From a virus (Duplodnaviria > Caudoviricetes), in IMG/VR virus record IMGVR_UViG_3300022666_000111: a stretch of DNA of 64,000 nucleotides; one strand, 5' to 3'. Position numbers and translations under genes: made by a program. Each line of letters opens with the position of its first letter. Position 1 is the first letter of the stretch. This document shows, piece after piece, positions 1 to 64,000 of this stretch. The notes under the pieces are model-generated. The model was not told the origin of the DNA, made no database searches, and was given only the letters and a program-made list of their open reading frames with translations.

Positions 1-219
1 CGCGACGGGTTCATAGCGGCAAGACGCCGGAGGTCCTTGGAGAGCGCGTGAGCGGTCTCTACAACATCGGGACCGATCGTAAGCTCCCCTCGGCATGGAT
101 GTCCAAATGCTACGGGGATGAAGAAGGAATGGAAACCCTCGTTCAATGGGTTTGCGAGGCGGGCTGCCCCGCTATGACCGTCGACGAGGGTGAAGGCAAC
201 ACCCGCTACCACCCGCAAT

Positions 220-444
220 TCAGATCCTACGCTGATGCTTTGGCTTGGCTCCAGGCCCTCGTTGACGCTTAGTCTCCCGCAGGAACGATACGTCCTCCGC
301 CACAAATGCCGTGAAGGGAAGCATGGCGAGCAAAGCCAGTGAGCCCACCTTCGTGTTCAGCAAGGCAAAGCACAAGACCGTCGTGATTGCCATTCCAACG
401 AAAGCGATGAGGGTAGCGTATCGGCAGAAGTTTGAAACTCTCAT
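220..444 (-). CDS. small membrane protein
   Basis: Two hydrophobic stretches; ATG at 444 downstream of a TTGATC-N13-GGCATA promoter. Confidence 0.6.
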   Translation of the reverse strand: MRVSNFCRYATLIAFVGMAITTVLCFALLNTKVGSLALLAMLPFTAFVAEDVSFLRETKRQRGPGAKPKHQRRI

Positions 445-476
445 GGTGTCCTTAGTATGCCGTTGTAGGTAACGGA

Positions 477-1085
477 TCAACGAGAAAGCTGTGTCCAAAT
501 CCAATCGACCCAAGTAGTTCGGCCTTTGGCGGTGGGGTGGAGGAGGTCAGAGCCCATCTCGGCATTGGATTCACGTCCGTCGAGGTAGGGGGTCTTGGAG
601 TCATTGATCATGGCTTTGAAGGCGTCCAGGCCGGGCACAGCGCGGGCGAGGCAGTCTTTCATGGCGTGACACACGGTGGGGTCGGTTGAGCCGATCTTGG
701 GCGGACCAAGCCAGACGATGCGGGTTGCTCCGGTACGGTTGAGGCGGTTCAAAAGCGTTGTGAGGTACGGGGGCTCATTGGTGATGATGCGCGTCCCCAT
801 ACAGGCGTCGTTGGCGCCAAGGGCTACGAGGATGATCGTCGGCTTGAAGGCGCGGGCACGCCAATGCTCCCGGTGGAGGCTGGTCGCCCATTGGATGACG
901 GTGCTCCCCGCCTTGGGATCGCCGCCAAAGGGGACGCCTTCAGCCTTTGCCTTGGCGGCCAGGTATGGGTAAATGAGGTAGCCGTTACTGTCACCGATGA
1001 GCCAAACGCGATCGGTGGCCTTAATCTCGGCCTTAGCCGTCGTGGCTGTGAGCAGTAGGGCTAGAATCAGGGGAAGATGCTTCAT
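477..1085 (-). CDS. secreted SGNH/GDSL hydrolase
   Basis: Signal peptide MKHLPLILALLL; blocks IGDS, LGANDA, DLLHP; GGTGTAG upstream of the start at 1085. Confidence 0.8.
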   Translation of the reverse strand: MKHLPLILALLLTATTAKAEIKATDRVWLIGDSNGYLIYPYLAAKAKAEGVPFGGDPKAGSTVIQWATSLHREHWRARAFKPTIILVALGANDACMGTRIITNEPPYLTTLLNRLNRTGATRIVWLGPPKIGSTDPTVCHAMKDCLARAVPGLDAFKAMINDSKTPYLDGRESNAEMGSDLLHPTAKGRTTWVDWIWTQLSR

Positions 1086-1109
1086 GGGTGATTTTCTACA
1101 CCAAAGAGG

Positions 1110-1134
1110 TTGATCTCTCGTAGGGTTAGGCATA
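1110..1134 (+). promoter_or_regulatory. phage promoter TTGATC-N13-GGCATA
   Basis: One of about 18 bipartite copies. Confidence 0.75.
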
Positions 1135-1142
1135 AGAGGGAC

Positions 1143-1481
1143 ATGGCAACCTTCAGGAAAGATAACCGAACAGGCGAGTGGAAAGTTTTTGGAACGGCTG
1201 ACGAGGTGGCCCCCGGGTCCGTCAGTGTTCGCAAATCGGATGGTACGTCGAAGACGGTTCAAGTGGATCGCGTGTCCAAGCCCTTCGACGTCAATGGGGT
1301 CCTGCACGTCTACGGCTACATTGCCGCCAGCACAGCGGCGTCAACGAGCACGGGGAGCTGCTGCGCGGAGTGCGGCGCACCAAGCTCACGGATGACCATG
1401 TGTTCGGATTCGAATGGCATCCAGGGACCCTGCTGCCCACGATGCGCAAGGATGTCACGCTTCGAACGCTCCTTCGCATAA
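1143..1481 (+). CDS. hypothetical protein with C-terminal Zn-ribbon
   Basis: CxxC...CxxC; promoter at 1110-1134 just before the ATG. Confidence 0.65.
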   Translation: MATFRKDNRTGEWKVFGTADEVAPGSVSVRKSDGTSKTVQVDRVSKPFDVNGVLHVYGYIAASTAASTSTGSCCAECGAPSSRMTMCSDSNGIQGPCCPRCARMSRFERSFA

Positions 1482-1507
1482 TCCTCCTGTGACCGGGCGA
1501 TGATGTT

Positions 1508-2134
1508 ATGCGCGACCTCATCGCCCGTGTTGCTGCCCGCTATGAATGTCAGGACCTCCTTCGGCAAATCCAAGGGGGTAAGCCTGCGATCCTCGTCCTG
1601 GTCACATCCTACCCTGGGATGGACATCCGCGTTTATCCCACAGAGGACCTCCCGCCCGAAAGGGTCGCGGCGCTTGACACCTACCTCCAGGGGATCTTCA
1701 CGGCCAAGAAGATCGAAGACTACGGCCCATGTAAGGACCCCGGGGGCGCCCCGCTCTCCTACATGGTTCAGTCAGCTTGGGAGCACATCAAAGACGCCCT
1801 CTTGGGAGTCTCTTGGGAGGGGGCACCTTTCAAGCTCCTGCTCAACCCACAGCCTTCGCTCTATCCGGATGCCGAAAGGCATCACTTGGTCATCGACTCC
1901 TACGGGGAAACCTTCGAGGCTATCTTGAGGGTTCTCAAAGCCATCAAGGCGCTAGGCGACGCGGGACATTCAACCTCTGTCGACATTGATGGGAAGGCCG
2001 TTGCTGGTGTTGACGGTGACGGCGCCGACCGCATTGAGGAGATTCTCGTGGACGGTAAATCTCTAGACAGGATCGCTTCCTGTGTGGTGGCCAAGTACAA
2101 GGCCAAGAAGAAGGTCAAGACCAAAACATCTTGA
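1508..2134 (+). CDS. hypothetical protein; probable former N-terminal domain of the TopoIB polyprotein
   Basis: Starts LIARVAARY; ends VVAKYKAKKKVKTK, which duplicates the TopoIB N-terminus. Confidence 0.65.
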   Translation: MRDLIARVAARYECQDLLRQIQGGKPAILVLVTSYPGMDIRVYPTEDLPPERVAALDTYLQGIFTAKKIEDYGPCKDPGGAPLSYMVQSAWEHIKDALLGVSWEGAPFKLLLNPQPSLYPDAERHHLVIDSYGETFEAILRVLKAIKALGDAGHSTSVDIDGKAVAGVDGDGADRIEEILVDGKSLDRIASCVVAKYKAKKKVKTKTS

Positions 2135-2159
2135 CCGTGTGTAACGGTAGCGGTATGTT
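2131..2159 (+). promoter_or_regulatory. sigma70-like promoter of the HNH gene (leaderless)
   Basis: TTGACC-N17-TATGTT, 6 nt before ATG 2166. Confidence 0.55.
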
Positions 2160-2165
2160 GTCAGT

Positions 2166-3029
2166 ATGTCTTGCACTGCTGAAGGTTGCCAGGAAGTCGC
2201 GCGTATTAGGGGCTTGTGTCTGAGGCATTACCACTTGGCGCGACGGTCAGGTACCCTGGACGTCAAACGCCGGGGTCGGGCTTGCCAGGTAGCAGGATGC
2301 CCTGAACCGCACTATGCTAAGGGGTACTGCTCGGGCCACTATGACGCTTGGAAGCGGTGGGGGGATCCCTTAAAACGGGTTCGCGGACACAGAGGTGACG
2401 GTCATGTTGACCGTTTTGGCTACAGGTGGGTTTCCATTGATGGGAGGCTTGTTTTGGAGCACCGTGTCATTATGGAGGCCACCCTCGGTAGACCGCTTCA
2501 ACCAGGAGAAAGGGTCACACACCTGAATGGGGACAGATCTGATAACCGGATCGAAAACCTGAGCATCGCAACCAAAGGGTACATTTCCAAAAAGGGTCAC
2601 CGGGTACTCAGTGTTAAGGGTAAGCAAGTCCTTGAGCATCGCCTGGTTATGGAACGGCATCTTGGTAGAAGCCTTGGTGCAAATGAGCAGGTGCTGCACA
2701 GGAACGGAGATCCCCTAGATAACCGTTTGGAGAATCTCCTGATCCGCAACACCACTCCCGGAAGCTCGGATGGCTACATCTATGTGTATGTGGCAGGGCG
2801 GGGTAATGTGGCGGAGCACCGCTGGCTTATGGAGGGGATTCTAGGACGACCTTTGACATCCGATGAGAGCGTCCACCACCGTAATGGTGACCGTCAAGAT
2901 AACAGAGCCGAAAACTTGGAGTTGTGGTCAAGGTACCAGCCCTCCGGACAACGTGTGGCGGATAAGCTAAAGTGGGCGCGGGAGATAATCTCTCGTTATG
3001 GACACCTTGAGCATGCTGCGTCTAGCTGA
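2166..3029 (+). CDS. HNH homing endonuclease with three tandem HNH_3 repeats
   Basis: Repeated EHRxxME..LGR.L...E.VxHxNGDxxDNRxENL; two N-terminal Cys/His modules. Confidence 0.9.
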   Translation: MSCTAEGCQEVARIRGLCLRHYHLARRSGTLDVKRRGRACQVAGCPEPHYAKGYCSGHYDAWKRWGDPLKRVRGHRGDGHVDRFGYRWVSIDGRLVLEHRVIMEATLGRPLQPGERVTHLNGDRSDNRIENLSIATKGYISKKGHRVLSVKGKQVLEHRLVMERHLGRSLGANEQVLHRNGDPLDNRLENLLIRNTTPGSSDGYIYVYVAGRGNVAEHRWLMEGILGRPLTSDESVHHRNGDRQDNRAENLELWSRYQPSGQRVADKLKWAREIISRYGHLEHAASS

Positions 3030-3870
3030 ACGGGTTGTGGCCCGCTACCAGTCAAAACACCGCGTCAAAACGAAAGACGGGGACGAAATGGTGGTCTACG
3101 AGTATTCGGAGCGCCAGATCGCCAACCGAAACCGTAAGAAGGCGGAACGCCTCGAGAAGCTCAAGAAGAACATCGGCAACCTCCGCAAACGCGTCCAGCA
3201 GGACCTCAAGAGCAGTGACCCTGACACCATGCTATCCGCCCTGGCGGTAGCCCTCATCGACCACACGTATGAACGTGTAGGGAACGAGGAGTCTGCTGAT
3301 GATGGGCACTTCGGGGTCACCGGGTGGACCCGCAAGCACATTAGCTTCGGTCGTGGGAACGCGACGGTGAAGTACGTTGGCAAGTCCGGCGTGAAGCACA
3401 CCAAGAAGATCTCCGACGCCAGCATTCTCAAGGCCCTCAAGGATGTCTACGAGGCCCGGGAGGACGAGGACGAGAGCATCTTCACGCATGACTTGGGGAA
3501 GGTTGATGCCCGCAAGGTCAACGCCTACCTCAAGCAATTTGACGTGACAGCCAAGGACCTCCGAGGCTTCCACGCCAATCGAGAAATGCAAGAGCGCCTC
3601 AAGGAGATTCGCTCCAAGGGCAAGGCGCTATCCGAAGACAAGAAGGCCCGGGAGAAGCAGCTCAAGGCGGAATTCCTCAAAGCGCTTGAGGCAACGGCTG
3701 AGGCTGTCGGGCATGAGCCTGCGACCCTACGGTCGCAGTATTTGGTTCCGGGGCTCGAGGACGAGTACGTTAACAAGGGTACCGTAATGCCGTCCTTCAA
3801 AAAAGACGCTTCCAGTCTTGCAATACGCGTCATTCAACGCTATCTTGGGGCATGCTCAAGAAATGGGTGA
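3013..3870 (+). CDS. DNA topoisomerase IB (bacterial/poxvirus-type catalytic core)
   Basis: ERVGNE, FGVTG, YVGKSG, TAKDLRGFHAN, GHEPATLRSQY catalytic motifs. Confidence 0.9.
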   Translation: MLRLAERVVARYQSKHRVKTKDGDEMVVYEYSERQIANRNRKKAERLEKLKKNIGNLRKRVQQDLKSSDPDTMLSALAVALIDHTYERVGNEESADDGHFGVTGWTRKHISFGRGNATVKYVGKSGVKHTKKISDASILKALKDVYEAREDEDESIFTHDLGKVDARKVNAYLKQFDVTAKDLRGFHANREMQERLKEIRSKGKALSEDKKAREKQLKAEFLKALEATAEAVGHEPATLRSQYLVPGLEDEYVNKGTVMPSFKKDASSLAIRVIQRYLGACSRNG

Positions 3871-4709
3871 TCTATTCCCTTGAAGATCCGCGCGGTGGTG
3901 GTGTACGATACGTAGGCATCACACACCAAGAACCCCAAAAGAGACTTCGAGGGCACTTGTCCAAAGCCCGTCGAGGTGCCCGTTCCCACCTGTTCAACTG
4001 GATCAGGAAGCTTCAAGCAGATGGCGTTGAGCCTATCTTGCGTGTACTTGAATCGGGCTCTGGGGAAGGGTGGGGTGCTGCCGAAACTCAATGGATTGCG
4101 TGGCATCGTACACTAGGCTGCGACCTCACAAACGCCACAGATGGTGGGGAGGGATGCCCAGGTCACAAGGTATCCCTGGAGGCTCGTCAGAAGATGCGTG
4201 AGGCTCGACTGGGGAAACCCTTGAGCCCTGAGCACAAGGCGAAGGTGGCTGCGGGTAATCGCGGCAAGAAAATGCGTCCCGAGTCCATTGCGTTGGGTGT
4301 TGAAAAGAGGTGTGGGTTCAAACATACCGCCGAAGCACGAGCGAAGATATCTGCTGCCAGAAAAGGGAAGGCGGGGTGGATCCCCACCCCTGATGTGTTA
4401 GCTAAACGTGCGCGAGCAATACAAGCGGCTATGTCGAACAAACGCGCGGCTGGGGGAACGTTTAGCCCTGATGCAGCAACTCGCGCCAAGATCAGCCAGG
4501 CCAACAAGGGTCTGAAGCGGAGCCCTGAAACCCGCGCCAGGATGTCAGCGGCGCGTAAGGCGGTTTGTGCTAAAGAACGAGAACGGACGGGGAAGCAATT
4601 GGGAGAGAGAGCCTCCCACAAGACATGCCCTATATGTGGGCTTCACATGCACAGACAAAGCAAGACTTGCAGAAGTTGTTTTGAAAAGGCTAAGACACAC
4701 TGTTGTTAG
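3852..4709 (+). CDS. GIY-YIG homing endonuclease with NUMOD3 repeats
   Basis: VIYSLEDPR..VRYVGIT; LTNATDGGEG; repeated S.E.R.K[MI]S. Confidence 0.9.
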   Translation: MLKKWVIYSLEDPRGGGVRYVGITHQEPQKRLRGHLSKARRGARSHLFNWIRKLQADGVEPILRVLESGSGEGWGAAETQWIAWHRTLGCDLTNATDGGEGCPGHKVSLEARQKMREARLGKPLSPEHKAKVAAGNRGKKMRPESIALGVEKRCGFKHTAEARAKISAARKGKAGWIPTPDVLAKRARAIQAAMSNKRAAGGTFSPDAATRAKISQANKGLKRSPETRARMSAARKAVCAKERERTGKQLGERASHKTCPICGLHMHRQSKTCRSCFEKAKTHCC

Positions 4710-4714
4710 ATCGG

Positions 4715-5152
4715 GTCCCAGGGCTTGAGGAGGACTTCATGGCGGACGGTAAGGTGGACGGCAATTTCGTCAAGTCAGCATCCTTGGAGCAGCGCGTGGT
4801 ACAGCGCTACCTAGCGGATCGACGGGCAGCGGCCAAGTTTGCCGTCGTCGATACCTACGCGGCGCTTGTCAAGAAGTGTCATGATGCGGAGTACACTGGG
4901 GTCCAAAAGATCCTGGCCCGGGTCAATCTGATCGCGAAGACCATTGGCTACACTCTTGACATGCAGCAATCCTACCTCGAGGCGCGGACCGGGAGCGAGA
5001 CGACCATTGAAGGTCGGTTGCGCTTCAAGGAGATCCCCGGGGCGAGGAATATCGTCCTGGGAGAATCCGCTATTCACACGGCTATGCGTGACCTCTTTGA
5101 CCTGTGGTCCTACCCACGTATGAACCAGGATGGGTTCGACATTAGTGTCTAA
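4715..5152 (+). CDS. displaced native C-terminus of TopoIB plus extra domain (may restart at ATG 4739)
   Basis: VPGLEEDF...SLEQRVVQRYL duplicates the TopoIB end; GAGGAGG before ATG 4739. Confidence 0.6.
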   Translation, partial: VPGLEEDFMADGKVDGNFVKSASLEQRVVQRYLADRRAAAKFAVVDTYAALVKKCHDAEYTGVQKILARVNLIAKTIGYTLDMQQSYLEARTGSETTIEGRLRFKEIPGARNIVLGESAIHTAMRDLFDLWSYPRMNQDGFDISV

Positions 5153-5203
5153 AGCGCCGCTCATACATTGATCGACACCCTCCAGGGGTGTAGTATGGGC
5201 ATC

Positions 5204-6052
5204 ATGCAGATTGCAGAACTACACTTAGCACCAAGCAACGTTGAGGAGACGCTTCACCGTATCCTTGACGACCTGGACCTTCCTCGCGTAGAGGCGCGGA
5301 CGGGGCTTCGGCTTTCCGAGCTGGTCCCACGCCTTCGTGAGTACCGCCACAATCAAGATCAATTCCACCAGGGCGAAACGATCCTTGAGCACATCCAGAT
5401 GGTTCTCGAGGATCTCGAGCGCATCACGGTTGGGTTGGGCTACCCAGACAGGCAGCTCCTCAACGCCACGGCGCTCTTCCACGACCTGGGGAAGGCTTAC
5501 ACGCGGACCGTTGAGGACGGCCGGTTCAAGTATCACCGGCACGCTGAGGTCAGCGGGCTCGTCTACGACGCTCTCATGGCTCAAGAAACTAGCCAGGAGT
5601 TCTTCCTGATCCGAGACCTTGTCCGGCTACACGACGTCTTCTTGGATCTTGCGCGGGCGCGACGGGAGGCCACTGGGGGATCGCTGCGTTACCTCAACCG
5701 GCTCATGACGGAGCCTCTCGTTCAGCAAGGGCGGCTCTACTTGCTCCTACACTTCGTTCAAGCGGATACCGCGAGGGCGCAGCAGGATAACGCCTCCGCC
5801 CGGAGCCTCCAGCGTGTCTTGAGCGACATCGAATCCTACCAGATTCGTCAAGCTGAAGAGGTCGAGCTACGACGCCGGATGCAAGAACGGGCTGTGACAC
5901 ATGCCGATGCCATCCGTGACCTTGTCCAAGAGGTCCCAGAAGCCGCAGCGGTCCTCCCTAACATCTCCGCTATGAACGAGATTCTGGGCCGCGTTCGTCG
6001 CTACGACCTCATTCGGGCTACGCAAGCTATCCTGCAAGGGAGCCCCACATGA
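5204..6052 (+). CDS. HD-domain phosphohydrolase
   Basis: ILEH...LFHDLGK...HAEVS...HD...AD; promoter at 5168-5193. Confidence 0.8.
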   Translation: MQIAELHLAPSNVEETLHRILDDLDLPRVEARTGLRLSELVPRLREYRHNQDQFHQGETILEHIQMVLEDLERITVGLGYPDRQLLNATALFHDLGKAYTRTVEDGRFKYHRHAEVSGLVYDALMAQETSQEFFLIRDLVRLHDVFLDLARARREATGGSLRYLNRLMTEPLVQQGRLYLLLHFVQADTARAQQDNASARSLQRVLSDIESYQIRQAEEVELRRRMQERAVTHADAIRDLVQEVPEAAAVLPNISAMNEILGRVRRYDLIRATQAILQGSPT

Positions 6053-6291
6053 AGTACCTCCTCGTCCTTCTCGTTCTCACCGTAGGCTGCCACGATATGC
6101 GCGCAACCAACCCGGTCTCCGCAGAGTACCCGTGTGGGACACGTGCGCACCCTTGTAGCCGGGCACCGCTCACATGCTGCTGGAATGCTATGGTGTGTGG
6201 AGGGCTCGAGGGGACGGGGTGTCCCGCAGGGATGTGTTGTGCCATTGATAACGAGCGGACGCCCCAATGGCTGGGCTACAGCAGCCCGTAG
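6049..6291 (+). CDS. small Cys-rich lipoprotein
   Basis: Lipobox-like LTVGC; eight further Cys. Confidence 0.6.
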   Translation: MKYLLVLLVLTVGCHDMRATNPVSAEYPCGTRAHPCSRAPLTCCWNAMVCGGLEGTGCPAGMCCAIDNERTPQWLGYSSP

Positions 6292-6590
6292 TCGCGCAGG
6301 TACTCCCGCCAAGCATCCCAAGCCTCGGAAAGACCTCGCCAAGGGGCTATGGAGATCTCGGTGCCCCTCTTGCTTAGCGTGATCGTGTAGTGTGGGCGCT
6401 CCCAAATCCACAGACGGTATTCGGACCCCAGGACCGTCTTGGTCTGACGACCGAACCGCGCCTTGTGGCGGGCAAGCTTGATCTGGAAGGTGTCTCCGGC
6501 TTTGAGGGCGTAGCGTCGGTAGGCGTCGACCCAGCGATCGGGGTCGCCCTCATTGAGGATGATCTGCTCAATTGGAATTCGATCGTCCAT
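6276..6590 (-). CDS. hypothetical protein
   Basis: ORF within a minus-strand gene run. Confidence 0.5.
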   Translation of the reverse strand: MDDRIPIEQIILNEGDPDRWVDAYRRYALKAGDTFQIKLARHKARFGRQTKTVLGSEYRLWIWERPHYTITLSKRGTEISIAPWRGLSEAWDAWREYLRDYGLL

Positions 6591-6863
6591 CACAAGCCTC
6601 GCGGCAGGCTTCGGCCACGTAGTCCTCGCCGAGCTTCCAAGCGTGTCGGTAGTAGACGAAGGTGGCGGCGGCGCGAAGCGGGCACTTGAAGCTCCTGTAG
6701 CCAAAGGAATTGGCCTTCGCCCCGGGGGGAAGGTAGTCAGGGTCCCATTCTACCTCGTAGGTGCCTTGATCCGTCGATCGGACGGTCAACAGGTCCCCAT
6801 AGAGGTTGATGTCAAATCCAGCGGGGTGCTTCAGAAGGGTCAAGACCGCCTGAATCTCAGCCC

Positions 6864-7274
6864 TTAGCTCTCGTCGTCGTCCTCTCGAAGTCGGTCCAAC
6901 CATGATTGACCCTCTGGTGCTGGTGTGGCTTCCTTGCGCTTACGGCCCCGACGTGCGGGCGCCGGAGGGGCCGCTGGGGCTTGGGGCTCTGGTGTTGCTA
7001 CGGTCGGGGGTGCTGGCGTTTGCGGGCGTTGCTGGTGCTCAGCTAGACGCCTGACTCTGCCTTGAAGATCCTCAATGGCTTCAGCTTGCGCACGAAGACG
7101 GGTGCGTACCATATCCAGGACGTCTTCAGACAGGTTGGAAGTCTCGTGCCGGATCATCCATGTCATGTAGTAACGCCAGGCCCGCCAGATCAAAATGAGC
7201 GCAAGCGAGAGAAGCATGGCGGCGACCCGCCAGTCACGGATGATGTAGGTCGAGACTTTCTCAAACCACGTCAT
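6864..7274 (-). CDS. membrane-anchored coiled-coil protein with acidic C-terminal tag
   Basis: One TM helix, Pro-rich linker, ends SWLDRLREDDDES. Confidence 0.6.
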   Translation of the reverse strand: MTWFEKVSTYIIRDWRVAAMLLSLALILIWRAWRYYMTWMIRHETSNLSEDVLDMVRTRLRAQAEAIEDLQGRVRRLAEHQQRPQTPAPPTVATPEPQAPAAPPAPARRGRKRKEATPAPEGQSWLDRLREDDDES

Positions 7275-7971
7275 TGGGGTCTATGTCCCAGGCTGGACGT
7301 GCGGGTTGCTGTTCAAAAGCCTTGATGGGGGCGTAGCTACGGCGGTGGATCGGGCAGGGGCCGAGCTTGCGCAGCGCCTCCTCGTGGACTTTGGTGCCGT
7401 ATCCCTTGTGCTTCTCGAATCCGTAGCCGGGGTAGTCTTGAGCAAAGCGGGCCATCTCCCGATCACGGTAGACCTTGGCGATGACGCTTGCCAAGGTGAT
7501 GGCAGGGACGATCTGGTCACCTTTGGGGAGGCAGAAGACTTGGGGGTTGTGCTCTGGATCCAGGTTGGGGTTGATGCTCCCATCCACGATCACGATGGGG
7601 TTCACCGGGAGGCGGTGGAACGTCCCCTGGATCGCAAGGCGATGAGCCAAGCGTAGGGCCGCTGAAGCCCCGAGGCGGTCAATCTCCTCGGGGGGCATGA
7701 CGTAGGGGCTGATGACGATGCTATCGTTTGGCTTGAGCCAATAGCGGTCAAAGATACGCTCCCGTTCGGTCTCGGTGAGCATCTTGGAGTCACGCCAAGG
7801 GTTGCCTGGGCCACGGTTTCGGAATTCAGGATCGGTGGGTTCCCAATCACAAGAGACGGCGACCGCGCAGGTGAGGAGGGGGCCAGCCCAGGCCCCGTAG
7901 CCAGCCTCGTCGCTTCCGACAATCGGGGTGGCCCTTGCAGTATCGATGGTGGGGATGCCTGTCTTGAGCAT
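7261..7971 (-). CDS. rnhB: ribonuclease HII
   Basis: GSDEAGYG, DSK, IVDG, PKGD, ASVIAKVYRD, YPGYGFEKHKGYGT. Confidence 0.93.
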   Translation of the reverse strand: MLKTGIPTIDTARATPIVGSDEAGYGAWAGPLLTCAVAVSCDWEPTDPEFRNRGPGNPWRDSKMLTETERERIFDRYWLKPNDSIVISPYVMPPEEIDRLGASAALRLAHRLAIQGTFHRLPVNPIVIVDGSINPNLDPEHNPQVFCLPKGDQIVPAITLASVIAKVYRDREMARFAQDYPGYGFEKHKGYGTKVHEEALRKLGPCPIHRRSYAPIKAFEQQPARPAWDIDPNDVV

Positions 7972-7979
7972 GATGCCAT

Positions 7980-8369
7980 CTACACCAGATTAGCCGTGTC
8001 GCACAACCCTCGAAGCTGGATTTCAGCGGTATGTAGCGCAGCTTTGTAGACCTGCATCTGCCAGGAGTTGAGCCGCACGCCACGGACCGGAACGAAGAGG
8101 GCCTTCTTGAGCTTGACGCCATCCATCAGACGCCCACCGGGGTAAGTCACCTTGCAGAGTTCGAGGGGATCAACAACAAGCTGACCAAGCACGACGTGGG
8201 CGGCGGAGTCAGCCCCCATGCGACCGTCGTCACAATAGTGTCCAGGGCATGTTGCGACGTCAGCCAGGATGGCCTTGGCGGACCAGAGGACCGTGAGGTG
8301 GTGCATGACAGCACCGGGGAGGTTGTTGAGCGTTTTACCAATGACACTGGAAGTCGTGTGTTGAACCAT
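7980..8369 (-). CDS. hypothetical protein
   Basis: GGTGTAG 9 nt before start; its own Val-stop forms the rnhB promoter core. Confidence 0.6.
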   Translation of the reverse strand: MVQHTTSSVIGKTLNNLPGAVMHHLTVLWSAKAILADVATCPGHYCDDGRMGADSAAHVVLGQLVVDPLELCKVTYPGGRLMDGVKLKKALFVPVRGVRLNSWQMQVYKAALHTAEIQLRGLCDTANLV

Positions 8370-8378
8370 GCCTCAAAG

Positions 8379-8927
8379 CTACACCGGATCAACCTCTAGG
8401 GTGCGGTTTATCTTCTTGAGGTCGTCAAGCTCCTCCAGCTCCTTGGTTATGCTGAACGCCTCCAGCTCCTTGGCTTCCGCCCGCAGCCTTCGAAGCTCCT
8501 TCAATTGCTTGGCGAAGGCCGCCTCTGCTACGGTGATGTTGTCTCGGAGGGACTTCTGGTATGCTTCACGATACTGGTTGAACCGTAGCGCGGCGGCTTC
8601 CAGTGTTAGATCGCACTTCGACTTGGGGTAGGCGTACACCTTACCCACCTCCTCGGAGCGCGTCTTGTATCTCGCGCCGGACCAAATCAGATCGAGCTTG
8701 ATGCCAAGGAAGGCTGGGCCGCCCATCCGGACGGGCCGATCGCGTTCGCCTACGCACGTAAGCATGTGGATCGCCATTGATTGGAGGCTGAGCCCCTTGT
8801 CGACGTAGTAAATGGTCCTTGGGAGGGCGCGTAGGGCGCACCAGTCATCGGCGACGTCTATGGCAGCGTTGGGCTTTGGTGTTACAGGGGGCGCGCAAAG
8901 CTCATCCCAGTCGTCTTCGATGGTCAT
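8379..8927 (-). CDS. hypothetical coiled-coil protein
   Basis: N-terminal acidic EDDWDEL; C-terminal coiled coil. Confidence 0.6.
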   Translation of the reverse strand: MTIEDDWDELCAPPVTPKPNAAIDVADDWCALRALPRTIYYVDKGLSLQSMAIHMLTCVGERDRPVRMGGPAFLGIKLDLIWSGARYKTRSEEVGKVYAYPKSKCDLTLEAAALRFNQYREAYQKSLRDNITVAEAAFAKQLKELRRLRAEAKELEAFSITKELEELDDLKKINRTLEVDPV

Positions 8928-8934
8928 GGCGTCC

Positions 8935-9288
8935 TCATACGAGCACGTGCTTCACGTTGTGCTTGGTTACCTTGCCCTTCTTGAGGCGAAGCCCTGAGAA
9001 GGAGTCACCGCCCTCCCAAGTCAAGACCAGGTCCGCCGACCCGTTGAAGGCGGGGAGGATCTTCTTGAGCAGATCTTCGGAGCCGCTGTTACCGCTCCAC
9101 CAGATGTGCTTGGGGTAGATCCGGCCGTTCTTGACGGTCTGGCCTTTGACCCAGCCGGGATCGAAGATGTTGACCTCTGGGAGGTACTCGTCCTCCGCGT
9201 ACTTCTCCTCGAGGGCCTTGTAGTCCTCCAGAGAAATGTAGAAGTCCTTGGATTCGACGATCTGGATTGAATCGATGTTGTAACTCAT
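8935..9288 (-). CDS. hypothetical protein
   Basis: Promoter at 9297-9321; strong GC3 bias. Confidence 0.65.
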   Translation of the reverse strand: MSYNIDSIQIVESKDFYISLEDYKALEEKYAEDEYLPEVNIFDPGWVKGQTVKNGRIYPKHIWWSGNSGSEDLLKKILPAFNGSADLVLTWEGGDSFSGLRLKKGKVTKHNVKHVLV

Positions 9289-9321
9289 GCTGCTCCTATG
9301 CCCCAAGGTGCTGAGGATCAA

Positions 9322-9591
9322 CTAGAAAAGGGTCGAATCCGACATCTTTCGACGGAAGGCGACGCGGCCGGGCTCTTGCCCAGGGGCCGTCCAAACCTCG
9401 TAGACGCGTCCGTGGGCGCTTAGGTTGCCCCGGTAGTCCCTGTGCTCATAGCTCGGGGGCGTAAAGCGCGTGCCCCATTCCGGCTGGATAGCTGCGAGGG
9501 TATCCTTGTGGAAGACGAGCTTGATGCTTGAGGTCTCGTCAACAAGACGCCGGTCGAGAACGGCGGCCATACGGAGGGAGTCTTCGCTCAT
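9322..9591 (-). CDS. hypothetical protein
   Basis: Start overlaps the upstream stop. Confidence 0.5.
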   Translation of the reverse strand: MSEDSLRMAAVLDRRLVDETSSIKLVFHKDTLAAIQPEWGTRFTPPSYEHRDYRGNLSAHGRVYEVWTAPGQEPGRVAFRRKMSDSTLF

Positions 9592-10100
9592 TTGGTTTCT
9601 GCCTCAAGTAGAGCCCGAACGCGGGCGATCTCTTCGGGGGTATGCACGGTCCCACCTGTGTTGAAATCGAGGTACCATCGGAGGACATCGGCTCGGGTAT
9701 CCAAGTCGTTCACGTGGAACTTGACGCCGTGGTGGCTGCGCATGAACCCCGTAAACTCCGAGCGCTTGTGCCCGAACACGGGGATCTCGTCATGGAGGAA
9801 GCGGAGGAGGGCGTGGAGCCGTTGCTTGCCGTCTACAAGCACGAAGTCCTTGATGTCTCCTTGGGTCCATCCAATGCAGTTGAAAAGGATGTCCCGGCCG
9901 GTGCGACCCCCTCGGAGGATGTGTTCGACGTAGCGGATCTGCTGCTCGTCGACCCATACATGAGGCCGTTGGAAGTCAGGGTCCAGGTTGCAGCCGTACT
10001 TCTCAACGTACCGCTGAAGGCTCGCTTCCAGCCCGTCAAGGGGGACGTCGACGTAGTAGCTTGCGTCGCGGGTGTAGGGCTTGATCTCATCGAAGTTCAT
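9588..10100 (-). CDS. DUF262 (GmrSD/ParB-like) domain protein
   Basis: PDFQRPHVW and LVDGKQRL motifs. Confidence 0.82.
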   Translation of the reverse strand: MNFDEIKPYTRDASYYVDVPLDGLEASLQRYVEKYGCNLDPDFQRPHVWVDEQQIRYVEHILRGGRTGRDILFNCIGWTQGDIKDFVLVDGKQRLHALLRFLHDEIPVFGHKRSEFTGFMRSHHGVKFHVNDLDTRADVLRWYLDFNTGGTVHTPEEIARVRALLEAETK

Positions 10101-10372
10101 TGGACCCTCTGGAGCGCCTCTGTCACGTATTTCTTGCAGGCGGCCTTGGCGTCCTCAATGTCCGTGTAAGGAGGGATGCCCTTGGCGGCGGAATTGAAGA
10201 GGGCGATGCCGTAGGTGTCACAAGCTGCCCACCAGTACCAGCCATTGGGGCATCGGCCGTAGTGGACGTGCCCGACCGCTACGCCCTTGTAGCGAAGGTC
10301 GTAGCCTCGTGGCCCTTGGCTTACGCGGGCGAGGCCCGTTTCGTTCGCTTGCTTTTTCCAAGTGAGGCGCAT
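10097..10372 (-). CDS. hypothetical protein
   Basis: Coupled to neighbours by stop/start overlaps. Confidence 0.55.
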   Translation of the reverse strand: MRLTWKKQANETGLARVSQGPRGYDLRYKGVAVGHVHYGRCPNGWYWWAACDTYGIALFNSAAKGIPPYTDIEDAKAACKKYVTEALQRVQ

Positions 10373-10551
10373 TAGTCTCTCCCGGGGATCGAAACCCAGC
10401 GTTCCGAGCCGTCCTTGGCGTAGGCTTTGTAGAGCACCACCAGCCCGTTGGCCTTGGCGTAGGTGTCACAGGCTTCGCGGCCCTTGGCGACCGTCTTTCC
10501 GTTGACTTGTAGCTGGGGGCCTTTGCGGGTTTCGATGTATTTAGCGAACAT
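10372..10551 (-). CDS. small hypothetical protein (MFAKYIET...)
   Basis: ATG just downstream of the promoter at 10560-10584. Confidence 0.6.
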   Translation of the reverse strand: MFAKYIETRKGPQLQVNGKTVAKGREACDTYAKANGLVVLYKAYAKDGSERWVSIPGRD

Positions 10552-10586
10552 GCCCTCTGTATGCCGGTCAAGGTTGGGGATCAACG
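10549..10586 (-). repeat. 38-bp promoter/start cassette, copy 1
   Basis: 36/38 identical to 51274-51311. Confidence 0.85.
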
Positions 10587-11126
10587 TTATTTGCAGAGCC
10601 AGGCGACGAGAAGTACCAGGAGGCAGGAGACGATCGGGATGGCATAGCCAGCAGGGGCCAGCTTGTCGCCCATATCGGAGATGCGAATGCGTGTGGGGCG
10701 CACAACGGCTGAGCTGAGGAGGAACGTGATGACGAAGGCCGCCTTGAGGGAGATCTGCTGCCAGCCCGTCAAGGGGACGATGTGCCAAGCCCAAACAACC
10801 TTGAGGGTGTATGCCTCAAGGAGGGACACGCCGGGGACCCAGAGGAAGAGGAACGCGATGATCTTCCAGAAGGACGTGAGCCGCGTCATTCGTTGCTGGA
10901 TGTCCTTGGAGGTCTGGAGGATCCGAACCTGTGTGTCTGTGGAGGCAAGCTCCCAAGAATTCCAGGGTATGACGGCACCCCAGAGCCCGTTATCGAGGTG
11001 CTCGATGGTGATGGGAAGCTCCCGTTCAGTGACACATGCTGCCTTGAGCAGGTTCAAGTCACCGGAGCTGGCGAGGACGTGGTAACGGTGGAGAGATGCG
11101 TCAACGTGGATTTTGAAGTCAGGCAT
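10587..11126 (-). CDS. membrane protein
   Basis: Several C-terminal TM segments; GGTGTAG 9 nt upstream. Confidence 0.6.
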   Translation of the reverse strand: MPDFKIHVDASLHRYHVLASSGDLNLLKAACVTERELPITIEHLDNGLWGAVIPWNSWELASTDTQVRILQTSKDIQQRMTRLTSFWKIIAFLFLWVPGVSLLEAYTLKVVWAWHIVPLTGWQQISLKAAFVITFLLSSAVVRPTRIRISDMGDKLAPAGYAIPIVSCLLVLLVAWLCK

Positions 11127-11135
11127 ACCGGGGAT

Positions 11136-11411
11136 CTACACCGGGAATCGGTACCACACGAAGCCATGCTCGGTACATTCGGCGACCCCGAGGTTCCCCT
11201 CGAGCTTGAGGTGGCGTACGTCCCCACCCTCCTTGCACATCGGGCAGGGCGCCTTGAAGGAGGCGAGAACCTTGGCGGTCCCACCCCCGGCTTCTGGCGG
11301 GACCTTAACCCAATCGGGGACGTCTCCCCCAAGCAGGAGCATTGTGGGGTCGTCACGGCCAATGGCTGCGACGTCTCCGGGGCGGCGGTTGAACCATTCG
11401 GTTGCCATCAT
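11136..11411 (-). CDS. Zn-ribbon hypothetical protein
   Basis: CPMC...CTEH. Confidence 0.5.
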   Translation of the reverse strand: MMATEWFNRRPGDVAAIGRDDPTMLLLGGDVPDWVKVPPEAGGGTAKVLASFKAPCPMCKEGGDVRHLKLEGNLGVAECTEHGFVWYRFPV

Positions 11412-11701
11412 GACTCCTTCGAGAAGACCACCAGGGCGGCGGCCAAGATATGCTTGCAGCGGATCTGACGCTTGGCGAAGTCGCCGCAGGTGCATTCGCT
11501 GCGGTGTGACTTCTTGACTAGCTTGACGAGGTAGCGGTGACCCTCGCTACCCTCGACCACAAAGATGTCCTTGTCTTGAGTTGCCTCAACATTCGCCACC
11601 AGGGCCTTCGCGCGCTCGAGGCGGTCGGCCAATTCGGGGGCGACCTTGGTCCAGCGAGCTGCGGTGGCGTTTACGGCGGCGGCGGTGGGGGCGTTCATCA
11701 T
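11408..11701 (-). CDS. SWIM zinc-finger protein
   Basis: CTCGDF...CKHI; promoter at 11710-11734. Confidence 0.82.
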   Translation of the reverse strand: MMNAPTAAAVNATAARWTKVAPELADRLERAKALVANVEATQDKDIFVVEGSEGHRYLVKLVKKSHRSECTCGDFAKRQIRCKHILAAALVVFSKES

Positions 11702-11708
11702 GCCCCTG

Positions 11709-12395
11709 TTATGCCGCGACGACGACGCGATCAACACTTTTCGTTGACTCGAGGAACTCCTCCCGGAGATCCTCGAGCCTGTGTTGGGGGTAGGTCAAAC
11801 GCAAGGAGGCGAAGTCCGCCAACGGGCGGGTAGCCAATGCGAAGTAGGTGGTCCTCTTCGAGATGAACCCGGTAAGGGCCACCTCTTCCGGAAGGGCCAC
11901 ACGAGACCGCTCACTCCAAAAGGGGTTGGATGTGAGGAAAAGGACGTGGGCTTGGACCCCCTCGACTTCAAGCAGGATCGCCCAATGCTCGGAACAGCCA
12001 TCGTAGTGCCGCAACACGGTGCCTGGGGCGAATCTATCGGGCGGTGCTGGGGGAGCCTCAACGCGATTGGCGAGGGCCTTCTTTGCGATGCCCCAGCATT
12101 CGTCAACGTTCCGCGCCATCACTTCGTACAAGGCGATGACGTTGTAGTGCTCACGGATGCTGGCCTCTCGGCTCTTCTTGGCCACGAAGATGGCCAGATG
12201 GTTTCGTACCCTGTGAAGCCCGTAGATCCACGGCTTGGGGGTTTGCTTGGGGCGGGCTTTCTTCTCGGGGAGCTGACTGTCAAGCGCCTTGTTGTAGGGA
12301 CGGATGTACGTTGAGCAGAAGGCGCAGACTACCTTAGCGTCCTTCACGTAGGTGTAGCTGGCTTGACAAGATGGACATACGTCGGCGGTCTCCAT
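11709..12395 (-). CDS. hypothetical protein with N-terminal Zn-ribbon
   Basis: CPSC...CAFC; GGAGG before METAD. Confidence 0.55.
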   Translation of the reverse strand: METADVCPSCQASYTYVKDAKVVCAFCSTYIRPYNKALDSQLPEKKARPKQTPKPWIYGLHRVRNHLAIFVAKKSREASIREHYNVIALYEVMARNVDECWGIAKKALANRVEAPPAPPDRFAPGTVLRHYDGCSEHWAILLEVEGVQAHVLFLTSNPFWSERSRVALPEEVALTGFISKRTTYFALATRPLADFASLRLTYPQHRLEDLREEFLESTKSVDRVVVAA

Positions 12396-12687
12396 AGAGC
12401 CTCCTTCATCCGCTTTTGGCGGGGCGTCGTAGTTATGCCGGAGGCCGCACAAGATCAACGACTTGTCGGGTCCCAACCGCTTTTGATTGCGCCTTGGACG
12501 ATCCTGGTGACGTCGCTGGGGGTCACCGTGCCGTAGACCGTGAATTGCTTAGGTTTGCCGGGCCGGTCCACGTCTTCTTGGACCGTGAGGATAGACTTGC
12601 TGGGGTCGAGCTTATCAAGCCGAGCCATCCAGCGGTAGGTCCTGCCGTTGATCTCAATGCCGCGACTTGCTTTTCGGGGGATTCCCA

Positions 12688-13320
12688 TCAAACACGCTCC
12701 CAACGCGCACGGTATTCCTGCGCATATTCCAGGTGGTAATGCACACGATCGTTATGCTGCATGATGCCCCGAGCCATTATGTGCCCAATGGCCCCAAGCA
12801 GCTCAAACCGACTCAAACCTTGGAGGGCGGGGAGGAGTACTTCCGGGGGATCTTTGAAACACGCCCGGTCTAGCTGCATGAAGGCCAGGGATGCCGGAAG
12901 GTCCTCCGGGACGTCAACACGAGGAACGTCGACGGCGTGTGGGGGCACCTCGGTGTCCACGGGGGTTACGGCGTGTCGCAGCCCTACCGGAACAGCCTCA
13001 AGGGCAGGGTCCTTGCCCGTCAGGATAAGGACATCGGCAAAGTGAATGTCCTCCCTACATCGGGCCACACACTGTACGATTTCATCCGAGAGCGTGCCTG
13101 TGGTGAGTAAGACGTGTTGACGCAACATGAGCGTTTTACGACGCGCCTCAAGGATTTCCGAGACTTGTGCTATGGCGCATTGCTGCACCTTAGCTCCGTA
13201 GGCCGATCCGTGGTGAAACGCCCCACAGAGGTCATTGTGTAACTCTTGGGGATCCTCCGAGCGTACGTAAATGATCGGCTGTAGCCCGCGTAGGTAGGTT
13301 CTGAGAAGGGTGGGTAACAT
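12688..13320 (-). CDS. hypothetical protein
   Basis: 210-aa ORF with AGGAG and an upstream GGTGTAG. Confidence 0.55.
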   Translation of the reverse strand: MLPTLLRTYLRGLQPIIYVRSEDPQELHNDLCGAFHHGSAYGAKVQQCAIAQVSEILEARRKTLMLRQHVLLTTGTLSDEIVQCVARCREDIHFADVLILTGKDPALEAVPVGLRHAVTPVDTEVPPHAVDVPRVDVPEDLPASLAFMQLDRACFKDPPEVLLPALQGLSRFELLGAIGHIMARGIMQHNDRVHYHLEYAQEYRARWERV

Positions 13321-13337
13321 GTGGGCTCCTGCTGGTA

Positions 13338-13802
13338 CTACACCGCGCGCTTCTGGTCGCGCTCGTAGGACATCTTGACGGCGTGCTCTTCGGGGCTGAG
13401 GGTGATGGTGCTATCAGGGCTGCCGTTCCAGTAAGGCTCCAGCCCGGCTGCCTCGAGGGCTGCCAAGACCAGGGCGCCGACCTTGGTGGTGTCAAGCCCG
13501 ATCGGGCCGAGCTGCTGGCTGTCAAGCTGGCCGAACCGGATGTGAAGGGTCTCTCCATCCAAGAAGCTCTCGGTGTCTTGGTGGTGGTAGAACACCGAAC
13601 CGTTGACCTTCTTGCCCTTGTTGACGCGAATGACGGCGTCTTCAGTGATCGCGTAGCCTGCGCAAGAGGAGCAGCATTCGTAGTTCTGCCTGGCGATCAG
13701 GCCCATGGCGCGCATTGCCGCGAATGCCTTGTTGAGGCGGTACTTCATGTCGGTAACGGCGCTGGTGATTTCGTAGCTGGGGCGGTAGTGGTGGCGGCTC
13801 AT
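13338..13802 (-). CDS. DUF6891-like protein
   Basis: AFAAM..GLIARQNYECCSSC; FYHHQD; WNGS; promoter at 13811-13835. Confidence 0.65.
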   Translation of the reverse strand: MSRHHYRPSYEITSAVTDMKYRLNKAFAAMRAMGLIARQNYECCSSCAGYAITEDAVIRVNKGKKVNGSVFYHHQDTESFLDGETLHIRFGQLDSQQLGPIGLDTTKVGALVLAALEAAGLEPYWNGSPDSTITLSPEEHAVKMSYERDQKRAV

Positions 13803-13810
13803 GCCCTATG

Positions 13811-13843
13811 TATGCCGGGGCAGGCAGGGGATCAACGGTGTAG
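13811..13843. promoter_or_regulatory. back-to-back promoters (bipartite on minus, GGTGTAG on plus)
   Basis: Positioned just upstream of ATGs at 13802 and 13852. Confidence 0.7.
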
Positions 13844-13851
13844 CGACATCC

Positions 13852-14187
13852 ATGTCGAGAAAATTCGAGACCGCCTTGCGGCGCAAGGGGCTCCGAGACC
13901 GGGCCGTTGCACATCTAGGCGGGAAGTGCCTGATTTGCGGCTACGACAAATGCTCCGAAGGGTTTGACTTTCACCATGTCGACCCGATGGGCAAGGACTT
14001 CACGATCTCGAACAAGATGACCTCGTGGGCGCGAATCCTTCCGGAGCTTTCCAAATGCGTGCTCCTTTGCTGTAGGTGTCACCGTGAGGTCCATGCGGGT
14101 TGGCACGTCGGCTTTCTTGCCACGGAGCCCGCCCATAGTGAACCTGCCGTAGGAGGCATCTCGGTCCAGCTCGATTTGGTTCGTTAA
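13852..14187 (+). CDS. HNH endonuclease-like protein
   Basis: GGKCLICGYDKC..FDFHHVDP...KCVLLCCRCHREVH. Confidence 0.82.
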   Translation: MSRKFETALRRKGLRDRAVAHLGGKCLICGYDKCSEGFDFHHVDPMGKDFTISNKMTSWARILPELSKCVLLCCRCHREVHAGWHVGFLATEPAHSEPAVGGISVQLDLVR

Positions 14188-14210
14188 TCTCCATGGTTAG
14201 CTGATCAGGT

Positions 14211-14453
14211 ATGAGCAGCGTGCATCGCCTAATCCGAGCCTCCCAAGCGGTAACACCGCTCGCCGAGGTTCGCTTCAAGGGTATCCCCGACCGAGAGGAT
14301 TGGGTAGTGTGTCAGGTCTTGGCCGGTGGGGTCATCCTTGCGGAGTCAGCGGCGGGGCCGGTGGATACTGTCATGGAGGACGTGATTGGGCGGCTCGAGA
14401 AGATGAGTCAGCGGATCCACCTTGCGGCGGTTAGGGAGGAAGAGGAGGGCTAA
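14211..14453 (+). CDS. hypothetical protein
   Basis: ORF filling an intergenic gap. Confidence 0.5.
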   Translation: MSSVHRLIRASQAVTPLAEVRFKGIPDREDWVVCQVLAGGVILAESAAGPVDTVMEDVIGRLEKMSQRIHLAAVREEEEG

Positions 14454-14914
14454 GCCCAGGTGATGTGTGTGGCACCCCTCTTGACGAGAACTTCAACGTT
14501 CTCCGCGAGCTGGGCTAGGCGGCGGGAGAGGTACTCCTCGTCGATGCCTTGGCTGTAGACACGGACGGGGCGAAGCTCAATTGTCCCGTCGCCGTTGTCA
14601 CGGGGTTTGCCGTATTCGATCTCCGTAGCGCGGGTGCAGGCGCCCGCCTTGGAGTCGAAGGTGTTGACAGCGCGCATGATGGCGCGCCGCATCTCGGGGA
14701 CAGTGACCTCCCCGACCATACCGTCGGGACCCATGGGCTCGAAGCCCAGCAGCTTCAGGAGCGCTGATGCATTCATATTTGAGAGGTTGAGGTCGAGGAT
14801 GTCCTCATCGCCCTCGCCCATGTGTACGGTCGTGGGGATTGTGTGGGTTTCCCCGGAGGAGAAGTTCACGGTGCGGGTGACGTTGTGGTTGGTGCCGTAG
14901 AAGGTGACGCTCAT
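14450..14914 (-). CDS. hypothetical protein
   Basis: Promoter at 14923-14947; LNLSNMNA motif. Confidence 0.65.
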   Translation of the reverse strand: MSVTFYGTNHNVTRTVNFSSGETHTIPTTVHMGEGDEDILDLNLSNMNASALLKLLGFEPMGPDGMVGEVTVPEMRRAIMRAVNTFDSKAGACTRATEIEYGKPRDNGDGTIELRPVRVYSQGIDEEYLSRRLAQLAENVEVLVKRGATHITWA

Positions 14915-14943
14915 GTCCCTAGTATGCCGAGGGTCCTTGGCGA

Positions 14944-15417
14944 TCAACAGAATCTTGCGAGGTCCTTTTGAAGGTCCAGGCTTCGAGGGCATTCGTCAAG
15001 GAGGTGGAGGACCCGCTGAAGCTCTCGAGGTGGAACCTCTTGCAGGACGTTCTTGGCATCCAAGAGCTGCTCGATAGCATACTCAGGGTCTTCCAGTACG
15101 TAGCCCGGATGGCTACGCCGACTACGGCGGGCTGTGCCCCTACAGTAGTTGTAGAACTCATTGTGAAGGGCCGTCCACAAAGTATCACGGAACGCCCGCT
15201 TTGGGCGGCTCAACCAGACCTCTGACTCCAAGAGGCGGAGGAAGAGATGCTGAACGACGTCGTCCAAGTCCTCGGGGTTCTCAAGGTAGGCCAAGGTCCA
15301 TACACGGACAGCCTCCTGACAAGTCACGATGAATTCGTTCGCGGTGAGAGGGGCGACTCGGAGGGGAGTGAAGAGCCTTCTGGCTTGTCTATAGGATTCG
15401 TAGTCTGTTACGTTCAT
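14944..15417 (-). CDS. ECF sigma-factor region-2-like protein
   Basis: EDLDDVVQHLFLRLL...ALHNEFYNYCR resembles sigma70 region 2; region 4 appears absent. Confidence 0.5.
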   Translation of the reverse strand: MNVTDYESYRQARRLFTPLRVAPLTANEFIVTCQEAVRVWTLAYLENPEDLDDVVQHLFLRLLESEVWLSRPKRAFRDTLWTALHNEFYNYCRGTARRSRRSHPGYVLEDPEYAIEQLLDAKNVLQEVPPRELQRVLHLLDECPRSLDLQKDLARFC

Positions 15418-15515
15418 GCAGGTGAGTACACCGATGAATCGTTCAGATCAACAGAATCTTGCAGGCGACGGCGTTCGGATGCCTTGAGCTTCCAGGAGGT
15501 GCGGGCTCCATTCAG
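15414..15515 (-). pseudogene. displaced native 3' end of gene 15982-16131
   Basis: Reads LNGARTSWKLKASERRRLQ, aligning with VCGAKVKHQLRPSERRKIQ. Confidence 0.65.
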
Positions 15516-15551
15516 ATGCCTTGATTAATCTACTTGTAATTCTGATGAGGC

Positions 15552-16049
15552 ATGCCACAGAAGATTTGCTTTAAGTGTAAGCTGCCCAAAGACCTTGAGA
15601 GTGAGTTCTTCAGGTGCCGGTCACGTGGGGATGGTCGTGGGGCGTGGTGCAAAGACTGTACCGTGAAGTACAATAAGGCCCGGCGAAAAGCCGATCCAGA
15701 GGGGACGTCAGAGCATTCCCGGTGGTACTTCCTCGGCTGGAAATACGGGATGACGCGGGAGCAGTACGAGCGGATGTTCGAAGCACAGGGCGGATGTTGT
15801 GCTATTTGCCGGATTCCCGACGCCCAGGCGAATCGCCCAGGCAAACAGCGCAACAGTCAGAGTAGTCGCGGTCTTTGTGTTGACCATGATCACCAAACCG
15901 GCGTTGTTCGCGGACTCTTGTGTAACACCTGCAATCGAGCCATTGGATATCTCAAGGACAGCCCGGAGGTTTTACTGCGTGCTATGTTATATCTTCAAGC
16001 AGCTCGCGCTGGATCTTGCGACGCTCTGACGGACGGAGCTGGTGTTTAA
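15552..16049 (+). CDS. endonuclease VII-family homing endonuclease
   Basis: KYGMT..QY..M...QGGCCAIC; VDHDHQTG.VRGLLCNTCN..IG. Confidence 0.9.
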   Translation: MPQKICFKCKLPKDLESEFFRCRSRGDGRGAWCKDCTVKYNKARRKADPEGTSEHSRWYFLGWKYGMTREQYERMFEAQGGCCAICRIPDAQANRPGKQRNSQSSRGLCVDHDHQTGVVRGLLCNTCNRAIGYLKDSPEVLLRAMLYLQAARAGSCDALTDGAGV

Positions 16050-16131
16050 CCTTAGCCCCACATACTTTCCAGTATTTGCACATGATGCATCCGGATCGGC
16101 GATTCTTGGGGCGCTTTCGTTTGTGGTGCAT
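15982..16131 (-). CDS. small basic Cys protein with recoded C-terminus
   Basis: MHHKRKRPKNRRSGCIMCKYWK; GGAG upstream. Confidence 0.6.
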   Translation of the reverse strand: MHHKRKRPKNRRSGCIMCKYWKVCGAKVKHQLRPSERRKIQRELLEDIT

Positions 16132-16223
16132 GTTATCTCCTTGACCGGCGCAACCGGCGCGGTCATGAAGAACCAGAGGAAGCGGATGTCCATTATCATG
16201 CCCCGGGGCATAGCATTGAAAGA

Positions 16224-16712
16224 CTAGGTTGGCACGCCTTCTCTTGTGCGGGTGATGTCGGATCCTCTTCGGGTGGCGAGCACAAGCCAGGTTCCAGGCG
16301 ACTTGGCGACGACTTCTTGAGCCATATCGCGCTGCATATACCGGACACCCCCATCGCTTTGCTGCCCTGGCCCATGGACTTCCCACCAGATCCCTTCAGC
16401 ATCCCACATGGTCCCTGCGTCCCGGAAGCCCGCCTCATGGACGTTGAAGAAGCTGAAGGGGGCGTCGTAAGGGTAGTTGTCCCCATTGTCATGGGCGATG
16501 AAGATCGTGCCCCCACGGGTGAAAGCCCACAAGCGATCCGTGAGCCAATCGACGTAGGTGTCATCGGAGCGGCTTTGGTACTGCTTGATGACAGCCCGCA
16601 TGGCGTCGCGGTCCTGCGTGACGGAGGCGAGGAATGCCTCCTCATAGCGAAAGTTTCGGACGGTGAACAGCTCACGCGTCTCAAGGTTCACGACGAAGGC
16701 GTCAACTCCCAT
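16224..16712 (-). CDS. hypothetical protein
   Basis: AGGAG RBS; codon bias. Confidence 0.55.
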   Translation of the reverse strand: MGVDAFVVNLETRELFTVRNFRYEEAFLASVTQDRDAMRAVIKQYQSRSDDTYVDWLTDRLWAFTRGGTIFIAHDNGDNYPYDAPFSFFNVHEAGFRDAGTMWDAEGIWWEVHGPGQQSDGGVRYMQRDMAQEVVAKSPGTWLVLATRRGSDITRTREGVPT

Positions 16713-17049
16713 GGGGGTCTCCTAGTGCGTCATCCATTGCGTTCATCTTGACCCGAAGGGGGTCGTAGTACTTCTTGGGCGGCGTTCCGTCCAGCTTGGC
16801 GGAGACGGTTCGCCCACACTTTCGACACAGATAGAACCGGCCGAAGGTCCCATCCCGGAGGGTCATGTGGCGCCCGCAATCCGGGCAAGGAAGGTCCTTC
16901 ACAGCGCGGTCCGGGGCGATGTGCTCCTTGGCTATTTGCAGACGGTGGATGGCATCCCTTTTGGCAGGAGATACCTCCTTCCAGAATGCAATCATCTTGA
17001 GCTGCTTTTCCGTCTTGGGCTTTTCCGTCTTGGGCTTAGGCTTTTTCAT
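16702..17049 (-). CDS. Zn-ribbon protein (topoisomerase C4-type finger)
   Basis: CPDCGRHMTLRDGTFGRFYLCRKC. Confidence 0.6.
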   Translation of the reverse strand: MKKPKPKTEKPKTEKQLKMIAFWKEVSPAKRDAIHRLQIAKEHIAPDRAVKDLPCPDCGRHMTLRDGTFGRFYLCRKCGRTVSAKLDGTPPKKYYDPLRVKMNAMDDALGDPHGS

Positions 17050-17527
17050 CGAACATGCCATCCGATTCTTCGAGCAGGTCGAAAGCGTCGGACATCCCGG
17101 GGAACGTCTCTTTGAGAAGGCCAATGAGCTTGAGGCATTGCTCCGTGTTGAACTTGGCGATGTGCGCGTCGTCTGGGTGGATGGCCATGTTGATGGCCAT
17201 CCAGAAGTAGGCGTCATCACGATTCCTGAAGACCTTGTGGGGGCTGTCCGGCCGCCAAAGCCGGTCGAGGTAGTGGTGCGCGCGTTGCCTTGCGACACGG
17301 GTAAGTTTGTCAGCGGGGACGCCAAAGGGCTCCCCATCCGGGTGGGCTCCATGTGAGCCTCGGCATCGAGGGTAGTTCGAGCACCCGTAGAATTGCCCGT
17401 AGCGTGACGTCTTGAGGCGCAGCATACCATCGCAGCCAGGCTCGGGGCATTTGAGGTCTGTGCGTTCCTTGGGCCAAAGTAACTCGAGGCCCAGGTCATC
17501 GTCGTCAAAGGGGTTTTCGGCGAGCAT
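17036..17527 (-). CDS. topoisomerase C4 zinc finger / DUF3268-like protein
   Basis: CPEPGC..M.LK..RYGQFYGCSNYPRC; GVPAD..R..R..AH..LDRLW. Confidence 0.72.
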   Translation of the reverse strand: MLAENPFDDDDLGLELLWPKERTDLKCPEPGCDGMLRLKTSRYGQFYGCSNYPRCRGSHGAHPDGEPFGVPADKLTRVARQRAHHYLDRLWRPDSPHKVFRNRDDAYFWMAINMAIHPDDAHIAKFNTEQCLKLIGLLKETFPGMSDAFDLLEESDGMFDEKA

Positions 17528-18104
17528 CCCCTGGCTCTACACCGTGTTCCTCCGGGATTCGGAAAACATCGTCCAGGGTAATGATGACAGCTTCACCGTT
17601 GCGCATGATCTTCACGCGGGTCTTGTCATCGGCCTCACGGTAGATCTCGTAGTCGGATGGGAGGTTGCCGGATCGGTAGTGCCACTCAAGGGCGAAGAGG
17701 GCGTGGATGCCCGTTCCCGCCAACGTCACGCCACGCACGACGCGATCGATCAGGGACATAGGGAATGCCCGCATCATTCCCTTGAGGTCTGCGGCCGGTA
17801 GGTTGAGGCCGTCAATGATGAATTCGACGAGCCCCGCGACATCCTGGTTACGATAAGCATCGTACCAGTGACGCATGTAGCCGTGGATCCCACGCGTGAC
17901 GAGCTGCGTGAGCATCTCACTTGTTACTACGGGGTGGGGGCCAAGTGACGCCATGTAGGTGCGCATGTCAAACGTGGCCTTGGCAGCGGCGTCTTCAAGT
18001 CCGTAGGTGTAGTCTCGGGGCTTCCCCTCAAAGACAATGAGGGGTTTACCTGACGACCCTTGTAGCTCGTTCCAGAATGAATCGAAGTCGTCATCCATGT
18101 TCAT
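17505..18104 (-). CDS. hypothetical protein
   Basis: Acidic N-terminus MNMDDDFDSFWNEL. Confidence 0.55.
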   Translation of the reverse strand: MNMDDDFDSFWNELQGSSGKPLIVFEGKPRDYTYGLEDAAAKATFDMRTYMASLGPHPVVTSEMLTQLVTRGIHGYMRHWYDAYRNQDVAGLVEFIIDGLNLPAADLKGMMRAFPMSLIDRVVRGVTLAGTGIHALFALEWHYRSGNLPSDYEIYREADDKTRVKIMRNGEAVIITLDDVFRIPEEHGVEPGDARRKPL

Positions 18105-18537
18105 CGGACACCTCAAGGACCTTCGGAGGGAACCAATCCGGCACTAGCGCATCCGGGCTGAACCCATAGGAAACCCAAAGGGGTGGCTCATCAATCCCGA
18201 TGATCCTTGAGCCCATCTGGATGTGCGAGATTGCCTTGACCACGAAGTCGTAGAGCCCCGGTCGCGTGTTGAGCTGCGTCAAAATGTGCTTGGCCGCAAC
18301 GCGGAGCGTTTCGACGCCCCAGGCAACATGCGTCGGAGGTAAGATTAGGTGAACCTTCCGGTACGTCCCATCTGTCGGCCGTGCAAGCCAGATCGCAAGG
18401 ATAATCACGGAGAGGAAGCGCTTCCGATTGAATGTGCTCTCCCGGAACCCTCGCATCAGCGGCTCGTTGTAAAGGGCAAGTTGTTCGTCAGTCGGGGCGA
18501 AGCCCATCATCTCTTCGTGGAATTGCGCAAGGTCCAT
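18091..18537 (-). CDS. hypothetical protein
   Basis: GGTGTAG 11 nt before MDLAQ. Confidence 0.55.
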   Translation of the reverse strand: MDLAQFHEEMMGFAPTDEQLALYNEPLMRGFRESTFNRKRFLSVIILAIWLARPTDGTYRKVHLILPPTHVAWGVETLRVAAKHILTQLNTRPGLYDFVVKAISHIQMGSRIIGIDEPPLWVSYGFSPDALVPDWFPPKVLEVSDEHG

Positions 18538-18715
18538 CGTGCGTTCCTCTACACCGCTGGTGTAGGTGGTGAGGCTAGACGTTTGTTGCTTCGACGGCAA
18601 CCCTCATGTATATGATCCCCTTCCAGGATCCCAAAGCCCAGAAAGGATGGCGATGGCAAGTGGCGAAGGGATCGGCAACGTCGAGCAACGACGCCCAACC
18701 CTCAAGGAGATTGTA

Positions 18716-19477
18716 ATGGAACAGCTATTCGCATGGATTCTCTCTTTCATGGTGGCCGTAGCGCCCCCGGGCCGGAACACTTACATCCCAGAAGCCAACG
18801 AAACCAAAGACGACGCAATGGCTCGCTATGAGTCGATCGCGCAAGACGTCGCACAAGTCATCTGGGACACCGAGGAAAAGCCCCTCTTCCAAGGCCCAAA
18901 CGGACGCGCACGAACAGCGGCCCTTATTCTTAGCGTGATGCTTCATGAGTCGGCATTCCGCAAGGACGTCGACACCGGGATCGGAAAGCTCGCCAGGGGC
19001 GACGGAGGTCGTTCTTGGTGTCTCATGCAGATGAACATCGGATCCGGTCGAACGATCTCGTGGAACAAAACCAAGTACCGCTTTGCCAAGGACGGGGACC
19101 CCGTCGACGAGATTCTCCCAAGCTACACAGGGCAGATGCTCGTCCAGGACCGGAAGAATTGCATCCGAGCCGGGCTGCACGGGATTCACGGGACGCGTTG
19201 CGGTGGGCTGCCGGTTCGAGAATGGCTGCGTGCGTACGCCAGCGGGTCTTGTGAGAAGGGCTCAACGGAGAGCCGCCGACGCATGGATGTAGCAATCGCG
19301 TGGTACAACAACCACCGACCGTCATTTACTGACGCGGACATCCTGACAGCAATGGCAACACCGCCTGCTCCAGCACCGGCGCCTACGGCCCCTATGGTCT
19401 TGGTTCTCCCCGAGGACCTTCGCCGGGCTGTTGCGGAGACACTTATCCCGAACCCTTGGAGAGGTGCTACCCCATGA
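18716..19477 (+). CDS. putative lysozyme-like / lytic transglycosylase
   Basis: N-terminal hydrophobic segment; HESAF and GDGGRSWCLMQ resemble SLT motifs; AAGGAG RBS. Confidence 0.5.
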   Translation: MEQLFAWILSFMVAVAPPGRNTYIPEANETKDDAMARYESIAQDVAQVIWDTEEKPLFQGPNGRARTAALILSVMLHESAFRKDVDTGIGKLARGDGGRSWCLMQMNIGSGRTISWNKTKYRFAKDGDPVDEILPSYTGQMLVQDRKNCIRAGLHGIHGTRCGGLPVREWLRAYASGSCEKGSTESRRRMDVAIAWYNNHRPSFTDADILTAMATPPAPAPAPTAPMVLVLPEDLRRAVAETLIPNPWRGATP

Positions 19478-19917
19478 AGATGACCAACGACGAGCTACAG
19501 GATCTGAAGGCGCGGTGCTTGACCGCGATCCATCGTGACTACACCATCGCGCATGTTGAGAGCCACATTGCCAACCTCAAGGTCGAAGCGGGTAATCCCG
19601 CGCTGCCTGCTGACCCCAGGATGGCCCTTGTAGCGCTCATTGACACGGCACTAGCCATCCGTGCCGGAAAGATTGCGCCCCCGGCAAAGCCCATCGTGGC
19701 GCCCGAGGTCAAGCCAGCCCCGAAGCCTGAGCCCGTCAAGGAGCCCGAGCCCGAGCCGGTTGTGGAAGAACCCAAGGCAGAAGAAGCACCTGTCGAGGAG
19801 CCCAAGGCAGAAGAAGCACCTGCGCCCGTGTTGACCTCGGGTGAGACGACAGCCGCCGATGACGCCCCCGCAGCCGAAGAGACCCCCAAGCACAAGAGGG
19901 GCGGCAAGCGCTCCTAG
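19474..19917 (+). CDS. Pro/Glu-rich protein
   Basis: Low-complexity tail with a duplicated VEEPKAEEAP. Confidence 0.6.
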   Translation: MKMTNDELQDLKARCLTAIHRDYTIAHVESHIANLKVEAGNPALPADPRMALVALIDTALAIRAGKIAPPAKPIVAPEVKPAPKPEPVKEPEPEPVVEEPKAEEAPVEEPKAEEAPAPVLTSGETTAADDAPAAEETPKHKRGGKRS

Positions 19918-20615
19918 TCCTTCTTTTCCCCATAAACACCCACACCATGTAGTGCATTGAAGATCGGCTTTACGCTCAAACCCAGAGCTTGGGCTATACG
20001 CTTCAAAGACCATCCTTCAGATCGTAAGCGCTGACACACGGCCACCTGCTCGGTATCAAGGGCTCGCTTAGCTTGACCCATGCGTTTGCGGGTCGACTCG
20101 GTGTGGATAGCCCCGAGTCGCATGTAGCCAACTTGTGCGGCACGTTCCGGATGATCTTGATGCCAAGCTTTGAGAGCGTCTGAGATGGCTTGTTTTGTCT
20201 CAGAGCTTCTGGGAACACCTCGTATAGCGTCGTGTGCTTTTGACGTTAGGGTTAACCTTTCCTCGGCTGATAGCCCCTGTAGACGTGCCTTGTGTACAGC
20301 GGACATCCTGTTCGGAGAACCTCCAAAGCCCCCTGTTTGGCGGTTCTGTAGAAGAGGGCACGTCTTCATAGCCTCGGCTATCCTTAAGCGTTCGTCTGTA
20401 TAGGCGGCCTCTTCATTGTCCCACCACTGCAAGGGTTGTAGCTCATACGCTTGGAACCCCCCATTTTGAAGCATGTACTGTCGAAGGTGGTTGCAACGCT
20501 TGGCATTGCAGTGGTTAGCCCAGCGCTTTCGAGGCCGTGCCGTTTTTCCGATATAGATAGTTGCGTCTGTCTCAATGTGGCGAATACGATAAACGCAGAA
20601 CTTCTTGTGTGACAT
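19914..20615 (-). CDS. GIY-YIG homing endonuclease (NUMOD3, C-terminal HTH)
   Basis: CVYRI...IYIGKT; NRQTGG; SETKQAIS; WSLKRIAQALG. Confidence 0.85.
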   Translation of the reverse strand: MSHKKFCVYRIRHIETDATIYIGKTARPRKRWANHCNAKRCNHLRQYMLQNGGFQAYELQPLQWWDNEEAAYTDERLRIAEAMKTCPLLQNRQTGGFGGSPNRMSAVHKARLQGLSAEERLTLTSKAHDAIRGVPRSSETKQAISDALKAWHQDHPERAAQVGYMRLGAIHTESTRKRMGQAKRALDTEQVAVCQRLRSEGWSLKRIAQALGLSVKPIFNALHGVGVYGEKKD

Positions 20616-20622
20616 GCTTGGC

Positions 20623-21333
20623 ATGAGCATTGAACTCCCAGATAAACTAACACCGCTCACAAAAGTTGATCTCATCGAGGCGCTTTGGATGGGGCATCTG
20701 GCATACTTCGGCGCTCCTCCCTCTAAAGAGTGTCTCTGGATTGTTGCGGCACAGGTCATTTTGGAAACGGGCCTCAAATACTGTCATAACTATAATCTAG
20801 GAAATGTTAAGTCGAAGGACGGGGACGGCTTTGACTACCAATTCTTCGGATGCGGTGAAGAGGTCTCCCTCGCGACCGCCAATGCTTGGAAGGCCAAAGA
20901 CCCGAGCCTCGTCAAGATCAAGCGAATCTACCAGGTGAACGGAAAAGACCGGGCATCGGTCTGGGTTGACCCGCCGCATTGGGTGAGCCGGTTCCGAGCC
21001 TTTCACACAGCGGAGGAGGGCGCCCTTGACCACGTAGCGCTTCTCGCCCGGCGCTTCCCCTATGCGCTTGAAGCCGCCAAGCGTAAGGACATCCGGGGGT
21101 ACGCCCATGCCCTGAAGCAGGCGGGCTACTACACGGCGGATGAGGGGCAGTACACGGCAACGATCGTGGGGAGCTACGTGATCGCCGAGAAGGTCCCCGT
21201 GGACTATGACGCCCTCCCCGTCTTGACGGACGCCCAAGGCGAGCAGCTCATGAACCTCGTCGCACGGTCCATCCAAGCCAGTGTGGATGACTACCTCCAA
21301 GAATGCCGTGAGGACGAGCCCGATACGGTGTAG
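20623..21333 (+). CDS. glucosaminidase/FlgJ-like peptidoglycan hydrolase
   Basis: AQVILETG, NYNLGNVK, FRAF, LKQAGYYTA. Confidence 0.7.
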   Translation: MSIELPDKLTPLTKVDLIEALWMGHLAYFGAPPSKECLWIVAAQVILETGLKYCHNYNLGNVKSKDGDGFDYQFFGCGEEVSLATANAWKAKDPSLVKIKRIYQVNGKDRASVWVDPPHWVSRFRAFHTAEEGALDHVALLARRFPYALEAAKRKDIRGYAHALKQAGYYTADEGQYTATIVGSYVIAEKVPVDYDALPVLTDAQGEQLMNLVARSIQASVDDYLQECREDEPDTV

Positions 21334-21342
21334 TCCCAAGGC

Positions 21343-21636
21343 ATGTGGCTCAAATACCGACACAAGTTTTCCAGCGGTTCAGGCGGGGAGTGGTCGTGGA
21401 AGATCCTCTCCTTCGACGACACCGTTCCGAGCAAGGACATCCTCAAGGACACCCTCACGGAGATTCGGCAGGAGTATGAGTGGTCTGAGCAATACCGTGG
21501 GGTCGAGCACGAGGTCGTGAGCGTTCCGCCGCAAGAGGTCATTCTGATGAAGATCGGCGAGACACGGAGCCGGATCCAGGCTTTGGAGAACTTTTCACGG
21601 TATCTCCAAAGCCTCGTGGAGCCTACGGCTTCTTGA
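21343..21636 (+). CDS. hypothetical protein
   Basis: GGTGTAG 9 nt upstream. Confidence 0.55.
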   Translation: MWLKYRHKFSSGSGGEWSWKILSFDDTVPSKDILKDTLTEIRQEYEWSEQYRGVEHEVVSVPPQEVILMKIGETRSRIQALENFSRYLQSLVEPTAS

Positions 21637-22000
21637 CTTCAACGCGGTCTTCGCGGTCATCAATGGCCGCGAAGTGCTTGTTTGGATGGTTGCCCTCTTC
21701 GAATTCCAAGAGGGCTAGGTTGGCGACGTCAACCAAAAACTCCACGTTCCCCGTCTCAGCATAGCGGTCAACGCGGGCCTTGATGGCCTTGAGGAGGTCG
21801 TACTTAGGCTTCCCGGGGGAGTTGAGCCTGCCGTAACGGAGCGCCCCCATAACGAGACGGTTCCGCATGAGCTTCTCGAAGCGTGGGCTCCATTCGGTTT
21901 TCCACAGGTCCTCCGAGTAAGCGACGCTATTCTCGGTAAGCTCCGGGAGCCCGGCCGCCCAACGCCAAAGGTTCTTGATGAAAAAGGCGCGATCCATCAT
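21623..22000 (-). CDS. conserved phage hypothetical protein
   Basis: MRNRLVMGALRYG; TGNVEFLVDVANLA. Confidence 0.6.
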   Translation of the reverse strand: MMDRAFFIKNLWRWAAGLPELTENSVAYSEDLWKTEWSPRFEKLMRNRLVMGALRYGRLNSPGKPKYDLLKAIKARVDRYAETGNVEFLVDVANLALLEFEEGNHPNKHFAAIDDREDRVEVKKP

Positions 22001-23709
22001 AGCTGGTGTCCCCATTCGGAATCATCCGGTTGACCAGGATCCTCGAGGTAGCCCTCGGGGATCCTCCCATTCTCTACGAGCTTTCCCATGAGCTTGCGGG
22101 TCCGGTCAAGGGTAGCCTCATCCGGGATGCCTGCCTTGCGGGGCCGGGGGAGGATGCTCATAAGCCAGAAGGCTTCAACCGGCTTGAGCTGCCCCGGTGT
22201 GACCTTGAAGTAGTGCTTGGAAGCCGGGCCGATCCCGTAGAGGTCCGGGCCGTATTCGACGACGTTGAGGTATAGCTCGATGATCTTGTCCTTGAGGTAG
22301 CAAGACTCGATCGCCTGGGCCAAGAAGAACTCCTGCGCCTTACGCCCCAAGGTCTTATCGCGACGAAGCCAGAGGTTCTTCGCGAGCTGCATGGTGATCG
22401 TTGAGCCGCCTCGGTGGAAGCGCCCGAGCTTGAGGTTGTCCAGGAGGGAGTTACGGTAAGCGCCGATGTCAACGCCTCTGTGTGCGACGTAGCCGGGGTC
22501 CTCCATGGTGATGGCCGCGTTGATGAGCCCCTCGGGAATCGCCTCAAGGGGGACCCAATCGGCGGAGCCTGGGCCGGACGTGCGGTCTACGAGGTCGTTC
22601 TTGGAGGAGTAGACCTTGTAGGTGAACGGCTTGGCAAGCGCCTTGAGCTTGGCCGCGTCACACTTCGCGCGACAGGATGTGTTGACATGTAGGGAAGGTT
22701 TGTCCCCATAACCAACGCGGAAGTCCACGTCTCCGGTGAACGTGATGCCTTCAAGAGGCTCACGAAGCCCCACGGGGAGGCTGGCGACCCAAGCCGAGCA
22801 TGCGCCCTTGCCATCGATCGTCTTGGCGTCAGGAATCCATGAGGCGTCTGCGAAGCCCTCAAGGTTGGCCGTGATGACTTTGCGGTTGGTGATCGTCAGT
22901 ACCACCATCTTGTCGAAGACCACGGGAACAGCGTTCAGCCACTCGTGCTGGAGCACGGCGCCTCCGATTTGGACCTCAATGGGCTCGCCGTAACGCACGA
23001 CGACCTTCTCGAGGCGTTGCCCCATGGCGATGACGCTTTGAGCCATCGCCTTCCTCCCGTCCTTGGAAATCATCGCCTTCTCAACAGCGATCTCAGGACC
23101 TCCTTCGGGCTTGATGGTGACCTTGGCGACGGTGCCAAGGTCGTCCTTGAGGTTCAGGGCGGCGCCTTGTAGGGACCAGGACGTTGTGGGGTATGTGTGA
23201 ATCGGCTGGAGGTACTTCCCAGAAGCCTCAGTGAGGGTGATGTCGTCCTTGGCCTTTCGGACGCCCTTGAAGGTCGCCTCGAAGTCTGGGTTGGTGGCCT
23301 CGCCGGTTTCGGCGGTGATGGTCCCCTGGTCATCAAGGGCAGCGTTGTGCAGCACGGCCTTGAGGCTTCCCTTGAAGACCGTGACCGTGAGCCCCGAGGC
23401 TGTGACCTTACGCTCGGAGGGGTTTGTGGGCTTGCTATCGCCCAAGGTGACGGCTGCCCAGCCTCCTTGGATTTCCACCCGGCCTCCCCAGCTTACGCGC
23501 ACGTTTGGCAACGACGCCGTGAGGTTGGGGCGGTTGACGTGGAGGCTCAGACGAGAGTACCCCAAGCGTGGGCTCACGTCACCAACGGTGACGCCAGGGT
23601 AGTTCTTCTCGACGTGCCATCGGATGGCCATAGGGGTCGCCGCGTAGAAGCCGGTCCCGAGGGCAAGCACCGAGATCGCGACCAGGGCTGTTTTATGCCG
23701 AAAGGTCAT
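21997..23709 (-). CDS. peptidoglycan glycosyltransferase (GT51, monofunctional transglycosylase-like)
   Basis: EDPGY..HRG.D, GGSTITMQLAKNL, RKAQE, KDKIIELYLN; N-terminal anchor. Confidence 0.88.
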   Translation of the reverse strand: MTFRHKTALVAISVLALGTGFYAATPMAIRWHVEKNYPGVTVGDVSPRLGYSRLSLHVNRPNLTASLPNVRVSWGGRVEIQGGWAAVTLGDSKPTNPSERKVTASGLTVTVFKGSLKAVLHNAALDDQGTITAETGEATNPDFEATFKGVRKAKDDITLTEASGKYLQPIHTYPTTSWSLQGAALNLKDDLGTVAKVTIKPEGGPEIAVEKAMISKDGRKAMAQSVIAMGQRLEKVVVRYGEPIEVQIGGAVLQHEWLNAVPVVFDKMVVLTITNRKVITANLEGFADASWIPDAKTIDGKGACSAWVASLPVGLREPLEGITFTGDVDFRVGYGDKPSLHVNTSCRAKCDAAKLKALAKPFTYKVYSSKNDLVDRTSGPGSADWVPLEAIPEGLINAAITMEDPGYVAHRGVDIGAYRNSLLDNLKLGRFHRGGSTITMQLAKNLWLRRDKTLGRKAQEFFLAQAIESCYLKDKIIELYLNVVEYGPDLYGIGPASKHYFKVTPGQLKPVEAFWLMSILPRPRKAGIPDEATLDRTRKLMGKLVENGRIPEGYLEDPGQPDDSEWGHQL

Positions 23710-24230
23710 TCTTGTTCCTCATCAGCTATGCGATCGTACCAGGTCGAATCTGAATCCTGGGACGGAGGTTGCACTATGGTGGGGTTTGGATCGACATGCG
23801 GTTGGGGTTGGATGAGGATCTCATCCATATCGTGACCATGGACCGCGTTCGTGAGCATGTTGACTTGGCGGGCAAGACGATCGATCCGACCAAGCATACG
23901 AGCATTAAGCACTTCTAAGGGGACTCCGTTTTTGATAGCTTTTACCTGGTCCTCAAGGCGCGCTAGCCGAATTGCTGTCTCACGTTTCCATTCAGCGTCA
24001 TCCGCGCGGGTTTGGTGGCGGTTAACCACACGTGCCAGCAGGTCGGTAGCTACGACAACCCCTCCAAAAACCCACACGAGGTGCCAGAACTTGACGCTGA
24101 AGCCTACAAAGTGTGCCGTGACGCCGTAGGCCGTCAGTAGGACGACGCCTGAGCAGAGCGCGCACAGTATGATCCTGAGACGGCGAAGGATGACCTTATC
24201 GTCAACGGGGGAGCCAGGTGAGTATCCCAT
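23706..24230 (-). CDS. two-TM membrane protein with acidic C-terminal tag
   Basis: Two TM helices; ends STWYDRIADEEQE. Confidence 0.6.
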   Translation of the reverse strand: MGYSPGSPVDDKVILRRLRIILCALCSGVVLLTAYGVTAHFVGFSVKFWHLVWVFGGVVVATDLLARVVNRHQTRADDAEWKRETAIRLARLEDQVKAIKNGVPLEVLNARMLGRIDRLARQVNMLTNAVHGHDMDEILIQPQPHVDPNPTIVQPPSQDSDSTWYDRIADEEQE

Positions 24231-24283
24231 GGACCCCAACTACACCGATGGCTCCTTGGGGTCCAGCTAGCCTTTCGATAACG

Positions 24284-24814
24284 ATGTCATTGGTGATGAC
24301 GACCTCTGGCATCGTGACCAAGCCAAACCCTCAAGACCTGTGGGAGCCGACCAACGTTGGCCTATGGGAGAGGGTCAACGACTTGGCTCAAGGCAGGATC
24401 AAGGAACTCAAAGGCAAGGACACCACGTATCACGCCCCAAGGGATGGCGCGGGGTTCAAGGAGTTTCCCTCACCACGTGCCAATGGGTGGTGCGTGAGGA
24501 TCTACAACCTTGCCGGGGGACGTTGGCGCAAAAAGGGTGAGACGCGAACCTTCCTTCTCACGGGGAACATGGTTGAGAAGGTCGTTGAGCGGCACCAAAC
24601 CAAGCTGGCGAAGATGCTCGGAGAGGACATTCGTCGCAGCATGGCCCGCTATCAAGAAGGGCCGAGCCGCGAATGGCACCAGTGTAACGGATGCTCCTTA
24701 TGGGTTGCCACCGAACCTCGCATTGTCACGGCGGCGCAGCCTGGCATCTGCCTTCGCTACCAATTCAGAACAATCGATAAGGGGTGGTGCCCCACACATC
24801 ACACGATGGAGTAA
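24284..24814 (+). CDS. hypothetical phage protein
   Basis: PTN..LW...FPS..ANGW...Y...GG.W; C-terminal Cys cluster. Confidence 0.55.
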   Translation: MSLVMTTSGIVTKPNPQDLWEPTNVGLWERVNDLAQGRIKELKGKDTTYHAPRDGAGFKEFPSPRANGWCVRIYNLAGGRWRKKGETRTFLLTGNMVEKVVERHQTKLAKMLGEDIRRSMARYQEGPSREWHQCNGCSLWVATEPRIVTAAQPGICLRYQFRTIDKGWCPTHHTME

Positions 24815-24819
24815 CAACC

Positions 24820-25380
24820 ATGGCTATGATCGGCCTGCGTATGCCTGCCGAGACAGGTAGGCTGCTTTCAGAGATTTCCGTCGAAGGGGAGGCGGTTGAT
24901 TTCGGCCACGCCCACGTGACGGTCGTCTACCTTGGTGATGACGTCCCTCTCCCGGCTGTCTTGAAGGCCGTGGAGGTCTGCTATGACGTGGCGCAACGAA
25001 TGCGTCCGATCAAGTGCAGCACGCGTCACACGTTCTGCTTCCCTCCATCGGATGAGGGAAAGCATCCAATCATCTGCCCGATTGATTCCCCAGACCTACA
25101 TGTCCTCCATGCAGGGATCACCGCAGGGCTTGACGCTGCGGGCGTCGAGTACAGCAAGAAGTGGCCGGAGTATAGGCCGCACACGACGTTGGCCTATGCC
25201 GACGCGCCTTACCCCGTGATCGACTTCGATCCGATCGAATGGACGGCTTTCGAGCTGACCGTATGGGGTGGGGATCATCGGGATTCGCGGATAGTCATCG
25301 CGATCCCGTTCTACTTCAAAAGTGACGCCAAGTTGGCCGCCAGGGTAGCCGCCCGGTGGCTTGGGCAAAACGCAGGCTAA
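24820..25380 (+). CDS. 2H phosphoesterase (2'-5' RNA ligase / Acb1-like fold)
   Basis: Two HxT motifs, AHVTVVYLG and PHTTLAY; C-terminal AARVAARWL. Confidence 0.82.
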   Translation: MAMIGLRMPAETGRLLSEISVEGEAVDFGHAHVTVVYLGDDVPLPAVLKAVEVCYDVAQRMRPIKCSTRHTFCFPPSDEGKHPIICPIDSPDLHVLHAGITAGLDAAGVEYSKKWPEYRPHTTLAYADAPYPVIDFDPIEWTAFELTVWGGDHRDSRIVIAIPFYFKSDAKLAARVAARWLGQNAG

Positions 25381-25661
25381 GCCACCTTCTCAACATCGCT
25401 TTCCAAGTCCGTCGAACGAATAGCCGGGCACGACCCCGTGTACCACACAACGGGGCGCTTGTTCGTGGATGCCGCCATCCTGTTGTGCTCAAGCCAAGCT
25501 AAGCAATTCCGTAAGAGGCTGCCGTTGAGGTGGGTTTCACGCGCCCATTTGAGCAATTGCGCCCACGTCCGGGGTTCGGAGAGGTACTCCTTAACGGGGG
25601 CGGCCCAGTCTTTCCAACGTGGATCTGTGATGGGAGGGGCGTTGTTGATGAATTTGGGCAT
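25377..25661 (-). CDS. winged-helix-like hypothetical protein
   Basis: GGTGTAG upstream; LRNCLAWLE helix pattern. Confidence 0.5.
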   Translation of the reverse strand: MPKFINNAPPITDPRWKDWAAPVKEYLSEPRTWAQLLKWARETHLNGSLLRNCLAWLEHNRMAASTNKRPVVWYTGSCPAIRSTDLESDVEKVA

Positions 25662-25672
25662 CGCCCCAGGGA

Positions 25673-26170
25673 CTACACCGAGGGGGAGGGCTTCCAGAAA
25701 GACAGGCAGTGATCCTTCGGTTCGTCTACGCTGACGTCTGGCATCCTGATCGTCGGCACGGCGGCCTCTTCAACAACGAATCGGAAGAATTCGTGTGTCT
25801 TCGGAACTTGACCAAACCGAATGTGCCCAACGGCTAGGAGGTGCGGGATGTCCCCGTATTTGGCCTCGGTTTCAGTATCGTACACGTCGTCGGCCTTCAC
25901 GTCCTTAGCGCGTAGCACAACGCCAAAGGTTGTCCGGGCTCGAGCGACGATGCGGGCAGCGTCCTCGGTATTGCCGATGGCTGTTGTGATGGCGTCAACC
26001 ACAGCCTTGAGGTGATCGTTTGCCGTTCCGGGGGTGGGAATGGTGACGAATAGCTCGACGGCCAGGTGAAGGGCGCGGAGGTTATTCTCGTCGCGTTTCA
26101 GGGCGTCTCCGCGTGTGGAAGCCTCAACGGAGCCAACGACCTTGTTATAGAGCGTGATGTCTGTGGCCAT
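25673..26170 (-). CDS. hypothetical protein
   Basis: GGAG RBS; ends Val-TAG. Confidence 0.55.
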   Translation of the reverse strand: MATDITLYNKVVGSVEASTRGDALKRDENNLRALHLAVELFVTIPTPGTANDHLKAVVDAITTAIGNTEDAARIVARARTTFGVVLRAKDVKADDVYDTETEAKYGDIPHLLAVGHIRFGQVPKTHEFFRFVVEEAAVPTIRMPDVSVDEPKDHCLSFWKPSPSV

Positions 26171-26209
26171 ACCCAGATCTCCCTATTGAAAGAAACGTTC
26201 GAGGTTCAG

Positions 26210-26983
26210 ATGCTACAAGTCCTACGTCTCAATAGCCAAGGTCCGATCGTGACGCAATGGCAGCAGTTCCTCCGGGGGCAGGGCTACTATGCTTGCGTAG
26301 TTTCGGGGATCTTCGACACCACTACGCAAAACGCCACCATCGAATTCCAGCGGGCGCACGGTCTTGATGACGACGGTGTCGTTGGGCAATTCACGTACTC
26401 CAAGGCGCTCAAGCTGGGGTTTGGGATCGTCACTGACGACGATCCTGACAAGAGCGGTCCCAATTGGCCTCCCAAGGGCACGTTGCGGGTACTCACGCTG
26501 GCAGAGCGTAAGGCTGCCTTCGGGGACTTCACCTTCGCCTCGGCGCCTGTTCCGGGCAACCCGGAGGCTATCCAAATCCACGGCTCGTGGGTCAAGGACA
26601 ACATCGTTCGCGTCACGGTGCCGCAGCTTGCGCCCTTCGTCGCCGGGGGTACCGTATCCTTCCACAAGAGCGCGGCGGACAAGCTCAAGGCGCTCTTTGC
26701 TGCTTGGGAGGCAGCGGGGTTGCTTGACCGGATCCTCACGTGGGACGGTGGCTGGGCGCCCAGGTTCGTGCGCGGAAGCCGAACGACGCTTTCCAACCAT
26801 GCGTGGGGGACCGCCTTCGATCTCAATGCCAAGTGGAACTACATGGGCGTCAGGCCCGCCCTTGTTGGCGAGAAGGGGTCGGTCAGGGAGCTTGCGGAGA
26901 TCGCCATGGGGCAGGGGTGGTTCTGGGGCGGGCACTACCCGGAGCGTCTTGACGGGATGCACTTCGAGTTGGTGCAACCGTGA
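26210..26983 (+). CDS. endolysin: PG-binding domain plus M15 peptidase
   Basis: WQQFL...FQRAHGLDDDGVVG; SNHAWGTAFDLN; DGMHFE. Confidence 0.9.
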   Translation: MLQVLRLNSQGPIVTQWQQFLRGQGYYACVVSGIFDTTTQNATIEFQRAHGLDDDGVVGQFTYSKALKLGFGIVTDDDPDKSGPNWPPKGTLRVLTLAERKAAFGDFTFASAPVPGNPEAIQIHGSWVKDNIVRVTVPQLAPFVAGGTVSFHKSAADKLKALFAAWEAAGLLDRILTWDGGWAPRFVRGSRTTLSNHAWGTAFDLNAKWNYMGVRPALVGEKGSVRELAEIAMGQGWFWGGHYPERLDGMHFELVQP

Positions 26984-27225
26984 GGGACATCGGTCATGGG
27001 GTTTCAATCGAGGAGGCCATCTATGAGGGGCACCTCTACGGCTTCTGGTATGAGCATCCCGGGATAGGGGGAAAGCCCTGTTGGGGCTGGATCCCTATCA
27101 TATCGGAGAGCCCTTTGGGGTGGACGATCGTGTCGATGGATCCCTTGACGTTGAGCCCCTCACTGGTCTGCCGCCTATGTGGGCATCACGGGTTCATCCG
27201 TGAGGGTCGGTGGATTCCTGCCTGA
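26980..27225 (+). CDS. DUF6527-like Zn protein
   Basis: TLSPSLVC..CGHHGFIREGRW. Confidence 0.65.
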   Translation: MRDIGHGVSIEEAIYEGHLYGFWYEHPGIGGKPCWGWIPIISESPLGWTIVSMDPLTLSPSLVCRLCGHHGFIREGRWIPA

Positions 27226-28072
27226 GTGGGGGCATCCGCAACTTCTCGGTGCGACGGCGAAGACTCAGGTTGTACGTATCCACGAAGTACTTGACACATT
27301 CCCTCATCATGTCCTTGGATCCTGGACCCATAGTCATACGCACGGCGGTTTTGATTCGAGCGTGTGCCATGACGGGCGTGACCCTCTGGAGACGGTCGAT
27401 GAGATGTGCTTGATCCAGGGCAGGGAATTGCGCCAAGAAGCAAGACATACCTCGAATCAAGGTCTGGTGGAACACATCGGGGTTCCCATCCGGGCACCAT
27501 GCAAGCAGCACGCGAATCGTCTGGTCGAGATTCTTGTTGACAACATGCACCCACCGGACGGCATTGACCGCATTGATGTTGTGACTTCGACGAACATTGT
27601 GCATTCCAACACCATGCACTTTGAGAATGCTTGAGATCTCCGTCACGGTCGCATCTTGGTAGTGCGCTTGCGCCTTGAAGTGCTCTACAGGGGTGCAAGC
27701 TATACGGCGCCCCTGTCCATTTCCGTTGTAGAAGTCGTAGAGCATAGACTCTTGCGCAGACGTGAGTCCCTCATACACAAGACAGGGGAGCGGTGTATCC
27801 CCATAACCACTTCGGACAGCAGCAGTGGCACGCTGCTGTCCGTCAATGGCAAAGTACGCATTGTCACGGTAGGAGACAATGAGTGCTCCCGCAATGGCCG
27901 GGTTGAAGCTCTCCGTCATGAGAGCTACATGCCGCACTTTCAGATCGCGCTGGTACCTTGGATCGCAAATCAGGTCGCACGGGCGCAGCATCTTGGTCTT
28001 CGGGGGCGTGACGCTCCGGAGAAAGGCTGCGAACTCTTCGGCTGTGACTGTCCTTTTCTTTCGATCTGCCAT
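27194..28072 (-). CDS. ParB-like (DUF6551) protein
   Basis: DPRYQR; IDGQQR; E..LY..YN. Confidence 0.72.
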   Translation of the reverse strand: MADRKKRTVTAEEFAAFLRSVTPPKTKMLRPCDLICDPRYQRDLKVRHVALMTESFNPAIAGALIVSYRDNAYFAIDGQQRATAAVRSGYGDTPLPCLVYEGLTSAQESMLYDFYNGNGQGRRIACTPVEHFKAQAHYQDATVTEISSILKVHGVGMHNVRRSHNINAVNAVRWVHVVNKNLDQTIRVLLAWCPDGNPDVFHQTLIRGMSCFLAQFPALDQAHLIDRLQRVTPVMAHARIKTAVRMTMGPGSKDMMRECVKYFVDTYNLSLRRRTEKLRMPPLRQESTDPHG

Positions 28073-28718
28073 GATGACTCTCCAATAGGTTGCGGACGTT
28101 CTTTCCAAGTGTGTCAGCCGCCTTTCTCAAGGCTTGGGCAACGGTATAGAGGGCTTCCAACCCCTCCTTAGAGTCCTTGTAAATGGCTGCAATCTCTGGA
28201 TCGGTTGCAACAAGCGTGGTGCCGTAGACGTACTCATCCAAGCGCGAGGCAAGCTCCATGACTTTATCGTTGCGCGGTGGCACCAATCCCATCTTCCGTT
28301 TGATGTAGTGGACCGTGTGGTAAGGTAGGCACATCTCTTGTGCGACCTCAGAGGGTGACTGTGTTTTGAGCAAGTCTTGAACCTTCGCCCGAACAGCATC
28401 GGTTAAGGGGGCACGCCTACCACCATTGAACATGGGATGCTGACCGTTTTCAAGAATGGTTACGGTGGGCGCTTTCGGAGCGTCATTACCACTCAACGAA
28501 GTCAGCTCTTGCTGTCTGAGGGAGATGTACTTGCGGATGCTGTCCCGCTGATAGGCACTCATTGGTTCCTTATGCTTACGAGCACGATCGATGAGGTCCG
28601 GCAGAGTTTTACGCTCCTTGAAAATCTGAGCCGATACATCCTCAAGCGATGTCTTTTCCGGAACCACTTGAAAAAGGCGGATAATGTCAAGGTCTTTCGG
28701 AGGCTTTGATGCTTTCAC
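27864..28718 (-). CDS. HTH-containing hypothetical protein
   Basis: SPSEVAQEMCLPYHTVHYI; 3' end overlaps the downstream gene. Confidence 0.45.
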   Translation of the reverse strand: MKASKPPKDLDIIRLFQVVPEKTSLEDVSAQIFKERKTLPDLIDRARKHKEPMSAYQRDSIRKYISLRQQELTSLSGNDAPKAPTVTILENGQHPMFNGGRRAPLTDAVRAKVQDLLKTQSPSEVAQEMCLPYHTVHYIKRKMGLVPPRNDKVMELASRLDEYVYGTTLVATDPEIAAIYKDSKEGLEALYTVAQALRKAADTLGKNVRNLLESHHGRSKEKDSHSRRVRSLSPERHAPEDQDAAPVRPDLRSKVPARSESAACSSHDGELQPGHCGSTHCLLP

Positions 28719-29638
28719 CGTGCTCCTCCTTGTCTACGGGCGGTTCGATTAGGGGGCAGGCCGCGACCCGCCCGTTGAGTTGACTCACAGATCTCGAAGT
28801 ACCAATCCGGGCGGATGATCCCTCGTAAGACACGGGCAGCCTCCTCACGATCCTCCTCCGAGGCGTCTACCCGTATGTAGGTGTCCACCGTAGCAAGCAG
28901 CGACTCGAGCTTGGCCGGGCGGACGTTGAAGCACATTTGCTGGCCCTGGCTTTCGGCGTGTTCAATCAAGCCGACGCGGGCAAGGCAGTTGAGCGTGGTG
29001 AGGACGTAGTTGTAGAAGAGCTTGCCGCCGTAAGGGCCGATCGTGAACTCCTCAGCGAACTTGAAGGCATTGACCAAGCCGGTCTTCGTGGCAACCTTCT
29101 GAATGACTTGGAGGGGTGACACGACCTCATGAGGCTTAGCCGCCCGCACCCGGTCGCCCTCTTGGATGTAGTAAACGCCCCGGTAGTGTGTCAGGTAGTT
29201 GTGAAGCGCGTCATACGCCTTGTTGTCCTCACCGTTTGCCTGCCAGGCGCCTAGATCCACCAGGACCCTGTGTATCTCTGGCGTAGTGAGCGCCTTGTCT
29301 TGAAGCAGCGATGTCAAGTAGGCCGTGACGCGCGGGATGTCCCAAATGCGACGAGCCGATCGGGAAGACTTTTGACTTGCATCCGAATGCGTAGTGACTG
29401 CGCTCTGTGGGACACTCGAGTCGAGAATCTCTCCCAGATCTTGTTCCGGAATGCTCAGGAGCACCGCAAGTTTGGGAACCGAGAGGCCCATCACCATAGC
29501 CTCTCGGACAACCCTCGCCAGTTGCAGACGCGCTGTAATCAGGCGTTGTTGAAGGGTTCGGGCTTCCTCATTGACGGCCGTCCACCCAGAGGACGCCTCC
29601 GCGAGGGCCAGGTACTCATCATGAGTCAAGGGTATCAT
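28715..29638 (-). CDS. putative multi-HTH DNA-binding protein
   Basis: GLSVPKLAVLL; LTTPEIHRVL; GGTGTAG upstream. Confidence 0.5.
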   Translation of the reverse strand: MIPLTHDEYLALAEASSGWTAVNEEARTLQQRLITARLQLARVVREAMVMGLSVPKLAVLLSIPEQDLGEILDSSVPQSAVTTHSDASQKSSRSARRIWDIPRVTAYLTSLLQDKALTTPEIHRVLVDLGAWQANGEDNKAYDALHNYLTHYRGVYYIQEGDRVRAAKPHEVVSPLQVIQKVATKTGLVNAFKFAEEFTIGPYGGKLFYNYVLTTLNCLARVGLIEHAESQGQQMCFNVRPAKLESLLATVDTYIRVDASEEDREEAARVLRGIIRPDWYFEICESTQRAGRGLPPNRTARRQGGAR

Positions 29639-29733
29639 GGTGAGCCCCTACACCGCAAGTGGTGGGAGGCTCAAAGAATATTTGGTTTTAAGAGCTGCGG
29701 GGTGTCGGAGGGGAGCGTTGGCAGTGTCGAGTG

Positions 29734-30690
29734 TCAGGAGTCTTTGTCAACGAGGGGGAGCTTCGACCACTCGTCAAGGGTGACGTCCTTGTACCAGGGG
29801 CGTTCATCGGTCATGATGATGCGGCGGGTAGCGCTGATGATCTCGCGCCAATCCTGCTCACCGTCACGACGCTCGGACCCAAAGACGCGGATCTTGCGTC
29901 CGGGCTTGTGAATGATGAATTGCGCCCAGTACTTGTGTTCAGGATCGTTTTCCACGGACATCCGAACGTAGGCGGTCTTGCCGTAGGACGTGTGGACGAA
30001 GACGTCAGCCGGGGCCTTCTGCGAGGCACGGTAGGGCTCCACCGTAGCGTTGATGGTGAAGGACGTCTTCGGATCCTGAACCTTGCGGCCAGACTCCGTC
30101 ACGATGACGAGGTACCGCTGGTCGTCGATGGTATAGGGGGCGACGGCCGCACGGCCTTTCCCTTGCTCCATAACACGGGGAAGGACCTCTTCGCGAGCGA
30201 ACTTGCAGAGCTGTTGAAGGTGTGAAGGCTCTCCTTTTGCCTCGTAGATGGCTTCACCCTCTTGCGCGAGGTCTCGCAAGAGGTCGCTGATGTCTGGATC
30301 AAGCGTCTCGACCGTCACGGGGGCGTCTTCGGGCTCGGGCTCAATGGCGGGCACCGGCGCCTCAAGGGTCGCCAAGGCGGCATGAGCTTGTTCAAGGGCC
30401 GGTACCGCTAGCTCCTTGAACATGGGGGCCGTCTTCCCGCTGTTGACCACGATCTCGCGGAACATGCTCTGCGCCTTACGGTATTGCGAACGAACGCGCT
30501 GATAGACCTTCGGCGCGTAGTTCATGCGCTGGCATGTATCTGCCAAGAGGTGATGCCATTGATCCGCTACGGACTGCATCCCCAAGTGGTGGTTTGTGAC
30601 CAACGCGGCCACAAGAAGACGAATGACGACAGACTCTGATCCAAATTGAGTACGTTCCATAACTTCACCGTAGGTCCACACGTTCATCAA
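29734..30690 (-). CDS. hypothetical protein
   Basis: 318-aa ORF; start uncertain. Confidence 0.55.
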   Translation of the reverse strand: MMNVWTYGEVMERTQFGSESVVIRLLVAALVTNHHLGMQSVADQWHHLLADTCQRMNYAPKVYQRVRSQYRKAQSMFREIVVNSGKTAPMFKELAVPALEQAHAALATLEAPVPAIEPEPEDAPVTVETLDPDISDLLRDLAQEGEAIYEAKGEPSHLQQLCKFAREEVLPRVMEQGKGRAAVAPYTIDDQRYLVIVTESGRKVQDPKTSFTINATVEPYRASQKAPADVFVHTSYGKTAYVRMSVENDPEHKYWAQFIIHKPGRKIRVFGSERRDGEQDWREIISATRRIIMTDERPWYKDVTLDEWSKLPLVDKDS

Positions 30691-30726
30691 GGACGGGAGG
30701 GCGGACGTTCACCCGTCAGAACGTAC

Positions 30727-31149
30727 CTACACCGGGTCGTCGTCGGAATCCTCAATAAGGTGGTCAAAGACGGTTTTTGACTGCTTCTTAGGCTTGAAGG
30801 GTCTGATAGGGGGCAGCTCTAGCAGGAGGTGGTCAAAAAGGGTGACTTCCTGTGGCGGGGGCTCCTGGTACGTATTCTGAACCGTGGCGTTTGGGGTCTC
30901 CACCACGATCACGTTTGACTCACCGTCCATAGGAGGGTAACGGCTTGGGAGGTGGTGGAGCGCCCGGTTACGTGGCTGGGTCTTGTCCGATACCAAGGTC
31001 ACCTCCACCGACCATCCTGGGGAATCCGCGTCTTCGGTTACGTTGACGCTCACGACGAAGGGGTCCCGGCTGAGCCCTCTGGCGTGTAGCTGAAAAGCTT
31101 CTCGCGCCTCAAACGGATAATACATGCGCCAGGTGACTTGCGAGGGCAT
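30727..31149 (-). CDS. hypothetical protein with duplicated acidic tag
   Basis: TLFDHLL and TVFDHLIEDSDDD. Confidence 0.6.
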   Translation of the reverse strand: MPSQVTWRMYYPFEAREAFQLHARGLSRDPFVVSVNVTEDADSPGWSVEVTLVSDKTQPRNRALHHLPSRYPPMDGESNVIVVETPNATVQNTYQEPPPQEVTLFDHLLLELPPIRPFKPKKQSKTVFDHLIEDSDDDPV

Positions 31150-31157
31150 GCCCGATG

Positions 31158-31174
31158 CTACACCATCGGTGTAG
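31158..31174. promoter_or_regulatory. bidirectional promoter CTACACC-N3-GGTGTAG
   Basis: 8 nt to the divergent ATG on each side (31149 and 31183). Confidence 0.7.
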
Positions 31175-31182
31175 GTGCATCC

Positions 31183-31848
31183 ATGGCTTTTCGTTCAGAT
31201 CCTGTGAACTTGCTCTATTACGAAAACCTCGCACACCGTCCTCCAACGGAGATGGTCTATGCGGTGGACACGGCGTCGGCAACGATCTACACACAGAACG
31301 TCGGTGCGAACGTGCGAACCGTGGAGCGATCAAGGCTAAGAGTCCCGGTCTTCTCCTTTCAAAGGCCCTCCGACCTCAACAACATAGCGGTCAGCGTCAT
31401 CACGGCGGCGGCGCAGGAGTCGGCCAACACAACACGTCCGCCTATCTATGCCGGGGAGAGCCCCCTTGAGGTCTTGTACGAGGCGAGGAGGGTGCTGGAG
31501 TCTGAGAACGTCCCATTCCACGCGATCCTCCTACATCCAAGCTACCTCCGATTCGTAGACGGCCTTGATGACGACATCCCCTGCTACGTCCATGACGACG
31601 CACCAGCGGGGGCGGTCCTCTACCTCCCGGACCCTGCCTACCTTGGTGTCGTTTCGGTTTTCGAGAATGTGGCAGCCATACACGTCCGGGGGCCGATCGC
31701 GACGATCCTCACGGACCCATCAAGCCGATTCCGGAACATTCGGCATCCGATGGTCATCCCGACACAGGTTAAGCCCAAGGCGCCTGTGCCATCCGATCCG
31801 CAGTACCGTGACGTTTGGAGGCACCTTGAGGACGACGACCTCTTCTAG
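31183..31848 (+). CDS. possible degenerate HK97-fold capsid/encapsulin-like protein with acidic tag
   Basis: RVPVF; AILLHP; VHDDAPAGAVLYLPDPAYLG; ends WRHLEDDDLF. Confidence 0.45.
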   Translation: MAFRSDPVNLLYYENLAHRPPTEMVYAVDTASATIYTQNVGANVRTVERSRLRVPVFSFQRPSDLNNIAVSVITAAAQESANTTRPPIYAGESPLEVLYEARRVLESENVPFHAILLHPSYLRFVDGLDDDIPCYVHDDAPAGAVLYLPDPAYLGVVSVFENVAAIHVRGPIATILTDPSSRFRNIRHPMVIPTQVKPKAPVPSDPQYRDVWRHLEDDDLF

Positions 31849-32081
31849 ACGGCCCGAACGGTGCCGATCAGCTTCGGCTCCCCGTGAACCAAACCAAGAA
31901 AGAACCTAGCGGCGTCACTTGCGAGCCCTTCGGTCACAGAGGCTCGGTCGCAAGTCACACGGTAGCCAATGACGCCGTCGTTCAAGAAGAACGGGCCAAC
32001 GATCACAGGCTGATCCGACCCGCTCTTGCCGAAGTACACGTTGCCCTCGAGCAAGCCTTCTCGAAGATCTTCGTAGGTCAT
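31845..32081 (-). CDS. hypothetical protein
   Basis: GGAGG RBS. Confidence 0.5.
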   Translation of the reverse strand: MTYEDLREGLLEGNVYFGKSGSDQPVIVGPFFLNDGVIGYRVTCDRASVTEGLASDAARFFLGLVHGEPKLIGTVRAV

Positions 32082-32083
32082 AA

Positions 32084-32857
32084 CTAGCCTCCAGGGTTCA
32101 GGCTGCACCAACAAGGCTCGGTCGCCGGGGTGATGAGCCTCTTGATCCACACGAGTAGCTCATCACGGTTGGAGAATTGGGGAAAGAAGCGTGCTCGGCT
32201 ATCATCCCCATCCATAGCAGGTATCGGGCAGGAGTCACAGCAAGACCAAAGAGGAACGTCCTCCACACCATCGGTGCCGTAGCCCCTAGCTGTGGCTTCC
32301 GTTGGTCGAAAACGCCAGGTGCTAGTATCGGCCCGACCCTCATCAATATCGGGGTACTCACAAGTCCTGCTGGACACTTGTTTCACGCCAACAATCCGGC
32401 ATCCCTCACCATGCACTACCACGAGGTTCGTGGGCCAGCGACCTGTGGGGACGGGGATGAGCCCCTCGGCGTAGTACTTTCGGATGGCGGTGTGTTGTAG
32501 GAAGGCGGTCGTGCTCTCACCCGTGCCTCCGGCGCCGAGGCGGTTCCACTCCTCTTGGGTGGGCTTCTCGTCTCCCCAAGAGACCCGGCAAGCCTCAATG
32601 TTGATCCCACCCGCTGCGAACTTGAGGGTGTTCTCCGCAACGGTCGGGGCATCAAGTGTGTTGCGCAAGAGGAAGGCCATTTGCACCTGGTCCGCCGTGT
32701 AGACCAGCATGGTGTCCCGAAGGGTGAGGCCGAACTTCCTCGCCTCAAGGGCCGCCCACGTGCTTGACGCGAAGACCACAAGGTGCGCCCCGGGCACAAG
32801 GTTCTGAACAGCCTCTCCGAGCCGTTCAACGCAAGTTATAGCTGAGCTGTATTTCAT
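32084..32857 (-). CDS. DNA methyltransferase-derived protein lacking catalytic motifs (paralog 3)
   Basis: PGAHL, GGINIEACRV, GRWPTNL, ARFFPQF, LITP; no DPPY or FxGxG. Confidence 0.65.
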   Translation of the reverse strand: MKYSSAITCVERLGEAVQNLVPGAHLVVFASSTWAALEARKFGLTLRDTMLVYTADQVQMAFLLRNTLDAPTVAENTLKFAAGGINIEACRVSWGDEKPTQEEWNRLGAGGTGESTTAFLQHTAIRKYYAEGLIPVPTGRWPTNLVVVHGEGCRIVGVKQVSSRTCEYPDIDEGRADTSTWRFRPTEATARGYGTDGVEDVPLWSCCDSCPIPAMDGDDSRARFFPQFSNRDELLVWIKRLITPATEPCWCSLNPGG

Positions 32858-33672
32858 AGGGCGCAGAAGACGGTACCACCGTCCGGGGGTGTAAGGAGGT
32901 TTGTAAACCAGGCGATGAGCGCCTTCTCGTTCGCGAATTGAGGGTAGTACCGACTAGCACCGCCGACGTCACCATACGGCTGACTGACGGATACTGTGGC
33001 GGCAGCGCTGAAGGTTGAGGGTTTGTCGCGAACCGTGGGGGCTGTAGGGCTCCGGGTGATGCCGCTTTGGTCATCAAGGGCGTGTAGGGGGCAATCAGGA
33101 GCACACTCCCACACAGGGACCTCTTCCGTCCCGCCACCCGTTGACGTGTAGGCCCCACTCCCCTCAACGCAGAAGCGTAGGCCGTCATAGCGGTTGATCT
33201 GGGGCGCAGGGGCCGACGTCGCGCCGATAATCCGGCAGCTAGGGCTGTGGATGAAGGCAAGGTTGGCAGGCCAACGACCGATCGTGTTTTGCTTCTCCTC
33301 GGGGTTGAGGTGGGAGCGGTCAACCGTGTGGAAGATCTTGTCTTGTTCCCCCGGCATGCTCCCGGGCTTGCCTGCCTCGCGGTCAGCTTCGCTTTGCCAG
33401 CGGACCCGGCAGGCGTCTATATGGAGGCCGCCAACTCCGTGTTGGAGCGCGTTGGCGGCCAACGTCGGGGCGTCCAAGGGCGCCCGTAGGAGATGCGCGC
33501 AGCGGCATCTCCCGGGCTCAATGATCATGAGGGAATCTCGAAGGATCCACCCTTGAAGATAGCGGTAGCTTGAGAAAGCCCGAGCGTCTTGAACGAGGAC
33601 GATGACATGCGCCCCAGGGAGAACCGGCTCCGGGAGCACTGCGCTTGCGTGTAAGATAGCGCCTGCCAGCAT
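32854..33672 (-). CDS. DNA methyltransferase-derived protein lacking catalytic motifs (paralog 2)
   Basis: PGAHV, GGLHIDACRV, GRWPANL, ASRYYPQF, LLTPPDGGTV then stop. Confidence 0.65.
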   Translation of the reverse strand: MLAGAILHASAVLPEPVLPGAHVIVLVQDARAFSSYRYLQGWILRDSLMIIEPGRCRCAHLLRAPLDAPTLAANALQHGVGGLHIDACRVRWQSEADREAGKPGSMPGEQDKIFHTVDRSHLNPEEKQNTIGRWPANLAFIHSPSCRIIGATSAPAPQINRYDGLRFCVEGSGAYTSTGGGTEEVPVWECAPDCPLHALDDQSGITRSPTAPTVRDKPSTFSAAATVSVSQPYGDVGGASRYYPQFANEKALIAWFTNLLTPPDGGTVFCAL

Positions 33673-34382
33673 TATTGCACCACGTAGGGGTCGCCAAGAA
33701 GCGCCTTGAGCCATTCCAACAGGTCGTCCATGCCTTTGAATTGGGGGTAGAACCTGGCTGCTTGCAGCTTGGCTTGCTTGTCGACCTCGATCGCGGGGCA
33801 TCCGTCCATGCAGACCCAGCTATCCATCTCCTCCCAGCCGTCTTGTCCGTGGTGGACCGTTGACCGCACCGACCAACCTAGTTCATAGGTTTGCTTGTAC
33901 TTGTCCTTAATGTCCACCCCGGCCTTGGGGGGAGCGCTCACCTTGAGCTTCACCTTGCCCTCAAGGAGACACTCGGGACGGTGGATGAGCATGAGGTTCG
34001 TGGGCCAACGCCCGATCGCCAACGTTGGTTGTGGGTCGCTATCCCACCCTCCGCTGTAGGCGTTCTCAGGAGACCCACAGGGCTGGTTGATGCGGATATC
34101 GTCACCGACGTGGCAAGCTGCGAGGTGGATCCCCCCGACGCCGTGCTTGAGAACGTTGGAGGCAACGGTATCTCCGTCGAAGGGGGCGCGGAAGAGGAAG
34201 AGCGTGAGGGTTGAATCCGGCGTCATGACCGTGAGGCCATCACGCATGACGAGGCCCTGTCGGCGGGCCATCATGGAATCGTAGAGTGTTCCAAGAAGGG
34301 CGACGTGCGCCCCTGGGCGGACTTCCTTGATAACGCTCTCCCAGCCGGGTTGGGGGCGAAGGATGATGGCTGATTGATGCAT
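33672..34382 (-). CDS. DNA methyltransferase-derived protein lacking catalytic motifs (paralog 1)
   Basis: PGAHV, TVASNVLKHGVGGIHLAAC, GRWPTNL, AARFYPQF. Confidence 0.65.
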   Translation of the reverse strand: MHQSAIILRPQPGWESVIKEVRPGAHVALLGTLYDSMMARRQGLVMRDGLTVMTPDSTLTLFLFRAPFDGDTVASNVLKHGVGGIHLAACHVGDDIRINQPCGSPENAYSGGWDSDPQPTLAIGRWPTNLMLIHRPECLLEGKVKLKVSAPPKAGVDIKDKYKQTYELGWSVRSTVHHGQDGWEEMDSWVCMDGCPAIEVDKQAKLQAARFYPQFKGMDDLLEWLKALLGDPYVVQ

Positions 34383-34440
34383 GCTTGGCATTCTACACCG
34401 GAATTCGTTGATGAGGTTCTTCCTTTTGCATACGTAGAGC

Positions 34441-34647
34441 ATGACGATCGAGGGGTACGTTCCGATGTCAACCGAAGAGCGAGACGCGGCAATGGCGCTC
34501 GCACCATCCCGCCCCGCTGCCAAACGGTGGCTTGAAGCCCACAAGGGACACGAGACGCGGATTGCGAGGGTTGAGAACTACCTCAACCGAGGGGTCTACG
34601 TCACGTTTCGGTGCTCTTGCGGATCTACCGAGGACGTCTTGGTTTAG
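34441..34647 (+). CDS. small hypothetical protein
   Basis: HKGH...CSCG. Confidence 0.45.
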   Translation: MTIEGYVPMSTEERDAAMALAPSRPAAKRWLEAHKGHETRIARVENYLNRGVYVTFRCSCGSTEDVLV

Positions 34648-35354
34648 AAGAGGTCCTCGTCCAAGAGGCGATCGAAATAATCCGTGAGGGGTTCCGGCGT
34701 CACTTCAAAGAGGACCCATTCCGCGAAGAACCGCTCATGGTTGAGCTGGATCGCGCTGGAATCGGCTGCAAGAGGGTCATCGTAGGTGACCGTGATGAGG
34801 GGATTCGTAGGGCTATGTAGTATGCCTTCGATGACGCCGGTCAAGCCACCGTTGATTTGACGGACGTGAGCGCCCCCTTGAACCCAGGAGGGTAGCTGCA
34901 TGTTTGGAATCGGGGGTCCAAACATGTTCTCCGCGCCGTTGGGCAAGGTGTCAACGAGAAACGTGTGGCGTCCAACCCCACTGTAGTCGATGTTTCGCCG
35001 AAGCGGTTGGATCACACTGCTGGCGAGGCTCCGTTGGATTTGGACGGCGCCTAGCTGTAGGATGGCCTCCATGGCGCTACGGATGGTGGTCCCTGGGTCA
35101 GGGAGAGGCCGTGGCGGCGCGGGCTCACGGTATTGTAGGCGCTCGATGGCGTTGATCACGTCGCTTCCAAGAAGCGTGTCGAGGGGCTCGGTGTTGTAGC
35201 CGATTTGACGTTGAACCTCAACGCGGAGGTTCAAGCCCACGGGGCTAAGCGTGACGCTGGCGATACCTGGGCGGGCGCGGAGCTGGGCTATAAGCTCCCG
35301 CACGGCTATGCGGGAATCCACGTTGTCGTAGACGAAGACCCAGAAGAGCGGCAT
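34644..35354 (-). CDS. capsid-fragment / SH3-like / acidic-tag protein
   Basis: LASSVIQPLRRNIDYSGVGRHTFLVDTLPNGA; ends YFDRLLDEDLF. Confidence 0.55.
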   Translation of the reverse strand: MPLFWVFVYDNVDSRIAVRELIAQLRARPGIASVTLSPVGLNLRVEVQRQIGYNTEPLDTLLGSDVINAIERLQYREPAPPRPLPDPGTTIRSAMEAILQLGAVQIQRSLASSVIQPLRRNIDYSGVGRHTFLVDTLPNGAENMFGPPIPNMQLPSWVQGGAHVRQINGGLTGVIEGILHSPTNPLITVTYDDPLAADSSAIQLNHERFFAEWVLFEVTPEPLTDYFDRLLDEDLF

Positions 35355-35653
35355 CAGGCTTGTCCGACGACTTGCTTGTTTCCGAAGATTCGGTCCCAGC
35401 CGTCACGATAGGCGGGGGTTGCTACGCGCACGGGGCCTTGGTGCTCGACCTTCGTGTAGCGGTAGCGATTGCCTTCGATCTGCTCAACCAAGAAGGAGTC
35501 CTCGGGAAGGGATTCCCCATCCGCCACCTTTCGAATGATACCAGCCTCGATCTGGTGATCCTCTGTGTGACGGACGGCGAGGCGTTGGCCCTCCCCGACC
35601 TCCGGACCGATCACGATCTCATTCCCGCAGTCGCATTTCTTCTCGTCGCCCAT
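35354..35653 (-). CDS. hypothetical protein
   Basis: TPAYRDGWDRIFG; GGTGTAG 8 nt upstream. Confidence 0.6.
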   Translation of the reverse strand: MGDEKKCDCGNEIVIGPEVGEGQRLAVRHTEDHQIEAGIIRKVADGESLPEDSFLVEQIEGNRYRYTKVEHQGPVRVATPAYRDGWDRIFGNKQVVGQA

Positions 35654-35661
35654 GTTGACCT

Positions 35662-36012
35662 CTACACCAGCGGATTGTCCTTTGGAGGGGGCATCACTGG
35701 CAGATATACCGCAAGGATACGGGTCTGTCCTGTTCGAAGACATTTGACCACCCGGTGGACCCCATCGGCGATACACCCGTCGGGGGTGAGAATGATGGGG
35801 TAGCTCAGGTCTGCGCGCTCAACGCGATCGGCGTGCTCCATGATCTCGTTGATGGTCATAGGCCCGGCTGACCAGCAATGGCTGTCCAAGAGCTTATCGA
35901 CGTCCGTGATGAGGCAAAGGGCTACCTCCACGGGCTTGAGGAGGGCGGCCATCCGCCAAAGGTCGGCGACGTCCCAGGAGTAGGTCCCGTCCGAATAGGT
36001 CTGGTCAGCCAT
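35662..36012 (-). CDS. ParB/Srx-like small protein
   Basis: ADLSYPIIL...IADGVHRV.K. Confidence 0.65.
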   Translation of the reverse strand: MADQTYSDGTYSWDVADLWRMAALLKPVEVALCLITDVDKLLDSHCWSAGPMTINEIMEHADRVERADLSYPIILTPDGCIADGVHRVVKCLRTGQTRILAVYLPVMPPPKDNPLV

Positions 36013-36437
36013 CAGAGCCACCTCAAGGCGGCAGCGTTGCAGATCAGGTGCATCGTGTTGTCCACGATGATCATGAGCCATACGGTGAGCCAGACCGGGC
36101 GTTCCGGGCTGTACCCGGTAGCCTTACAATCCGCCCAGGCATAGTTCCGCCGTGCGGGTTGCCCTTCCGGCTGGATCCACTTGGGCGCCAAGAAGTTATT
36201 GACCCAGGAAACGTACGTCGCGAGCTTGTAGTGATCAATCACGAAATGCGTCACGAAGATGAAGGCCAGAGCGGCTGGGCTCCGTGTGAGCGCAAAGAAG
36301 GGGAGCGTGTAGAAGAAGGCGTGGATGAGCGCCACGCTCTTGCGGTTGTACTTGTTGGCGGCCATCCAATCGGATTGAAGGCAGTAGTCACCGACCAGGT
36401 GACACAGGAGTTGGTCAAAGGTGCCAAATGGGTTCAT
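36012..36437 (-). CDS. DUF3307 membrane protein
   Basis: HLVGDY.LQSDWMA..K; THFVIDH; DNTMH. Confidence 0.8.
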   Translation of the reverse strand: MNPFGTFDQLLCHLVGDYCLQSDWMAANKYNRKSVALIHAFFYTLPFFALTRSPAALAFIFVTHFVIDHYKLATYVSWVNNFLAPKWIQPEGQPARRNYAWADCKATGYSPERPVWLTVWLMIIVDNTMHLICNAAALRWL

Positions 36438-36453
36438 GCCCCGATCTACACCG

Positions 36454-36789
36454 CTAGTTGCTCTTGTCCCGGAGCGCCTTTGAGAGCATCTGGTGGATCT
36501 CGCGATTGCGCTGGTCGTACTCCGCCTCAATGAGCTTCCCGCGCGTGTACTCATACGCGGCGAGCTTCTTGTAGAAGTTGACCTCGTCGACGTAGGTCTC
36601 CTTGATCTTCTCGTGGTGCTTCTTATGGATCTCGAGGCTAGCTTCGGCGATCCGGCGTTTGGTATCGACGATGATGTACTTGCCCCAGAGGATGCAGCCG
36701 ATGAGGGACCCCCCGCAGAGCATCCCGACGAAGAGGAGAAAGAGCTGCACGACTTGCGGGGTGTTGTGAATCTGCTCGCCGAGGGTCAT
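36454..36789 (-). CDS. membrane-anchored hypothetical protein
   Basis: One TM helix; AGGAG RBS. Confidence 0.55.
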   Translation of the reverse strand: MTLGEQIHNTPQVVQLFLLFVGMLCGGSLIGCILWGKYIIVDTKRRIAEASLEIHKKHHEKIKETYVDEVNFYKKLAAYEYTRGKLIEAEYDQRNREIHQMLSKALRDKSN

Positions 36790-36844
36790 AAGGGCTCCTT
36801 GATTTACCTTGGTGGTCCTACACCAGGAGGTGTAGAGGAGACCC

Positions 36845-37189
36845 ATGACAGACAAAGCGATGCTCACGGCTCTTTTGACTTGCGGCAAGCTATCCGAAGA
36901 GGAGGAATCCGCCTTTCGAAGCATGCTGTCACAAATCGACAACGCGAAACAGGTGAAGACGTTATCGTCACGGCAGCGGCAATGGGCAGAATCCGTTTAC
37001 GCCAAGCTCGGCCTCATGGACGAAGAGGGCTCGGCCAATCTCATCTCGAGCGGCAAATACGTGCCGACCGCCGCCGAGATGGTCAAGAGGTATCCATGGG
37101 AGCTGAAGCGCGGCCCACGCAAGCCTCCTGGACGCAAATGCCCGGAGGGGACCGGCGCCTGTAAATGCTGCGAGACTTGTAGGATGTAG
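36845..37189 (+). CDS. hypothetical protein
   Basis: GGTGTAG 9 nt upstream; LSSRQRQWA. Confidence 0.55.
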   Translation: MTDKAMLTALLTCGKLSEEEESAFRSMLSQIDNAKQVKTLSSRQRQWAESVYAKLGLMDEEGSANLISSGKYVPTAAEMVKRYPWELKRGPRKPPGRKCPEGTGACKCCETCRM

Positions 37190-37193
37190 CGCC

Positions 37194-37430
37194 GTGGCCC
37201 GGCGTAAGCAGTGCTGGGGACCGGGAAAAGACCAGCACGTCAAGGGATGCCGACCGGGGCGTCCGTTATGCCGGTGGATGAGGCAGAAGAAGGCCAATCA
37301 GCAGAAATGCACTTGCGGGGCCTATCACTACCCCCACCGGAGAGGCAGCGGTCTTTGCGGCAGCCCTGAGAAGATGTGGGAGCTTTGTTACGGTCCGGCT
37401 CCCCAAGAAGAGGACGAGGTCCCGTTCTAA
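37194..37430 (+). CDS. small Zn-binding protein with SSB-like tail
   Basis: CTCGAYHYPHR.GS..C; ends EEDEVPF. Confidence 0.55.
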   Translation: MARRKQCWGPGKDQHVKGCRPGRPLCRWMRQKKANQQKCTCGAYHYPHRRGSGLCGSPEKMWELCYGPAPQEEDEVPF

Positions 37431-37447
37431 TCCTCTTGTGAAACGGC

Positions 37448-46284: not shown

Positions 46285-47697
46285 TCAAGGAAGGCTGACA
46301 GGTTGAGGTGTGACTTTGTCCACGCTTGTAGTATCCCCGAGCTGTCCCTTGTCGTTCAAGCCCCAGCAGTACAAGGTCTCATCCCGTATCCCGCAAGAGT
46401 GTCCACCTCCGGCGAAGACACTATCCCAGAGGTAGCCTCCAGCGACGGCCGTAGGGGTCGATTTGTTGGCGCAGGTATATGGGGGCGGGTCAGGGCAAGA
46501 TGAGCCGTCCCCAAGCTGCCCCCATTGGTTGTGGCCCCAGCAATAGGCTGTGTAGTCTGCCTTCAGACCGCAGGTGAAGACCTTTCCCGCGCTTATGCCC
46601 AACCAAACGTCGCCGACCTGAACGGGGGCTGTCTGTATGTCGAGGGTCCCATTACCAATCTGCCCGGCGCGGTTATCGCCCCAGCAGAAGAGGTGGCTAT
46701 CACTCCTCCGAGCACACGCGTGGATCCAGTACGCCGAAACCTTCTGCCACGTGCTTGTCCCAACCTTGGTGGGCACGAGCTTGGGCGCGGCGTCAGCAAG
46801 ACCAACACCCAGCTCGCCGTAGGTGTTATCGCCCCAACAGTACAGGGAGCCATCGAGCTTGAGGCCACAAGTGAAGTCCTTACCAACAGACACTGAGGCC
46901 CAATCAGATCCTACCAAGCGGGGCACGCTCGTCACGCCCTCGCAGGTATAGGGTGAAGCGGAGCATTGGGTGCCGTCTCCGACTTGGCCGAAGCTATTAG
47001 CTCCCCAGCAGAAGAGCTTCTTGTCGGCCCGGATGGCGCAGGTGTGGCGCCATCCTGCACTTACACTCAGCCAGGTGTCCGAGCCTATCTGCACAGGGGT
47101 CATCGCTGTGTTCGTCGTCCCGTCCCCAAGCTCTCCGTTGACGTTGTAACCCCAACAGAAGAGCTTCCCATTCGTTTTGATTCCGCAGGTATGGTAGCCC
47201 GCTGACACGGTGAGCCATTCCGAATCGTCGACCTTCACGGGGGCGTACTTCGTCTCCGTCGACCCTATCCCGAGCATTCCGTAGACGTTGTAGCCCCAGC
47301 AGGAGAGGGCCTTACCTTTGATGGCGCAATTGTGGTAGAACCCTACTGACAGGGTGATCCCTACGGGGGTGACGACGGCTGCGTCAGCATCGACATCGGC
47401 CGCGTCAGGTGTGTCCGCGTCAACGTCAGCCTCGGCTTCAATGGCGGCATCAGCGTCGGTGAGCGCGTCGGCCTCATAGGTGTCGAGGGTCACGTCAGGG
47501 GGATTTGCGTCCGGGAGCGTGGTGTCCGTCACAACGTCAGGTACTTCAGGCGCCGAAGCGTCCACCTCCTTCGCATCCAAGGCGGCGTCCGTTAGGTCTG
47601 CGGGGGCTCCCCCTGTGTAGCCGTCGAGGGGCTCGAACAAGCGACACGCAGGCAGCGCGAAGCAGAGCAACCCGATGAGAGCTGTGTTGCGCGGCAT
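46285..47697 (-). CDS. RCC1/BLIP-II beta-propeller lipoprotein
   Basis: Lipobox LPAC; Asp/Ala linker; about 7 repeats of HTC.I...LxCWG.N..G.LG.G. Confidence 0.9.
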   Translation of the reverse strand: MPRNTALIGLLCFALPACRLFEPLDGYTGGAPADLTDAALDAKEVDASAPEVPDVVTDTTLPDANPPDVTLDTYEADALTDADAAIEAEADVDADTPDAADVDADAAVVTPVGITLSVGFYHNCAIKGKALSCWGYNVYGMLGIGSTETKYAPVKVDDSEWLTVSAGYHTCGIKTNGKLFCWGYNVNGELGDGTTNTAMTPVQIGSDTWLSVSAGWRHTCAIRADKKLFCWGANSFGQVGDGTQCSASPYTCEGVTSVPRLVGSDWASVSVGKDFTCGLKLDGSLYCWGDNTYGELGVGLADAAPKLVPTKVGTSTWQKVSAYWIHACARRSDSHLFCWGDNRAGQIGNGTLDIQTAPVQVGDVWLGISAGKVFTCGLKADYTAYCWGHNQWGQLGDGSSCPDPPPYTCANKSTPTAVAGGYLWDSVFAGGGHSCGIRDETLYCWGLNDKGQLGDTTSVDKVTPQPVSLP

Positions 47698-47770
47698 CGT
47701 CTCTTACTACACTGGACGATGAAGTGAATTGTTGAGGGAAGGGAAGATTGAAGGGAGGAAGGTCAGGGGG

Positions 47771-50098
47771 TCAGATCTTGACCTCGACCTCACGGAGGGT
47801 AGCGGTGCAGGTGAGCTTCTGACCGTCGGCCGTGATGTCCAAGGTGTTCTCGTCAAGCGTCGCGAATTCGGTGAACCAAATCTGACCGACGATGATGGCG
47901 AACTTGATCTTGGCCATCTCCGAGATGAGCTTGCGCACCTCGGTGGTCGCGGCCTTGACCTCACCGTCGATCCAGGCTTCGAAGAGCTTGTCCTGGTTCG
48001 CGGCATTGACGTAGACGTCCGAGGCAAGGAAGCCTTCGACCTTCTCGATGATCGGCTTCATGAGGGCGGCGCCCGCGTTGAGCTTGCCCTTGGCTGCCTG
48101 CTTCTTGAACTCGTTCATGCTCGGGATCGCGGAGAGGCCCTTGATCGCGAGCTTCAGCTCCTTCGCCATGTACACGTCGGTCGCCTCGGCTTGGACCTGC
48201 TTGGGGGAGAAGCCGCTGTAGTCCGTGAAGCCCTGCTCCTTGAGCCATGCGGCGGCGTCGACGCCATAGAGGACCTCGTAGCCTTCGGAGGTGCGGGGGA
48301 ACCGCTCCTTCTTGACGGCGTTGAGGACCTTCTGGGCCGCGCGGGCCTTCGTCAAGGCGTATTCCTTCTCGAAGAGCGCCTTGGCGGAGCAAGCCTTGAC
48401 CATGTTCCGGTTGATGATCGGCATCTCGGTCAAGTCGAACACGAGGTCGACGGGCTTGCTGGGGTCGGTGTACCAGCTCTGGTCGAGCGTTTCGCCTTTG
48501 GGCGTGTGGGCGCAGGTGGGGCTCATACCAGCGTCGCGGAGCTTCTTGATCGTCGCCGGGGTGACGCGGACCGGGAGCGCCTTGACGTTCACGAGCCCAT
48601 CCTTGACGATCGCGTAGTTGCGGAAGATGAAGGTCGGGAAGCTGCGGGGCAGCTTGGGGAATTCACCGTCCTTGACTCGCCCGGAGATATCCACCGTGCC
48701 GGTCTTGCGGACCAACACGCTGATGTTGGGCTTTTCCTCGTTGTAGGTGAGGTTCGAAATGGCGTAGCCGGAACCGTCACCCTTGTCTTCGACGAACTTG
48801 AGTGCGTCTTGCTTGCTCGAGGTGATGGCGGCGATTTCCTGGGCCAGGGAGGCGATCTTCTTGACGTCCTTGGTCTTGCCCATCTCCTCGGTGAGCTTGT
48901 TGACCTTCTCCTGCTCCTCGGCGGAAAGGTTCTCGGAGGCGTCAACCCTCGCCCGGCTGATCCGGTTGTACTTGAACTCAGGGTGGTCCAAGAGCAAGCA
49001 GGCGTCGTCGTCGGCGAGGATCTCCAAGAGCTGGAGGACCGTGAAGGCGTCGTCCGGGGGAACCTGGCTGGGATCGAAGCCCAGGGTCAGGCGCCCTTTG
49101 GGGTCGAACGCGGCGGCCTTAGCGCGCTCCATGAAGGCGCTGTAGCGTTGCTTGCCGAAGCACCCGCCGAATTCCTTGATGAAGCTGACGTCGCCGGTTG
49201 CCTTGAGCAAGGGGAGGACAACCTCGGGCTTCATGCGGACGCTGAAGAGGCTGATCGCGGCGTAGAGGGCCGGGATGGGGTCAGCCATCTTGCCGCTCGT
49301 CTCGGTCGGGGTGAGGTACAGGACCTCCGACACGCTTTCGGGGACCAGGATCTTGCCGTCCTCGACCGTGAAGGTCAGGAGGTCGTCGCCAGCCATAGCG
49401 AAAGCGAACCCGCCGATGACGTCGCCCTTGATGTTGACTTCGACCTTCTTGACGCCAGCGATCTTGCGCTGCATGGCGGCCTCGAAGGCGGGCTGGTAGG
49501 TGTCGAAGTGCTCGGCGAAGATGTGGGCGCCACCGGCCTTCTCTGCCATCGCGGCCAAAAGGGGGCGGTCGGCGTAGTAGCCGTACTCAACGATCGTCGT
49601 TGCGGCAAGCCCACCGGCTGCCTTCTCGATCGCCTTGAGGATCTCGGCGCGGCTCCATTGGTTGTCACATCCATCGCTCATGAAGAAGAGGCTGAAGGCC
49701 GTTCCGGGGCGCTTCTTGCCAATGCGGTCGACCAGCTTGGCGGCCTCCTCGAGGGGCTCCTTGAATCCGGTCAAGCACACCGGCTTGAGCCAGCGATCGA
49801 TCGCCTGGTTGACGGCGGAAAGGTCCGCGAGGGTCGCCACCGGCTCGGCCTCAAGCAGGGTCCCGAATTGCCCGCGCCCGGAGAACCACACGATGCTGAT
49901 CGTGTCCTGGTCGCCGAGGAGCTTGGGGAGCTTCTTCTTGAGCTGTTCGCGAATCTTTGGCAACTCACCGTACATCGAGCCCGAGCAGTCAATCACGACG
50001 ATGTGGTTGGTCGGGGGCGGCTTGACGGTGGTAGCGGGCTTGGTGGAAAGCAGAACCGAGGCAAGAAACAGAGAGGCGGTGATGGGGTAGCTTGACAT
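47771..50098 (-). CDS. vWA domain protein
   Basis: MIDAS VIDCSGSM and FMSDG; AGGAG RBS; strong codon bias. Confidence 0.85.
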   Translation of the reverse strand: MSSYPITASLFLASVLLSTKPATTVKPPPTNHIVVIDCSGSMYGELPKIREQLKKKLPKLLGDQDTISIVWFSGRGQFGTLLEAEPVATLADLSAVNQAIDRWLKPVCLTGFKEPLEEAAKLVDRIGKKRPGTAFSLFFMSDGCDNQWSRAEILKAIEKAAGGLAATTIVEYGYYADRPLLAAMAEKAGGAHIFAEHFDTYQPAFEAAMQRKIAGVKKVEVNIKGDVIGGFAFAMAGDDLLTFTVEDGKILVPESVSEVLYLTPTETSGKMADPIPALYAAISLFSVRMKPEVVLPLLKATGDVSFIKEFGGCFGKQRYSAFMERAKAAAFDPKGRLTLGFDPSQVPPDDAFTVLQLLEILADDDACLLLDHPEFKYNRISRARVDASENLSAEEQEKVNKLTEEMGKTKDVKKIASLAQEIAAITSSKQDALKFVEDKGDGSGYAISNLTYNEEKPNISVLVRKTGTVDISGRVKDGEFPKLPRSFPTFIFRNYAIVKDGLVNVKALPVRVTPATIKKLRDAGMSPTCAHTPKGETLDQSWYTDPSKPVDLVFDLTEMPIINRNMVKACSAKALFEKEYALTKARAAQKVLNAVKKERFPRTSEGYEVLYGVDAAAWLKEQGFTDYSGFSPKQVQAEATDVYMAKELKLAIKGLSAIPSMNEFKKQAAKGKLNAGAALMKPIIEKVEGFLASDVYVNAANQDKLFEAWIDGEVKAATTEVRKLISEMAKIKFAIIVGQIWFTEFATLDENTLDITADGQKLTCTATLREVEVKI

Positions 50099-50204
50099 GG
50101 TGTTCTCCTGACGGCAAAGGCGCAACAAGGTTGGTTTTGGGTGGTGGGATGCGCCACACGCCGTTCCCTCCTACTACACCGGACGGTGGCGCCGATCAAT
50201 GAAA

Positions 50205-50432
50205 TCAGGCAGGGGCGATGCTGTTTGCCCGATCACGGAGATCCTCGGACAATTCAGCGACATCGGTGATCTCGGCGTTCAGCATACAGGACTCATCCCA
50301 TCCTCGGCTCGAGTACTTCCGGCCTTGGGCATCGTAGTCCTTGTTGGCATCGTCGAACCCATATCGATAGCGGCTGACCTTGCCACATGCCTGGCAGACG
50401 AAAACCTTTCCATCGGGAGCTTTGTCGTTCAT
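50205..50432 (-). CDS. small Cys protein
   Basis: FVCQACGK; GWDESC. Confidence 0.6.
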   Translation of the reverse strand: MNDKAPDGKVFVCQACGKVSRYRYGFDDANKDYDAQGRKYSSRGWDESCMLNAEITDVAELSEDLRDRANSIAPA

Positions 50433-50440
50433 GCTTGCCT

Positions 50441-50459
50441 CTACACCAGGCTGGTGTAG
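50441..50459. promoter_or_regulatory. bidirectional promoter CTACACC-N5-GGTGTAG
   Basis: 8 nt to the divergent ATGs at 50432 and 50468. Confidence 0.7.
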
Positions 50460-50467
50460 TTCGGGGC

Positions 50468-51292
50468 ATGGACGTACGTGACATGACCGGGCGTGAGATC
50501 GATGAGGCGAAGAGCTGGGGCTTATCCCCGGACAAGTATCTATCTTTGAGGGACAAGCTCAACCGGGAGTTCCAAGACAAGGACAAGGCCAAGCTGCGGG
50601 AGGACATCACACGGGAGGTCTTCGACAAGGCCAAGAACGACGCCCGCAAAGAGCTTGAGAATGATCGGGCGAAGCTCACACCTACGGCGCTCCACCGGAG
50701 CGTCTCCACGGAGTACTTGGCGTGCTACGAGATCGAGTGTCACACCTTAGCCGAAACGGCGTCCGCTTTGGCGGAGCAGAGCCAAGAGAAGTTTGACTGG
50801 AATAGGCGTCGCCTGAGTGTCATCTGGGTTCTATCCGTGGCTCTCGTGCCCGCCATCGCGATCCTCTATTGGAGGGGCCTCACGTATAACCACCTAGCGT
50901 TCTGGGGGGTGATCGTCCCTATGGTTGTGACGCACATCTGGAATTGGGTGAGCTACGTCTATGGGGGTGAGGAGCATGACGAACGCAGGAAGCGCCTCTT
51001 GAAGATCGCGTCGGACTACCTGATCCTTGCGGATAGCGCCAAGGGCGCACGAATCGTCGACATCCCCGTAGCAGATACGATCCAGACGATTCAGAACAAG
51101 GTCGAGCACCTTGCGGACATGAAAAGGCGACAGGACGATAACTTCACGCCCTTCACAAGCGCCATCCTCAAGGGGAGGGAGCGGGCCAAGGTGAGCACCC
51201 TAGCCACCATTGATGCCCAGGATGTCATCCGGACCCTCAAAGAGCTGCAAGAGCCCGCCGCCCTGCCAGAACACGTTGATCCCAAGCCTTGA
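50468..51292 (+). CDS. two-TM membrane protein
   Basis: Two central TM helices; GGTGTAG 8 nt upstream. Confidence 0.6.
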   Translation: MDVRDMTGREIDEAKSWGLSPDKYLSLRDKLNREFQDKDKAKLREDITREVFDKAKNDARKELENDRAKLTPTALHRSVSTEYLACYEIECHTLAETASALAEQSQEKFDWNRRRLSVIWVLSVALVPAIAILYWRGLTYNHLAFWGVIVPMVVTHIWNWVSYVYGGEEHDERRKRLLKIASDYLILADSAKGARIVDIPVADTIQTIQNKVEHLADMKRRQDDNFTPFTSAILKGRERAKVSTLATIDAQDVIRTLKELQEPAALPEHVDPKP

Positions 51293-51311
51293 CCGGCATA
51301 CAGAGGGCATG
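51274..51311 (+). repeat. 38-bp promoter/start cassette, copy 2
   Basis: CGTTGATCCCAAGCCTTGACCGGCATACAGAGGGCATG. Confidence 0.85.
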
Positions 51312-51809
51312 ACTAGCCAAGAAGCCCTCCAAACCATCATCGAAAAGCTAACTGAAGCCGGGCTGACCGTTACGCGCAGCCCCTCCGGCCTCAATACCAT
51401 TAACGGAGTCATTCCGATCAGGGTTGAGCAGGAGTCACGCGGCGGCCTCTACTCCACGAGGGGGAACGGTAAGATCCGGGCCAAGCTGGGGAACTACGGT
51501 AGGGAGCTGATCCAGTACCCCCAAACCAAGGATGGCGGCTTCAATTGGACGAAGATGATCCAAGATGCCAAGGACCTCTTCGCCAGGGAAGAGGCTGCTC
51601 GGATTCAGGCTGAAAAGAACCAACAGAGACGCGATCGGCTGGGCCTTGAGGTTGACCAGCTCAACAGCAAGTACGGCGTCAAGGACGCCTTCTGCCGCCC
51701 CGCCCGCGTTGCCATTGACAACAACGGGCTCAGCTTCACGGCAAGGGGGCTCACGAAGGCCCAAGCCGACGTCCTCATGGCGAAGGCGATGGAGATGGGG
51801 CTCCTGTGA
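51309..51809 (+). CDS. hypothetical protein
   Basis: Promoter at 51276-51300. Confidence 0.65.
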   Translation: MTSQEALQTIIEKLTEAGLTVTRSPSGLNTINGVIPIRVEQESRGGLYSTRGNGKIRAKLGNYGRELIQYPQTKDGGFNWTKMIQDAKDLFAREEAARIQAEKNQQRRDRLGLEVDQLNSKYGVKDAFCRPARVAIDNNGLSFTARGLTKAQADVLMAKAMEMGLL

Positions 51810-52071
51810 GATCGTCCACGACGGTCACACGGTAATCCATGACGGACGTCCCGCAGAGGATGTAGCACAAGAAGTACGCGGCTGTATGCCCATGTAGGAC
51901 ACTCACAAAGCCTTGTGGGTACTTCTGCGGCTCAAGGACGACACGGAGAGGTCCTCCTGCTCCGACGATGGCTGGGATCTTTCCTCGGAGGACCTTGAGG
52001 ACGGTGTCTGCAACGTCCGTGTACGACGTGACCTCGGTGACCTTCTCGTCACAATGGTAGATGTGGATCAT
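51775..52071 (-). CDS. hypothetical protein
   Basis: Stop/start-coupled ORF. Confidence 0.45.
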   Translation of the reverse strand: MIHIYHCDEKVTEVTSYTDVADTVLKVLRGKIPAIVGAGGPLRVVLEPQKYPQGFVSVLHGHTAAYFLCYILCGTSVMDYRVTVVDDLTGAPSPSPSP

Positions 52072-52439
52072 GGATGCGCCTTAAGGGGCTTGAGGTCAAG
52101 GGCGACGGTTCGAGCGACCTTTTCGGGGACCTCATCGGTGTCGTTGCTGATTCGAAGCTCGGGGGTGTGGCTTGGGTAGTAATAGCCCGGGGGGATAGCG
52201 CGGGAGACGTAGACGTGCGGTCCGAGGCGATCCATGAAGCGGATTGTGCCCATGAAACCCGCTTGGAGGAAGTCCACGAGGGTATTGGGCTCGTAGTCGT
52301 CCTTCGTCGCGTTCTTGATGAAGAGCTGGTAGTCCTTGGGGGAGATCGTGACGGGGAGCGCCTCGAGGTAGAAGAGAGTGTCAACGATCTCCTTCCAAGT
52401 GGCGGGCATGGTCCCCGTCTCCGGAGTGTCGTGCTGCAT
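52068..52439 (-). CDS. possible capsid A-domain-like fragment protein
   Basis: ISPKDY...LQAGFMGTI...VYVSRAIPPGYYY. Confidence 0.45.
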   Translation of the reverse strand: MQHDTPETGTMPATWKEIVDTLFYLEALPVTISPKDYQLFIKNATKDDYEPNTLVDFLQAGFMGTIRFMDRLGPHVYVSRAIPPGYYYPSHTPELRISNDTDEVPEKVARTVALDLKPLKAHP

Positions 52440-52751
52440 GAGGGCGTCCCATAGCTCTATCTCTTCATCGGTAGCTATGCGGGTCTCGCTCTTCCAGCCT
52501 TCGTGTGGTGTGAGGCAGCCTCTGTCGATGTGAAACGTGAATCCATAGCGGGCGGCGGCGCGGGATCACCAGATTATCGTAGCCTCGCACACGCCCTTCG
52601 CTCTTGGTCTGGTGGAGGCCGTCTACCACGAATTCACGCCAGGATACCTCGCCCAATCCGAGGCTATCTTCGATCCGATCCAACTCGCAGCCTATCGAGT
52701 CGACCGTCCTTTCCTCAAGAAGGGCAAACGGCCAGCTAAGAAAGAAGACAA

Positions 52752-53204
52752 GTGATGCCAACACGAGAAGAAGCCGTAACGAACCTCCGGGAAGCCCTCC
52801 CGCACATTCTCATCGCCTTCAACATGGCGAAGCTGACGCACCCACGGACGGAGCTGGGGGTTCTCGGAACGAACGAGGACGGTTCAGGGAGTGTCGTGGC
52901 CCGTTTCGACGGGGACGAGTTCCTCCGTGACCTTGAGGCGGCCCTTGGCCCTGGGGCGCTTGCAACGGACGACGTGAAGCTCGGGCCTTGGGAGCCGCAC
53001 ACCCAATATCCCAACAACCTCGTCCGCAACGACTCCTCGGGGGAGAACATCGCGGCGTTATGGCCCGAGGGGGAGGGCACGTCCATGACATGGTGTTGGC
53101 GCATCGAGGGGCGCCAGAGCCAGACGAAGGACTGCAACCCGGACAAAGATCAAGCCATGGCTCAAGCCGACGCGGTTCTCAAGGAGATGGGGTACACGCT
53201 ATGA
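52752..53204 (+). CDS. hypothetical protein
   Basis: First gene of a plus-strand run. Confidence 0.55.
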   Translation: MMPTREEAVTNLREALPHILIAFNMAKLTHPRTELGVLGTNEDGSGSVVARFDGDEFLRDLEAALGPGALATDDVKLGPWEPHTQYPNNLVRNDSSGENIAALWPEGEGTSMTWCWRIEGRQSQTKDCNPDKDQAMAQADAVLKEMGYTL

Positions 53205-53641
53205 ACCTGGGACTTAGCCTCATGCTCGCGCACGCCGTAGGTCAGATCAAGTGGCCGGACGGCATCGACAAGGACAACAAGGTCGTCCTGAACGCCCTGG
53301 CCATCTACGTTTGGCGTGCTGCCGGGGGCATCTGTATGAGCGACCTTTCGATTGACCGCATCGAGGTCAAGCCGGACGGGCTCTATGCTTATCCCTCAAC
53401 GGAGCACGTGGCCGAGGGGGCAGCATTGCCTACCTACGTCTTCGCGGCGTTCCCTCCGAACTTCTACCGGGCTTTGGAATGCCAAAGCGAGGGGCGGTGC
53501 CCACGTTGTGAGCAGCATTCGATCACGACAACGGCGGTTTGCGGGAATTGCTCCTTCACCATGCTCGAAGTTCCACCGGACGGGGCGCTCTACGTCAAGC
53601 CGGAAACGCACGACCCTGACGACCTTGGGGCGGCGCTGTGA
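53201..53641 (+). CDS. hypothetical protein with Zn-ribbon
   Basis: CPRC...CGNC. Confidence 0.55.
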   Translation: MNLGLSLMLAHAVGQIKWPDGIDKDNKVVLNALAIYVWRAAGGICMSDLSIDRIEVKPDGLYAYPSTEHVAEGAALPTYVFAAFPPNFYRALECQSEGRCPRCEQHSITTTAVCGNCSFTMLEVPPDGALYVKPETHDPDDLGAAL

Positions 53642-54123
53642 ACCACGCGAAGGTCTCCTTCAAGGCGGACATCGCCCCCAAGGTGGTGGAAGCCTTGCTC
53701 ATCGAGCTGGTCAAAGCCAAGTGGCCCGATGGGGTGGTCGTGCTAACTTGTGAGGCTCCGACGCGGTGGCACATCACGTCACCGCTCTCAGAAGTCTTCG
53801 GAATGGCCGTTTGGGTACGGTCGCCCCGGTGCCTCGAAATGCGGAAGGGCGGCGGAGACCTCAACTCGTGGCTCCAAGGCTACATCCAAGAGAACCTCGC
53901 TTTGCGGCTCAAAGGCCGGTGCTCCGACGAAGGGGCGATCGGCACGTGGGCGCCCGACCCGGATCCCTTCAAGACCTACAAGACGTACTTCTATCACTCC
54001 TTGGGAGGATGGTCGGACCATCCTGCGCCTAGCGCCGACGCTTTGTGGGCCAAGATGGGAGCGCAGGGCCTGCTCCCATGGGCGCGGACGATCGTCTACG
54101 ACGAGAAGGGGGAGCTGCGATGA
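53638..54123 (+). CDS. hypothetical protein
   Basis: Resembles 38206-38736 (NH..V; VW...LE.R; WxQ; DEG). Confidence 0.55.
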   Translation: MNHAKVSFKADIAPKVVEALLIELVKAKWPDGVVVLTCEAPTRWHITSPLSEVFGMAVWVRSPRCLEMRKGGGDLNSWLQGYIQENLALRLKGRCSDEGAIGTWAPDPDPFKTYKTYFYHSLGGWSDHPAPSADALWAKMGAQGLLPWARTIVYDEKGELR

Positions 54124-54314
54124 AGCGACTCTTGATCCTGGCCTTACTCCTCACGGCATGTGGCCCAGACGATCCCCCGCAGGTTTGCGAAAGGGGCACG
54201 TGGCAGCGTTGCTCCTGCACGTTGGGCTACGATGGCTACCAGTATTGCTTCGGGGCGTATTGGGGGCCTTGTGACTGCTGGAAGCCTGAAGACGCCGGAG
54301 CAGATTCTCGTTGA
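54120..54314 (+). CDS. small Cys-rich lipoprotein
   Basis: MKRLLILALLLTAC; C..G...CSC..G..G.QYC....WGPCDC. Confidence 0.7.
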   Translation: MKRLLILALLLTACGPDDPPQVCERGTWQRCSCTLGYDGYQYCFGAYWGPCDCWKPEDAGADSR

Positions 54315-54343
54315 TCCCCTAGCTCCATCGGCATAGTCACCGC

Positions 54344-54898
54344 ATGGAACGATCCGCCAAAGTCCTCTCCGAATTCCTGCACCAGTACATGCTTAAGAAT
54401 GGCGTGACGGGCTGCCCTGAACACCCCAACATGATGCTCGGCGCGCGGTTGGTCTTCATCTTTCGGAAGTACGGGACGGGCGACGTTGACGACTTGTGTC
54501 AGGCATTCGCGCTCAAGCTCATGTCCAAGGACTACTTGAGGGGAATGCCTTACTCGGGTGCTCGGGGGTATATCAACAACGCAGCATTGCACCACGCTAC
54601 AATGAGCGTCCGAGCGCGACAGAGGGCCTTGCGGGGGCAAATGAAGGCGCTTCCAGAGAAGGCACCTGCTGTGTTGGATGATGAGCTGACACCCTCCGAA
54701 ATCGCAGCCTTTGTTGACAGCCTCGAGGACATACATCCGAAGGCACCTGAGTACCTTGAGCTTGTCATTGCGGACGAAGCCTCCGACAGAGGGCTGATCC
54801 TGGGAGGGTTCTTCACGGACACCCCGGTCTCAATCAACTACTGGACACGCTACAAAATGGCAATCAGAGCGGAATTCCGCAAGTATGAAGGGATGTAG
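54344..54898 (+). CDS. sigma-factor-like protein
   Basis: DVDDLCQAFALKL...GYINNAA resembles region 2; promoter at 54311-54335. Confidence 0.4.
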   Translation: MERSAKVLSEFLHQYMLKNGVTGCPEHPNMMLGARLVFIFRKYGTGDVDDLCQAFALKLMSKDYLRGMPYSGARGYINNAALHHATMSVRARQRALRGQMKALPEKAPAVLDDELTPSEIAAFVDSLEDIHPKAPEYLELVIADEASDRGLILGGFFTDTPVSINYWTRYKMAIRAEFRKYEGM

Positions 54899-54901
54899 AT
54901 C

Positions 54902-55522
54902 ATGGCAACCTCACAAGCACGCCAAACCGAGCAATTTCAAAACAGCCTCCAAATCTACCGTAACATGTTCCGGCAGTCATCGGAGACCTACCTCCAGGCA
55001 GCGCGGGGGTTACGTGACTATGAGCTGAACCATCGGCATCTTTGGGGGCAATTCTACGACTCTTTTGACGAAATGCTCAGGAGAGAGCGTCTCGGCATCA
55101 CTCCCAGAACATACCGTGAGCATGTTCGATTGTTTGACGGGGAATTCGCAGGGATCCATCCAGAGATCTTCGCTGTCTGCGGGGTCCATGGCGCCAACCA
55201 AGCATCGAGCTTGAGTTCTTCCGAGCAGCCTGAGCTTCTGTCGCGGGCACGTGCCTATCATGCTGAATTCCACCACCCTCCCACCTACCAATGGATGGTC
55301 CGGCAAATTAGGGAGATCCGTGGCATCCCTCGTGAAGATGAGGTCACCTACCTCATCCGCATGATTCACGTATGCATTCAACGCCTCGATCGGGGTGGGG
55401 TAGCTCGCCGGACGGTAGCGCAGACGGTCCTCCCGCATTTGCGAGCCACTGTCACGGCCCTCACGGATCTTCTGGAGGCACGCCGTCTGAATTCGACGCT
55501 CCCAGAGCGAAAAGGTTGTTGA
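54902..55522 (+). CDS. hypothetical protein
   Basis: LW...YDSFDEML.RE.LG pattern. Confidence 0.55.
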   Translation: MATSQARQTEQFQNSLQIYRNMFRQSSETYLQAARGLRDYELNHRHLWGQFYDSFDEMLRRERLGITPRTYREHVRLFDGEFAGIHPEIFAVCGVHGANQASSLSSSEQPELLSRARAYHAEFHHPPTYQWMVRQIREIRGIPREDEVTYLIRMIHVCIQRLDRGGVARRTVAQTVLPHLRATVTALTDLLEARRLNSTLPERKGC

Positions 55523-55551
55523 TCCCTTTGAGGATGCGGCATATTGCCAGC

Positions 55552-64000: not shown

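Follow-up and report, generated by a model that had tools for sequence, protein, structure and literature searches.

Free-standing homing endonuclease genes are known to split phage genes: mobE lies in nrdA of Aeromonas phage Aeh1, mobA in the topoisomerase gene 39/60 of T4, and a seg-like gene in gene 43 (PMC2988022). In these cases an HNH or GIY-YIG gene sits inside what is a single ORF in related phages, such that separate polypeptides are made and the halves must reassemble into one enzyme; the same review describes one-sided homing, with homology on one side only, in an experimental intron system. A different arrangement is known from yeast chromosomes, in the WHO elements of Torulaspora and Lachancea at FBA1 (Coughlan et al. 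2020, PMC7282813). There, a nuclease gene of the WHO/HO/VDE family (intein-like LAGLIDADG with a zinc finger) travels with a diverged end of the gene that it targets; that gene is turned into a chimera, with a resident body and an imported end, and the old end survives as a fragment beyond the nuclease gene. Here we analyze a locus of an uncultured phage at which a huge-phage multi-module ("polyvalent"-type) protein gene has probably been broken up by two free-standing homing endonuclease genes.

Results

A topoisomerase gene flanked by two endonuclease genes

The window is a 64,000-nt stretch of IMGVR_UViG_3300022666_000111 (Caudoviricetes, Duplodnaviria). Five plus-strand genes are packed tightly in the locus under study (1508-5152): A, an HNH endonuclease gene, a type IB topoisomerase (TopoIB) gene, a GIY-YIG endonuclease gene and E. 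The features are listed here, with L020 denoting a syntenic relative that has neither endonuclease:

1508..2134, + strand: gene A, 208 aa (ORF list)
2090..2125, + strand: resident TopoIB-head stub on A, 12 codons (identity to L020 junction)
2113..2136, + strand: hairpin, 8 bp stem, 8-nt loop, -11.4 kcal/mol
2125..3063, + strand: insert 1 (blastn vs L020)
2166..3029, + strand: HNH endonuclease gene, 287 aa (PF13392 match)
2998..3870, + strand: TopoIB gene, 290 aa, complete (PF01028 match)
2998..3075, + strand: apparent replacement TopoIB head (likeness to natural TopoIB N-termini)
3745..3870, + strand: apparent replacement TopoIB tail (closer to other lineages than to L020)
3769..4714, + strand: insert 2 (blastn vs L020)
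3852..4709, + strand: GIY-YIG endonuclease gene, 285 aa (PF01541 and PF07460 matches)
4703..5152, + strand: E ORF (program ORF list)
4715..4780, + strand: resident TopoIB-tail stub on E, 22 codons (identity to L020 1357-1421)
4727..4733, + strand: Shine-Dalgarno GAGGAGG of E, 5 nt before ATG 4739
4739..5152, + strand: gene E from its likelier start, ATG 4739; 137 aa
5195..6052, + strand: HD-domain gene (PF01966)

The central gene is predicted to encode a complete type IB topoisomerase module. It scores 100.7 bits against Pfam PF01028 (Topoisom_I; cut-off 23.7), and in an alignment to variola TopIB (2H7F) all five catalytic residues (Arg, Lys, Arg, His, Tyr248) are in register, within the motifs ERVG-Arg, VGK-Lys, KDLR-Arg, VGH-His and SQY-Tyr248. 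The facing residues in 2H7F are R130, K167, R223, H265 and Y274.

Both flanking genes encode proteins of homing families. The HNH protein matches HNH_3 (PF13392; E=8.9e-32) in three copies and has two N-terminal Cys-rich repeats, while the GIY-YIG protein matches GIY-YIG (PF01541; E=2.8e-7) and NUMOD3 (PF07460; E=1e-13) and carries a C-terminal zinc-ribbon-like motif. Since phage homing endonucleases are often encoded by introns or inteins, we considered that splicing might restore one A-TopoIB-E product, but no Rfam family matched 1300-5400 even at E=10 (neither group I nor group II introns were detected) and neither nuclease had an intein-family Pfam match. Moreover, the nuclease ORFs lie in other frames than their neighbors, with their own stops and overlapping starts. 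We regard splicing as extremely improbable, and both nuclease genes appear to be free-standing, outside any intron or intein. Relatives of the two nucleases in IMG/VR are 30-56% identical and none lies beside TopoIB; no donor genome with either cassette beside a stand-alone TopoIB gene was found, and no nuclease gene adjoins four homologues that end with TopoIB (P0017, P0018, P0013 and P0002) in their contexts.

A syntenic relative has A and TopoIB fused and lacks both inserts

We found that L020 and the window are collinear over a stretch that starts upstream of A and reaches the RNase HII gene, but both nuclease genes are missing from this otherwise collinear site, and A and TopoIB form a single 463-aa protein (L020/P0153). 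By blastn, L020 positions 5-686, 676-1380 and 1357-1421 align with window positions 1458-2124, 3064-3768 and 4715-4779 (the last, in the stub on E, at 81.5% nt identity), with breakpoints at 2124|3064 and 3768|4715. The window has two inserts relative to L020, of about 940 nt each: insert 1 begins with two codons, a stop and 31 nt of spacer, continues with the HNH gene and ends with a replacement TopoIB N-terminus, and insert 2 holds the remaining replacement tail and the GIY-YIG gene. No microhomology was identifiable at the insert junctions. The hairpin sits exactly on the junction of the stub with insert 1, and its right arm includes the -35-like TTGACC of a promoter-like site (2131-2159); since chance alone would give about 0.5 such stems per 5 kb (an estimate), only its position is suggestive.

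The TopoIB core is about as diverged from L020 as is gene A (78% vs 75% nt identity), which gives no support to a composite element that moved the whole TopoIB gene, although the HD-domain gene is more diverged at the nucleotide level (66%) than either. Sliding-window identity to L020 revealed no gradient in the TopoIB core toward the inserts, and thus no visible co-conversion tract. The HD-domain gene (58% aa identity to L020 1470-2309) comes next in L020 as it does in the window; in P0007 (579 aa) and P0156 (908 aa), an HD-domain gene is fused directly 3' of TopoIB.

Fusion of A to TopoIB extends beyond L020. Gene A starts with an RVAARY helix and closes with the 12-codon TopoIB-head stub (AKY...KVKTK), followed by a stop after two foreign codons. 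Its identity is 76% to residues 1-211 of P0153 and 57-65% to modules inside P0154, P0155, P0008 and P0156, all four of which carry TopoIB; indeed, TopoIB is carried by 5/5 longer homologues of A. A joins TopoIB directly, through a single junction, in P0153, P0154, P0155 and locus L025, and such fusions are common. With the before/after comparison to L020, they bear out the claim of the first-pass annotation that two endonuclease insertions parted TopoIB from its neighbors. Profile searches assigned no Pfam family to A or E, and neither had a match in GenBank phages. The predicted structures are of low confidence (mean pLDDT 57.8 for A and 54.2 for E), and an ESM Atlas search gave no usable lead for either, with no match for E.

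The ends of TopoIB are present twice

The TopoIB head is copied at the end of A (local BLOSUM62 score 61 over 26 aa; shuffle mean 32, maximum 56), and the TopoIB tail is copied at the start of E (score 75 over 34 aa; shuffle maximum 61), as the first-pass annotation had proposed; in both comparisons 0/1000 shuffles reached the observed score, while the similarity of A to E is at chance level in the same test. We considered that A, TopoIB and E might be independent genes with common terminal tags, since RVxxRY is frequent at protein termini in this phage group. However, the shared stretches exceed the motif, including the basic stub KxKKKVKTK and the VPGLEE... tail, both TopoIB-specific, and the fused orthologue L020/P0153 already refutes this explanation, to which we give almost no credence.

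The paired copies are only 61% (22/36, head) and 50% (33/66, tail) identical in nucleotides, and are therefore old or foreign, not fresh duplicates. The stub on A matches the L020 junction at 32/36 nt (89%), compared to 22/36 (61%) for the copy on TopoIB (Fisher p=0.013); similarly, the stub on E matches the L020 tail at 53/66 nt (80%), compared to 35/66 (53%) for the copy on TopoIB (p=0.0015). The resident copies are the stubs on A and E, and the head of E, 82% identical in amino acids to the P0153 tail (18/22), is clearly the resident TopoIB tail.

In contrast to the TopoIB core (3064-3768), which is orthologous to L020 (83% aa and 78% nt identity, ungapped), the head (2998-3063) and tail (3769-3870) are not. 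The head, in which an RVVARY helix and a basic stub follow the start codon, overlaps the final 32 nt of the HNH gene and resembles the natural N-termini of TopoIB-first proteins (M-D-x-L...RVAARYK), with its best short matches in P0079 and P0105, not P0153. The tail, which has an RVIQRY motif, begins two codons past the catalytic Tyr codon and overlaps the GIY-YIG gene with its last 7 codons; it is matched best by the tails of P0002 and P0001, whereas the P0153 tail matches the head of E. Similar motif-bearing C-termini are found in 11/24 homologues with TopoIB as the last module. The core and the two ends have different best matches; the segments are too short for a tree, and close alleles too scarce. 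Both ends look imported, and look like the natural termini of stand-alone TopoIB genes.

The first-pass annotation had instead viewed these ends as recoded in place. In such a scheme, insertion would have occurred with a 40-100 nt target duplication, and the nuclease-side copy would then have changed quickly, perhaps so as to avoid self-cleavage. Such change could plausibly be driven by self-immunity, and the paired copies do keep their length, register (one gap) and motifs. Nevertheless, the TopoIB copies have fallen to 53-61% nt identity to L020 while the stubs (80-89%) and core (78%) diverged normally, the head has the M-D-x-L N-terminus typical of independent TopoIB genes, and the tail matches other lineages best. 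We consider recoding in place unlikely, and favor import of both ends.

Gene E retains the displaced TopoIB tail

The first 12 codons of the E ORF, which include VPGLEEDF, precede ATG 4739, the more likely start of E and the one used in the JGI gene call (P0151, 137 aa). The first-pass annotation, in which the ORF starts with VPGLEEDF, is corrected accordingly, this stretch being upstream of the likely start; the Shine-Dalgarno sequence of E is formed by the displaced-tail codons Leu-Glu-Glu-Asp. From ATG 4739, E has 14 aa of TopoIB tail, an RVVQRY helix and a body of ~110 aa, and the stub makes up both the 5' leader and the N-terminus of E. The sole relative of E that we found (P0152 in L008, 53% identity) likewise lies behind a GIY-YIG gene, which is 49% identical to the one here and occupies the same position. 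The two stubs are identical at 21/22 aa, with 6 synonymous changes and six codons from 4715 sharing the same nucleotide sequence, while the E bodies are 45% identical. The retained stub is thus under real purifying selection.

Whether TopoIB and E were ever one protein bears on the ancestor of roughly 570 aa and three modules postulated in the first-pass annotation. This ancestor has partial support: among the fused homologues that the annotation suggested seeking, A-TopoIB fusions were found (P0153, P0154, P0155 and L025), but no TopoIB-E fusion appeared in the longer-protein search, IMG/VR or two metagenome scans (weak negatives, since word and pattern searches for it reach close relatives only), and the gene in L020 stops after the TopoIB tail, with E absent from L020. 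It is thus possible, although we judge it the less probable course, that the ancestor had two modules as in L020, that the E body joined the displaced tail later or with the GIY-YIG cassette, and that TopoIB and E were never one functional protein. Consistent with this, L020, P0008, P0154 and P0155 stop a few residues past the tail with a similar ending, the E body is found in two lineages only, both times behind a GIY-YIG gene, and a search for longer homologues of E found none. On the other hand, the layout of E (tail, RVxxRY helix and module, in frame) is that of the TopoIB-downstream joins in P0001, P0031 and P0032, and to exchange the last 7 codons and stop of an L020-type gene, one more rearrangement would have been required. 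We therefore prefer an ancestral TopoIB tail that continued into E.

RVxxRY marks module boundaries

The RVxxRY motif is a family-wide module-boundary motif, 16-fold enriched. It is not a product of the split. Because it is general at boundaries, finding it on every piece is no evidence of selection brought about by the split; the first-pass annotation had taken it to imply selection on the tag. We speculate, with more doubt than conviction, that RVxxRY might be an address or processing tag that makes modules autonomous, and that TopoIB genes might hold recurrent landing sites of undescribed end-replacing cassettes. The tag might, just as tentatively, serve virion packaging or proteolytic release, for example, of every module of huge-phage polyproteins; the landing sites, in an equally uncertain proposal for huge phages, might lie where the TopoIB module begins and in the codons that directly follow its catalytic tyrosine. 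If the tag is real, it would explain why fission by endonucleases is tolerated, why the motif is on both replacement ends and why the displaced tail plus motif is the most strongly conserved part of E.

Discussion

Our preferred course of events begins with module A running straight into the TopoIB module, as it still does in L020/P0153, with the TopoIB tail probably continuing into module E. We infer that each nuclease would cut the intact allele where conservation is high; within the TopoIB module, no stretches are more conserved among 150 homologues than the two insertion sites. Repair would copy the nuclease gene along with a replacement gene end, diverged and presumably uncuttable, and the old end would be pushed to the far side of the cassette. 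The HNH cassette would have been placed downstream of the KVKTK codons, where the TopoIB module begins, with its own substitute N-terminus aboard, and the GIY-YIG cassette two codons past the catalytic tyrosine codon, with a substitute C-terminus and stop aboard. The displaced ends, one now forming the C-terminal stub of A and the other serving as leader and N-terminus of E, would still be in frame with the neighboring modules because TopoIB was embedded in a longer protein. The outcome would be three polypeptides (A, a complete stand-alone TopoIB, and E) and two nucleases. Since each cassette brings a substitute end, a protein that is whole in a close relative would now be made as pieces.

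The locus illustrates cleanly, in a natural setting, a known way in which genes are split, and offers a natural before/after pair in which selfish nuclease genes seem to have broken a multi-module phage protein with the target enzyme undamaged, because each cassette carries a spare gene end. It would show end-replacement homing, which experiments have described in yeast, at work in phages and with two other nuclease families, one gene being acted on from both sides, and it suggests one concrete way in which the fusions and fissions of huge-phage polyvalent proteins could come to vary so highly. The analysis also brings to attention an abundant and undescribed boundary motif, RVxxRY.

Like the TopoIB homologues studied here (n=150), which are 272-3381 aa with variable architecture and TopoIB at any position, polyvalent proteins have many freely shuffled modules (Iyer et al. 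2017, PMC5512222); in the available part of that account, topoisomerase occurs once and TopoIB is not presented as a polyvalent module. In L001 and L004, TopoIB-homologue genes adjoin the portal gene. Compared to poxvirus and bacterial TopIB (variola 2H7F; Deinococcus 2F4Q), the phage TopoIB has the catalytic Arg-Lys-Arg-His-Tyr in register at about 20-25% identity (estimated from the alignment), but has its own basic N-terminal stub and a short tail, and usually lies inside larger proteins.

As in the split phage genes of PMC2988022, a free-standing HNH or GIY-YIG gene here separates what is one ORF in a relative. In contrast to the halves of those enzymes, the parts separated here are independent neighboring modules, and the TopoIB module stays whole because each cassette would supply a new end; moreover, the gene ends are duplicated here, while that review describes no duplicated ends. 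One-sided homology would be expected if a cassette from a stand-alone TopoIB gene entered a fused gene.

The locus appears to work like a WHO element without being a member of that family, since its nucleases are HNH and GIY-YIG. In both systems the nuclease gene is accompanied by a diverged end of the target: here the nuclease-side ends are 61% and 53% identical to L020 in nucleotides compared to 78% for the core, and the old ends are retained beyond the nuclease genes (89% and 80%). Unlike WHO elements, however, the elements here reside in a phage, two of them in mirror orientation appear to have replaced the two ends of a single gene, and the displaced ends are predicted to be still translated, being fused to the neighboring modules.

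Two endonuclease genes separate TopoIB from its neighbors

Five closely packed genes, followed directly by an HD-domain gene, occupy 1508-5152 of the window:

1508-2134, plus strand: gene A, no Pfam family
2166-3029, plus strand: HNH endonuclease, three HNH_3 units (Pfam)
2998-3870, plus strand: type IB topoisomerase (TopoIB), Topoisom_I (Pfam, 100.7 bits)
3852-4709, plus strand: GIY-YIG endonuclease, GIY-YIG and NUMOD3 (Pfam)
4703-5152, plus strand: frame of gene E, no Pfam family

In an alignment of TopoIB to variola TopIB (2H7F), all five catalytic residues are in register, with the tyrosine at residue 248. We found no introns at the locus. With its three HNH_3 units in tandem and two N-terminal Cys-rich repeats, the HNH protein is built unusually for a homing endonuclease.

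The first-pass annotation had proposed, from similar protein ends, that two endonuclease genes cut TopoIB out of a longer protein. The similarities were confirmed: the final 26 residues of A align with the initial 26 of TopoIB (score 61), and, once the stretch of TopoIB that runs on into the next gene is set aside, its last 34 residues align with positions 5-37 of the E frame (score 75). None of 1000 shuffles reached either score. DNA identity is 61% for the A/TopoIB pair of ends and 50% for the TopoIB/E pair.

The split itself is strongly supported by a relative in which A and TopoIB are one protein. This protein (P0153, 463 amino acids, 76% identical to A) is encoded on a 5-kb contig, L020. 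Collinearity with the window begins upstream of A and extends past the RNase HII gene, and the contig lacks both endonucleases and E. The blastn matches between the two therefore delimit two inserts in the window.

Blastn matches of L020 to the window, and the resulting inserts
L020 5-686 to window 1458-2124: 75% nucleotide identity
L020 676-1380 to window 3064-3768: 78% nucleotide identity, ungapped
L020 1357-1421 to window 4715-4779: 81.5% nucleotide identity
L020 HD gene to window HD gene: 66% nucleotide identity
Insert 1, window 2125-3063: stop, spacer, HNH gene and new TopoIB N-terminus
Insert 2, window 3769-4714: new TopoIB C-terminus and GIY-YIG gene

A perfect 8-bp hairpin (2113-2136) sits exactly on the junction between the resident stub on A and the HNH insert, overlapping the stop codon of A and a promoter-like -35 box.

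TopoIB carries probable replacement ends

We compared both copies of each duplicated end to L020. The stub on A (2090-2125) matches L020 at 32 of 36 nucleotides, compared to 22 of 36 for the TopoIB copy (3040-3075; P = 0.013); likewise, the stub on E (4715-4780) matches at 53 of 66, compared to 35 of 66 for the TopoIB copy (3745-3810; P = 0.0015). P0153 is the nearest relative of the TopoIB core (83% amino acid identity), and its tail matches the E head (82%), while the TopoIB tail finds its best matches in other lineages. Moreover, the new head resembles the natural N-terminus found where TopoIB is the first module of a protein, and the new tail resembles natural C-termini with the same motif, which occur in 11 of the 24 homologues that end with TopoIB. 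By these identities, best matches and likenesses to natural termini, TopoIB is a chimera that joins a resident core to two non-resident ends, each adjoining a nuclease gene.

Gene E and the three-module ancestor

E likely starts at ATG 4739, preceded by a GAGGAGG (4727-4733) made of displaced-tail codons. Its sole relative, encoded at locus L008 and 53% identical, likewise has a GIY-YIG gene upstream and an HD gene downstream. Between these two proteins, the tail stub retains 21 of 22 amino acids despite six synonymous changes, compared to 50 identical residues of 111 in the body; the stub is thus under purifying selection. The layout of E (tail, motif, module) points to an ancestor with three modules, as first proposed, but our searches of longer proteins, IMG/VR and metagenomes, which reach only close relatives, found no TopoIB-E fusion, and L020 lacks E; thus, such an ancestor is plausible rather than demonstrated.

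TopoIB fusions and the RVxxRY motif

TopoIB modules abound in uncultured huge phages (580 cluster representatives at E < 1e-30), occupying any position in proteins of 272 to 3381 amino acids. Examples include a 508-amino-acid fusion with an unrelated N-terminal domain, adjoining the portal gene of a 485-kb phage; polyproteins of 2000-3100 amino acids; and direct fusions to an HD domain (P0007, P0156). Each of the five homologues that are longer than A includes TopoIB, and a single junction joins A directly to TopoIB in P0153, P0154, P0155 and locus L025. One TopoIB-bearing contig, L021, also has a GIY-YIG/NUMOD3 gene (4334-5209, minus strand); it lies downstream of TopoIB but ~1.4 kb away, not adjacent, and close to genes for a DNA methyltransferase and RNase HII.

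Across 154 proteins with a TopoIB module, we counted 219 occurrences of the motif R-[VIL]-A-x-[RK]-[YFWH], compared to 13.9 in shuffles; 43 are near N-termini and 23 near C-termini. The motif is found at the start of A, TopoIB, HD and other modules. Two other ORFs of the window, 24784-25380 (plus strand) and one ending near 37930 (minus strand; motif at 37988), also end with it, as RVAARW and RVVARY a few residues ahead of the stop. RVxxRY is a family-wide boundary motif, neither created nor specially preserved by the split; the selection on this tag that had been suggested is only partly supported.

Another boundary element, an acidic stretch (ATKS/T-x-AE-K/R-EDEE) and then P-x-PK-x-KPPR-x-DLR, recurs as a second linker after many TopoIB modules (P0036, P0041, P0054, P0063 and many other homologues). 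A 2H-phosphoesterase-like protein of relatives bears RVxxRY whether it is encoded by a gene of its own (L004 4265-4903) or lies within a polyprotein (L003). By eye, the L003 polyprotein at 221-4327, upstream of the TopoIB-bearing one, contains a 2H-phosphoesterase module and an insertion that resembles an intein (Cys start, HN end) within a CCA-adding/poly(A)-polymerase-like region.

End replacement and known homing systems

Homing nucleases typically pick highly conserved sites. Both insertion sites here rank with the most conserved parts of the TopoIB module: the basic stub with which it starts and the codons directly past the catalytic tyrosine. End replacement is the best fit among the readings of this locus, in which we infer cleavage, immunity and the direction of transfer.

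In the 485-kb phage LR745208 (L001 6028-8787), a GIY-YIG gene (7229-8089) separates two genes that share 58% identity over their first ~53 residues, and this may be another nuclease cassette that brought a second copy of a gene end. The window itself holds a second GIY-YIG/NUMOD3-like gene fragment (61777-62310, plus strand), with 35% identity to residues 82-190 of the 3852-4709 product.

For T4-type phages, it is established that free-standing HNH and GIY-YIG genes can split other genes and that homing can proceed with one-sided homology (PMC2988022). The WHO elements of yeast consist of a nuclease gene and a resistant replacement end of its target, the old end being displaced past the nuclease gene (PMC7282813). 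The layout here is that of end-replacing homing by WHO elements (PMC7282813), but the target is one module within a longer protein, and for this reason the displaced ends remain in the reading frame of modules A and E and would still be expressed. The locus resembles two known kinds, endonuclease-split phage genes and WHO-like end replacement, and is a variant on both.

Follow-up and report, generated by a model that had tools for sequence, protein, structure and literature searches.

The T4 protein gp24 is a full-fold capsid homologue that co-assembles but is not the main shell protein. Ccm of SaPIbov5 is also a capsid homologue put to another job, as it co-assembles with and redirects the helper capsid (PMC8569155). 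Tab and Tai are small accessory proteins acting on virion assembly; encoded in prophages or islands and directed at tails, they are not described in the abstracts as pieces of virion proteins (PMC10884400, PMC11364771). On the host side, CapRel SJ46 makes contact with the spine helix and the sheet of the P-domain, and Lit is switched on by the Gol peptide of T4 (PMC9712102); Avs7, Avs8 and Avs10 bind the A-domain and Avs16 binds the tube hairpin, and recognition by Avs sensors rests on the shape of entire folds and takes in large surfaces, 3,700 square angstroms for Avs7 (PMC13581612). Mutations in the prohead protease lead to escape from CBASS (PMC13728456). Neither a phage inhibitor made from capsid fragments nor capsid fragments, decoys or shared C-terminal motifs in jumbo phages were described in the literature covered, which included few subscription journals.

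In the window, the 64,000-nucleotide stretch of viral DNA analyzed in this study, sequence comparison confirmed four scattered accessory genes of a giant uncultured phage as built from pieces of the shell protein of its own family, and likewise confirmed the Bacillus phage G gp27-type HK97 major capsid protein (MCP) as the donor of all four. The genes are:

31183-31848, plus strand: P0003, 221 aa, shrunken and highly diverged collinear MCP paralogue with a DLF tail
34644-35354, minus strand: P0002, 236 aa, with a small N-terminal domain specific to its family, MCP block 23-60, a possible barrel and a DLF tail
44499-45581, plus strand: P0001, 360 aa, patchwork protein with a proline-rich chain, virion-protein pieces, a KOW/SH3 barrel and an acidic tail
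52068-52439, minus strand: P0004, 123 aa, stand-alone A-domain piece (MCP 181-243 by hhalign) with no tail

Positions 34644 and 52068 are stop ends, these ORFs being on the minus strand, and all peptides quoted in the initial annotation were found in the four ORFs. Although gp27 represents the donor family, the window proteins differ from it in being pieces of 30-70 residues or a shrunken copy, permuted and joined to unrelated modules, and distant from any head gene. Ccm and gp24 are full-fold and co-assembling, whereas here the phage itself carries scrambled pieces smaller than a domain, several of them in each genome. CapRel SJ46, the Avs proteins and Lit read the same kinds of surface as the pieces, but are host sensors.

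The MCPs of G020, the closest relative within reach (66-68% identity in the window's 2998-3870 protein), and of its clade were used as references, standing in for the phage's own MCP. The relatives' MCP matched the phage G gp27 structure (PDB 6WKK; the gp27 family is phrog_2522) with E 1e-59. When 600 window ORFs were ranked with the MCP profile, the 44499 ORF came first (E 9e-17), the 34644 ORF second (E 3e-10) and the 52068 ORF third (1e-3), against E 0.64 for the best reversed sequence. The resemblance to capsid proteins proposed by the initial annotation was borne out, by the MCP profile for 44499 and 34644, by the profile and hhalign for 52068, and by global alignment only for 31183; a lack of MCP similarity in these segments was checked for, and similarity was found. 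Of the suggested HK97-like or encapsulin-like character, the HK97 part held, being of the phage G gp27 type, but not the encapsulin part: none of the four proteins had a Pfam match, with encapsulin families unmatched at E up to 1, and an encapsulin origin was rejected in favor of a phage MCP donor. The view of the pieces as successive capsid parts did not hold either, as 44499 is permuted, with blocks not folded as a P-domain (pLDDT 46-64), and 31183 is a condensed near-whole copy, collinear with large deletions. A split capsid gene was rejected because the pieces overlap, stand out of order and are joined to unrelated modules. Full membership in the gp27-type MCPs was also rejected, each protein covering only a part and none having the complete fold; the longest capsid-like part is ~180 aa versus 282-293 for full-length proteins, and full-length capsid homology, as in a Ccm-type redirector, was not found. 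Besides these pieces, no window ORF matched the head modules of LR745208, G020, G007 and G015. An assembly artefact was excluded because one contig (possibly the source) covers 31000-46000 without difference, and a run of another study has each of the three tailed genes in one piece, its contigs differing by 4-6 substitutions each and showing no gaps.

The following features were assigned to P0001:

44480-44486, plus strand: GGTGTAG box, putative accessory-gene promoter, 12 nt before the 44499 start codon
44667-44780, plus strand: probable tail-tube piece, phi812/SPO1 type (phrog_985 E 0.02-0.04; 8q01 tail tube E 0.07)
44760-45095, plus strand: allele-swap tract, holding 49 of the ~70 sites that differ, across 7 kb, in a strain of 99% identity
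44991-45086, plus strand: MCP block 115-146, part of the spine helix, out of order ahead of block 84-116 (blastp E 4e-6; HMM iE 6e-5)
45111-45164, plus strand: degenerate second spine-helix copy, recognized by eye, a helix in the model
45189-45227, plus strand: probable prohead-protease piece with an SWV..PA motif (score 26 versus 17, probability 60%)
45252-45350, plus strand: MCP block 84-116 (33 aa aligned with the LR745208 MCP at 67% identity; HMM iE 1e-10)
45360-45521, plus strand: KOW/SH3-like five-stranded barrel (AlphaFold2 pLDDT 87-92; Foldseek)
45528-45581, plus strand: acidic tail at the C-terminus, which includes a short W-x-x-L helix and ends in DLF

The two MCP blocks, 84-116 and 115-146, stand in reversed order and match the MCP with E 2e-16. 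Block 84-116 was 66-69% identical to the clade MCPs versus 44-45% to phage G gp27. We take it to be the strand after the E-loop and the short helix before the spine helix; such structural names rest on general HK97 knowledge because the AlphaFold2 model of the MCP was poor (pLDDT 40). Syntenic orthologues of P0001 were found at 32-40% identity, and the orthologue P0006 has several copies of the spine-helix block. The tail-tube assignment is probable and weak: phrog_985 matched at the same profile positions in four homologues and the best PDB match was 8q01, and no match was found to the relatives' own tube. Also weak and probable is the prohead-protease assignment of a segment that ranks protease first among 49 core families, and homologues have a second protease block at 93%. 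As a separate observation, an NxNGD motif was present in 7 proteins (at most 1 in shuffles) and gave no alignment with the clade's protease. The chain was mostly modeled with low confidence. Foldseek placed KapB, Spt5 and NusG KOW as top matches of the barrel (E about 0.01), and the SH3-like domain claimed to precede the tail was upheld for this protein (pLDDT about 90, KOW matches). Strains swap alleles inside the patchwork, pS being 0.42-0.51 and pN 0.07-0.19 in the allele-swap tract.

Two further features belong to P0003 and P0002:

31168-31174, plus strand: GGTGTAG box, 8 nt before ATG 31183
34932-35036, minus strand: MCP block 23-57 in P0002 (HMM iE 1e-9)

The N-terminal domain of P0002 matched the P0020/P0033 family with 95% probability, and its block 23-57 had 57-64% identity to the relatives' MCPs and 48% to gp27. 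From general HK97 knowledge, this block presumably corresponds to the end of the N-arm and the start of the E-loop. The possible barrel of P0002 scored 12.9 versus 14.0 for the best shuffle, and the region sits where family members have the barrel. For P0004, hhalign gave a probability of 91%, E 1e-6 and a score of 45 versus 21 for the best shuffle, with pairwise z up to 7.3. The capsid derivation suggested for P0003 is the weakest of the four cases: global hhalign over MCP 38-291 scored 16.0 (40 shuffles: mean 2.9, maximum 7.3), the local alignment was not significant (score 21.3 versus best shuffle 19.8; HMM E 0.51), and the five Atlas structures nearest to its low-confidence model were all phage capsids (TM 0.33-0.37). 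Its start at ATG 31183 is supported by the box just upstream.

The three DLF tails were present as claimed, and four further window ORFs also carry the tail:

6864-7274, minus strand: ORF whose tail is a weaker match
23706-24239, minus strand: ORF whose tail is likewise a weaker match
30727-31149, minus strand: tailed ORF without MCP match (tail score 19.5)
43093-43548, plus strand: tailed ORF without capsid similarity; relatives have an equal-size ORF at the same place

No capsid piece was detected in these ORFs or in 27 tailed ORFs of G020, and the three capsid-piece genes of G020 have no tail. The common tail is real but, from its distribution, not capsid-specific, which weakens the proposed tie of capsid pieces to one partner. 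A reading of the tail as a sliding-clamp motif gained no support, no beta-clamp family match being found in five relatives. The GGTGTA box lies upstream of two of the four capsid-piece genes, and in G020 it occurs 10-21 times per 20 kb in the accessory region versus 0-2 in the structural region; we regard it as a putative accessory-gene promoter.

Patterns of conservation support the four genes as selected accessory proteins. Synonymous sites are near saturation, whereas the residues are conserved. The capsid block had 55% identity between syntenic orthologues versus 22-31% for the folded barrel, with pN 0.23-0.27 and pS 0.66-0.79, and pS exceeded pN against their own MCP in 11 of 11 fragments from three relatives; pN and pS were measured on 30-40-codon blocks chosen for protein similarity. 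Recent gene conversion from the MCP was rejected, with pS 0.57-0.78 to four clade MCPs for blocks 84-116 and 23-57. Outside any MCP, ~137 further protein clusters hold the same capsid block, joined to many unrelated modules such as zinc ribbons, a TAT-like leader and barrels. Among 48 core families only the MCP gives short embedded pieces, a result biased by its conservation in the clade (83-94% versus 23-61% for other core proteins). The fragments differ between genomes, and none was found at this sensitivity in LR745208, G012 and phage G. In genome collections, MCP matches fell on scattered MAG contigs of unrelated taxa.

Considering these results, the best reading, which we hold tentatively and at somewhat under an even chance, is that the accessory proteins would display virion epitopes to blunt host sensors. 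Virion-protein segments would have been recombined long ago into accessory proteins, whose expression is probably separate from that of the late structural operon, and beyond the origin, age, selection and spread described above we infer that they were kept since they would bind something. Capsid, tube and protease epitopes would be presented to host pattern-recognition proteins, occupying the sensors in a non-activating state before the real virion proteins accumulate, and the barrel and acidic tail, which are shared between proteins, would act as generic exchangeable docking modules. Pieces of probably three virion proteins stand in one proline-rich chain, a combination for which no single assembly site would have a use. 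For such a role, 35-residue pieces may not supply the surface because Avs sensors read whole folds, and a good mimic could trigger a sensor instead of blocking it, as the Gol peptide activates Lit. The first interpretation is thus supported in part: the capsid origin holds, and the role as decoys or adaptors for capsid-sensing proteins or rival capsids is a candidate.

Alternatively, the blocks could replace the native segment in MCP or tube subunits and so slow, reshape or spoil the assembly of heads and tails, whether those of the phage (in timing or size) or those of a co-infecting rival, which we consider unlikely. The shrunken 31183 paralogue and the 52068 A-domain piece resemble Ccm-like capsid homologues, the tube-like piece matches the phi812/SPO1-type tube and not the relatives' own, as for a rival target, and Tab is a case in which blocking assembly works as defence (PMC10884400). 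However, the 44499 and 34644 blocks resemble the own-clade MCP (66-69% and 58-61%, versus 44-45% for gp27), and a poison would hit self because this MCP is ~90% identical across the clade; a chain mixing head, protease and tail pieces also lacks a single assembly site. Less probable again is the reuse of capsid segments as docking motifs for some factor of host or phage origin (chaperone, EF-Tu, protease or scaffold), which are linked via adaptors to a barrel or tail partner, with no immune role. The same block is joined to many unrelated modules, as linear motifs are, and block 23-60 presumably lies at the position of the T4 Gol peptide in the general HK97 topology. T4 MCP binds EF-Tu (PMC13581612). 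Against such motifs, a separate factor would be required for each of several blocks that come from different proteins. It is very improbable that the pieces are tags by which proteins enter the procapsid or attach to it and are delivered in the next infection: capsid-like segments could bind scaffold or shell, and tagged cargo is known from the internal proteins of T4, but the genes lie in the accessory region behind an accessory-type box and carry little cargo besides the pieces. Neutral debris, that is, decaying duplicates of a highly conserved gene still recognizable by chance, appears largely refuted and is the least likely of all. The differences between genomes, the relatives without any fragment and a detection favoring the MCP would fit it, but open frames with start boxes and near-saturated synonymous sites with kept residues speak against it, as do syntenic orthologues down to 32% identity and the ~137 clusters.

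Extending the display of virion epitopes to host sensors, jumbo phages whose capsid is of the phage G type might string together conserved virion epitopes (capsid, tube, protease, portal), swap alleles and route captured sensors via the shared tail; this wider proposal is doubtful. If true, the chosen blocks would map the epitopes sensed by uncultured hosts. The anatomy of these genes, as read from their sequences, is solid and their proposed function is a candidate. Bacteria sense phages via conserved virion proteins that cannot easily mutate. Accessory proteins built from such conserved pieces, a class that is widespread and under selection, may be a candidate counter-measure, or else a novel means by which assembly is tuned or sabotaged. 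They also show how new genes arise in jumbo phages, and that short capsid matches in such genomes are not broken capsid genes.

All four ORFs singled out in the initial annotation, with the motifs quoted for them, are present in the window:

31183-31848 (+), tailed ORF collinear with the major capsid protein (MCP)
34644-35354 (-), tailed ORF with an MCP fragment
44499-45581 (+), tailed patchwork ORF with several MCP blocks
52068-52439 (-), ORF with an MCP fragment

The capsid-protein origin proposed for them was confirmed, with separate libraries agreeing on a single donor. The profile phrog_2522 matched 34644 at positions 56-92 and 44499 at 118-152, and by tblastn both ORFs matched the MCP of record LR745208 and gp27, the HK97-fold MCP of Bacillus phage G. 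When 600 window ORFs were searched with the MCP profile, the top three were 44499 (E 9e-17), 34644 (3e-10) and 52068 (1e-3), against a best E of 0.64 in the reversed-sequence control. 52068 spans MCP 181-243 (hhalign 91%). Local alignment of 31183 to the MCP was not significant; in global alignment it is collinear with MCP 38-291 (score 16.0 vs. 2.9 +/- 1.7 for shuffles, maximum 7.3), and the Atlas structures closest to its low-confidence model are capsids. The three tailed genes were found intact in data of an independent study. A split capsid gene was rejected. These comparisons used the MCPs of relatives in place of the phage's own. The clade MCP is conserved at 83-100% and belongs to the gp27 family (PDB 6WKK, E 1e-59).

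The window comes from a large uncultured phage, of which it forms an accessory region (59% GC, many short genes on both strands, no tRNAs in the window). A near-identical relative sits on a 341-kb contig, the closest relative available for comparison is G020 (407 kb), and matching sequences came from biofilm and wastewater metagenomes. An RCC1-repeat protein (46285-47697, -) that combines an acidic linker and a lipoprotein-like leader, in a style known from myxobacteria, is a possible hint at the host.

The order of pieces in 44499 is a tail-tube-like piece, a spine-helix block (MCP 115-146), a degenerate copy of it, a protease-like motif, MCP 84-116, a KOW/SH3 barrel and the tail, and high-confidence folding in its model is limited to the barrel. 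Residues 57-94 are probably a tail-tube piece, judging from a phrog_985 match in four homologues and a tail tube as top PDB match (E 0.07). The motif after the degenerate copy is a probable prohead-protease motif, that protein ranking first among 49 core families (probability 60%), and the homologue P0016 carries a portal piece (E 2e-5). A small N-terminal domain (probability 95%) places 34644 in a family whose remaining members have MCP 8-68 and MCP 85-120 ahead of a barrel and tail; the second of these blocks is absent from 34644. Nearby, three tandem paralogous ORFs (32084-34544, -; 257, 315 and 290 aa), possibly methyltransferase-derived, share their G020 and G015 matches, and a contig from another run lacks 33417-33832, which suggests recombination between them.

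In the tail, acidic residues come after a W/F-D/E-H/R-L helix. It ends 27 G020 ORFs, 16 of which served as seeds, against 1 of 1688 in the control; G007, G015 and 100 kb of LR745208 have at most one each. The proposal in the initial annotation that the tail tethers capsid fragments to a common partner is weakened: in the window it also ends four ORFs besides the three capsid-derived genes, which alone among these end in DLF, and capsid pieces in G020 are tailless. Tail and capsid pieces are therefore separate modules, often found together (48/137 non-MCP clusters, by a loose pattern). About 25 unrelated tailed accessory ORFs crowd one 100-kb region of G020 (280000-384000). An A-x-R-V-x-x-R-Y/F/W helix at the ends of several unrelated proteins (1508-5152, 24784-25380, 37926-39869) is a second, distinct shared tag, and a 78-aa Cys/His protein (37194-37430, +), whose acidic tail with terminal PF resembles the bacterial SSB C-terminus, is a possible SSB-tail mimic.

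The 44499-family profile recovered 222 clusters at 50% identity. Among 150 examined, 137 were neither full nor simply truncated MCPs, 62 held several blocks and 33 held blocks repeated or out of order, with the recurring order spine helix, C-terminal hairpin, block 84-116; the four inspected in context were whole genes among small accessory genes. In G007, G013, G015 and G020, MCP pieces lie far from the MCP gene, joined to modules such as zinc ribbons and a TAT-like leader; no such piece was seen in most of the further records searched, many of which are partial. The MCP was the sole source of embedded pieces out of 48 core families, a result biased by its far stronger conservation. Three diverged full-length MCP paralogues with a proline-rich leader (P0108, P0137, P0146), two of which have an aromatic-leucine tail-like peptide at the end, are possible intermediates toward fragment genes. 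P0025 and about 20 similar proteins form a separate family, the gp27-type MCP N-terminal half (5-145) with internal repeats, stopping just past the spine helix.

Recent DNA copying from the MCP was excluded. Accessory copies of block 84-116 differ by pS 0.55-0.87 and pN 0.21-0.33, and pS exceeded pN against the own MCP in 11/11 fragments of relatives, a consistent direction whose effect size is uncertain since the blocks are short and were picked by protein similarity. In syntenic orthologues this block is 55% identical and the folded barrel 22-31%. Comparison of the window with a strain sharing 99% identity over 7 kb places 49 of the roughly 70 differences in 44499 codons 88-199, synonymous and non-synonymous alike, an allele swap that takes in the spine-helix block.

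GGTGTAG boxes stand 8 nt before 31183 and 12 nt before 44499, and 34644 is coupled to its upstream gene. The accessory region of G020 is rich in the box, which is rare before and among the structural genes there. The capsid-derived genes of the window would be expressed apart from the capsid, perhaps earlier. The window contains 45 copies (7 per 10 kb); in 22 cases a start codon follows 8-9 nt downstream, often with copies back to back between divergent genes. GGTGTAG is likely a phage promoter whose messages would be near-leaderless.

The origin of the pieces, their rearrangement, age and spread, selection on them and the modular nature of the tail are established, and the blocks would be expected to bind something. 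We tentatively favor decoys for host sensors, because one chain appears to gather fragments from several virion proteins, all of kinds known to be sensed: CapRel recognizes the P-domain sheet together with the spine helix (PMC9712102), the A-domain is read by Avs7/8/10 and the tube hairpin by Avs16 (PMC13581612), and CBASS is escaped via protease mutations (PMC13728456). However, Avs sensors recognize entire folds, and a mimic may switch a sensor on rather than block it. Interference with assembly, which the shrunken paralogue 31183 and the foreign-looking tube piece of 44499 would fit, is a less probable reading and carries a danger of self-poisoning. It is unlikely that capsid pieces are reused as docking motifs, very unlikely that they are cargo tags, and least likely of all that they are debris.

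By membership tests the window proteins are not MCPs, encapsulins or products of split genes. They lack the full-length capsid homology of the Ccm class, and any likeness to Ccm or to anti-defence mimics lies at most in the way of working. We found no description of such capsid-fragment proteins in a literature search that covered few subscription journals, and they represent a real, undescribed class of proteins.
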